Positions 1 through 64,000 of a stretch of DNA of 64,000 bases are shown one piece after another (the first letter of the stretch is position 1; every line of letters begins with the position of its first letter). This DNA is from Macrostomum hystrix. Taxonomy: Eukaryota; Animalia; Platyhelminthes. A model generated the notes under the pieces. The model was given only the letters and a program-made list of their open reading frames with translations, ran no database searches and was not told the origin of the DNA. Made by a program: the position numbers and the translations under genes. Where the stretch lies: contig CATNEN010000028.1 in the NCBI GenBank assembly GCA_950097015.1, positions 62,001 to 126,000 of the forward strand, in the 5' to 3' direction.

Positions 1-342
1 CCAGTGTACACTTGCCAGCGACCAACCCCTTCCCCAGCGTACACTTGCCAGCGACCAACCCCTTCCCCAGCGTACACTTGCCTGCGACCAACCCCTTCCC
101 CAGCGTACACTTGCCAGCGACCAACCCCTTCCCCAGCGTACACTTGCCAGCGACCAACCCCTTCCCCAGCGTACACTTGCCTGCGACCAACCCCTTCCCC
201 AGCGTACACTTGCCAGCGACCAACCCCTTCCCCAGCGTACACTTGCCAGCGACCAACCCCTTCCCCAGCGTACACTTGCCTGCGACCAACCCCTTCCCCA
301 GCGTACACTTGCTTGCGACCAACCCCTTCCACCAGCGTACAC
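1..342. repeat. 33-bp tandem repeat, about 10 copies (truncated by window start)
   Basis: Unit ccagcgtacacttgccagcgaccaaccccttcc. It explains the spurious ORFs 4..345 and 12..395. Confidence 0.95.
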
Positions 343-1862
343 TGACCTGTGACCAACAGTGCTACAAAGGTTTAACTGAATTCCCTGAGAATTAGTCTGC
401 TACTATGACCTGCTCTCGTAGGCTATCGATTCGCCCAACAAAAACTGTGCAAGCAACAAAACTCGAGGCAAGTTACGAAACAACGTGCCGTGTTTGTTAG
501 CTTACCTGGGAAACTACGCTGGTAAATACCTGAACTTCAGTTCGGCCTGAATTCACGCCTTTCTCTGTTAGAAGCAGTGAGACTTTCTTTGGCTTATTAC
601 ATTGATCAGGTTTCTATTATTTTGCACACGCCCGGTCAGGCATTCGTGACCTGAAGCCAAGTCACGTTGCGCCTCTCCGGGAAATCGCCAGCAACGACAA
701 AGCAACGAACATTCAGTGAATCACGGCACAACGGGCGTTGCGTTTTAACCTTTTGCCTAAGCTTTCAAAATAAAATAAAAAAGTCTTCAATAACAGGCCA
801 GGTGAGAAATCATAGCAGCGAAGGGTGAGCGCAATAAATCACTTTTCTGAGCCGCCGTGTGTCCACATTCACCCTGTCTCAGCCTCACCGCCGCATGCGA
901 CCAGCACTGAGGCTCTAATCTGTCATTATGCTCCTATATATACTAACAAACGCGGTTGCCAAGGCTTCATCTGCGCTGTAAACAAGCTGAGCCAGCCTCC
1001 TCTCTTTCTCTCTTTATTAGAGACTCAGTTAATGGGAGAAAAAGTTAGAAAGCTCTTATTCATTATTGCCGAGAGTAGATGAGCACAATGTCATGAGATT
1101 CCATCTGTGCCTCTCCAGCCTCAAGCCCTTATCAGCAGTGGTGCTGCGGGTCGCTGATCGATATGCTTCTTCCTGAGCGTGCTAATTTTATAATGCGCCA
1201 AATTCTCAAATTCTAGTTTTATGATTTTGTGAAACGTAGTCGAGGTTGCCTTGATCTAAGACGACAAAGTAAAATCATAGAATCTGGATAGGCTGGTTCC
1301 CAAGAGACTGCTTCGGCAAAAAATAACATGCGATACAATACTAGTAAAAATATTTTGCATGTAAATAAGAAAATACACATTAGCTTTATTATTTCATAAA
1401 CGAATGAAATAAAGGATTCCCCGCATCTAAAAATAGCAACAACCCCTCCTTGGCCAATCAAATTTAAAATGCTATTTTCCACGTCACACGCCCCATTCGA
1501 TCCGCCCGGTGTAAATTAAGCAGCACTCCAGTACAAAGCTAAGAGTAGCACGGGTAGATAAAAAGCAGAGAGATTAACAATAGTCTTGAAATCTAGCGGA
1601 ACTGAGTAAATATAGCTCCGTGACCCATGCCCTTCGATATTGTTTTTGTTGAGCACAGACGACGGACGTAGAGTAGGCGGAGGAGAGAACGACAGAAAAA
1701 TAATGTTCGTTTGTTCATTCTAACTGAAAGGAGTCTCAAAAGCTAACTACTTTTTTAGTTTGATTTCTGTTCAAAGCTATGAAAAAATTGCAGCTCAACA
1801 ATGGAGCTACACTAGACAAACAGATGGCGCTTTCTTGTAGGCTCAGCGAAAACCAGCTATAC

Positions 1863-1899
1863 CGGCAGCAGCAGCAGCAGCAGCAGCAGCATCAGCAGC
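1863..1899. repeat. (CAG)n microsatellite
   Basis: gcagcagcagcagcagcagcagcagcatcagcagc. Confidence 0.85.
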
Positions 1900-2779
1900 T
1901 CTCCCTTGGACTCTTGTTGCTAAGCTAGCTTCGAGTAGCTATAGTTCTGGGATGCAAAGAGAGCTCGCTATGAGTGAAGGGAGAGAATTTAGTGGAGAAG
2001 GGGAAGGCTGCACAGCCACCCAGCCATGCAGATTGTCGAAGAAAGGAACCAAGGTGAAAGGCAATAGTCCCTCGCCCGACATACAAATCGCCTCATTCGC
2101 TTCGATGAGCTGCGCTTCGTGGAGGGCGGCAAGAACTTGGACCAGGTGCTGTTCTATATTCGCTCTCGCTCGCTCTCTTCTCGTTCATTTCTCCTCTTCT
2201 TTCAGCTGGAAGCTATATGTGCCTGAATAGGTCTGGTAAGCGCAAATTTACGAGCTACTTTCTACTGCGATGAAAGTAGATGACGCGATGGCATTAACCT
2301 GATTAAGTTCAGTCTCTCGTCTAGGCAGCTACTAAAAAATAATCATCAGACAAAACGCGTTCCGATTGGACTCCCTGTCAAGGAAATGATGGGAGAGTAT
2401 GAGGAAATTGAAGGTGAAATTATCTTCAGACAATTTTAGTCAAAGTGGCAAATTTGGCTTGCCTTGGTACCAGCGTACCTCAGAGATTCAAATCTATTTT
2501 CAATTAGTGGAGTTTAAGTGCTTCAAGAAGTGAACGCATCTTGGGTGATAACGCGGTTACAATTCAATATAGAGGGAGTAATTAGAAAAAAAATTGAGCA
2601 AAAGGCTTGCTTCCCCTACGTCTTGTCTTGTTCCGCTTTGCAACCGCATAAACCATTTCATTTCTGATTGTGATTGCACAAGTAAATTTTAAATAGACTT
2701 TTTACTTTCAATTTACGGTGCCTTGTTCAGTGCACGGCTGCACACGAGTTCGTTTCCAGCTTGTTCCTTCTTCGAACTT

Positions 2780-3105
2780 CATTCCATTCCGTCGACACCC
2801 TCCTCACACCCTTCCCTTCGCTCTGTCTAATTTTGTGTACAATTGTTTCATTTCATTCCTTTCCCTCGACACCCTCCTCACACCCTTCACTTCGCTCTGT
2901 CTAATTCTGTGTACATTTGTATCATTTCATTCCTTTCCCTCGACACCCTCCTCACACCCTTCACTTCGCTCTGTCTAATTTTGTGTACATTTGTCTCATT
3001 TCATTCCTTTCCCTCGACACCCTCCTCACACCCTTCACTTCGCTCTGTCTAATTCTGTGTACAATTGTTTCATTTCATTCCTTTCCCTCGACGCCCTCCT
3101 CACTA
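2780..3105. repeat. 74-bp tandem repeat, about 4.5 copies
   Basis: Period 74 (ORF starts 2843, 2917, 2991). Unit tcattcctttccctcgacaccctcctcacacccttcacttcgctctgtctaattttgtgtacaattgtttcatt. Confidence 0.9.
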
Positions 3106-4129
3106 CCTTCACTCAGTGCTGGAGACCGCCGATAGAAATTATGGATAACGAATGCCATCCCCTCGTGCATTTGTCTTGATGAACCCAAATTGAATAATTA
3201 CAGAACTTTGATCGATGATATGCTAAGTTTTCTCTCATGTTTTTAATTGTGATGTGTGGCGCCAACTATTCTGCCGATGCTCCATTGTGCATAGGAGAAA
3301 ATATGTTTTGCCTAATTAATAAATTACAAACTATAGGTTTCATTGATCAGCTGATATTTTGGGAGTGATAATTGTATTCGTGGATGTTTTTTCCAAACAA
3401 TTTTTTCGGATAATTTTAGAACAAATGCTGAACATTTTTCATAATTAACCATCGAGTAGGCAGTATATCAAAACGTAAGAGTACAACAAAATAATACTCC
3501 AGTGCGTGGCAGCAGCACTGTGCTCAGAAGCCACGATTCGCTGGCATGGCTCCCACCTTCCGGCAAGTTCTAAAAACACGGCATCAAGTCCTAAGCATCC
3601 CAACCGGGGTCAATTAGTCGACTCTTAAAGAACCGGTTTTACATGCTGGAGCGGAGGACGGCCTCTGGATATGCACTTACTGAGGCCGTGGGGCCGGCGA
3701 ATCAAGAAAACATTGGACGCAAGACTAGGAAGAGATTCTTCTCTCTTCTAAGTAGGGAAATTCGAAAATTATCCCCCCAGCTTCTCATCCTCCCCGAAGA
3801 CGCCACACAGACTCAGCGGCATAGAGACTATCATACGATGCTTGTTGCGAATGAAATCCTCTAGACGAGGGGGGACAAAGGGACAGACAGAAGGTGAATT
3901 GTCAGGTACATCCGCTGCTAAGGTTGGCCCCCCCTGACCATGATTAGATCCATGAATGCCGCCGGAGCTGAGAGGTGGTGTAGGAAGACGAGGCGCAACC
4001 GGTTTGGGACTAATTAGTTAATTTCGAAATCCCACTGAGTCTTCTCATATCTTTTTAGTTTTTGGATCTGAATTCCAACGGGCGAAAGAACGCATAAAAA
4101 TAAAGTGCTAAAGCCAAATCGTGAGCGCA

Positions 4130-4225
4130 AATTCAGTAAATCTGAAGGTTGCGTACGGCTCTTCAGTCCATGGACTGGGGGACGCCACACCCACCCACAA
4201 TTCTGGTGCCTATTCAACAGCTTCA
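4130..4225 (-). mobile_element. Partial copy of SINE family 1 (3' body)
   Basis: Reverse complement agctgttgaataggcacc...ggtgggtgtggcgtcccccagtccatggactgaagagccgtacgcaaccttcagat matches 24960-25056. Confidence 0.8.
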
Positions 4226-4544
4226 ACAGCTCACTAATTGAAGCTGGCTTTTTTACCGAATCTCTCGAAAAAAGAATAAAACAACTAAAACTTTAACGCC
4301 GAAGCGACTTCTGCTAGTTCTCATCGCGCTGGATCGATGTACTTTTATAAGTCATTGAGTCACCCTTAATCAAGCCTCACATAATAATATTTTGCAGCTC
4401 AAGAACATTGCACTTCCAGAGTGCTGACAGCATTGCGATTGGAAATTATTTTGTAACAGGTGCAGCTGAAACACAGAAAACATTGTTCTGCTGACAAATT
4501 TGAAGCTTTGAAGTACTTCACGAGTCTTGTTCAAGTTTTGAGCG

Positions 4545-5325
4545 GTCAAGTGCTTCCCTTTCCGTATCCCATGGGATCAAAGTAGGCTCGCTTCTTTCCG
4601 TATCCCATGGGATCAAAGAAAGCTCGCTTCTTTCCGTATCCCATGGGATCAAAGTAGGCTCGCTTCTTCTTTCCGTATCCCATGGGATCAAAGTAGGCTC
4701 GCTTCTTCTTTCCGTATCCCATGGGATCAAAGAAAGCTCGCTTCTTTCCGTATCCCATGGGATCAAAGAAAGCTCGCTTCTTTCCGTATCCCATGGGATC
4801 AAAGTAGGCTCGCTTCTTTCCGTATCCCATGGGATCAAAGTAGGCTCGCTTCTTTCCGTATCCCATGGGATCAAAGTAGGCTCGCTTCTTCTTTCCGTAT
4901 CCCATGGGATCAAAGTAGGCTCGCTTCTTCTTTCCGTATCCCATGGGATCAAAGAAGGCTCGCTTCTTTCCGTACCCCATGGGATCAAAGTAGGCTCGCT
5001 TCTTCTTTCCGTATCCCATGGGATCAAAGTAGGCTCGCTTCTTTCCGTATCCCATGGGATCAAAGTAGGCTCGCTTCTTTCCGTACCCCATGGGATCAAA
5101 GTAGGCTCGCTTCTTCTTTCCGTATCCCATGGGATCAAAGTAGGCTCGCTTCTTTCCGTACCCCATGGGATCAAAGTAGGCTCGCTTCTTTCCGTATCCC
5201 ATGGGATCAAAGTAGGCTCGCTTCTTTCCGTACCCCATGGGATCAAAGTAGGCTCTCTTCTTTCCGTATCCCATGGGATCAAAGTAGGCTCTCTTCTTTC
5301 CGTACCCCATGGGATCAAAGTAGGC
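4545..5325. repeat. 36/39-bp tandem repeat, about 21 copies
   Basis: Unit cccatgggatcaaagtaggctcgcttctttccgtat, with a +3 (ctt) variant. ORFs 4518 and 4546 are spurious. Confidence 0.95.
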
Positions 5326-5844
5326 CCTCTTATTATCAGGATTCTCTAGGTCCGATTCTTCGATGGCAGTGCTGTGCTGACGGTTTGCCTGAAATCAATC
5401 GAACGCAAGTTTGGAAGGTTAGAATGAAGCCTTTATGATTACCGCGGAATCCAGGTGCAATAGCTGACTTACATCAGCGCCTTCAGCCTGGTGACCGAGA
5501 GTCAGCGCCACTGCCAGCAGAGCCAGCGCGCACATGATGGCTGCGGCCTGCATCGCTGAGCTGGCCGAAGACTTTCAAGAAAAAGCTTATCTTCAATGAA
5601 CTGCGGAGTTTGTTCGATTCTCAGATTGTCTGTTTCAGCGCTGCTGACGACTGTGGAGCCTCGCAAAGGAAAGAAATCTGAGGTCGACTTCCAGAGAAAT
5701 GTTTTATGTCCCTCCTCCGCCCACCTGACCGACTGAACGGGGAGCTGAGGCGAGAACGAGAACCAATGGGCGATGTGGGACCGGGTTGCTGCGCAAGCTG
5801 TAGGATTGGTCTGCTGGGGTGGGATGGGAGATGTAGTAAAACAG

Positions 5845-7230
5845 CTCCTGCATTCATGCCAGTCTCCAGCATTCATGCCAGTCTCCTGCATTAGTGCCAG
5901 TCTCCAGCATTCGTGCCAGTCTCCAGCATTCATGCCAGTCTCCTGCATTCATGCCAGTCCCCAGCATTCATGTCAGTCTCCTGCATTAGTGCCAGTCTCC
6001 AGCATTCATGCCAGTCTCCAGCATTCATGCCAGTCTCCAGCATTAGTGCCAGTCTCCAGCATTCGTGCCAGTCTCCAGCATTCATGTCAGTCTCCTTCAT
6101 TAGTGCCAGTCTCCAGCATTCATGTCAGTCTCCTGCATTAGTGCCAGTCTCCAGCATTCATGCCAGTCTCCAGCATTCATGCCAGTCTCCAGCATTAGTG
6201 CCAGTCTCCAGCATTCGTGCCAGTCTCCAGCATTCATGCCAGTCTCCAGCATTCATGCCAGTCTCCAGCATTCGTGCCAGTCTCCAGCATTCATGCCAGT
6301 CTCCAGCATTCGTGCCAGTCTCCAGCATTCATGCCAGTCTCCAGCATTCATGCCAGTCTCCAGCATTCGTGCCAGTCTCCAGCATTAGTGCCAGTCTCCA
6401 GCATTAGTGCCAGTCTCCAGCATTAGTGCCAGTCTCCAGCATTCATGCCAGTTTCCAGCATTCATGCCAGTCTCCAGCATTAGTGCCAGTCTCCAGCATT
6501 CATGCCAGTCTCCTGCATTCATGCCAGTCTCCAGCATTCATGCCAGTCTCCAGCATTCATGCCAGTCTCCAGCATTCATGCCAGTCTCCTGCATTCATGC
6601 CAGTCTCCAGCATTCATGCCAGTCTCCAGGATTCATGCCAGTCTCCAGCATTAGTGCCAGTCTCCAGCATTCATGCCAGTCTCCAGCATTCATGCCAGTC
6701 TCCTGCATTCATGCCAGTCTCCAGCATTCATGCCAGTCTCCAGCATTCATGCCAGTCTCCAGCATTCATGCCAGTCTCCTGCATTCATGCCAGTCTCCAG
6801 CATTCATGCCAGTCTCCAGGATTCATGCCAGTCTCCAGCATTAGTGCCAGTCTCCAGCATTCATGCCAGTCTCCAGCATTCATGCCAGTCTCCAGCATTA
6901 GTGCCAGTCTCCAGCATTCATGCCAGTCTCCAGCATTCATGCCAGTCTCCAGCATTCATGCCAGTCTCCAGCATTCATGCCAGTCTCCTGCATTCATGCC
7001 AGTCTCCAGCATTCATGCCAGTCTCCAGCATTCATGCCAGTCTCCTGCATTCATGCCAGTCTCCTGCATTCATGCCAGTCTCCTGCATTCATGCCAGTCT
7101 CCTGCATTCATGCCAGTCCCCAGCATTCATGCCAGTCTCCAGCATTCATGCCAGTCTCCAGCATTCATGCCAGTCTCCAGGATTCATGCCAGTCTCCAGC
7201 ATTAGTGCCAGTCTCCAGCATTCATGCCAG
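5845..7230. repeat. 19-bp tandem repeat, about 70 copies
   Basis: Unit catgccagtctccagcatt. Confidence 0.95.
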
Positions 7231-7879
7231 TATCTGGCCTAAGCAATCTCGAGCATGGCTAAAATAAGAGTGCTAACGCAACTGTACTTTTCCATTAAAA
7301 TGTTTTATTCAAAGACCACTATTAAAATGTCACTGGTGGATTATAGATAACTGAAATGAGGAAAAGAGTTCGAATTTATTTTTAATACAAAAAATTAACT
7401 CTCGGTGGGATAAATTTCGTCACAAAGGAGCCATTTCGTTCTAAAAGAGATGCCACCTTCAGCTGCTCCCGGAAGCAACCTGGCCAGTGTCCGATTTCAC
7501 CTGGCTTAGAGTCAATTTCCAGCAAGAAATCCATGAGACTCGAACGAATGGACAGTCGGGGGGTAACTTCAGGTGCTGCTCTCCCACCGACTGGGACTAA
7601 GGAGACTTGTAAGCGGCCTCACTAAGCCGTTGGCGTTGAGTCTTGACGCACGCCCGCGTGGTCTCATAATCTTCGGCTGCTCATTCCTCGTCATGAGCTG
7701 CGGGACAGATGAAAAATCCACAGATTCAAAAAAATGCTCGGAAAACTTTGCCAACAACGGTGTGCTCAGAAACCTACAGGTCCCAATGCCTCACTCTACT
7801 CTTCATTGTTCCATTATTTAATTCTACTTCTGTTTGGCAATCTCCTATTATCTATTTCTACCTTCTTCTACCTTATAGT

Positions 7880-9300
7880 ATCATTCTACTTCTCACAGTC
7901 TCATGCTACTTCTCATATTCATGTTTTACTTCTCACAGTCTCATGCTACTTCTCCTATTCATGTTCTACTTCTCACAGTCTCATTGCTACTTCTCATATT
8001 CATGTTTTACTTCTCACAGTTTCATGCTACTTCTCATATTCGTGTTTTACTTTTCACAGTCTCATGCTACTTCTCATATTCGTGTTTTACTTCTCACAGT
8101 CTCATGCTACTTCTCATATTCATGTTTTACTTCTCACAGTCTCATGCTACTTCTCCTATTCATGTTCTACTTCTCACAGTCTCATTGCTACTTCTCATAT
8201 TCATGTTTTACTTCTCACAGTCTCATGCTACTTCTCATATTCATGTTTTACTTCTCACAGTCTCATGCTACTTCTCATATTCATGTTTTACTTCTCACAG
8301 TCTCATGCTACTTCTCCTATTCATGTTCTACTTCTCACAGTCTCATGCTACTTCTCATATTCATGTTTTACTTCTCACAGTCTCATGCTACTTCTCATAT
8401 TCATGTTTTACTTCTCACAGTCTCATGCTACTTCTCCTATTCATGTTCTACTTCTCACAGTCTCATTGCTACTTCTCATATTCATGTTTTACTTCTCACA
8501 GTCTCATGCTACTTCTCATATTCATGTTTTACTTCTCACAGTCTCATGCTACTTCTCCTATTCATGTTTTACTTCTCACAGTCTCATGCTACTTCTCATA
8601 TTCGTGTTTTACTTCTCACAGTCTCATGCTACTTCTCATATTCATGTTTTACTTCTCACAGTCTCATGCTACTTCTCCTATTCATGTTCTACTTCTCACA
8701 GTCTCATTGCTACTTCTCATATTCATGTTTTACTTTTCACAGTCTCATGCTACTTCTCATATTCATGTTTTACTTCTCACAGTCTCATGCTACTTCTCAT
8801 ATTCATGTTTTACTTCTCACAGTCTCATGCTACTTCTCCTATTCATGTTTTACTTCTCACAGTCTCATGCTACTTCTCATATTCGTGTTTTACTTTTCAC
8901 AGTCTTATGCTACTTCTCATATTCATGTTTTACTTCTCATGGTCTCATGCTACTTCTCATATTCATGTTTTACTTCTCACAGTTTCATGCTACTTCTCAT
9001 ATTCGTGTTTTACTTTTCACAGTCTCATGCTACTTCTCATATTCGTGTTTTACTTCTCACAGTCTCATGCTACTTCTCATATTCATGTTTTACTTCTCAC
9101 AGTCTCATGCAACTTCTCATATTCGTGTTTTACTTTTCACAGTCTCATGCTACTTCTCATATTCGTGTTTTACTTCTCACAGTCTCATGCTACTTCTCAT
9201 ATTCATGTTTTACTTCTCACAGTCTCATGCTACTTCTCATATTCGTGTTTTACTTCTCACAGTCTCATGCTACTTCTCCTATTCATGTTCTACTTCTCAT
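7880..9300. repeat. 40-bp tandem repeat (dimer of two diverged 20-mers), about 35 copies
   Basis: Unit tctcatgctacttctcatat + tcatgttttacttctcacag. Confidence 0.95.
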
Positions 9301-9469
9301 CTCTCATTTCTACCTCTTCTTGTTTCACAGTGATATGCACTAAAAATGTGTTTGCATACTACTAAACACAAATGTTTTCAGTAGGGGTCAACGCATTTTG
9401 TTATTATAACCATTGCTTTTAGCAGCAATCTTTTTCAGTTCTATTGGGTATGCGAAACTTTGGAGCATT

Positions 9470-10420
9470 TCTCTCCCAACCATCTATGCCTATACCTGTC
9501 TCACCCAATTCTCTGTGCATTCTCCTTCTCCCAACCATCTATGCCTATACCTGTCTCACCCAATTCTCTGTGCCTTCTCCTTCTCCCAACCATCTATGCC
9601 TATACCTGTCTCACCCAATTCTCTGTGCCTTCTCCTTCTCCCAACCATCTATGCCTATACCTGTCTCACCCAATTCTCTGTGCCTTCTCCTTCTCCCAAC
9701 CATCTATGCCTATACCTGTCTCACCCAATTCTCTGTGCCTTCTCCTTCTCCCAACCATCTATGCCTATACCTGTCTCACCCAATTCTCTGTGCCTTCTCC
9801 TTCTCCCAACCATCTATGCCTATACCTGTCTCACCCAATTCTCTGTGCATTCTCCTTCTCCCAACCATCTATGCCTATACCTGTCTCACCCAATTCTCTG
9901 TGCATTCTCCTTCTCCCAACCATCTATGCCTATACCTGTCTCACCCAATTCTCTGTGCCTTCTCCTTCTCCCAACCATCTATGCCTATACCTGTCTCACC
10001 CAATTCTCTGTGCCTTCTCCTTCTCCCCATCCTCTACCCTTTCTCCTTCTCCCATCCTCTACCCCTTCTCCTTATCCCAAACCTCTACCCCTTCTCATTC
10101 TCCATATTCTCTTCCCCTTCTCCTTCTCCATCATCTACTCTTTCTCCTTCTCCATATCCAATACCCCTTCTCCTTCTCCCATCCTCTACCCTTTCTCCTT
10201 ATCCCTAACCTCTACCCCTTCTCCTTCTCCCATCCTCTACCCCTTCTCCTTCTCCATATTCTCTACCCATTCTCCTTCTCCATCCTCTACCCTTTCTCCT
10301 TCTCCCATCCTCTACCCCTTCTCCTTCTCCAATCCTCTACCCTTCTCCTTCTCCCTTCCTCTACCCTTTTTCCTTCTTCCATCCTCTACCCTTCTCCTTC
10401 TCCCATCCTCTATCCCTTCT
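9470..10420. repeat. 55-bp tandem repeat (about 10 copies) decaying into a CT-rich low-complexity tract
   Basis: atgcctatac recurs at 9541, 9596 and onward. 10030-10420 is a degenerate tctccttctcc/ctctaccc repeat. Confidence 0.9.
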
Positions 10421-10597
10421 CCTGCTTCACAACAGGAAAGCCCGCTCTCATTCAGCATGCGAGCCTACGCTTCACCTGGACCAATAGCAGCTTTGTTAGG
10501 CCCTTAAATCCCTGCCTTAAAAGGCTTAAGCTGCTCCTAGACCTTGGGTTTAGAAGTGCAGGTGAGCAGCAGCCTACAAGGCGTCTCACAGAAGCGG

Positions 10598-10938
10598 ATG
10601 GACAAGCCGAGTGTTCGCTATCAGAAGCTGCGAGAACGGGCTCAGAAGCGGGACAGCGTGGACTCCAAGCAGTCTGGCAGCGATGCCAGCTCCGGCAGCC
10701 AGACGCAGCTTCTGGCGCCGACGTCCGCGTCAGGTACTGCGACGTCAGCCGAGGAGCCGCAGGCATCGCTGCAGCAGCAGCAGCAGCGAATTCAGGTGCC
10801 ATCAGTCCAGGTGGAATCTGCTGGCACATCCTCCGTCAGTCTTCGCTCACCTGTGGCCGGTGGAGGCGCGGCCCAGTCTGCGATTACGTCGCCAACATCG
10901 TCTGGAGCGTCGAACTCGGATCGTCCAAAGCAACAGCC

Positions 10939-10971
<33 letters not shown>

Positions 10972-13900
10972 AGGCAGCGTGCGCTCTGACGAGGGCACAG
11001 TGGCCACGGAGACCACCACGGATGAAGTGCCGGGCGGTGCCCGCGTGCTGCAGCATTGCCGCCGGGGCGAATGGGCCAACGTTGAGGCTAAGCTCAGGAA
11101 AGGGGATTTTCATCCCTCCGAGCTCACGGAGGCGGAGGAGGTTAGCTCGAGATGCTGTTCATGATCCCTAGTCATGGTTCTGCTCATGATGCTAGTCATG
11201 GTTCTGCTCATGATGCTAGTCATGGTTCTGCGCATGATGCTAGTCATGGTTCTGCGCATGATGCTAGTCATGGTTCTGCTCATGATGCTAGTCATGGTTC
11301 TGCGCATGATGCTAGTCATGGTTCTGCGCATGATGCTAGTCATGGTTCTGCGCATGATGCTAGTCATGGTTCTGCTCATGATGCTAGTCATGGTTCTGCG
11401 CATGATGCTAGTCATGGTTCTGCGCATGATGCTAGTCATGGTTCTGCGCATGATGCTAGTCATGGTTTTGCTCATGATGCTAGTCATGGTTCTGCGCATG
11501 ATGCTAGTCATGGTTCTGCTCATGATGCTAGTCATGGTTCTGCTCATGATGCTAGTCATGGTTCTGCTCATGATGCTAGTCATGGTTCTGCTCATGATGC
11601 TAGTCATGGTTCTGCTCATGATGCTAGTCATGGTTCTGCTCATGATGCTAGTCATGGTTCTGCTCATGATGCTAGTCATGGTTCTGCTCATGATGCTAGT
11701 CATGGTTCTGCTCATGATCCTAGTCATGGTTCTGCTCATGATCCTAGTCATGGTTCTGCTCATGATGCTAGACATGGTTCTGCTCATGGTTTTAGCCTGG
11801 GTACAAGCATATTATTTATGAAAATGATTTGCATTCCAGGGCACCGGGGAGACTCCACTAATGATGGCCTGCCGCGAGAACAAACTGGTCATTGTGGACC
11901 GGCTGCTGGAAAGCGGCGCCGGAGCATTCGAAAAGTGTGCGGTAAGTTGGACGAAATCCGACTTGAGCTGGGGTTGCTGAGGACAATAAATTTCTGAGCA
12001 TTTGCTCACACTGGCTCACAACTAGCTCCCCAGGTTGTTGCCAATAGCAACGCCTTGAACACAATCAACTAGCCTACCTTTCATTTTAATCTAGCCAGAG
12101 ACCTGATTAGTTGAGTCGCATAGAATAGAATTGCAGCTGGAGGCAGAGGCTGGTAGAATGAGAAGGAACTTTGAGAACTGGCACACCGGACGCGGGTCCC
12201 GTCATCTCACTCAAGTTGGGGCAAAGGAAGCGGCTTTATTAGAATGGCTATTGTGAAAATTCTTCTTTTCAATAAAATCGCGCAAATCCAAGAACCGGGT
12301 CCCTGGCTGGCTGGGTATAGTAAAATCATTGATCAATTCTATAGCGACTATGATTAAGCTAGCTGTAAGGCCAGTCGTGTTAGCCAGCACCTTACTGCAA
12401 GGTCTATCAAGAATTCTCGCTTCTTAATTAGTCAGCCCTTAGCAACATAAACATTTCGTGTAGATGGTTTTACGAGTAAAGAATGTGTTAAACGTGTGTG
12501 GACCAAGTGTGGATCAGGTAGGTGTATTCCTGCACCTAGGCCCTGAATGGAAGCTTTTTGATAGAAATTACGAGCTAACTTACTTGTCAAGGGGCGATTC
12601 AAAATGCTTAGTTTTCTACAGTGCTTTTTCGAAATATCTACGTTCCAAAGCTCCATGACAAACACAGTCAGACGAAGACGGGTCATTGTTAAGAAAATCT
12701 ATCTCGGTCATAGAGAAGCCAACCCATGAAGCTGACTTTGAGTTATACATTTTCTCCATAGAAACGTAGTCTATGGCCTAGGCATAGAATTAACTCATAT
12801 GCATTAACACCATACACAAGGTCGAGCTGTGAACAAACTCGAGTTTCTATCAGAACCTACGTTCGTATGGTGTAAATAAAAAACGTTTGGTTCAGACTGA
12901 ATTACTAGCATTCAGCATAGGTCAGAGATGAAACTTTAAAAAGCTGTCCAATTAAAAACGCTCTCATGTCATTTTTGGTATTCAGGATGGTCGGACAGCG
13001 CTGCACTTCGCCAGCCAATACGCAAAGGATGACGTCATCAAGCTGTTGCTAGGCAAAAAAGCCGACCCCAACCAGACAGGCGGGGTGAGTAGAGTCGGAC
13101 ACGCAAAGGCTCTGTCACTCATTTCATGGCCCCTGAATTTTGGAAGACTTCACTTTCTTTTCGTCTCTTGCCGATGTCTGTGCGAATGAGCTATACTAAC
13201 CTCTGCAAGGGTCTCACAAGGGGGTGAGTTGTAGAGCAGTTAACGCGTTTGCCTCTCGCGACCCAAGGTTCCTCAGCTCGATTCCGTGGCGAGGCCACAT
13301 ACATTTGGGGTGCAGCTGCGAAGAGAAGGCTTGGGACTTGTCGTGAAAGTGGACACTGCCTGACGATGAGAAAGTCAGGGCAGATGTACACACCTGTGTG
13401 AGCATGTGCCTGCGTACGGTATCTGTGTGCGTGTGTGCTCAGGAGTTAGTGGAATGGGCGGAATCGCCTTCTCGCTGGCTGCGGGTCTAGTGTTACCAAA
13501 TTGTGTGCCATTGCCTGCAGCCCTCCTGAAATTATTGTACATTTTAAATTTATTATTTTTATTATTGGGGCCTCACGAAAGTACGAAAATATCGAATTTT
13601 ACAGCCCCTCGACCAGACACCGCTGCACTTTGCCTGCCAACGGACTCTATCAGCCTTGCCGGCTGTCGCGACTCTGCTGAAGGTGACCAAGAATGGACGC
13701 CTATTAACTGACAAGGTAAGATAACTGACCTTGAGACTGCTGACTATCTGATAAGTAGATGTTTTCCAAAGTAAAAACAAATTTCATTGTCAGTCGGGAA
13801 ATATCCCATTGTACTACGCGGTTGATAGCGGCAACGCCCTAGTGATGAAGGAGCTGCTAGACAAGGACACGGATGTGCAGGTGCGGTGGCAGCAGCAGGC

Positions 13901-16900
13901 CACAGGTAGCACTGTTCTGCATGTGGCCGCCAGCAAGCGTGACCTGGAGATGGTGAAGATTCTATGTGATTCAGGTGCCGAAGTCAACGCGCAGAATGTG
14001 AGTTCAATGCTGTGTAAAATTTGAACTCCTATCTGGTTGCTTGATAAGCACACACGCGCTGTGTTGTCCTACAGAAAGCCGGCTTGACGCCGTTGCACAT
14101 CAGCGCCAACGAGGGGGACGAGGTGGTCGTCCGTTTCCTGCACTCGAACAAGGCCGACGCATCGATTCTAGACAAGGTGAGGCTTTGAATGGCATATAGT
14201 TCTTGGATTTCTTTGAGTCTCGTGATGTTTTATGAGTGGCTGATCATTTCAGAGATGTTTCATGAGTGGCTGATGATTTCAATAATGCTTCATGAGTGGC
14301 TGATGATTTCAGAGATGTTTCATGAGTGGCTGATCATTTCCGAGATGTTTCATGAGTGGCTGATGATTTCAGAGATGTTTCATGAGTGGCTGATGATTTC
14401 CGAGATGTTTCATGAGTGGCTGATGATTTCAGAGATGCTTCATGAGTGGCTGATGATTTCCGAGATGTTTCATGAGTGGCTGATGACTTCCGAGATGTTT
14501 CATGAGTGGCTGATGATTTCCGAGATGTTTCATGAGTGGCTGATGATTTCCGAGATGTTTCATGAGTGGCTGATTATTTCAATAATGCTTCATGAGTGGC
14601 TGATGATTTCCGAGATGTTTCATGAGTGGCTGATGATTTCAGAGATGCTTCATGAGTGGCTGATGATTTTAGAGATGTTTCATGAGTGGCTGATGATTTC
14701 AGAGATGTTTCATGAGTGGCTGATGATTTCCGAGATGTTTCATGAGTGGCTGATGATTTCAGAGATGCTTCATAAGTGGCTGATGATTTCCGAGATGTTT
14801 CATGAGTGGCTGATGATTTCCGAGATGTTTCATGAGTGGCTGATGATTTCCGAGATGTTTCATGAGTGGCTGATGATTTCCGAGATGTTTCATGAGTGGC
14901 TGATTATTTCAATAATGCTTCATGAGTGGCTGATGATTTCCGAGATGTTTCATGAGTGGCTGATGATTTCAGAGATGCTTCATGAGTGGCTGATGATTTT
15001 AGAGATGTTTCATGAGTGGCTGATGATTTCAGAGATGTTTCATGAGTGGCTAATGATTTCAGAGATGTTTCATGAGTGGCTGATGATTTCAGAGATGCTT
15101 CATGAGTGGCTAATGATTTCCGAGATGTTTCATGAGTGGCTAATGATTTCAGAGATGTTTCATGAGTGGCTGATGATTTCAGAGATGTTTCATGAGTGGC
15201 TAATGATTTCAGAGATGTTTCATGAGTGGCTGATGATTTCCGAGATGTTTCATGAGTGGCTGATGATTTCAGAGATGCTTCATAAGTGGCTGATGATTTC
15301 CGAGATGTTTCATGAGTGGCTGATGATTTCCGAGATGTTTCATGAGTGGCTGATGATTTCCGAGATGTTTCATGAGTGGCTGATGATTTCCGAGATGTTT
15401 CATGAGTGGCTGATTATTTCAATAATGCTTCATGAGTGGCTGATGATTTCCGAGATGTTTCATGAGTGGCTGATGATTTCAGAGATGCTTCATGAGTGGC
15501 TGATGATTTTAGAGATGTTTCATGAGTGGCTGATGATTTCAGAGATGTTTCATGAGTGGCTAATGATTTCAGAGATGTTTCATGAGTGGCTGATGATTTC
15601 AGAGATGCTTCATGAGTGGCTAATGATTTCCGAGATGTTTCATGAGTGGCTAATGATTTCAGAGATGTTTCATGAGTGGCTGATGATTTCAGAGATGTTT
15701 CATGAGTGGCTAATGATTTCAGAGATGTTTCATGACTGGCTAATGATTTCAGAGATGTTTCATGAGTGGCTGATCATTTCAGAGATGTTTCATGAGTGGC
15801 TAATGATTTCAGAGATGTTTCATGACTGGCTAATGATTTCAGAGATGTTTCATGAGTGGCTAATGATTTCAGAGATGTTTCATGAGTGGCTGATTATTTC
15901 AATAATGCTTCATGAGTGGCTATAATAATTTAAATATTTTCAGGAGGGCTGAAAATTCGGCCATAGACCCGCAGCCAATTCCGCCCATTTCGCTGACTCC
16001 TGAGCACACACTCACACGGATGCCGTACGCAGGTGCACACTCACACAGGTCATCTGCCCTGACTTTCTAATCATTAGGCAGTGTACACTCTCAATGTACT
16101 TTGGAGGTTGGCTTTCAAGGGCTAAAATTGCACCACACGCCCCAAAGCCTTCTCACTGCGGCTGCGCCCCAAATAAATATGGCCTTACCGCGGAATAGAG
16201 CTTAGACACCTTGGTGCGAGTCAGAAATGCGTTAACCGCTCTGCCTTTCAAGAGTGGCTGAAGCCTTTGAAGATGTTTCTGGGTGTCTGATACATTTTAA
16301 TTAGTTATGGTAGTTTCAGATGTTTATTGCCTAATCACGAATGTTTCGATTAGAAGCGTAGATTTGCTTGCCCGAAATCCTTGCAGCTGGACCGCAGTCC
16401 ACTTCACATGGCGGCCGAACGCGGCCAGACGAAGATTGTTGAGCTGCTTATCGACAAGTTCAAATGCAACGTGCTGGCTCGCACCAAGGACGGCAGCACC
16501 CTGATGCATGTGACGTCACAGTTTGGCTTCCCTGACACCACCATGGCGTTCTTGCGTCGCGGCGTTCCACTCCACATGCCCAACAAGAGCGGCGGCGTCT
16601 GCCTGCACGCTGCAGCCAGCAGCGGCCACGCCAGCGTTGTCCGCAACCTGCTGGAGAAGGGCGCCAATGTCAACGCTGTCACCAAAGACCGACTGACCGC
16701 CCTACACGAAGCTGTCGCCAGGGGACACCCGTCCGTGGTCGAAACGCTGCTTGGCTTCGGGGCGCAGGTTTGTCTGCGGGTCTTGCATAACCAACCAGAC
16801 CGATTCGAACATTTTTACTAACTCACTGCTCAAACAGTCCCTACCCCACACCGAACACTCCAGGTGGACGTGAAAGGCGGCGAAGACGAGGATACGCCGC

Positions 16901-19900
16901 TGCACCTGGCGGCCAGAACCGACGGTGGCGAGCGCTGCGCCGAGATGCTGTTGAAGAGCGGCGCCAATGTCAACAAAGCAAATCGGCTGGGCCAGACACC
17001 GCTGCACACGGCGGCCAAGGGGGGCAATGTTGACATGCTGATGGCGCTGCTTGCCGAGTCCGGCGACCCAACTCGCGTCTGTCAGCAGGTGAGGCCTCCA
17101 AGATATCCCATTCGCTCAGTTTATGTGTTATGGGAGCTTTTAGCGGTTAGTGGTTTGAGTTCTGACTTTTGAACGACAGGTCGGGAGTTTGAATCTCAGC
17201 GCAAGGGAAGCGATTTGTGTCCCTGAGCATGTGTCCCTGTCCTTAACCCATTAAGCATTAGCTGGGGGATAAATATGGGTGGGTGTGGCGGGCCCATCAT
17301 TTCACAGACTGAACAGCTGTTACACAGCCTTGGGAGCGCTGAGCAATAGCTGCGCTTGTACCACCACTGGCTATACATCTGGCCTAACTGGGCTTAATTT
17401 CTATTGTCTGGTGACAGCGGTCTAACGCGTGTGCTGCGTGATCACGGAGCTCGATTCCGCGGTGAGGCCACATTAATTTGGGGCGCAGCCGCGGAGAGAA
17501 GGCTTGGGGGCTTGCCGTACAATTTACGCCCTCGTTTAAATGTCATTCCCATCCGTTTGAATGGTATGAAACGCAGGAATCCATCCTTTTATTCCCGCAG
17601 GGCAATAGTCCTTTGCACCTTGCTGCCCGGCACTGTCGCTACGCCGTCGCCAAGGCCATAATTGAGCACGTCGAGTCCAACAAGTCGCATCATGACGCTG
17701 TGCACCTGGTGAACCTGGGCAACAAGGAGGGAGAAACTGCCCTGCATTACGCTGCCGAACTGGCCAAGGACAAGGCTGCAGGCGACTTTGACGACACGGA
17801 CCTTGTAAAGCTGCTGCTGCGTTACGAAGGCGACATCAGCGTACCGACTAAGTTTGTGAGTCCCAGAGGAAACAAACATCAAGGGAAGCAAAATGGAATG
17901 GGCACAGTATAAAAGTACATTTCATTCCGAAACCCACCGATTCGCTCAGACAATGGAGACGCCGTTGCACTACTGCGCTAGATCCGGAAATGAGGACATC
18001 CTGCTGGAGATTGTCAAATTTCTCGATCACCGAATTCAATTGGTGGTCAATAAGCAATCGTCGGTAAGTCCTTGTTCTAACCTAGCTAACATTTATCTAA
18101 TCTGCTTTCTATCAATACCAAAATTGGTCAAATCTATTCACTCTTCAGCTAACCTATTTATGTTTGACAGCGTTAATAAAATCTATCGTTTCGTTGATCT
18201 ATCATTTAATTCATCTGGTGGATTGATCTATTGTTGCATGAATTAATTCTCCAACCAACTGCACAGAACGGCTGGTCGCCGCTGCTCATAGCTAGCGACT
18301 GCGGACGCGAGGGCATTGTGCAGATCCTGCTCAAGAAGCACGCCAGAGTTGACGTGTTTGATACCGTGAGTTCATTTGCTTTGGTTTACAAAGTATAATA
18401 ACATCAGTAAAATGACTCAACGAAACACTGTTCTCAAACTTCCACAGAAAGGCTTCGCCGCCCTTCACTTGGCAGCCAAGAACAATCACGCCAATGTGGT
18501 CCGCAGTCTGCTGAGAATGAACGCATTCGTCAATGCCAAGAGCAAGGAGTGCTACACACCGCTGCACATGGCTGCCCAGGAGGGCCACAATGAGGTTGTG
18601 AAACTACTGCTCAAGCAAGATGGCGTCGAGGTTGATGCCAGAACTCTGGTGAGCTCGCTGGCTTAACGTCGTTCCAGCCACATTCCTTCTGTACATCTAT
18701 CCACATTCCCTCCATAAACCATCCACATTCCCTCCACAAACCATTCACATTCACTCCACAAATCTATTCACATTCCCTCCACAAATCTATTCACATTCCC
18801 TCCACAAATCTATTCACATTCCCTCCACAAACCATTCACATTCACTCCACAAATCTATTCACATTCCCTCCACAAATCTATTCACATTCACTCCACAAAT
18901 CTATTCACATTCCCTCCACAAATCTATTCACATTCACTCCACAAATCTATTCACATTCACTCCACAAATCTATTCACATTCCCTCCACAAATCTATTCAC
19001 ATTCACTCCACAAATCTATTCACATTCCCTCCACAAATCTATTCACATTCCCTCCACAAATCTATCCACATTCACTCCACAAATCTATTCACATTCACTC
19101 CACAAATCTATTCACATTCACTCCACAAACCATCCACATTCCCTCCACAAACCATCCACATTCCCTCCACAAATCTATCCACATTCACTCCACAAACCAT
19201 GCACATTCACTCCACAAACCATCCACATTCCCTCCACAAATCTATTCACATTCACTCCACAAACCATGCACATTCACTCCACAAATCTATCCACATTCAC
19301 TCCACAAATCTATTCACATTCACTCCACAAATCTATTCACATTCACTCCACAAATCTATTCACATTCCCTCCACAAATCTATTCACATTCCCTCCACAAA
19401 TCTATTCACATTCCCTCCACAAACCATTCACATTCACTCCACAAATCTATTCACATTCCCTCCACAAATCTATTCACATTCACTCCACAAATCTATTCAC
19501 ATTCCCTCCACAAATCTATTCACATTCACTCCACAAATCTATTCACATTCACTCCACAAATCTATTCACATTCCCTCCACAAATCTATTCACATTCACTC
19601 CACAAATCTATTCACATTCCCTCCACAAATCTATTCACATTCCCTCCACAAATCTATCCACATTCACTCCACAAATCTATTCACATTCACTCCACAAATC
19701 TATTCACATTCACTCCACAAACCATCCACATTCCCTCCACAAACCATCCACATTCACTCCACAAATCTATTCACATTCACTCCTCAAACCATGCACATTC
19801 ACCCCACAAATCTATTCACATTCCCTCCACAAACCATCCACATTCACTCCACAAATCTATTCACATTCACTCCACAAATCTATTCACATTCACTCCTCAA

Positions 19901-22900
19901 ACCATGCACATTCACCCCACAAATCTATTCACATTCACTCCACAAATCTATTCACATTCACTCCACAAACCATCCACATTCACTCCACAAATCTATTCAC
20001 ATTCCCTCCACAAATCTATTCACATTCACTCCTCAAACCATGCACATTCACCCCACAAATCTATTCACATTCCCTCCACAAACCATCCACATTCACTCCA
20101 CAAATCTATTCACATTCACTCCACAAACCATCCACATTCACTCCACAAATCTATTCACATTCACTCCACAAATCTATTCACATTCACTCCTCAAACCATG
20201 CACATTCACCCCACAAATCTATTCACATTCACTCCACAAATCTATTCACATTCACTCCACAAACCATCCACATTCACTCCACAAATCTATTCACATTCCC
20301 TCCACAAATCTATTCACATTCACTCCTCAAACCATGCACATTCACCCCACAAATCTATTCACATTCCCTCCACAAACCATCCACATTCCCTCCACAAACC
20401 ATCCACATTCACTCCACAAATCTATTCACATTCACTCCTCAAACCATGCACATTCACCCCACAAATCTATTCACATTCACTCCTCAAACCATGCACATTC
20501 ACCCCACAAATCTATTCACATTCACTCCACAAATCTATTCACATTCACTCCACAAACCATCCACATTCACTCCACAAATCTATTCACATTCCCTCCACAA
20601 ATCTATTCACATTCACTCCTCAAACCATGCACATTCACCCCACAAATCTATTCACATTCCCTCCACAAACCATCCACATTCCCTCCACAAACCATCCACA
20701 TTCACTCCACAAATCTATTCACATTCACTCCTCAAACCATGCACATTCACCCCACAAATCTATTCACATTCCCTCCACAAACCATCCACATTCCCTCCAC
20801 AAACCATCCACATTCACTCCACAAATCTATTCACATTCACTCCTCAAACCATGCACATTCACCCCACAAATCTATTCACATTCCCTCCACAAACCATCCA
20901 CATTCACTCCACAAATCTATTCACATTCACTCCACAAACCATCCACATTCACTCCACAAATCTATTCACATTCACTCCACAAATCTATTCACATTCACTC
21001 CACAAACCATCCACATTCACTCCACAAACCATCCACATTCACTCCACAAATCTATTCACATTCCCTCCACAAACTATCCACATTCACTCCACAAATCTAT
21101 TCACATTCCCTCCACAAACCATCCACATTCACTCCACAAATCTATTCACATTCACTCCACAAACCATCCACATTCACTCCTCAAACCATGCACATTCACC
21201 CCACAAATCTATTCACATTCCCTCCACAAACCATCCACATTCACTCCACAAATCTATTCACATTCACTCCTCAAACCATGCACATTCACTCCACAAATCT
21301 ATTCACATTCACTCCTCAAACCATGCACATTCGCTCCACAAACCATCCACATTCACTCCACAAACCATCCACATTCACTCCACAAACCATCCACATTCCC
21401 TCCACAAACCATCCACATTCACTCCACAAACCATCCACATTCCCTCCACAAATCTATCCACATTCCCTCCACAAACCATCCACATTCCCTCCACAAACCA
21501 TCCACATTCCCTCCACAAATCTATCCACATTCCCTCCACAAACCATCCACATTCACTCCACAAACCATCCACATTCACTCCACAAATCTATCCACATTCC
21601 CTCCACAAACCATCCACATTCCCTCCACAAACCATCCACATTCCCTCCACAAACCATCCACATTCACTCCACAAATCTATCCACATTCGCTCCACAAACC
21701 ATCCACATTCCCTCCACAAACCATCCACATTCCCTCCACAAACCATCCACATTCACTCCACAAATCTATCCACATTCCCTCCACAAACCATCCACATTCC
21801 CTCCACAAACCATCCACATTCACTCCACAAATCTATCCACATTCGCTCCACAAACCATCCACATTCCCTCCACAAACCATCCACATTCACTCCACAAACC
21901 ATCCACATTCACTCCACAAATCTATCCACATTCCCTCCACAAACCATCCACATTCGCTCCACAAACCATCCACATTCCCTCCACAAACCATCCACATTCA
22001 CTCCACAAACCATCCACATTCCCTCCACAAATATATCCACATTCCCTCCACAAACCATCCACATTCCCTCCACAAACCATCCACATTCACTCCACAAACC
22101 ATCCACATTCCCTCCACAAACCATCCACATTCCCTCCACAAACCATCCACATTCCCTCCACAAACCATCCACATTCACTCCACAAACCATTCACATTCCC
22201 TCCACAAACCATCCACATTCACTCCACAAATCTATTCACATTCACTCCACAAACCATCCACATTCACTCCTCAAACCATGCACATTCACCCCACAAATCT
22301 ATTCACATTCCCTCCACAAACCATCCACATTCACTCCACAAATCTATTCACATTCACTCCTCAAACCATGCACATTCACTCCACAAATCTATTCACATTC
22401 ACTCCACAAACCATCCACATTCACTCCACAAATCTATTCACATTTCCTCCACAAACTATCCACATTCACTCCACAAATCTATTCACATTCCCTCCACAAA
22501 CCATCCACATTCACTCCACAAATCTATTCACATTCACTCCACAAACCATCCACATTCACTCCTCAAACCATGCACATTCACCCCACAAATCTATTCACAT
22601 TCCCTCCACAAACCATCCACATTCACTCCACAAACCATCCACATTCACTCCTCAAACCATGCACATTCACCCCACAAATCTATTCACATTCCCTCCACAA
22701 ACCATCCACATTCACTCCACAAATCTATTCACATTCACTCCTCAAACCATGCACATTCACTCCTCAAACCATGCACATTCGCTCCACAAACCATCCACAT
22801 TCACTCCACAAACCATCCACATTCACTCCACAAACCATCCACATTCCCTCCACAAACCATCCACATTCACTCCACAAACCATCCACATTCCCTCCACAAA

Positions 22901-25900
22901 TCTATCCACATTCCCTCCACAAACCATCCACATTCCCTCCACAAACCATCCACATTCCCTCCACAAATCTATCCACATTCCCTCCACAAACCATCCACAT
23001 TCACTCCACAAACCATCCACATTCACTCCACAAATCTATCCACATTCCCTCCACAAACCATCCACATTCGCTCCACAAACCATCCACATTCCCTCCACAA
23101 ATCTATCCACATTCCCTCCACAAACCATCCACATTCACTCCACAAATCTATCCACATTCGCTCCACAAACCATCCACATTCCCTCCACAAACCATCCACA
23201 TTCCCTCCACAAATCTATCCACATTCCCTCCACAAACCATCCACATTCACTCCACAAACCATCCACATTCACTCCACAAATCTATCCACATTCCCTCCAC
23301 AAACCATCCACATTCGCTCCACAAACCATCCACATTCCCTCCACAAACCATCCACATTCACTCCACAAACCATCCACATTCCCTCCACAAATCTATCCAC
23401 ATTCCCTCCACAAACCATCCACATTCCCTCCACAAACCATCCACATTCCCTCCACAAATCTATCCACATTCCCTCCACAAACCATCCACATTCCCTCCAC
23501 AAACCATCCACATTCACTCCACAAACCATCCACATTCACTCCACAAACCATCCACATTCCCTCCATAAACCATCCACATTCCCTCCACAAACCATCCACA
23601 TTCACTCCACAAACCTATCCACATTCGCTCCACAAACCATCCACATTCACTCCACAAACCATCCACATTCCCTCCACAAACCATCCACATTCGCTCCACA
23701 AACCATCCACATTCACTCCACAAACCATCCACATTCGCTCCACAAACCATCCACATTCCCTCCACAAACCATCCACATTCACTCCACAAACCATCCACAT
23801 TCCCTCCACAAATCTATCCACATTCCCTCCACAAACCATCCACATTCCCTCCACAAACCATCCACATTCACTCCACAAACCATCCACATTCCCTCCACAA
23901 ACCATCCACATTCACTCCACAAACCATCCACATTCCCTCCACAAACCATCCACATTCCCTCCACAAACCATCAACATTCCCTCCACAAACCATCCACATT
24001 CACTCCACAAACCATCCACATTCACTCCACAAACCATCCACATTCACTCCACAAACCATCCACATTCACTCCACAAACCATCCACATTCACTCCACAAAC
24101 CATCCACATTCACTCCACAAATCTATCCACATTCACTCCACAAACCATCCACATTCCCTCCACAAACCATCCACATTCCCTCCACAAACCATCCACATTC
24201 CCTCCACAAATCTATCCACATTCACTCCACAAATCTATTCACATTCACTCCTCAAACCATGCACATTCACCCCACAAATCTATTCACATTCCCTCCACAA
24301 ACCATCCACATTCGCTCCACAAACCATCCACATTCCCTCCACAAACCATCCACATTCACTCCACAAACCATCCACATTCACTCCACAAACCATCCACATT
24401 CACTCCACAAACCATCCACATTCACTCCACAAATCTATCCACATTCACTCCACAAACTATCCACATTCCCTCCACAAATCTATCCACATTCACTCCACAA
24501 ATCTATCCACATTCCCTCCATAAACCATCCACATTCCCTCCACAAATCTATCCACATTCCCTCCACAAACCATCCACATTCACTCCACAAATCTATCCAC
24601 ATTACTTCTCCAGCACTCGAAGACGCCGCTGCACTTGGCTGCACAGCGAGGCCACAAGGAGGTTTGCGAGACTTTAGTTGACCACAATGCAGACACGAAA
24701 GCAACAGACAATGTGAGTTTTCAGACATTTTCATACGCTACAAGTTACCTAAATAGTTCTAGATTTCTTAAAGATTTCGTGAAGAGGCACTGCAAAATAG
24801 GATAAGAATTATATAATAATTATATATATGGAGAGGTTGTAGCCTAGTGGTTAAGGCGTCGGACTCACGACTTGAAGGTCGGGGGTTCGATTCCCGACTC
24901 CACTGGAACAATTTGCGTCCTTTAGCAAGACACTTAACTCTGCATTGCTTCAGTTCACCCAGCTGTTAAATGGGTACCAGCATCAGCTGGGATAATTGAA
25001 GGTGGGTGTGGCGTCCCCCCAGTCCGTGGACTGAACAGCTGTACGCAGCCTTCAGATGCGCCGCGCATTAGCTGCGGCTGTGCTGTCGGCTGCACATCTG
25101 ACCCAATTGGGGCAGGTGTAATCAATGTGTAGAACAAGATATCCTTATCCGAAAATTTTTTTGTTAAAATATTTTTACTGAAATCGAAAAATTACTAAAA
25201 ATAAGAAATATTAGACTTGAAAAAATATTTGTTTTAATCTTAATCAAATATGTCAAATGCTTGTTACACTGGAAGGGGGTGGGGCAGAGCACTTCAAAGC
25301 GTTTGCCTCTCGCGCCAAGGTCCCTGAGCTCGAATCCACGGCGAGGCCACATTCATTTGGGGCGCAGAGTTGGCTCGGGAGCTTGTTGCACAATCTTCGT
25401 CCATTGTGACCAACCCCGTCAAGGCTCACATGAAGATTGTACACTGCCTGACGATGAGATAGTCAGGGCTGTTGCACACACCTGTGTGAGTGTGTGCCTA
25501 TGGGCAAAATTGGCTCCTCTCAATTTCAGAACGGTCAAACACCGCTTCACCTGGCCGCCGAGCACGACAAGTCGCACGTGGTGAAAATGTTCCTGCGGAA
25601 GAAGGACATTGTCACCTTGTCTAGCGCTGTGAGAGCAAATCTTTTGACAATTTCCTTCTTTCACATTGTGCATTGTTACTGATATCAACAGACAATTTTG
25701 TACCACTATTTCAGGACGATGTACGTAGAGGCCAAGATGCATTGTCTTGTTGATTATATTTTTTGTTTGAGAATTATTTTCAAAAGGCATATATAGTCGT
25801 ACATAATGCACAGAATCAGAAATATAAAAAGCAAAAAGATGCACCTAGAAATAGTTTTTTCTTTTCTGTTAAAGAATTATTCTACACCTAGTTTAACGAT

Positions 25901-28900
25901 CGCAACTCAATTCTCTTTATCCAACAACTGAAGATATTATTGTTTTCAGTAGTAAATTAAGTATCATTTCTGTTACATTTTTTCTTATACAATCGCTGTA
26001 CACAAGATGAACTAGTTTATCGAAGAATTTCGGTCATTCTTCGCGGCTTGCAGAAAGGCATGACCTGCGCTCACATTGCGGCCAGCAAGGGCAGCATCTC
26101 CGTCATCAACGAGCTGCTCCGGTCGAATCGCAACCTGCTGTGCACAGCCAAGATTAAAATCAACGGCTGCACGGCGCTGCACCTGGCGGCTCAGGAAGGC
26201 CACGAGAAGGTCGTCCGCCTGCTGGTCGAAGCAGGAGCTTCACCGTCTGAGGAGAACTTGGAGGGCCTCACGCCGCTGCACTTGGCGGCGCAGAACGGAC
26301 ACTCCAAGGTGCGGGGCTGGCTGTGGGAGTAGAGTTTGGGTAGAGTGGGGAGTAGAGTTTAGGGTAGAGTGGGGAGTAAAGTTTGGGGTAGAGTGGGGGA
26401 GTAAAGTTTCGGGTAGAGTGGGGAGTAAAGTTTGGGGTAGAGTGGGGGAGTAGAGTTTAGGGTAGAGTGGGAGAGTAGAGTTTCGGGAAGAGTGGGGAGT
26501 AAAGTTTGGGGTAGAGTTAGGAACAAAAGTAAAGGGTAGGGGTAAGTTAAGGGGTTGTATGGGATTGAGTTAGGAGTAGAGTTAAGAGTAGGGTTACAGG
26601 TAGAGTGTGGGAGTAGTTTTACGGGTAGAGTGTGGGAGTAGAGTTACGGGTAGAGTGTGGGAGTAGAGTTTAGGGAAGCAGCTCGGGGTTTCATTTTTCC
26701 CAACGCCCGCCAAAATCTCGAGCAGGTGCTGCAGGCGCTGAAGGAGAAGGTCGACCTGCGCATTGCGTCGAAGAAGTCCGGCCTGACGCCGTTGCATATC
26801 GCCGCCTACGCCGGTCGGCAGGAGTTTGTGCAAGAGATACTCACGAAGGTTCCAGCGAACCTGGCCTCGCTGAAGCCAAAGGATCACAGCCTAATCAAGG
26901 AGATGGTGGCCGATGTGAGTAAAGACGGACTTTGAGACAGTTGAATTTGAGCTCAAGCTGCAACCATGTCACGATGCTTGACTCTGTTTTTTTTCAGTAC
27001 GGGTTCACCCCGCTGCACCTGGCCAGTCAGAGCGGCCACGAAAGCTTGGTTAGATACCTGCTCAACAGCACCGGAGTCAAGGTGGACTCAGCCACTATCA
27101 AGCATGTGAGCACTATTGAAATAATCAGACAATCTAAATGTTTGAGGCACTGTCAACTATTCTCACATTCCTATTTAAAGTTTGGTTCGTTGGGACCAAT
27201 ATTATTGTTTCCAAGCTGTCTCGGGCACACTCAAATCTTCAAAGGCACTCAATGCTCAATTGCGGCCCTCCCAACCAATCAGGGCATGATTCCGTTACAC
27301 CTGGCCGCCCAGAACGGCCAGACCAATGTGGCCAGCCTGCTGCTTAGCCGAGGCACCAATCAGGTTCGACTGGCTGACAGTCACGGCCGCACAGCGCTTC
27401 ATTGGGCTGCCAACAAAGGCCACTACGATATGGCGGCCTTGCTCGTGGGGCAGGGAGGTGATGTGAACGGACGAGACCAGGTGAGATCAGCGGCCTCACT
27501 CCCGTCCCTCCTTATTCCCATTGGCTGTCCCAATCTAAGCGCCCGCCTCACTCCCGTCCCTCCTTATTCCCTTTTGCTGTGCCAAACTAAGCGCCCGCCT
27601 CACTCCCGTCCCTCCTTATTCCCTTTTGCTGTGCCAAACTAAGCGCCCGCCTCACTCCCGTCCCTCCTTATTCCCTTTTGCTGTCCCAATCTAAGCGCCC
27701 GCCTCACTCCCGTCCCTCCTTATTCCCTTTTGCTGTGCCAAACTAAGCGCCCGCCTCACTCCCGTTCCTCCTTATTCCCATTGGCTGTCCTAATCTAAGC
27801 GCCCAATCCCCATTAAAAACGAGCGCCCACCCCTTCCCAATCCTGCCACCTTACTCCATTCTCTTACCTCTCCTCGTTACTATTGGCTGCCCGCTTTCAT
27901 TCGTCCAATCAACCGCAGAACAACTGGACGCCGTTGCACTACGCGGCCAAAACTGGGCATCTGCGAGTCGTTCAACTGCTGGTCGACTCCAAGGCAAACT
28001 GCGAAGCCGAGACCAAGGACAACAAACTGCCGGTCTCCTTCGCAGCCGAGAGCAACCACGTGGCTGTCGTCAGCTTCCTGTTGAAGGAGCGACACAGCAC
28101 CGCTCATCTGATGGAGGACTGGAAGTTCCTCTACGACATCATGCAGTGCAGCAAGAGCAGCGGCAACAAGACCCTGGAGGAGTTCATCCTGGCCTCTCCG
28201 GCGCCGGCCGAAACGGCTGCGAAGCTGTCCAGAAAATTTCGAATCCTCTCCGAACGTGAGAAGGAGCGCGCCAAGGAGCTGACGCTGATGGGCAAGCACT
28301 GCGAGCTGATGTGCGCCGAGCTGGTTGCAGTGGCCTCCACCGAGAATGGCAGCGAAGGCGCCGCCGGACTGCTGAAGGCAGTCGACAGTCGCGGAGTTCA
28401 GTTTCTGGACATTCTGCTCGAGACGGAGCAAAAGGAGGTGATCGCCCACCCGGCGGTGCAGAGATACCTCACCGACCTGTGGAAGGGCAACCTGGACTGG
28501 CCCACCTGGAAGTTTCTGCTTCTGTTCACCGTGTTTCTGCTGCTGCCGCCGGTGATGATGGTGTTCAGCTTGCCGTGGCGCAGGTATCGCTATCAGCGCA
28601 AACCGGTGATCAAGTTCATCGCCTACCTGATCGCACACTTTCACCTGATTGCCCTGTTCATGCTGGTTGCAATCGAACCAAACTGGTTAGGCTATCCCTA
28701 TTGGACTAGGCAGGACCTCATACCCACCTGGGTGGAATGCCTGCTGCTGCTGTGGCTCAGCGGTCAGCTGGTCTCCGAGCTTACCAATCCGGCCGACCGC
28801 TCCGGCCTTGGCATCTTCAAGGTAAGCTGAACTGTCTGTCCGTGTCTGCCCGTGTCCGTATCTTTCGCGTCCGTGTTAACCCGCACAGAAACACGCCGCA

Positions 28901-31900
28901 ATTCACCCGCAGGTGTTTGTCGTTGGCATCTCGGCTGTGGGCGTGGTCACTCACCTAGTGGCGTTCATCTTTCCCTACGGGTCGAATGAGCGCCTGGATG
29001 CCCTGTTCGCCCGCAACCAGCTCTTTGCCTTCGCCACTCTGCTCTGCTTCGTGGTGTTCCTGGAGTTCCTGACCTTTCATCACCAGTTCGGGCCCTGGTC
29101 CATCATCATCCGGGACATCATGCGCGACCTCATGCGCTTCCTGGTCATGCTGGCCCTGTTCGTCATGGGCTTCACGCTGATGCTGCGCGCCACCTACGTG
29201 GCAGTCTACGCGCCGCAGTCCAGCTCCGCGCTGACCTTAGTCAACAAGAATCTCATCGCCTCCTTCGAAGAGCTTTTCTTCGCCCTGTTCGGCTTCATAG
29301 AGCCAGACTTTCAGCCGAACCTTGCTCTGGCACCGTCCTGGACTGTCACTCTGGTGAAGATTCTATTTGGCGGCCATCTTGTTGTGTGTATCATTGTGCT
29401 CATCAATCTGCTCATCGCCATGATGACCGATACCTATCAGCGCATCCAGACCGAGTCGGACACCGAGTGGAAGTTCGGCCGAGCAAAACTGATTCGCAAC
29501 ATGAACAAGACCAGCCCGACGCCGACCCCGCTGATCCTGTTCACCCAGCTGTTCACCGTGTTGCGCAACGCCTCGCAGAAGGGTCGCGCTCAGCACCGAT
29601 TAGGTACGAAATCAAGTTAGATGCATTACTTTTTTTAGATTTACGAGCTACGTACTTAAAATGCTTGATGTGTGCTACTGCTTAGCGCATGATCAAGTCC
29701 CAAGTGAGCACATTGACCCCCTTGGCTTGTTTTGGTCTACCCTGAAGGCCAATGTCTCGTTCTCGCCTAGTTGTACAGGGAAAACGTATTACTTTGTTTT
29801 GATGTTTTCAGGTGTTGAACTGTAAATGCTCGTAGTCTGACAATGAAATCTTAGAAGATTTGGAAAACCGCGGGATTTCCTTTTGGCTGGAAGCCAAAAT
29901 TAAAGTCGTGATTTGTAAATGTATCGGAGACTCTGTTTAAGTATTTATATTTAAAATGTTATATACAAACCTGAAATATTTGAGGCTTTGACGAGGATGA
30001 AGACCCAGCCGTGGAGGACACAAGCAGGCCGGATGTGGCGCAATCGCAGGCTCTGGTCGCCGGAAGGAACCAACGCGAGTCTTCTTCCGGTTAGTGGCTT
30101 TTTGCAGAGTTCCTTTTAAAATCTTCTATACTGTGATAAAATAAGAAACAATTTTTAGTCTTTGCAGTAAGAGACCGTCTTTACGACAGTGATAAAAATG
30201 TAGCAATAATTTTACGCTGAAGTGCAAAAGTTCGAGTGCATTAGTAAAAGTGCAACATGAAAGTACACACAAAAAGTGCAAATCTGAAAATAATTATTCG
30301 CTTATTTTATAGCGTTCAACCATCTAATCGCGCCTCATTTCAGTCGCTCTTAGCATGAGCCAAGCTGCCACACGGCCGCCGATAATTACAACAGGTGATG
30401 AAAGATAGCAATCGGTATTACCGATAAGAGTCTGCATGTAAAAGCTAGCTTAAATTTCGGCGACTAACAATTAATCACTCAATCATTGCTTCGGCTGAGT
30501 TATCAGTTAAAACAACTAACTAACAAGGCACATTATTATAAAGATATTATTAACTAATTTCTGATATGACACTAACCATGCGTGAATGAATGCTTTCTGC
30601 TATGAAACTTGCAGAATAGCTACTTGTTGAAATACAAGTATTGTAGTGAAAACAATCCATTACGATATCACAGCAGTAAGAGCTTTTGTTTTGGGCCTCT
30701 GAATTGAAAGGACCAGGCACCAATACATTTAGCAATAGCGAGAAATAAGAAGGGGTTATGGGTGTGAAAATGGGTCAGAGGGTGAGAGATGAAAAGGAGG
30801 GGTGGAAAGCGAGCCAATCAGAGACGAGGCAGAGAAAATAGAAATTACGGTTAGCTTGAGCTCAGAAGTTAAAGAGGCAGAGAGGTAGAGAAGAGCTACA
30901 GAGTACACTTAAAAAGCGAGTGAAAGCAAAAAACACGTTAAGCAAATAACAAGTAGTATGAGTATGAGTAGTATGAGTGGTACCAATATTTTTATTTATT
31001 AGATCTTTTTGACCTGACGAGTGACGCGTCCATTTTATTGTTCAAAAGCAGAATTTTGAACGTATATTTATAATATACATTGAACTGTTTAACATGTATT
31101 CACCGTATCAGAAGCATCGTATTACTGACTAATCACATCCTCGCCTAACTTTCAGAGTTCATTTTCGACGATGGCGGAACAAGACCGCTGTCTCAGAGTC
31201 AGGGTACATCACGGAAAAATTTTCGCTTTTTGCCATTTACTAGGCAGTTTAGAAAATACTTGCCGAATTAGACCGCACACTAGTCAACATAATGCAATTT
31301 TTGAACAAAAACAAATCACCCAAATTTCACAAAGCTACTAATTATTGCACGACCATGACCTGCAGTTTTTAGGAACAGTGGTATGAGGTGGTGTGAGAAA
31401 AGGACCTGTGACTTAAAGGACCTGTGGAAAAGGGACCATAGACTTAAAGGACCTGTGGAAAAGGGACAATAGACTTAAAGGACCTGTGGAAAAGGGACCA
31501 TAGACTTAAAGGAACTGTGGAAAAGGGACCATAGACTTAAAGGAACTGTGGAAAAGGGATCATAGACTTAAAGGAACTGTGGAAAAGGGATCATAGACTT
31601 AAAGGAACTGTGGAAAAGGGACCATAGACTTAAAGGACCTGTGGAAAAGGGACCATAGACTTAAAGGAACTGTGGAAAAGGGACCATAGACTTAAAGGAC
31701 CTGTGGAAAAGGGATCATAGACTTATAGGACCTTGTGGAAAAGGTACCATAGACTTAAAGGACCTGTGGAAAAGGGACCATAGACTTAAAGGAACTGTGG
31801 AAAAGGGACCATAGACTTAAAGGACCTGTGGAAAAGGGACCATAGACTTAAAGGAACTGTGGAAAAGGGACCATAGACTTAAAGGAACTGTGGAAAAGGG

Positions 31901-32680
31901 ACCATACACTTAAAGGACCTGTGGAAAAGGGACCATAGACTTAAAGGAACTGTGGAAAAGGGATCATAGACTTATAGGACCTTGTGGAAAAGGTACAATA
32001 GACTAAAAGGACCTGTGGGAAAAAGAACAATGGTATGAAGAACCTGTGAGAAAAAACCAGTCACAAATAAAGTGACAAGGGACTTAGGGATCGTTTATAA
32101 AGGCTCAGTGCCCCCTAAGAACCGTGGGATAAAGGCTCAGTGACTTGAAGGACGAGCACAGTTGACAGAGTGGTAGAAAGTGCGATCGAGTAAGTTTGGG
32201 CTATTTTCTTAGGAAAATGCACGGCCGAAGGTCACCAAGCAGTCTGTTCCTAAACATTCTGCATCACTCAAAATTGTTTCGATATTGCTATAATTGTTGT
32301 GCGTCTAGCTTGGAGTAAAGCAATTTGTGTCACTTTTCTTTTCTTCTCTTCTTCCCCCCCCCCGTGCACCTCGCTGAGATGCCATCGGATCGAGTAGCCA
32401 ATACTCAATAGACTATATAAGTTTCAGTTCACTAAACTATGCAATTCCTGTTTCAGGCCTGAACACTAGCAGAGAACAGCGTGGCCCAGTCAAGCTGGAA
32501 GACGTTGTCGACTGGAAGGTTGTGATTGTCAAGTTCACCAGAATGCAGGGAATGCAAGGCAGAGACAGCGGCGACAGCGAGGGTGACAATGGCGGGCGCA
32601 GAGCCGGCAGCGGGCGCCGTCGCGGCTCCCAGATGGCCGACTCCAGCTCTAGATTGGGCTCGCGAGTTATGGACGATTGA
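10598..32680 (+). CDS. nompC: NompC/TRPN mechanosensitive TRP channel, 29 ankyrin repeats + transmembrane/TRP domain, about 1801 aa, 24 exons
   Basis: Exons with GT-AG and consistent phase: 10598-11140, 11840-11941, 12986-13084, 13605-13715, 13794-13997, 14075-14176, 16387-16767, 16864-17088, 17601-17855, 17950-18063, 18267-18365, 18448-18648, 24614-24712, 25530-25628, 26054-26308, 26726-26914, 26998-27105, 27283-27480, 27919-28821, 28913-29603, 29985-30089, 30344-30394, 31156-31203, 32457-32680 (sum 5406 nt). I counted 29 TPLH-type repeats. Pore FFALFG; TRP helix DTYQRIQTESDTEWKFGRAKLIRNM; C-terminal KLEDVVDWKVV motif, as in NompC. The three small 3' exons and the start codon are less certain. 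Confidence 0.93.
11160..11790. repeat. 24-bp tandem repeat, about 26 copies (TRPN intron 1)
   Basis: Unit catgatgctagtcatggttctgct; begins about 20 nt after the donor at 11141. Confidence 0.95.
12037..12051. promoter_or_regulatory. Candidate RFX X-box in TRPN intron 2
   Basis: GTTGCCAATAGCAAC fits GTNRCC-N(0-3)-RGYAAC. Confidence 0.3.
13207..13500 (+). mobile_element. SINE family 2 (tRNA-like head + conserved body)
   Basis: Head with B-box-like agctcgattcc, then atttgggg...agaaggcttggg...tgcctgacgatgagaaagtcagggcagatgtacacacctgtgtgag...gtgtgctcagg. Homologous to 15965, 17410, 25270, 38030 and 61730. Confidence 0.75.
14225..15925. repeat. 30-bp tandem repeat, about 57 copies (TRPN intron 6)
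   Basis: Unit gagatgtttcatgagtggctgatgatttcc. The 578-aa ORF 14189..15925 is spurious. Confidence 0.95.
15965..16245 (-). mobile_element. SINE family 2 copy
   Basis: Reverse complement of 13207-13500 (catctgccctgactttc, aagccttctc, gccccaaat). Confidence 0.75.
17130..17375 (+). mobile_element. Degenerate SINE family 1 copy
   Basis: tRNA-like head, gtgtccctgagca, agctgggga, gggtgggtgtggcg and gactgaacagctgt match 24830-25140. Confidence 0.65.
17410..17525 (+). mobile_element. SINE family 2, 5' part
   Basis: agctcgattccgcggtgaggccacattaatttggggcgcagccgcggagagaaggcttgggg. Confidence 0.7.
18690..24602. repeat. 22/23-bp satellite, about 5.9 kb (about 260 copies), filling TRPN intron 12
   Basis: Units ccacaaatctattcacattcact and ccacaaaccatccacattccct. 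The 1000-1800 aa ORFs here are spurious. Confidence 0.97.
24830..25140 (+). mobile_element. SINE family 1, near full length: tRNA(Val-like) head + CORE-like domain
   Basis: A-box TAGCCTAGTGG, B-box GGTTCGATTCC, loop CTCACGA, followed by gtcctttagcaagacacttaactctgcattgcttcagttcacccagctgttaaatgggtacc, which resembles the CORE-SINE domain. Confidence 0.85.
25270..25500 (+). mobile_element. SINE family 2 copy
   Basis: gcgtttgcctctcgcgccaagg...gagctcgaatccacggcgaggccac...cactgcctgacgatgagatagtcaggg. Confidence 0.75.
26330..26670. repeat. G-rich 20-25-bp degenerate tandem repeats (TRPN intron 15)
   Basis: ggggagtaaagtttggggtagagt and gtagagtgtgggagtagagttacgg units. Confidence 0.85.
27490..27805. 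repeat. 52-bp tandem repeat, about 6 copies (TRPN intron 18)
   Basis: cctcactcccg recurs at 27494, 27546 and onward. Confidence 0.9.
30133..30197 (-). other. Spliced-leader-like insertion flanked by a 9-bp direct repeat
   Basis: Minus strand CGTAAAGACGGTCTCTTACTGCAAAGACT. GTGATAAAA at 30133-30141 and 30189-30197. 21 nt are identical to 62647-62667. Confidence 0.7.
31400..32020. repeat. 31-bp tandem repeat, about 20 copies (last TRPN intron)
   Basis: Unit gacttaaaggacctgtggaaaagggaccata. Confidence 0.95.
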
Positions 32681-33904
32681 CCGAAGTTTATTTGACGAAC
32701 AGAAGTTTGTTTGATTAGCAAAAATATTATTAAAATATCGGGGGATTTTACTCGATTAGCAGATCAAAGTTAACGGAAGCTTATTTGATCATCGAAACTT
32801 TTCTTGACTTACGCAAGTTTAATTGCTTAATTATCGTTTGTTCTGTCAGCTGAAGTGTAACTTCATGGTGGAACCATATTTTTCAAGAGCTGATTATTGT
32901 TTTTAAAATGAAAGATGAAAAAGCAGTTTAAAAGCTAAAGTATTTTCTCCAATAAAGAAAGTATCTTTTTCAATGTACTTTAATCTTCTCTCTTTGTAGT
33001 GTTTTATCTTCATTTCATAGATTATTTTTGTCTCATAAATTTGTAAAATTTCAGATCAAAGTTAAAAAAATATTGGCGAACTCTGACTCAGCACACATTT
33101 CGGTTCTAAGCAAGCTTTCCGGATTATTTATACCGTTGGCGTAAGTCGACCACGCAGATTGCAAACTATGTAAAAATATTACATTAAATATTTTTTTGTA
33201 ATGATCCACTAACTCTTTGATATCAGCTTTGTTGATTCCGTTACGATGCAAATTCTTTTTCATAATTATCACGGAAGAACAATATAGTTCAATTCAAAAT
33301 ACGAAATTAGAATTCGTCATTTGTACAATAAAGAAAGTTTAATTCTTAATTATTTTTTTATTACTGGAAAAATCCTTGCTTTATGAAAAATAGTTGATAC
33401 TCGTGTTTGAATAGAAAATCTAAAGTTCAAGTTAAAGATATTTTTATATCCTAAAAATAAAAAAAACAATAAAACAAAGAAAATTCAATATCCATCGTAA
33501 TCAAAATGATTTTTATATGTAGTTAAATATTTTTTATAATCAATGCACTGCAATTTTATTAACTATCGATGAACGAACTACACTTCAAAAACGAATAAAT
33601 ATATTTTTTAAAGAATTAAGAAATCACAAAAATCACTGTCACAATGCTATACGACATCGAATTGTAACAAAAAGTTCAGCGAATAAATAGTTTTTTCATG
33701 CAACTGAGAGACAAAAAGGGAGAAAAGAAGGAACAGCAGTGGGACAGATCTATGGAAGCTCATCGGAATAAAAACATAATCAAATAACCAAAGTGATCAT
33801 TAAGCGATCACTGTCAATAAAAAATTGATTAATTTTACAATTTTCTAGGCCTCCATATCACAAACTTAATTGATCAAAATACGAAGTGGTGGCTGGGTTA
33901 GACT

Positions 33905-34725
33905 CTGAGCACCCACAAGACCCACCACCCAGATTCCTCAGTAGGAGGATGGGTTTGACCTTGAGGGCCTGCCCAGACCCACCACCCCGATTCCTCACTA
34001 AGATCATGGGTTTGACCTTGAAGGCCTGCATAGACCCACCACCCCGATTCCTCAGTAAGATCATGGGTTTGACCTTGAAGGCCTGCATAGACCCACCACC
34101 CCGATTCCTCAGTAAGATCATGGGTTTGACTTTGAGGGCCTGCCCAGACCCACCACCCCGATTCCTCAGTAAGATCATGGGTTTGAACTTAGGGCCTGCC
34201 CAGACCCACCACCCCGATTCCTCAGTAAGATCATGGGTTTGACTTTGAGGGCCTGCCCAGACCCACCACCCCGATTCCTCAGTAAGATCATGGGTTTGAC
34301 CTTGAGGGCCTGCCCAGATCCACCACCCCGATTCCTCTGTAAGATCATGGGTTTGACCTTGAGGGCCTGCATAGACCCACCACCCCGATTCCTCAGTAAG
34401 ATCATGGGTTTGACTTTGAGGGCCTGCCCAGACCCACCACCCCGATTCCTCACTAAGATCATGGGTTTGACCTTGAGGGCCTGCCCAGACCCACCACCCC
34501 GATTCCTCAGTAAGATCATGGGTTTGACCTTGAGGGCCTGCATAGACCCACCACCCCGATTCCTCACTAAGATCATGGGTTTGACCTTGAAGGCCTGCCC
34601 AGACCCACCACCCCGATTCCTCAGTAAGATCATGGGTTTGACCTTAGGGTCTGCCCAGACCTACCACCCCGATTCCTCAGTAAGATCATGGGTTTGACCT
34701 TGAGGGCGTGCCCAGACCCACCACT
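33905..34725. repeat. 57-bp tandem repeat, about 14 copies, between the convergent TRPN and SPATA1 3' ends
   Basis: Unit gcctgcccagacccaccaccccgattcctcagtaagatcatgggtttgaccttgagg. Confidence 0.95.
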
Positions 34726-34997
34726 CATTTTTCGCCTTCAAAAGGGCCTAGAGTAAATAAATATATGTAGTTAGTAACACTCGATGGCGTCGTAAAATAC
34801 GTTAAATGTTGTTTTGGTAAATCTCTCAGTCCAAGCCAATCTTGAATATTACAAAATAGGGCAAATCAAGTAATACTAAAAATGTGATTCAAAAAATTCT
34901 GTCTGTTTCTAGGAACACAAAAATAAGGTGCATTGCAAATTTTCAATCGAGATACGGGCGTACTATCAACTCTGTTAATTTCCATGTCTGGTATGTC

Positions 34998-37900
34998 TTA
35001 AGAGGCCAAGTGACCCATCTGCTGGGTGCGAGTCATGGACAGGTTGAGCTTGCGCTGTGTCAACTCAGCCTTCATCGCTCGGAGCTCAGCTTCGGCTTGG
35101 GTTCGCAGCTAAAATGAAGATTTTATAGTTAAAAGTGAGAGACAAACTTTTAGAAAACGTTGTAATCACAATTAGTTTGCTTGCTGACATCTAGAAATGA
35201 GAACCAACCTTAACTTCAGCAGTCAGCTTCATCTTCGAGTCGTCAACGCGACGCTGCAGCTCCTCGATTTCGTGCTGCATTCGCGTGGCTTGGATGCGCA
35301 GATTCAGCTGCAGGGTAAGCCGGTGACGGTTCAGTAGAACTTTGTTTTCTAGACAAACTTGCGATATATACTACCAATACTGTCACCTGATTTCTCAGGG
35401 TATGATCGGGCCTTTCATTAAAGTATTTCCCATACCCGAAACCCCATTCCCCAGATTGTGCTTGGGAGTGTCCTTGAAGGATTTCCCACAACCACAATGC
35501 AATTTTCAAGGCCGTCTTTTGGCGTGTCCTTGAAGCATTCCCGCCAACCTATTTCCCTGCATGGTGTGTCCTTCGTAAATGCTGCGTGTTCGGGGCATAC
35601 CTGGCAATCTGCATCAGCATCTGTAAGGTCCTGAAGCCTCACCTGCTGAGTTGCATCCGGCGTGTCGATATTTTTGCCGTCCTTGACACGAGAGGTCATG
35701 GTTGAGACCATCCGCTTGTGGTAGGACTCGAGTTCCTCTCGCAGCCTGTTGGCCTGATCCTCCAACGGGGTCGTTAGCTTTTTCTCCTCAAAGTAGCGCT
35801 TCTTCCATATATCACGGGCTGAATGAAAGACGGCAATCAGGCAATTATGATCGCTAAATTATCTTTTTCAAAGTGAGGCGAGAAGAATTTCGCGAATTTT
35901 TCGAGGAGTGAAGAAGGAACAATCAATATAATCACCTACTTCAAGCCTCGCTCTATTGGGTAAAAATACACCCACCTCACTCCATGCCTTTTTCTACAAG
36001 GCAAAAATACACCCACCTCACTCCCGCTCTCTTCACCGCGCGAAAACACAACAACCTTACTTTAAATTAAAAGCCTCCCGAAATCATCGAAGAACATTCA
36101 CAACCTCTTTTAATTACTGATGAGTGAAATCGTCAGTATTAAAACAATAAGCCTACAAGCAATTTGGTCATGAATGCAGTTTCATATGCTCCGGAGCTAT
36201 TTAAGTGTAGAATATAATATAATCAATTAATGTTTGTACTAAAATAATTAGTAGCGAATCAGTACACAGAGGAACAAAAACAGCTTTGCCAATGCTTGAC
36301 ATATAATTTTTTTGGCAATAGAAATTTAAGTAGTTTGTTTAATTGGACTATCAGGTTTGCTTACTTAATTACTTGTAATAATCCGGAAAATACCGTTTTG
36401 ATGCAATTAAGGAGGGAATCAAACCATATAATTGATTGTATTTTTATTTCGTAAGTGACGTAAACATAGGATTGAGTAAATTGAGATAAAACGCTTATTA
36501 TCTACGAGCCATTCTAGCTCTCCACATACCTGCCAGACTTTGGAAACCTGAAAAGTACCAATCCAATTAAAATTTTATCCAGGTAAAATTTAATAATATA
36601 CTGCTTTGATTAGCCCACCAGAAGCAGAGTATGCAAACGTAACCGCTCACCTTGATTGCGCATATTCTGCGTCCGGGCCTGCAGCTGGCGCGCCCGCCGG
36701 ATGAGGTCGTCGCGACGTCGTTCGATCTCCGAGCGCTCGTCGCGAACTCGCTGCAGCTCGGCCAGGAGAAGCTCACCTGTTTCGAGTTTGCTTCATTCTC
36801 ATAAAAATGAAATAATGAAATTATTACGACTTGTTAAGTTGTTATTACTTCCCCTTCTCTGTGTGCTTGTTTACACTCGCGCACCCTCTTATTGTATTTT
36901 CGCCATCTCTCCCTGCATCTGTTCAACTTCTTAGCTAAACCTTTACTTCTCTTTCCTCTCCCCGTCTCTGATTGGCTAGCTGTTCGTCTCTCTTTCCTCA
37001 CCCCTAATTTTCGGCTCTTACCCTGTGGCCCGTCCTTATCTGTTAGTTCATTGTAATATTTTCGGCCAACGTTTCGGCCTGCTCGCAATTCGTTTCGTTC
37101 AGTGCAGCAAACACTGGCTCTTACTGCGAAGACTCGATTAATTGTAGGAAGTCACTATACGACCAGTCGTTCACTGCATTTCGGCATATTCTTAGATGTT
37201 CCTTCCAACAAATGCCACAGAACACACAAGCTCTCAGCTCGCTGTCTGTGGCCAAGTATTAGACGATGTGTTTTACGCCAACAAGGGCCAACCCTGCTTT
37301 TCGTGTCGTACAGCAATAAAATAACTTTGCAATGGTGGTACAAGATGCTGATTAGAAAAGTGTTTCAAGGAAATAGTGTGCTCAATTCAAATCAGCAAAG
37401 CGTGGAATTCCGCATACAAATTCTAAAAACAAACCATTTTTTTCGTATTACTTTTTATGGTTTAGTTGTGGCTCCGGTTAAAAATAATTGTAAAAATATT
37501 TTGTGCTCTACTGACAGTAGAATGCTTAGCAATGGGGACTTTTGTTAGTATGATTCTATTCTATTCTAGCCATCGAATACATCTGGTTGCCATGGTGATT
37601 TCACTAGTGAGCACTTCGTGGAGCTCAAAATCGCAGCCCCCGTCTCAGCTCTGGTGACACAAATTTGCGAAAAGAAGCAGAGAATGATACAACAAATCGA
37701 CTGCAAACTTAACATTTTATTGCGGTGGCACTTACAGGTTGAGAGTGGGAACAAGTCGCTAACTTGATGGTAGCTGAGAATTGGCAGTAAGAGATTTTAC
37801 CGAGTTTTCAAGCAACGATGCGAATTATTCGCTTCGCTCTTAACTACAATGACCCAGTCCTAACCCTAACCCTAAATGGCACTTACGTTCTCGCCGCATT

Positions 37901-40900
37901 TCCTCTTGTGGATCAATCGATGTCGCTTCTTCGATTAGCAGATTTGGCACCATCTGAAATTAAAAATTGCAGTTAGGGAGAGTTGAATATTAAAGATTAG
38001 GGACAACGCTGCGCGCTCAAAACTCTCATCAAGCGGCCTGAGTTCGAATCCGCAAATGGATTCACGTTGATTTAGGGTCGCAGCCACGTGGACAAAGCTT
38101 GGGGCTTTTTGCGAACTTAAGTCACAGAAATACCATCTGATCTTTGCAGTTAATCACTAGGATAGTTTTGTTGAAATCACGGTGAACTTGTTGCCAAGTT
38201 GTTCTATATATTTCTATGTGACTTCTAAGCAATTTTTAGATACGCTACGATATAAAATCACGCATACTATACGAGTATACACAAAGAGGATTGACTTCCT
38301 AAGACACTGGATTCTGAATTCTGTGTACAGAGAGAGTGTACACAGCCTGACGAGGTGAAAGCCAGGGCAGATGTACACAACTTCCAGATGCCGCAATAAT
38401 GCAGAATTCAATAAGGCCAGCAAGGCAGCAACATTTCCTTTCGCAATTAGCGGCAGAAGAAGCAGTCGATGGCCATGTTTGTACTGCTAGCAATTATTGC
38501 CAAGTATATTTGATGAGACTGCGGCAATAGCTGATAAAAGGACAGCCACGTCTTTCAGAAGACTTCCCAACATCCGTGGAACCAGCGCAAAACGATTTTT
38601 TTCTTGAAATCTTAACCCACGCTGGTCCCGGAGACGGCATAGCAACCAGTTCCCGGTCTCAGGGGGTGGGGGCAGGTGTCAGGAAGCAACGCCGAGGAAA
38701 ATGGCGCCGGGAAAAATTCCAACCCTCATTTAGCTCTTCTGATCCCCTCAGTCGCTCTCACTCTCATCCCTAAGTCCCATTATTCCCATTTGCCTTGAAA
38801 TTGAAATAATGGTTTAAAAGGATAATACCTTCTAAAAAGTATTGTCATCAAGTGTCAGGCAGTTTTGGGATAGGGAGAGAGAAAGACAGGCAGATGTGAA
38901 CTTTCGCAAAAGCAAAGTGCCGTACAATTCAAGTCAAGTTTCTTCTTCTAAAAGTTCGGGAAAAATACCTTAAGCACTCAGAGAATGATAAAAAAGGACT
39001 CAATTGGAGTGATGGAACCAGTGACAGATGTCAGATGAAACAGAGTGACAGATGCCAGAACAGAGTGACAGATATCAGACGAAACAGAGTGACAGATACC
39101 AGACGAAACAGAGTGACAGATGTCAGACGAAACAGAGTGACAGATGTCAGACGAAACAGAGTCACAGATGTCAGAACAGAGTGACAGATATCAGAACAAA
39201 CAGAGTGACAGATGCCAGACGAAACAGAGTGACAGATATCAGACGAAACAGAGTGACAGATGTCAGACGAAACAGAGTGACAGATGTCAGAACAGAGTGA
39301 CAGATATCAGACGAAACAGAGTGACAGATGTCAGACGAAACAGAGTGACAGATGTCAGATGAAACAGAGTGACAGATGTCAGACGAAACAGAGTGACAGA
39401 TGTCAGACGAAACAGAGTGACAGATGTCAGATGAAACAGAGTGACAGATGTCAGAACAGAGTGACAGATATCAGACGAAACAGAGTGACAGATGTCAGAC
39501 GAAACAGAGTGACAGATGTCAGATGAAACAGAGTGACAGATGTCAGACGAAACAGAGTGACAGATGTCAGACGGAACAGAGTGACAGATGTCAGACGAAA
39601 CAGAGTGACAGATGTCAGACGGAACAGAGTGACAGATGTCAGAACAGAGTGACAGATGTCAGAACAGAGTGACAGATGTCAGAAAAGAGTGACAGATGTC
39701 AGAACAGAGTGACAGATGTCAGAACAGAGTGACAGATGTCAGAAAAGAGTGAAAGATGTCAGAAAAGAGTGACAGACGTCATGCTTACCCCGCCGGTTTC
39801 ATCATCTTCATCAGCCGCCAGAGCAGCCGCCTCTTCTTCGGCAAGTCTGTCAAAAAAAATTTTGATTAAAAAAACATTTTGTAGAAGCAGCTGGGGCATT
39901 GTAAGAAACTGTAGAGTTTCTTATTCATTCTTTGTTAGTACTCGATGTAAACAAAGGTAAAATAGCTTTTTACATAGATTCTCAGGTAACATGCAAGGTT
40001 TGCACTTCAATAGAGTCTTTGATAAATCCACTGTTAGTCGATCAATAAAATTATCCAGAATTTAATCACTTTGCATAATCAATTATTAGCTGTCGCAACT
40101 GTGTTTTATAAATTAATTAGTATGAAAAAATAATGATGCTTGTGAGCAGTCGACAATACATCATCGACTGAGCCAGTCTACCCCAACACATGAGGGTTCT
40201 TAGCAGAGAATAAAACACACATCTAGCTGAGTTCTGACTTGGCCACAAGCAGCAATTTCAACAGCAACTCATGGAGTCCAATGCGGCCCCCTAAAGCCCA
40301 GATTGGTTAAAGCAAACAGAATTGCACAGCGCTAGTGAGTAGTGTTTTGGCGGGTCCACTCAACTAAGAGTGATAGCATCAAATGTAAGAACATTCGCTA
40401 GACATGGTAGACCAGCAGAGAGAGTCAAAGAGAGGAAAATATGGTTGCTATGCAAACCGATGAGACCTATTCTCTGCGGCTAAGCTGAAGAAAATAAAAC
40501 ACAATACTCAGCGTATTTTTGCCTATTTGTCTAATTTCGCAGAAATTATTTTTTAACTTTCAAAATTGGAAATTTTTAACTGATTATTTTTGTGATTGTT
40601 AACTAAAATAGATGCACAGGACAATCAGAAAAATCGTAATTAGAGTATTAATCTGGTGAAAATTTGGAATTAGGAATCATTTAGTCTGGCCGTTTGGTTC
40701 CGGTTAATCAGGTATAAAATCAATTAGAAATGTATAAACATTTTTAGGAGACCTGGTTTTGCTCCAGTCTTACACTTCTTTTGAAATGTTCTCTTCCTGA
40801 ATCGAAGGGTTCTTCTCTGTTGCCATGGCAACAACGCTTTGGTGTTGGCTCTCATCCTGGGCTGTGGATTCTGAGCCCTGAGCCCTTTTTGTCTCTTTGG

Positions 40901-43900
40901 GAGGAGCAAGAGTTTATTTATTAAATTTGGGTGCCAGATGCCAGATATTGGGCTTAAAACTGGAACAGCCTAGCTCAAGATAATTACCATCGACTTCATC
41001 TGCTTTCAATTCTCCGCTGCCGGCTGGCTTGCTGCCGCTGGAAAGTTATTTTTTAGATTTACATATTGCGGCTGAATGACAGATCAGTGATTGGGTAGGC
41101 TGCAACCAGTTGCCCCACAATCACACACCAACCAACCACAATCTCAGACTAACCCACCCCAATCCCAGACTAACCCACCCCAGTACAACAGCAACACTCA
41201 CCTTCGCCTCTCTGCCTCCGCTTCTCGCCAAAGTCGTTCCTCTTCCTCTTCCTCCCAACGTCGACGTTCCTCTTCCTCGCGACGTCGCCGCTCTTCTTCA
41301 TCACGGCGTCGCCGTTCCTCTTCTTCCCAGCGTCGACGCTCCTCTTCTTCGCGACGTCGCCGCTCTTCTTCGTCACGGCGTCGCCGTTCTTCTTCTTCCC
41401 AGCGTCGACGCTCCTCTTCCTCTCGACGTCGACGCTCCTCTTCCTCGCGACGTCGACATTCCTCTTCCTCGCGACGTCGACGTTCCTCTTCCTCGCGACG
41501 TCGCCGCTCCTCTTCTTCTTCCGCTTTCCTTGAAAGTCAAGATTTTTTCAAAGAGTTTATTTCAGATCGATTCGATTCTGATAATTAAGTCCAGATATTG
41601 AACACGAGCGCCCTGCACTATTAACCGCCCCAGTCAGGGTGGGAAATGAAGCTGTTAGAAATGCTGGAAGCAGAATTGACAATAGACACCATGCAGTTGC
41701 TAGCTAGATGTCATGTAAAAAGCTTTTAGCGCGAATGGTTGAGGCGAGGTGGGTAGAGGAGAACTGAGTAGGCGGGTTAAGCTGGGGGAAATTTTCCAAC
41801 GGTACTATAGGCCCCAGCTAGGATGAGAAGTGAGACTGAGCTAAGCCGAAGACAAAGGCAAAGACGGAGAAAGAGACCACTTGGTAGAAAGTCTTGGCTA
41901 GGCAGCTGACAGCGGCTAGCCTTAACTACAACGGAATTCTTAAACAGACGAGGGTGAATAGGACAGAGAGAGGGAGAGAGAGTGTGTGTGTGACACCCGC
42001 AATGCTAAGGTCGCAATGCTGGAGTGATAGATAATAGCGAATGTGTTTTGTGGGAGGAATGGGCAAACAAACCGACTTGATAAACGCGAGAGTTTGATTG
42101 ACATTCTCATGCTCTGAGGACTGAGGTCAAGAATGGGGAAGAGAATGGAATTACAAAACTAATAGACAAATAATGATCAGGAAAAGACCGCCAGATCGAT
42201 AGAAGGGAAAAGACAGAAGCGTAAGAGGACGGAGAGAAGAACAGAGATCAGAGGATGTGATTGAGAGGAATAGGGAGAGAAGGAGAGGAAGAGATGGAGA
42301 GGAAGAGAAGGAGAGGATGAGATGGAGAGGAAGAGAAGGAGGGGAAGAGAAGGAGAGGATGAGAAGGAGAGGAAGAGAAGGAGAGGAAGAAAAGGAGAGG
42401 AAGAGAAGGAGAGGAAGAGAAGGAGAGGAAGAGAAGGAGAGGAAGAGAAGGAGAGGAAGAGAAGGAGAGGAAGAGAAGGAGAGGAGGAAGAGATGGAGGG
42501 GAAGAGAAGGAGAGGAAGAGAAGGAGAGGAAGAGTAGGAGAGGAAGAGAAGGAGAGGAAGAGAAGGAGAGGAAGAGAAGGAGAGGAAGAGATGGAGGGGA
42601 AGAGAAGGAGAGGAAGAGAAGGAGAGGAAGAGATGGAGGGGAAGAGAAGGAGGGGAAGAGAAGGAGAGGATGAGAAGGAGAGGAAGAGAAGGAGAGGAAG
42701 AAAAGGAGAGGAAGAGAAGGAGAGGAAGAGAAGGAGAGGAAGAGAAGGAGAGGAGGAAGAGATGGAGGGGAAGAGAAGGAGAGGAAGAGAAGGAGAGGAA
42801 GAGTAGGAGAGGAAGAGAAGGAGAGGAAGAGAAGGAGAGGAAGAGAAGGAGAGGAAGAGAAGGAGAGGAAGAGATGGAGGGGAAGAGAAGGAGAGGAAGA
42901 GAAGGAGAGGATGAGATAGAGAGGAAGAGAAGGAGGGGAAGAGAAGGAGAGGAAGAGAAGGAGAGGAAGAGAAGGAGAGGAAGAGATGGAGGGGAAGAGA
43001 AGGAGAGGAAGAGAAGGAGAGGATGAGATAGAGAGGAAGAGAAGGAGGGGAAGAGAAGGAGAGGAAGAGAAGGAGAGGAAGAGAAGGAGAGGAAGAAAAG
43101 GAGAGGAAGAGAAGGAGAGGAAGAGAATGAGAGGAAGAGAAGGAGGGGAAGAGAAGGAGAGGAAGAGAAGGAGGGGAAGAGAAGGAGAGGAAGAGAAGGA
43201 GGGGAAGAGAAGGAGGGGAAGAGAAGGAGAGGAAGAGAAGGAGAGGGAGGAAAATGAGAGGATGAGAGGGAGAAAAGGACAGGGAGACAGAAAGAGGTAG
43301 TGCAGGGAAGAGATTAAAAACGCAACGATAAACTGAGTCTATAAGAGAAGGACTGTTGAAGTATTGAGAAGGTTTTCGAGGCATTGAGCCTAGCAACAAA
43401 AAGCGGGACTCTATTGCTAATGCAGTCGCTTGCATGGAGACGGTTAGCGCTATTGTTAATGAATAATAGAATAAAAGAAACTGATGCAATGGAGCTCAGT
43501 GAAAGCAGTGGCTACGCCCAGGTGCCCAGTTGATTGACAGCTATGAGTTTATAAATCATGTAGTTTGATTGACAACCATGACAGATAATTTATGGTTTAT
43601 TAAGATGGAGAAAAAGATGGTTTATTAGGAAAATGAAAGAGAGTAGCTGAAAGTTAGGATATCTACACTGATTCCAGCAGGGTAAATATTCATATTTCGT
43701 GATGCTGTTTGTGATGCTTAAATTGAAACATAGCTGCATGTCCAGTGAAGTAAATCGGTGACGGTCATCATAGTGAATCAAAAACTTATATTATCAGGTA
43801 AATTTATCATATATAAATGTATAATTAGTACAGGGGGGATAAAGTTGGAACTGGGGACTACTTGATTTGATCGACTTAACGCAACTAATCAGCCTTCCAA

Positions 43901-46900
43901 ATTTGATTGGCTGACACCAGTCACGTGATTTGGTTGAGGAAAAGTTATGAAGGATTTCAAAATGTATTTTTTAATGGACTTCTATATGTAGCACCTAGCA
44001 CGTAGCATCTAGATGCTATGTATTGAAGCCCTTGCTTTAAAATAACTACAGCTTCACCAAATTTGAACTCTAAAGCAACATTTCGGCGGTAAATAGTGGC
44101 GTAACATAATTATTTTCACACAGTGAAATAAATTTGAAGTTAATTAGAGTGAAAGTAATTTAACGTTTTAGTAAATTTGTCTTGGTGATTGGTGTATTGG
44201 TGATTCGCATAAATGTAATAATGCAATATAGTCGGCTAAAATCATAGGGAATGCTCTAAAAGCGAATCTAAGAGGCACGCATCGTCGGGCCTTTGCCTTC
44301 TGGCTTCCAGTTCCTCGAGTTGTCGTCGTCGGGCCTCGGCCTCCTGGTCCCGGATGCGCCGCTGACGCTCTCTACAGACTCGGTCGGAATGCGGAGCGAA
44401 GGTTTGCATTGTTATTGCTGCTTTTGTTGCCATGCTGATCGATAATGACTAGGATTTCAGTTGCATCGTGTGGCAACACCTCAGATGGCAGCTCAGGGGT
44501 GACAATGTACTTTAAGCTTTAACAAGTACAATAATACACGGTCCGATGCATCGAAGATCATCAATTTAAAAAGCAATTACTATAATATTCAATTAGATAG
44601 CGACAAAAGTATCATCAAGGATAATCACAAATACTTCAAGCTTGTAAACAAAGACCTTAAGCTTGTAAACAAAGACTTTAAGCTTGTAAACAAATACTAC
44701 AAGCTTGTAGACAAAGACCGCTACTGGCCTAAGCTGCACACAGCTCGGACTCACCGCACCCTGTCAGCCAGGGCCACCTCGGCGTCATGAATCTGGCGAC
44801 GCATCTGCTCCTCCAGCTGCTCCAGCTCCCGCAGTCGCCTGCTGCGCTCCTCCTCTTCGCGTTGCAGACGCTCAAACTCGCGCAGCTTCGCTTTCAGCAT
44901 CTCGTTCGAGGCCTCCGCCTCCGTCACATGCTCCGACCTCTCAGATGCTGCTGCTGCTGCAGGAGGGTCATCGCCAGCGGTCGTCGTCCGTGCCTTCTCC
45001 GCCTCCCAGAGCCGCCGCTGACGTTGCATCTCGTTCAGTAGCGCCTCGGATGACATCGCCGACAAACGGTCCACCTTCTTCTGATTGTTTTCGTCGTTTT
45101 CGTCGGCATCGCCGAGGTGCCCGTCGCTGCTGATGGTCCTGGCGCTGGGCGGTGTCGTTGTCGCAGCAAACGCTGAAGCGTGGGTGCTGTCAATGCTTTT
45201 GGTGTCGCCTTCAGCGGCGAGGTCATTCCGGCGTCGTTCGCGACGACCGCCACTCGACAGTCGGTAAGTGGCACCGCTGACTGTCCGCTCTGAAGACGAT
45301 GCCACCACCGGCGGCTCTGGCGGAGGCTCCTCGAACGGTGACGGAGGTGGCAGTGGCTGAGCAAAGCTGGCATCTACTTCCGTGTCAGATTCTGCCGCAG
45401 CATCAGCTCTGGCTTTGCTGAAACATTTTGACCATTGTTTAGACTTTCTGCTTTTGTATTTATATATTTCATCTCGGAAAGTAACAATGCTGTACTTGAA
45501 CAGCAATCCAGGATTTCAGGGATAACTTAGCTTACAAACTTCTAGCAAATGATAAATTGTGCATTGATACAGTCAGTCAGTTAGTCTTTCACAATTAGTG
45601 CATTTGCGAAGTGAAAACTTAAACAGAAGAGGAAGGAAATGTGCGAATATACTTTACTTTTTCTGTCCACCCACTATCTCTTCCTTAGTTCTATCTAACC
45701 ATTTCAGCCAACTATATAAATGCAACGAAAGCAATATAACAGGCAACTCACTGTTTCTGCGAAGTTAGCTTTACCGAGCCGTTGAGGTTGTTCTGAAACT
45801 AAAATCACTGCTCTAAAATGAGATTTTTTAATTAGCTTGTGCCAAGTGCGAATATTTCAATAATAACAAATTGTTTACGTGCTGTCATACAACATCTAAG
45901 AATAAGATATGCAATTGTGCGAGCCATCGGAAATGTGAAATAGTTCGTAAAGTGCATATTTAAAAGACAAAAAAATACTCAAATGCTCTGAGCTGCCATC
46001 TGAGAACAATAAAATAATAGCGAATAGCAGATACGACATCGCGGGTTAAAAATCAACTTCTAAATGATAACGAATTCTTAGAATTTGTTTTACCGGACTT
46101 TCATCCAAGACACCGTCCGGTGCCTCGGAGCCAAATGCCTCACCTCTCCAGCTCTTCAAAGTCGTCATTGTCGCGCCCGGAGTCGAATGGCACCGGCGAC
46201 CTCGACTGGCCTGGACTCGGGGGGATTAACCGATGCACATTATCAATCTAATGTACTTTATCAACAGATTTATTGAACTGATAAACAAAACGCTGTTTGA
46301 ACGAAACGAAAGCTACAAATTTAAGTATTCCTTAACTAGACAAGGGGTTAACAACCTCCGACCTACGGATGGGATTTGGCCTGCAAAGCTTCTGAATCCA
46401 GCGCAAGGAACCCCGTGTCTCATCTCTCCAGCGTCTAATCTCTCCAGTGTCTCATCTCTCCAGCGTCTAATCTCTCCAGCGTCTCATCTCTCTGGTGTCT
46501 CATGTCTCCAGTATCTCATCTCTCCAATGTCTCATGTCTCCAGTGTCTCATCTCTCCCGTGTCTCATCTCTCTGGTGTCTCATGTCTCCAGTGTCTCATG
46601 TCTCCAGTGTCTCATCTCTCCCGTGTCTCATCTCTCTGGTGTCTCATGTCTCCAGTGTCTCATGACTCCAGTGTCTCATCTCTCCCGTGTCTCATCTCTC
46701 CAGTGTCTCATCTCTCCAGTGCCTCATCTCTCCAGTGCCTCATCTCTCCAGTGCCTCATCTCTCCCGTGTCTTATCTCTCCCGTGTCTCATCTTTCCCGT
46801 GTCTCATCTCTCGCGTGTCTAATCTCTCCCGTGTCTCATCTCTCCCGTGTCTCATCTCTCCCGTGTCTCACCTCTCCCGTGTCTCATCTCTCCCGTGTCT

Positions 46901-48279
46901 CATCTCTCCCGTGTCTCATCTCTCCCGTGTCTCACCTCTCCCGTGTCTCATCTCTCCCGTGTCTCATCTCTCCCGTGTCTCATCTCTCCCGTGTTTCATC
47001 TCTCTGGTGTCTCATCTCGCCTCAGTGAGGACGCCTCATAGCAGGCAGCTATAATTTAAGTGCAAAGCCCGCACTCCCAGGCTAATGATCTTACTGTCCG
47101 CTGTGCCAGGCCTGGAGCCAAGTCCCGGGTAGCTCTGCATTGGGTATGGGCCGATGTACACTCCAGTGACGCCCTTGTGGGCCACTTTCGGCGTCTTGCC
47201 ATGATAAACGGCTAGAAAATTTTTAAAACAATTGTGTTAGGTCAATGAGAATGTTTTTGCAAATGTCGGCCGTTGTATTTGATTTGTTAATATTTTTTAA
47301 TTTGGGGAATTCGTCTTACTGGTCTCGCTCAATCGCTGATGGTGATGCTTTGATCTCTGGGCTGAAAATGAGTAAAGTGCAAAAAGCAATAACAATTGTG
47401 CAGATTGTGCAAAAATGTACTTTTATAGTGCAACTTATTTGGTGCTTTTAAGAAAAGTGTATTAAGGTGTTTATTAACCATTTAGGGTTTGCGTGCCATG
47501 CAATGAGCTGTGCTGTTAGACTAAAAGCTAAATACAATAATTTCGGAGCACAGAACTCACTCTGGCGCGGCGAGTCCATGTTTTGCTGCGGTCTGGGTGA
47601 CCGCTGCTGTTTTGTATGCGAGCGACTGTTGCCATAGCTACGGTTGGACGCAACGGAACCGTCAGAGCTCGTCTGGGAGCGGCGAGCAATATCGTAGTCT
47701 AGCACGAAGATCTCGGGGCAGTAGGCCTTGACGCGATGCGGTTTGTTAGTTTATTTTTATGTCAGTATCAGGGGTACCGCATCACAGATACAAGCCTCTA
47801 ATATAAAAATAAACCTAGCGACTTACATGAGGTGGTAAAAAGTGCTTGACTTTGAGTTCTTTCTCTTGTCGACTTCGAACCTGTAATGACATTTATTACC
47901 CGATGGTTCGTGAATTTCCATATAGAATAGTATGTTATCCTAGCCGCTATTCTAGGCCTATGAAATCTTAAATTCACCTGCGTGAGGCAGCGGCCGACAC
48001 TCTTGCAGAAAACAAAATTTCTAGGCACAATCTCATAGCCCAACTGCCTCTCAATGTCGTTGCGCACGTGCTGGAGGAGTGACTCGGGAAAGACTCTAAA
48101 ATGAATTGTAAAAGAAAGATTAGTGACAGTTCTACTAACTAATATTTTTATTGATGGGAGATGGCACATTACCTGATGAAGCCAGCGGACACAGTCTCCC
48201 CGATGATCTGGTTGAAAGCGCTGTGCAGCCGCTCCTGCCATAGAGCCGGCGGAACCACATAGACGTGCAGGTCCACCAT
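34998..48279 (-). CDS. SPATA1: SPATA1-like protein (spermatogenesis-associated 1), about 839 aa, 17 exons
   Basis: Exons 5'->3': 48279-48173, 48095-47978, 47880-47827, 47726-47561, 47211-47095, 46210-46144, 45417-44755, 44371-44279, 41528-41202, 41037-40988, 40894-40774, 39846-39789, 37953-37887, 36776-36651, 35818-35643, 35307-35209, 35108-34998 (2520 nt, phases consistent). N-terminus MVDLHVYVVP...VSAGFIRV...VRSRQEKELKVKHFLPPHAYCPEIFV and C-terminus ARDIWKKRYFEEKK...VDDSKMKLTAEVKLRTQAEAELRAMKAEL resemble the SPATA1 N and C domains as I recall them. Central exons are less certain. Confidence 0.85.
37118..37148 (+). other. Degenerate 5'-truncated spliced-leader-like copy
   Basis: ctcttactgcgaagactcgattaattgtagg versus recalled SL CTCTTACTGCGAAGACTCAATTTATTGCATG. 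Confidence 0.6.
38030..38390 (+). mobile_element. Fragmented SINE family 2 copy
   Basis: gagttcgaatccg...atttagggtcgcagccacgtggacaaagcttgggg (38040-38105) and cagcctgacgaggtgaaagccagggcagatgtacac (about 38343-38378). Confidence 0.55.
39020..39778. repeat. Mixed 24/20-bp tandem repeat (SPATA1 intron)
   Basis: cagacgaaacagagtgacagatgt and cagaacagagtgacagatgt. Confidence 0.95.
42270..43300. repeat. About 1-kb polypurine (14-bp aggagaggaagaga) repeat
   Basis: Almost exclusively G/A on +. The ORFs here are spurious. Confidence 0.95.
44630..44720. repeat. 21-bp tandem repeat x4
   Basis: aagcttgtaaacaaagacctt variants. Confidence 0.8.
46420..47020. repeat. 16-bp tandem repeat, about 36 copies
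   Basis: Unit ccgtgtctcatctctc. Confidence 0.9.
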
Positions 48280-49639
48280 CTGTGAGAGGGTTACATCAAA
48301 GAGAATGGTGCAAATCAAGTCATTTTAAACGAACGCACCTTTATAAATTTATCATTATGAAGCTTAAAAAATGTAATGCCAAACTCTGTAAAATATTTTT
48401 GTACATCATTTTGAAATTAAAAAACGAAAAAAATTTGAATTAACAGTAGCTATATAATTTTTGTGCTAACTGAAGCTAAAAAATCTGCAGAATAAAATGC
48501 CTACTAAAAAATATAAATTTATCATTTAACATATAAGCACAAGATTGGGAAAAAATACTCTTATAGTGGTAGTTTTAATACTCCATGCAAAATATGCAAC
48601 TGGTTTTGCTATGCTATATGCTACTCGGATCATGTTTACGGTTGAAATAGCTGTAGCTACTATAGTTGACTAATGTAACTTTTATAATAGCTGTAATATA
48701 CTTTATATGTAAGGGTCTGATGCATGCGTCTAGTATTTTTAGCTTTCGCAATTATTATATTGGCTGAAACATGTTCATTGTATACTCGATTGACTCGAGC
48801 TTAAAAATAATTTTTTTATTGGAACAGCACGCAAATAGCACAGCTTAGAAATTATTAATAACACTTTTATTATTCTTTTTAACAGATTTTTCTGAAATTT
48901 TCAATTAAATTTTGTTACGGATTAAAAGCTAAAACTACGTACTGTCTCTGAATCTCTCTTTGGTTTGAAAATAACTAAAACAGAAAACACAGCATTTACA
49001 ACAAAAAAATGGTTACATCACTATTATTAAGGAACAGAATACATTTACCTGTTCCGATGGTGGTCTATTTGGATGACTTTCGTAATCCATTTTTTCGATC
49101 TTTTTTATATTTTACTTCATTGTCTGCACAAATAAAGTTTATATTGATAATTCAAAAGTTAGACGGATGTATGACAAAAAACTATAAAGCTAAAAAAGAA
49201 ATGGAGAACTTAAAAATATCACTGGACTCAATATTAAGATAGGGTGGTGCTTAGTTTGAAACCGCTCTTCGTGTATTATTATTATTATTATTAACTCTAT
49301 TGTATAATTTTATTTATTAAACAAATATATATTGGAGGACTAATTTAGCGTGATAATATTTGTTGTTTTCTTGCTGTACATTAAAAGTCCGGAATCGTTG
49401 CATTAATAAATAAATTTGAATTTCCTAAGTATGCCGGAACAAGCATGATTTGTTGTTTTATCACTATGTTAAATTTCATATTGAAGGGAAACTATTGTTG
49501 ACCGAAAAAAAAATATTTTTGGGACTTACAACATGTACATCATCTACAATAGCTTGACCATAGCTCTAAGTATTACGACTTGCACAAAACAAATTTGTTG
49601 TCACGAAATTCACACTACGAAAAGACTAGTGGTTCCTAA

Positions 49640-49900
49640 ATTCCCGTCTAATCTCGTCCAAGCGTGCCGCCAGCGACTTCAGCTGGCGGGCCACCTCATC
49701 CGCGCCGAAGCGTATTGCCCACAGTCTGTGCAGGAGGTGCTGTTGCTCACGCTGCAGGCACCCTACCGGGCATACGCGCACCCGGCGCTTCGTCGACTGC
49801 CTGCTAGCAGACGCCCGCGCCCCGGACACTGCCGGCGGCCCCGCGCACATTCGCGCGCAGGCCCTGAGGCACGCCTTCTGACGCTGCAATTTGATCTTGA
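49640..49900 (+). mobile_element. 5'-truncated non-LTR retrotransposon (RTE-like) 3' fragment, frameshifted
   Basis: GC-rich island in AT-rich DNA. Translates RQRLQLAGHLIRAEAYCPQSVQEVLLLTLQAPYR / GHTRTRRFVDCLLADA, resembling the RRLRxAGH...GRxRxxFVDxL C-terminal motif of RTE-type ORFs. Confidence 0.6.
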
Positions 49901-51979
49901 CAGCGTACTTTATTGTCTCTGTTGTTTTTTAATTCCCAGTCACTGCTGTTTGAAAAAAAATGAAAACTGAAAACTGAAAATATCCGTTTCAAAAATTATG
50001 CCGTAGGTATATTGTAATACTAAATGTACAATTAAAAAATATATTTTACTTTAATTGAGTTAGATTTTCTTCCCCTTAGCGTACGCTGCAATTAAATAGT
50101 AATTCGTATTGAAAAAATTTTTATCTTCGATGCTTGAGTATAATTGACGCTAGTTTCTGAAAGTGCAGCGTTTATAAAAGATTGATTCGCTAAAATTTAC
50201 GAGTGGAATTAGGAACTTGCTATCATATTCCAGAGCATAAAAATTATGAGTAATTATTGATTTATTGCATTTTAGCGCTCCAACAAATTTCATTTAACTA
50301 TCGGAGAAATACTATAAGATCAGGTAGTAAGTGTTGTTAATCAAATCAGAAAGTACGCTAACTAGCATCTGAAGTGGATCATCAAGCACCTGCTTCAAGG
50401 AGCAGCTGAAACCGCGGCAATCAAATGGTTTTTGCTAGAAGTGCTAGCTTTTGCTTCTAGTAGCCAGTCTGATGATGATGGTGCCAGCCCTGTGTACCAT
50501 GCAGTGGGCCCCTGAATTATTAATCTACGCTTTGTATGCTCACAACTGAGTCGCTTCTACAGCACAATAATGACGATCATTAAATCCTAAAAACTATAAG
50601 TCGCCGGAGCGAAAGCAGCCACACAATGAGTGGCGCTTGACTGTCACGGAGAGAAACAGCCGCGCCCCACCCGGATCTCCTTGGCAAATGACCGACTGAT
50701 TGACTGGAATCATTGCTAGCACCTGGTGGCTAGCTTTTGGGGCGGGCAAGGAATTGACAATTGTAACTCCATTCGCAAGGTAGGTTCAGGTTAAGGTGTG
50801 TGTGTGTGTGTGTGCGTGTTTGTGGTCTAGATCTAATCAAAAATTTATAGCCAAAACGCATTTGGATGCATGAGTCCTGTTTGGTTCCAAAAAACGCTTT
50901 TTCTCAGAAAATGCCAAGAGGGGTGGAGAAGACAGGAAAAATGCTTGCCTGCACTTCCTCTGCTTCAGTCAGCCGCACTTGCTGAGTCACCAGCGTTTCT
51001 GCCGGCCTGGCTTGAAGAAGCTAGCCTGTATGGAAGGCCTGCGAGGGAGTCAGCGGGGGTCGGGAGGCAGCAGAGCACGGCAGAAATGCAAATAGCCTAA
51101 TCTATTATTTAACACCTGTGCCCTGCTGCCCCACTCCGGCATCCTCAGTGCTCAATCCACCTTATCCCCCTTCCTTCAGTTTCCTCCCTTCAACTTCTCA
51201 GTTTCATTTTTGAAAAAAAAAACTGAGCGACATAGACCGACTATAGATCTGGCTGAGGTGACCGAGAATATTTGGCTAGGGTAGGGAATGACTGCAACAG
51301 CCTGGAGCAACAGGTGCTACAATTGAGGACTATGCAAAAACTGGAGCAATTCATTTATGTGCAATTATGAAACATTGATAAGCATGCATAAAAATGTTGA
51401 TCGAGTAGACTTGTCGATCTAGCTTAGACACTTGGTGAATTCTATTGCATATTTAATGCGCAGCATTCGGTATTTCGCTCATCGTGACAACAGCCTTTAT
51501 AATTAATTCAGCAGAATTTGTGTATTTTAGAGAGATATGAGATTATGTGCCGGCCAAGCGTTTCTGCACTCGCACACAATCGTGTTTATTTATTCATATT
51601 CCGTCACTTAAAATGGCCAGCAAAATGAGGTCCAACAGTTGTCGAAATGCCAAATTAAGCCAGCAGTAATGTGCATTTCTTAATTCGAGCTTTAAGTATT
51701 CACATTTGGATAGCGACAGAGAAAAAATGGTAAAACGACATTACTGAAATAGTGCATCGAGTACGAAAAGCAGCAAATTGAAAACAGCAAAATACGTTTA
51801 ACAACATACACTTTTGATAAAAAATCTAGTTCAGATCTTTTAACCACGACAAAGCATGCAGTTCGGATATCCAATCAGACAAAGAGAAAGGCGCTATTCT
51901 TATTAATTTAAACTCCGCCAATGTTTTTTTCTCCAAATATTATGATAGTAATTCGATTCGCAAGAAACTAAAAGTGGGG

Positions 51980-52250
51980 GGGAGATGTAAAAGCTAGGAC
52001 AGGGGAACAAGCGAGGTGGGTGTAAAAGCTAGGGCAGGGGAAGGAGCGAGGTGGGTGTAAAAGCTAGGACAGGGGAACAAGCGAGGTGGGTGTAAAAGCT
52101 AGGGCAGGGGAAGGAGCGAGGTGGGTGTAAAAGCTAGGGCAGGGAAAGGAGCGAGGTGGGTGTAAAAGCTAGGGCAGGGAACGGAGTGAGGTGGATGTAA
52201 AAGCTAGGGCAGGGAAAGGAGTGAGGTGGGTGTAAAAGCTAGGGTAGGAG
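51980..52250. repeat. 35-bp tandem repeat, about 8 copies
   Basis: gtaaaagctagg recurs at 51987, 52022 and 52057. Confidence 0.9.
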
Positions 52251-52452
52251 AATGGAACCAATAAGTGTCAATACCGTATAAATAAGCTCTTTAATACAAG
52301 CAAGTACCAATCAAAGCAAGAGGTTATTTACACAAGAGAATGGAATTTCACAATGAATTTAAGCAAATTTTCTAGCAGCTAGCGTGTCAAATTGTTTTTG
52401 ATAAAATCACCAAAACGGAAAAAGTTTTTTGAACTTTCAGTATCTCGACAAA

Positions 52453-54601
52453 TCAATAGTGCAGAGTGTGCGAAGCGAACTGCTGCCGGTTGGCCAGCAC
52501 TCTGCCGCACATGTTGCACTGAAAGGGCTCGTTCAGATTGTGCAGGCCCATGTGCAGGCAGTACATCACCTGATCCACAAAGCCAATGAGGCAGTGTGGG
52601 CACACGTGGGGAAAAACTCCGCTTTGGCCAACGGCGCCACTTTCGCTGCAATTGTCGTCGGCATTGAAACGGGGTGACTTCGGCTGCGCTAGCTGCACCT
52701 GCGACTGCTGCGGTGACGTCGGCGTCAAGGAGTCGACTGTGGCAGACGTTGTTATTGTCGCGGCTGAAGTGGCCGCGCCAGCGGGTGCGCTCTTACACTT
52801 TGGCGCCAGAGTCGACGAGGTCTTCAGACTTGCACACTTGTCGGCGATGGATGCTGAAGCCTGCGATGTTGGCGGCGGTGGCGGCGGCGGTGGAGGCGGC
52901 AGGATGGGAGGTTGCTGATGCATGAGCGGAGAAGCCAGGTGTACGAGACTCTGGAGATAGTCCGTGTAAGCCGCCAACCCCGGCCTCAGCAATGGAGGCA
53001 ACTGAAATCCTTCAGGTAGCTGTTGCTGAGTCTGCTGCTGCTGCTGCTGATGATGATGATGCAGCGGAGGCTGCGGCAGACTCTGCTGGCATGCGGCAGC
53101 GTGGCCGAGCATGTGCACGGCCAACGACTCGTCGCTAGATAGTCGGTCACCGCAGAGGCGGCAGACGGAGCCCGATGCTGACACTGACTTGGCCTGCGCC
53201 TGGCCTCGGGCTCCACCACCTCCACCGCCGCTCATCAGATCATGGCCAGCGACGCTGCTGCTTCCTCCGACATCTGTTGAACAGGCGCCGTTGTTCCTCA
53301 CGCTGTCCATCATGTGCATGGCGAGCGCGTCCCGATTCGCAAATGTCATGCGGCACGACTGGCAGCTGAAGCAGCCGCTGGCCGCTGCTGCTGCCGCCGC
53401 AGCCACAGCTGCCGCCGCCGAGCTGGCTGACGTTGAGGATGAAGTCGTAGTGACAGACATTGTCGACGTTGACGAACTGGCCGCAGATGCGGCCGCGGCT
53501 GCCGCTGCCGCAGCTGCAGCGGCCACGGCCGCGGCTGCCACAGTGGACACGGCTGGAGCCTGGCTGTGAGGGTACTTGATCGACTGAGCGAACAGCTGAT
53601 GATGCTGGGCCTGCTGCTGATAGTGAGGCGCTGCTGAGGAAGCTCCGTGGGCCCGCTTCCTGCCGCGCATGCCGCTGCCGCCGACACCGCCGCCGTTCGA
53701 CGAAGAATTCAGTGGATTCGGCGGTGTCGAAGACCGACCTCCGTGTGTCTCCGCACTTTCGCTGCCGCCGCCGCCTCCGCCACCGCCGACTGTCCGCTTG
53801 ATTAGATCCACTGGTCCGTTGTTGGCCTGCAGTTAATTAATTGGATGTTGTCATTGTTCTAAGACTATACCCTTCAAGGCGGGGGAGGATTCTCCAGACT
53901 GCAAAATTCTGGGAGTAAGTCGCTTTTAACAAACAAAACCGAGAGATCTTGAAGGATTCTGTCGCCTGAATGGAGTGTGGAGTTGGACCCCCGCATCCTC
54001 CTGTTAAATATTCAACGCGGGGACTTGAATGCGACTCCAATTAAACCGGGGCGGGGGGTGTGGCACCAGCGTGAGCAAACAATTGGGGTGGGTGGCTGCT
54101 AGTGGGTTTGTCCTGAACCTTTCCTTTTCGGCTTTTCCACGCCGTGCGACTTCACGGCTAGCTTCTCGCCTCCGTGTCCCGCTACACAAAACTCTCTGTG
54201 GGCAACCACCCGCTGGCCTGCTATGCTCAACCAGCTCAGAACCAGCTTTACTCGTTCTCTTTTTCCGCTTCATAGGTTTCATACTGCCAATTAGCCTAGG
54301 CGTAACTCATTGATTTACTCTTCGGGAGAACAAAATATGTCACATATGTAGATTGGCGCTTTCCCGAATCTACGGAACGTCTATTCATTCATACAACGTA
54401 CAATCTACTCACTAATCTATGGACAATCTAGTCAATAGTCTATGGAAAAATCTATTGAGTAGTCTATAGACGATGTATTATTTACCTTCGTTCCGTCTTT
54501 TTAGCCTTTCTTACCTCGCAATCTTCAGCGCATCGGTCTTGTCCACAGGCGAACTGGGTCTTAGCTGCCGCTGCTTCAATGCTGACGCTGGCCTGTGTCA
54601 T
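52453..54601 (-). CDS. Ikaros/Hunchback-family C2H2 zinc-finger protein, about 486 aa, 2 exons (54601-54515, 53826-52453)
   Basis: C-terminus CPHCLIGFVDQVMYCLHMGLH...PFQCNMCGRVLANRQQFASHTLH is the Ikaros/Hb dimerization finger pair. Two isolated central fingers (CQSC..H, CRLC..HMLGH). Acceptor ctgcag at 53827. The upstream ATG exon ends at GAG|GTAAGA in phase 0 and is less certain. Confidence 0.85.
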
Positions 54602-55829
54602 GGACTGTTGCCGAGTCGTGTTCTCTCAATTTATTCGGAGCAAACTTGCTTGAAATTGTTTATGCCTGCTTCACTTGCTGCTGCTGCTGCTGCTCCCGCT
54701 GGCTGCGGAGAGTCGGTTATGCGGAGTTTGAGCTTCTAGTTGGCTTCTTTTGAATTTGCCTCTATTTCTATGCATAAATGCTAAGTGTGCGCCTGAATTA
54801 TTGAGGTCTCCCGGCCCCACCCCAGACCGTATCGCGGCGTCAAACACACGACCCATTAAATATTCAGCGGGCTCAAACAGACCTACCATCGCCAGCAGAA
54901 GAAAAGCTCACCTAATTAATTATTTAGCTTTGCAAATGGAATATTAGATGAGTATTCTGGCGCGCCCCGGGCCCGTCTCTCCCCTCACTCCCTCCTACCC
55001 CTTCTGCCCCTATTCCCGGCCCACAACTCCCCAGCCTCCCCTCCTCTCCGGCAAGGCCCTCGGATGGGATCCTAGGAATATTGCCTCGGGGATTGGGTGG
55101 GCTGGGGGTGGGCCGGGCGCTAGGTGACCCGCAAAAGCCCGCCAACACTGAGAAGCTTCTCTAAGGCCTGATTGACTTGACTGAAGCTGCATGGAAACTA
55201 AGCGAGCGGCTTACTCGGATTCTGCTGGCTTTGGTATCGAATCCAGCCAATCATCAACTCTGGATCTTGCAGTGCAACCGGCGGAAATGAATGAAAGAAA
55301 ATTTCTGGAAGACATGCTCTGCATTGTCTTCTGCGCGCAGCTAGTTGAGCAGTGCTCATTCTTCTCCTGGGTGCCGCATTCCGATCCCCCCGCACGGCCC
55401 TCCCGTGGCTCCTCTGCGACAGGAAAAATTCATCAATTATTTAACGGCTCCAGCAGCCCAGCTTGGCTTAAAGCCTTCGTTCTCATCGCTTTCTCCTCGT
55501 ATTGCGCGCTGCAGTGAAGGATTCGGCTGCGTCCGCGGAAGAGGGTCTGGGGAGTATTTGTGAGTCGACAGCTTGGTGACCACCCCCACCCCCACAATGT
55601 TGGCCAAATTCCCTTCTCAATCTGACTCACAAATGGGCAAACAAAAACTCGTCCTGCCCAGAGCACCCGACTTCATTTCGGATTCATGAAAGCCTGACGA
55701 GCCATCCAGACCTAGAGCTGGGGTGAGAAAGCCAGGATACGGGACCTTGTGAATGCTGCGATTGCAGTCTAGATTTCTGTTGAATTCCTGTCAAACTGCT
55801 GTTGTCAATTGCTATAGAACCAGCATCAC

Positions 55830-56350
55830 CATTTATGCTGTGTGGTGTTTAAAGACCCCATGGTCCTACAATTTGTGTGTGTGTAGTGTTCAAAGACCTC
55901 ATGGTCCTACAGTGTGTGATGTTTAAAGACCTCATGGTCCTACAGTGTGTGGTGTTTAAAGGCCTCATGGTCCTACAGTGTGTGTGATGTTTAAAGACCC
56001 CATGGTCCTACAATGTGTGTGCGTGTGTAGTGTTCAAAGACCTCATGGTCCTACAGTGTGTGGTGTTTAAAGGCCTCATGGTCCTACAGTGTGTGTGATG
56101 TTTAAAGACCTCATGGTCCTACAGTGTGTGGTGTTTAAAGGCCTCATGGTCCTACAGTGTGTGTGATGTTTAAAGACCTCATGGTCCTACAGTGTGTGAT
56201 GTTTAAAGACCTCATGGTCCTACAGTGTGTTGTGTTTCAAGACCTCATGGTCCTACAGTGTGTGATGTTTAAAGACCTCATGGTCCTACAGTGTGTGATG
56301 TTTAAAGACCTCATGGTCCTACAGTGTGTGATGTTTAAAGACCTCATGGT
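55830..56350. repeat. 33-35-bp tandem repeat, about 15 copies
   Basis: Unit gtttaaagacctcatggtcctacagtgtgtgat. Confidence 0.9.
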
Positions 56351-56944
56351 TGTGTGGCCCTACTGTTGTATGGGCGTACAAGAAAACTAAAATAAAACAA
56401 GAAAGTCCATGTAGTTAATTTTCCATAAGAAAGCAAAGCAAAGAGTCACATTAATCAGTTTTCACTTCACTCTCGTAAACTCTTGTTCTCGAGAAAATGA
56501 CTCTCGCATTAACTAATTTTGTTTTCAAAACGTATTATTTAGCATGAAAAAGAACCATCTTTGGTCATGCGACAGCTATGGATGAGCAGTGTTTAAATCA
56601 ATGAAAACAAGCAGAAACAAAACAGCACAAGCAAAAATGCGTGCGCGATACTACTGAATTAAGAAGTCGGACTAAGTAGGCTGTTGTGATAAATAAGATC
56701 TAAATTAGTTTCTGGTTTAAAAAGACGTTTAAGACGTTTCAACAATAAAAGCGAAGCAAAAGTTGTAAAGTTTTTTGAAGTGCTATCTGAATGTGTTAGT
56801 TATAAAATAAATTGACACTAGACAACAGAGGAAACCTACAATTTTGAACCCGTCGTTTCAGGTACAATTAAGTGCCAATATTTTCCCAATATGAACAAGC
56901 CAATGCTTTGTCTTAAAAAATTAAGAATATATTGTTGATTAGGA

Positions 56945-59900
56945 GTTTGTAGCCTAGTAGAAGGTTGTAGCCTAGTAGAAGGTTGTAGCCTAGTAGAAGG
57001 TTGTAGCCTAGTAGAAGGTTGTAGCCTAGTAGAAGGTTGTAGCCTAGTAGAAGGTTGTAGCCTAGTAGAAGGTTGTAGCCTAGTAGAAGGTTGTAGCCTA
57101 GTAGAAGGTTGTAACCTAGTAGAAGGTTGTAGCCTAGTAGAAGGTTGTAGCCTAGTAGAATGTTGTAGCCTAGTAGAAGGTTGTAGCCTAGTAGAAGGTT
57201 GTAGCCTAGTAGAATGTTGTAGCCTAGTAGAAGGTTTTAGCCTAGTAGAATGTTGTAGCCTAGTAGAAGGTTGTAGCCTAGTAGAATGTTGTAGCCTAGT
57301 AGAAGGTTGTAGCCTAGTAGAAGGTTGTAACCTAGTAGAAGGTTGTAGCCTAGTAGAATGTTGTAGCCTAGTAGAAGGTTGTAGCCTAGTAGAAGGTTGT
57401 AGCCTAGTAGAAGGTTGTAGCCTAGTAGAAGGTTGTAGCCTAGTAGAAGGTTGTAGCCTAGTAGAAGGTTGTAGCCTAGTAGAATGTTGTAGCCTAGTAG
57501 AAGGTTGTAGCCTAGTAGAAGGTTGTAGCCTAGTAGAAGGTTGTAGCCTAGTAGAAGGTTGTAGCCTAGTAGAAGGTTGTAGCCTAGTAGAATGTTGTAG
57601 CCTAGTAGAAGGTTGTAGCCTAGTAGAAGGTTGTAGCCTAGTAGAAGGTTGTAGCCTAGTAGAAGGTTGTAGCCTAGTAGAAGGTTGTAGCCTAGTAGAA
57701 GGTTGTAGCCTAGTAGAAGGTTGTAGCCTAGTAGAAGGTTGTAGCCTAGTAGAAGGTTGTAGCCTAGTAGAAGGTTGTAGCCTAGTAGAAGGTTGTAGCC
57801 TAGTAGAAGGTTGTAGCCTAGTAGAAGGTTGTAGCCTAGTAGAAGGTTGTAGCCTAGTAGAAGGTTGTAGCCTAGTAGAAGGTTGTAGCCTAGTAGAAGA
57901 TTGTAGCCTAGTAGAAGGTTGTAGCCTAGTAGAAGGTTGTAGCCTAGTAGAAGGTTGTAGCCTAGTAGAAGGTTGTAGCCTAGTAGAAGGTTGTAGCCTA
58001 GTAGAAGATTGTAGCCTAGTAGAAGGTTGTAGCCTAGTAGAAGGTTGTAGCCTAGTAGAAGGTTGTAGCCTAGTAGAAGGTTGTAGCCTAGTAGAAGATT
58101 GTAGCCTAGTAGAAGGTTGTAGCCTAGTAGAAGGTTGTAGCCTAGTAGAAGGTTGTAGCCTAGTAGAAGGTTGTAGCCTAGTAGAAGGTTGTAGCCTAGT
58201 AGAAGGTTGTAGCCTAGTAGAAGGTTGTAGCCTAGTAGAATGTTGTAGCCTAGTAGAAGGTTGTAGCCTAGTAGAAGGTTGTAGCCTAGTAGAATGTTGT
58301 AGCCTAGTAGAAGGTTGTAGCCTAGTAGAATGTTGTAGCCTAGTAGAAGGTTGTAGCCTAGTAGAATGTTGTAGCCTAGTAGAAGGTTGTAGCCTAGTAG
58401 AAGGTTGTAGCCTAGTAGAAGGTTGTAACCTAGTAGAAGGTTGTAGCCTAGTAGAAGGTTGTAGCCTAGTAGAAGGTTGTAGCCTAGTAGAAGGTTGTAG
58501 CCTAGTAGAAGGTTGTAGCCTAGTAGAAGGTTGTAGCCTAGTAGAAGGTTGTAGCCTAGTAGAAGGTTGTAGCCTAGTAGAATGTTGTAGCCTAGTAGAA
58601 GGTTGTAGCCTAGTAGAAGGTTGTAGCCTAGTAGAAGGTTGTAGCCTAGTAGAAGGTTGTAGCCTAGTAGAAGGTTGTAGCCTAGTAGAAGGTTGTAGCC
58701 TAGTAGAAGGTTGTAGCCTAGTAGAAGGTTGTAGCCTAGTAGAAGGTTGTAGCCTAGTAGAAGGTTGTAGCCTAGTAGAAGGTTGTAGCCTAGTAGAAGG
58801 TTGTAGCCTAGTAGAAGGTTGTAGCCTAGTAGAAGGTTGTAGCCTAGTAGAAGGTTGTAGCCTAGTAGAAGGTTGTAGCCTAGTAGAAGGTTGTAGCCTA
58901 GTAGAAGGTTGTAGCCTAGTAGAAGGTTGTAGCCTAGTAGAAGGTTGTAGCCTAGTAGAAGGTTGTAGCCTAGTAGAAGGTTGTAGCCTAGTAGAAGGTT
59001 GTAGCCTAGTAGAAGGTTGTAGCCTAGTAGAAGGTTGTAGCCTAGTAGAATGTTGTAGCCTAGTAGAAGGTTGTAGCCTAGTAGAAGGTTGTAGCCTAGT
59101 AGAAGATTGTAGCCTAGTAGAAGGTTGTAGCCTAGTAGAAGGTTGTAGCCTAGTAGAAGGTTGTAGCCTAGTAGAAGGTTGTAGCCTAGTAGAAGGTTGT
59201 AGCCTAGTAGAAGGTTGTAGCCTAGTAGAAGGTTGTAGCCTAGTAGAATGTTGTAGCCTAGTAGAAGGTTGTAGCCTAGTAGAAGGTTGTAGCCTAGTAG
59301 AATGTTGTAGCCTAGTAGAAGGTTGTAGCCTAGTAGAATGTTGTAGCCTAGTAGAAGGTTGTAGCCTAGTAGAAGGTTGTAGCCTAGTAGAAGGTTGTAG
59401 CCTAGTAGAAGGTTGTAGCCTAGTAGAAGGTTGTAACCTAGTAGAAGGTTGTAGCCTAGTAGAAGGTTGTAGCCTAGTAGAATGTTGTAGCCTAGTAGAA
59501 TGTTGTAGCCTAGTAGAAGGTTGTAGCCTAGTAGAAGGTTGTAGCCTAGTAGAAGGTTGTAGCCTAGTAGAAGGTTGTAGCCTAGTAGAATGTTGTAGCC
59601 TAGTAGAAGGTTGTAGCCTAGTAGAAGGTTGTAGCCTAGTAGAAGGTTGTAGCCTAGTAGAAGGTTGTAGCCTAGTAGAAGGTTGTAGCCTAGTAGAAGG
59701 TTGTAGCCTAGTAGAAGGTTGTAGCCTAGTAGAAGGTTGTAGCCTAGTAGAATGTTGTAGCCTAGTAGAAGGTTGTAGCCTAGTAGAAGGTTGTAGCCTA
59801 GTAGAAGATTGTAGCCTAGTAGAAGGTTGTAGCCTAGTAGAAGGTTGTAGCCTAGTAGAAGGTTGTAGCCTAGTAGAAGGTTGTAGCCTAGTAGAAGGTT

Positions 59901-60590
59901 GTAGCCTAGTAGAAGATTGTAGCCTAGTAGAAGGTTGTAGCCTAGTAGAAGGTTGTAGCCTAGTAGAAGGTTGTAGCCTAGTAGAAGGTTGTAGCCTAGT
60001 AGAAGATTGTAGCCTAGTAGAAGGTTGTAGCCTAGTAGAAGGTTGTAGCCTAGTAGAAGGTTGTAGCCTAGTAGAAGGTTGTAGCCTAGTAGAAGGTTGT
60101 AGCCTAGTAGAAGGTTGTAGCCTAGTAGAAGGTTGTAGCCTAGTAGAATGTTGTAGCCTAGTAGAAGGTTGTAGCCTAGTAGAAGGTTGTAGCCTAGTAG
60201 AATGTTGTAGCCTAGTAGAATGTTGTAGCCTAGTAGAATGTTGTAGCCTAGTAGAATGTTGTAGCCTAGTAGAATGTTGTAGCCTAGTAGAAGGTTGTAG
60301 CCTAGTAGAATGTTGTAGCCTAGTAGAAGGTTGTAGCCTAGTAGAAGGTTGTAGCCTAGTAGAATGTTGTAGCCTAGTAGAAGGTTGTAGCCTAGTAGAA
60401 GGTTGTAGCCTAGTAGAATGTTGTAGCCTAGTAGAATGTTGTAGCCTAGTAGAATGTTGTAGCCTAGTAGAATGTTGTAGCCTAGTAGAATGTTGTAGCC
60501 TAGTAGAAGGTTGTAGCCTAGTAGAATGTTGTAGCCTAGTAGAATGTTGTAGCCTAGTAGAATGTTGTAGCCTAGTAGAAGGTTGTAGCC
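56945..60590. repeat. 18-bp satellite, about 3.6 kb (about 200 copies)
   Basis: Unit aggttgtagcctagtaga with tgtt/gatt variants. The 1122-aa (GYNLLL)n ORF is spurious. Confidence 0.97.
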
Positions 60591-60664
60591 GGGGAAAAAA
60601 GGCATAGGGGCTTATCGCGCAGTGACCTCCATGACTTCCAACCCCCCAAGGTACAACGGATTCT

Positions 60665-60904
60665 AGAAAGCTTCATTCATGAATAATTGATCTTAATTTT
60701 ATTTTCGCATATTTATCATGAAGCACAATAGCTTGTCAAAAGCTCAAGTGATTTTGTCATCACTTTCTAATCAAGCGTACTGCAAGTGTATTACGAGAAT
60801 AAAGTAAATCAGGCAAATGTTGTCTGATTGGTTGCTATAATTGTGCTTCATGATAAGTAAACGAAAATAAAATAAGGATCAATTATTCATGAATGAAGCT
60901 TTCT
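60665..60904. mobile_element. About 240-bp fold-back/MITE-like element with about 65-bp imperfect TIRs
   Basis: agaaagcttcattcatgaataattgatc...tcatgaagcacaat versus attgtgcttcatga...gatcaattattcatgaatgaagctttct. No clear TSD. Confidence 0.7.
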
Positions 60905-60942
60905 GAAATTCGTTGAAGCAACATGTTTTGCCAGATATACTC

Positions 60943-61584
60943 AGTAGTAGGGGTTAGTTCAACTCTGACGCAGGAAATTCCATGGAAATTCCATATGTGT
61001 TGCAGGCGATAGTATTGAGCCTTGATTTTGAAAACTGTGGAATAATGCATGCATTCAGGCACAGCGTGATTTGTATTGCATGACCACAATTATTATGTGA
61101 AGTGTTGTATTCTTTTTACTGTAACACTGCAATTAATTGTATCGAGTAGTAGTGTTAGAGTCTGCTGGCTCACATTCACTCAATTCTCATTCTGGGGCTC
61201 TAATGATGTGCCTATGCAAGTAGGGGTTAGTTCAATTCTGACGCACCTGCACTGGGTGGAATGGCTGCACGTGAATTAGCGTAGATAGACGGGAGTGGTG
61301 TTGAATGGAATTGGCTGCCCCAGTGGACAGGCCAATCACACTAGGTGTTCCTTAGCGAGCTCCAGGTTTACGGGGGCCTACTCGATACAATTAATTGCAG
61401 TGTTACAGTAAAAAGAATACAACACTTCACATAATAATTGTGGTCATGCAATACAAATCACGCTGTGCCTGAATGCATGCATTATTCCACAGTTTTCAAA
61501 ATCAAGGCTCAATACTATCGCCTGCAACACATATGGAATTTCCATGGAATTTCCTGCGTCAGAGTTGAACTAACCCCTACTACT
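60943..61584. mobile_element. 642-bp non-autonomous Polinton/Maverick-like element
   Basis: 207-bp TIRs at 60943-61149 and 61378-61584 that read as exact reverse complements. Termini AGTAGT...ACTACT. 6-bp TSD ATACTC at 60937-60942 and 61585-61590. Confidence 0.8.
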
Positions 61585-61729
61585 ATACTCGTATTAAAAT
61601 AGCAGCATTGGATCTGCTTTCAGTAAAGTTATCAACATTTTCATGTGAAAAAGAAAAAATATCCTGTCCTTCAATAAATTTCCCAAGAAACAAAGTGTTC
61701 TCGTCCTTCTTCTTCTATTGGTCCTTGAT

Positions 61730-61812
61730 CCTCAGTGTGCACTTGTGTGCTCAGGCGTCAGCGGAATGGGCAGAATTGCCTTTTAGTGTTAGTGGGTCTA
61801 GTGTTACCCAAT
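61730..61812 (+). mobile_element. SINE family 2, 3' fragment
   Basis: gtgtgctcaggcgtcagcggaatgggcagaattgcc...gggtctagtgttacc matches 13432-13498. Confidence 0.6.
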
Positions 61813-62002
61813 GATTTGCCACTGCCCATATACCAGATCCCACTGCAAAGACGATCAGACACTCCCGTTGAGTACAGAGAGACCACACATAGTAACTGCA
61901 TTAACATATTGTTAAGTGGAAGCAATTGCGAATATACTAGTAGTAACAGCATAAAAGAGTCTATCAGTGCAACCAGCAGCTTCACAGTTGTCCTGCGGTG
62001 CT

Positions 62003-63134
62003 TCAGTGGTGCGTGACCGTCAAGGTATGCGACTCGAAGCCAGGCTCCGGCTCCGGTCGAAACGGCGCCTCGACGAAGACCCGACCGTCGCTGCGCAGTC
62101 GGGCCGACATGCGGGTCAGGTCGAGGCCGGCTGGCAGGTCGAATTCGTCGCGAAACTCCCTGAAGGAGGTCTTGCCGGCACTGCGAGCCTGCCGCTGAGC
62201 GTGGATGACCAGGCGACTGCCCGAGTCCGTTGTGGCCACGCGCAGGTCATTGGCGGTGAATTCACCGCGACCTAGGTCCAGCTCCAGCTGGTAGATGTTG
62301 ATTCGCTTGAGTGCCGAGTGCTGATTCTGATGCAGCTGCTGCTGTTGCTGCTGAGAAGCTGATTGCTGCGTCTGTCGCTGAGCGCCACCACCTGAAGCCG
62401 GAACTGCCGAGCTGCTCTTGCCGGTCGGTAGCAGCGGCGCGGACAGCATCAGCTGGCCGTTCACCACCACGGAGCGCAGCTGGCTGGTGTCCACGCCGTC
62501 AGGCAGTGCGAACTGTTCGTCGAACGAGACGCTCGTCCGTTTCCCGGCACCTGCGTCTGATAGGCTAGCCCGGCCGGACACCTGGCAATGAAACACGTGA
62601 CACGTCTTTTTGGCCAGAGCTTTGAATGCTGTAAATGGAGTCTTCACAGTAAGAGACCGTCTTTACGCCTGTTGCCTTGTAAGGCTAGGAGGTTGTAGCA
62701 TTGCGGTTAGAGCGTCAAACTTACGACTCGAAGGTGGGGGTTCGATTCCCGACTCCACTGGAAAAAATAGTGCCTAATTAATGTCACCCAGCAGTAGCGA
62801 AAAAAGATAAACAGTAGCGAATTTATTCTGCTTTCTAATTAGAAAATCTGTTGAACGAAACGAAAAACGGTTTTTGCGGGGAGTTGTCTCTCGAAATCTC
62901 ACGAATTCCGCTCACCTGAACTGTCCTGTCGCCAATAAGGCTGATGCGCAGGTCGTCAGGCCCGTAGCCGTGGACGTCGAAAACTGCCCGGTAGAGCAGT
63001 GACCCGTCTGGCTGCTTCTCTACGTGGCCCCGGACCGCTCCGGCGCCGCTGTTGACTTGCGGATGCGACGTCGCACTGCCGTCCGCGGTTCGTTTACCGT
63101 CGCCTTCGAGGCGTCGAAAGAAATCGTTGATCAT
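62003..63134 (-). CDS. Small heat-shock protein with two alpha-crystallin domains (p40/Tsp36-like); exons 63134-62916 and 62581-62003
   Basis: Domain 1: YRAVFDVHGYGPDDLRISL...FDEQFALPDGVDTSQLRSVVVNGQLMLSAP. Domain 2: YQLELDLG..FTANDLRV...FREFRDEFDLPAGLDLTRMSARLRSDGRVFVEAP. Phase-0 GT-AG intron. The N-terminus could extend into an upstream exon. Confidence 0.85.
62624..62667 (-). other. Near full-length spliced-leader-like copy inside the sHSP intron
   Basis: CGTAAAGACGGTCTCTTACTGTGAAGACTCCATTTACAGCATT versus recalled SL CCGTAAAGACGGTCTCTTACTGCGAAGACTCAATTTATTGCATG. Confidence 0.72.
62688..62762 (+). mobile_element. SINE family 1 tRNA-like head only
   Basis: ggaggttgtagcattgcggttagagcgtc...gaaggtgggggttcgattcccgactccactgg matches 24830-24907; loop CTTACGA. 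Confidence 0.75.
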
Positions 63135-63289
63135 GGCCAGATGGAACAGCTGCCCAGAAGTTGTGCTGACGGCAGCCTTTGAACTTTTTAAAGAGTTTTT
63201 AATCTGTGCCTTTATTAGATTCTGCGAGTTAGGACTTAGGAGTCAATTAAGGCAGCTGACAATGAGATAATCTGGTTGTGAAAGTTTGG

Positions 63290-63712
63290 GAGTCAGGAGC
63301 GGAAGTTGAGAGTCAGGAGCGGAAGTTGAGAGGGTCAGGAGCGGAAGTTGAGAGTCAGGAGCGGAAGTTGAGAGTCAGCAGCGGAAGTTGAGAGTCAGGA
63401 GCGGAAGTTGAGAGTCAGCAGCGGAAGTTAAGAGTCAGGAGCAGAAGTTGAGAGTCAGGAGCGGAAGTTGAGAGTCAGGAGCGGAAGTTGAGAGTCAGGA
63501 GCGGAAGTTGAGAGGGTCAGGAGCGGAAGTTGAGAGTCAGGAGCGGAAGTTGAGAGTCAGGAGCGGAAGTTGAGAGTCAGGAGCGGAAGTTGAGAGTCAG
63601 GAGCAGAAGTTGAGAGTCAGCAGCGGAAGTTGAGAGGGTCAGGAGCGGAAGTTGAGAGTCAGGAGCGGAAGTTGAGAGTCAGGAGCGGAAGTTGAGAGTC
63701 AGGAGAGGTAGC
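63290..63712. repeat. 20-bp tandem repeat, about 21 copies
   Basis: Unit gagtcaggagcggaagttga. Confidence 0.95.
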
Positions 63713-64000
63713 AGAGAGTCAGAGAGACATTTGTGAGTCAGGAGATAAAGCTAAGAGTCAGCAGAGATATGTAAGAGCCAGGAGAAGTAGTTGAAAGTGT
63801 GATGAGTTTTTTTCAAAAAAAATCAGAAAAAGAAACCTACAACACGATCTCTGGAAGCGCAGCCTTTCTCTAGGAGACAATCGCAAGCTTCCAGTCCTTC
63901 TCTCTGTTTTTTTGCTGCACTTTCTCCAAGATACTTGATTTTGGCAAAGCCTTGCAGGAGGCGGTCTAACTACTGCGCCGCACAGGCCTGCCGAGCCAAA

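Follow-up and report, generated by a model that had tools for sequence, protein, structure and literature searches.

The 64-kb window analyzed here (64,000 nucleotides of a Macrostomum hystrix contig) contains a 642-bp unit of animal DNA at positions 60943-61584, which reads as a single unit with inverted ends. The question raised by this locus is to which kind of mobile element, if any, the unit belongs, and whether it moved in its present miniature form. In an initial annotation it had been described as a non-autonomous Polinton (Maverick)-like parasite that was recently mobilized in trans. We closely examined its structure, its termini, its interior and its surroundings, and weighed this description against other readings.

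Perfect inverted ends and an exact target-site duplication

An inverted-repeat scan of the whole window returned one perfect inverted pair, formed by the two arms of the element. The arms are 207 nt long each and 100% complementary, and are separated by a spacer of 228 nt. They account for 414 of the 642 bp (64.5%) and are AT rich, with a GC content of 0.38 versus 0.51 in the interior (Table 1). The hexamer ATACTC lies directly outside both ends. Upon comparison of flank lengths of k = 4 to 10, the flanks were identical at k = 6 only, and identical 6-mers at the element's spacing occurred at 13 of 30,004 positions in the part of the window outside tandem arrays, i.e., with a frequency of about 4e-4. 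The inverted arms, the 6-bp target-site duplication (TSD), the length of the interior and the share of the arms were thus all confirmed as initially annotated. Furthermore, the suggestion that single strands would form a panhandle was borne out by structure prediction, in which the single-stranded element folds into a panhandle of 207 bp (-284 kcal/mol, z = -30) because the arms are perfect.

Table 1. Features of the element and its borders (window coordinates)
Feature	Position	Strand	Basis
Left TSD copy, ATACTC	60937..60942	.	Flank comparison and chance count
Left terminal inverted repeat (TIR), 207 nt, GC 0.38	60943..61149	+	Inverted-repeat comparison
End motif (AGT)2	60943..60948	+	Sequence; Maverick motif per PMC8097293
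Terminal 27-mer, left arm	60946..60972	+	Three occurrences in element, 0 chance matches expected
Two tandem copies of 11-nt unit, left arm, adjoining 27-mer	60973..60994	+	
Interior, 228 nt, non-coding, GC 0.51	61150..61377	.	
Internal third 27-mer copy, 26/27 match	61219..61245	+ (same orientation as left end)	
Right TIR, 207 nt, exact reverse complement of left TIR	61378..61584	-	
Two 11-nt tandem units, right arm	61533..61554	-	
Terminal 27-mer, right arm	61555..61581	-	
End motif (ACT)2	61579..61584	+	Sequence
Right TSD copy, ATACTC	61585..61590	.	Flank comparison and chance count

The base preceding the left ATACTC (T, position 60936) is the same as the final base of the element (T, position 61584), so a 7-bp TSD with the ends shifted by one base is formally possible. 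The foldback element Galileo, the TSD of which is 7 bp long, fits the element only with the ends offset in this way. The symmetric 6-bp TSD is the simpler reading.

A structure of this kind could also be non-mobile, either as a local inverted duplication formed by replication template switching or as an artefact of assembly. Chimeric long reads can yield perfect palindrome-like structures, and tandem arrays, which make up 36% of the window, render assembly difficult. Against such an origin stand the unique 228-nt spacer, the sharp ends and the exact 6-bp flank duplication with its low chance frequency; moreover, the element lies in unique sequence, at a distance of 352 bp from the nearest array. 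Based on the exact duplication and the sharp ends, an assembly artefact was rejected, and we regard a non-mobile origin in general as barely credible.

Termini and duplication match those of Mavericks/Polintons

The termini of the element read AGTAGT at the left and ACTACT at the right end, i.e., (AGT)2...(ACT)2, as had been noted before. Mavericks of vertebrates carry a 6-bp TSD, TIRs of 46 to 1,447 bp and the end motif 5'-(AGT)2//(ACT)2-3', which is their commonest, with (AG)3//(CT)3 as an alternative (PMC8097293). The authors of that study linked this motif to jumping-back, a step of replication by protein priming. Further publications list 6-bp TSDs together with long TIRs as Maverick/Polinton features (PMC8969392) and support the 6-bp TSD (PMC10045372). 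The hallmarks on which the initial annotation relied, including slide-back priming at AGTAGT-type ends, are therefore backed by the literature (PMC8097293, PMC8969392). In the element, the TSD is 6 bp long (ATACTC, seen at one copy and with a 1-bp ambiguity), the TIR length of 207 nt lies within the published range, and the AG...CT ends begin with the short repeat (AGT)2 and close with (ACT)2. This motif was described from vertebrates, and we assume that it is also of diagnostic value in a flatworm-grade host.

Two other groups of DNA transposons agree with the element in the length of the TSD, which is 6 bp in IS3EU/GingerRoot elements and 6 or 7 bp in Dada elements. IS3EU/GingerRoot elements end in TA..TA, occasionally in TG..CA (PMC10045372). 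The ends of the element are AG..CT, and no shift of its boundaries yields TA ends plus a direct duplication, which led to rejection of this group. Dada elements insert inside multicopy small RNA genes (tRNA, snRNA). In searches with Rfam and ARAGORN, the insertion site and its surroundings were free of RNA genes, and Dada was rejected as well.

Since the signature matches that of Mavericks and each of these two groups fails in one feature, the best reading is a miniature element of the Maverick/Polinton type. Judged by the signature of one copy, the element is, on balance, probably a miniature, non-coding, non-autonomous derivative of a virus-like transposon of this type. It also shows the structural features of a MITE, being short and non-coding and having TIRs and a TSD. 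Repbase sorts non-autonomous DNA transposons by termini, TSD and TIRs, with the formal rule that the TSD length is the same and that terminal positions 1 to 11 align with at most 1 mismatch to a classified member (PMC4455052). Sorting on these three features would place the element among the Polintons.

Alternatively, the element may be a foldback-type MITE derived from a DDE transposon of the cut-and-paste class, the superfamily of which would be either known, the ends being atypical for it, or as yet undescribed. Its TSD would be 6 or 7 bp long, and its AGTAGT ends would have arisen by coincidence. The 6-bp TSDs of IS3EU/GingerRoot, the 6- to 7-bp TSDs of Dada and the possible offset-end reading with 7 bp are all consistent with this, as are long-armed foldback-like elements in the P superfamily (Galileo; PMC3573991). 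Furthermore, no Maverick gene lies nearby in the 64-kb window, and genomes of flatworm-grade animals are poorly catalogued. On the other hand, the element has neither the TA..TA nor the TG..CA ends of IS3EU/GingerRoot, the small-RNA-gene target of Dada is absent at the site, and a random end would equal the commonest six-letter Maverick motif in only about 1 of 4,096 cases. Taken together, we consider a foldback MITE of this kind unlikely, yet a serious contender.

A terminal 27-mer recurs in the interior

From the outside inward, each arm consists of (AGT)2, a 27-mer sharing the second AGT with this motif, and two 11-nt tandem units. A third copy of the 27-mer was found in the interior (Table 1). 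Its local alignment to the arm scored 49, well above chance (shuffle maximum, 25). This copy has only a single AGT, the outermost one being absent, and by its presence the stretch 61219-61584 itself has inverted ends of 27 nt. Apart from the 27-mer, local comparison of the interior with the arms revealed no relation between them.

The internal copy shows that the interior was rearranged, which is in line with an in-place remnant, i.e., a full-length Maverick/Polinton that inserted with a 6-bp TSD and later lost nearly all of its interior, with no movement of a miniature and no mobilization in trans. Such a loss would leave a signature identical to that of a miniature that moved as such, and the initial claim of movement in miniature form is therefore supported by the Maverick-type signature to the same degree as in-place loss is. 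In addition, 96% of vertebrate Maverick loci are degraded (PMC8097293), and a single copy was seen in the 64-kb window. However, both break points would have had to fall into narrow stretches, leaving the arms whole and 100% identical with 228 nt between them, and the interior has no coding remnant. We therefore judge an in-place remnant to be quite improbable.

Coding content, further copies and partner genes

Open reading frames (ORFs) of the element are at most 68 amino acids long and gave no Pfam match, in agreement with the initial description of the interior as non-coding. No noteworthy Rfam match was obtained in the element, and an ORF encoded by the arm had no relative in the protein collection, from which the host genome is evidently absent.

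The proposal of a Polinton derivative draws support from the signature. Mobilization in trans as one of a family was not matched by further copies or partner genes within the 64-kb window: a blastn search with a word size of 7 found no second copy, and in 69 ORFs outside repeats, each at least 90 amino acids long, Pfam recognized no domain of a capsid, protease, integrase, packaging ATPase or protein-primed polymerase. The only domains found in these 69 ORFs were ankyrin, Ion_trans, SPATA1_C, HSP20 and C2H2. The host flanks joined over one ATACTC, representing the empty site, had 0 matches in metagenome contigs. A plain pattern of the right flank also had 0 matches; the host locus is thus absent from these contigs, and the blank result for the empty site carries no weight. 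That the element was mobilized in trans, that this happened recently and that it belongs to a family of copies is what we infer.

Genomic surroundings

The gene closest to the element encodes a small heat-shock protein (HSP20/alpha-crystallin) on the minus strand (62003-63134), seemingly in two exons. Its stop codon is 412 bp away from the element, which may consequently be located within the 3' untranslated region or close to it. Two HSP20 stretches were recognized by Pfam in the ORF at 62003-62647, and the upstream ORF at 62835-63134 resembles alpha-crystallin by eye only, with an overlapping frame that gave no Pfam match. For the HSP20-like ORF, the protein collection yielded one relative, which comes from Macrostomum lignano and is 45% identical. 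The locus of that protein has no DNA in common with the window or the element, which shows that the host is another species. The window further harbors a TRP-like gene with ankyrin-repeat and ion-transport domains, which spreads over at least 16354-29620 of the plus strand, a SPATA1-like exon (Pfam SPATA1_C) and a C2H2 zinc-finger ORF of 452 amino acids on the minus strand (52453-53811), for which a word-based protein search returned no relative.

Minisatellite arrays account for the 36% of the window mentioned above. A 22-nt unit with a GC skew near -0.97 is repeated about 263 times at 18699-24603 (5.9 kb), within the ankyrin/ion-channel gene. At 56947-60590, about 202 copies of an 18-nt unit follow one another, with the end of this array 352 bp from the element. 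Beyond these two, about 20 further arrays were counted. Members of a dispersed repeat family, in both orientations and with 76 to 88% complementarity, were located at 13344-13469, 15973-16233, 17448-17532, 25296-25474 and 38325-38373. Two of the copies flank a 30-nt minisatellite at 14224-15921, and the family may represent a transposon carrying an internal array.

Upstream of the element, at a distance of 21 bp, lies an unrelated inverted-repeat unit (60654-60915) with arms of 76 nt that are 89% complementary and a spacer of 110 nt. It is probably an older MITE with ill-defined boundaries and duplication. A weak Rfam match to the plant microRNA family MIR821 on the minus strand (60640-60929; 51 bits versus a gathering score of 249) was taken as hairpin likeness only. 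Rfam also called a tRNA on the plus strand at 24833-24902 (33 bits versus a threshold of 29), whereas ARAGORN found no tRNA in the window; the sequence could be a repeat that derives from a tRNA, or a gene that has decayed.

Proposed mechanism and meaning

If the Maverick-type assignment is correct, the enzyme that inserted the element would have been an integrase of the retrovirus-like (rve) type, with target cuts staggered by 6 bp, and may have come from a full-length element at another place in the genome. The terminal trinucleotide repeat could serve the jumping-back step when the polymerase of the full-length element copies the miniature by protein priming. The long arms might allow a displaced single strand to close as a panhandle, and this pairing would at the same time maintain the identity of the arms. 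Within the arms, the part most likely recognized by proteins would be the 27-mer, of which each end has one copy and the interior another, together with the two 11-nt units that follow it. The evidence on age consists of the perfect arms and the perfect duplication. While the perfect arms fit the recent mobilization proposed at the outset, a protein-primed replicon may itself keep its arms identical, which leaves their perfection ambiguous as a measure of age.

Taken further, the element could function as a minimal replicon that is also a substrate for integration, belonging to a virus-like Maverick-type element of a flatworm-grade animal. All cis requirements for copying and insertion would then reside within the 207-nt arm, perhaps even within the 27-mer with its three copies. 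We put this forward as a tentative and rather doubtful proposal. If it held, Mavericks would have parasites of their own that are the size of MITEs and resemble defective interfering genomes, and the extra copy of the end in the interior could be a trace of the process by which miniatures form or become still shorter.

The more general assignment to Mavericks, if true, would confine the cis-acting part to 207 bases or fewer at each end, and a copy this perfect suggests that the machinery was present in the host lineage not long ago. The known workings of Mavericks are unchanged by the element. A single copy classed by its signature is a lead and not yet a result; for annotation of a poorly catalogued animal genome, it provides a clean seed for one repeat family.

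Comparison with known systems

Families of non-autonomous Polintons are already catalogued in Repbase, e.g., under the name Polinton-1N1_DR from zebrafish (PMC9341505). As regards the open literature, the remark that such tiny derivatives are seldom described is justified; miniature Polinton derivatives are hardly discussed there, and only Repbase names were found. The remark does not extend to the Repbase catalogue. Non-autonomous Polintons are thus known, and the element is a clean example from an under-sampled host. Its likeness to Polinton-1N1_DR, known here by name only, is one of concept, namely, that of a non-coding derivative classed by termini, TSD and TIRs.

Non-autonomous IS3EU/GingerRoot elements share the 6-bp TSD with the element, and their integrase-related DDE enzyme is a likeness to the Maverick type, while their TA..TA or occasional TG..CA ends differ from AG..CT (PMC10045372). 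With classical MITEs and foldback elements, such as Galileo of the P superfamily, the element has in common its small size, the lack of coding sequence, long arms as the bulk of its length and the presence of a TSD; the lengths of their TSDs and their end letters differ from those of the element.

The autonomous Mavericks/Polintons of animals share with it the 6-bp TSD, the range of TIR lengths and an identical end motif (PMC8097293). This description comes from vertebrates, to which the host of the element does not belong, and gives a size of 13 to 25 kb with genes for the autonomous elements, compared to 642 bp without genes and with 64.5% of the length in the arms for the unit described here.
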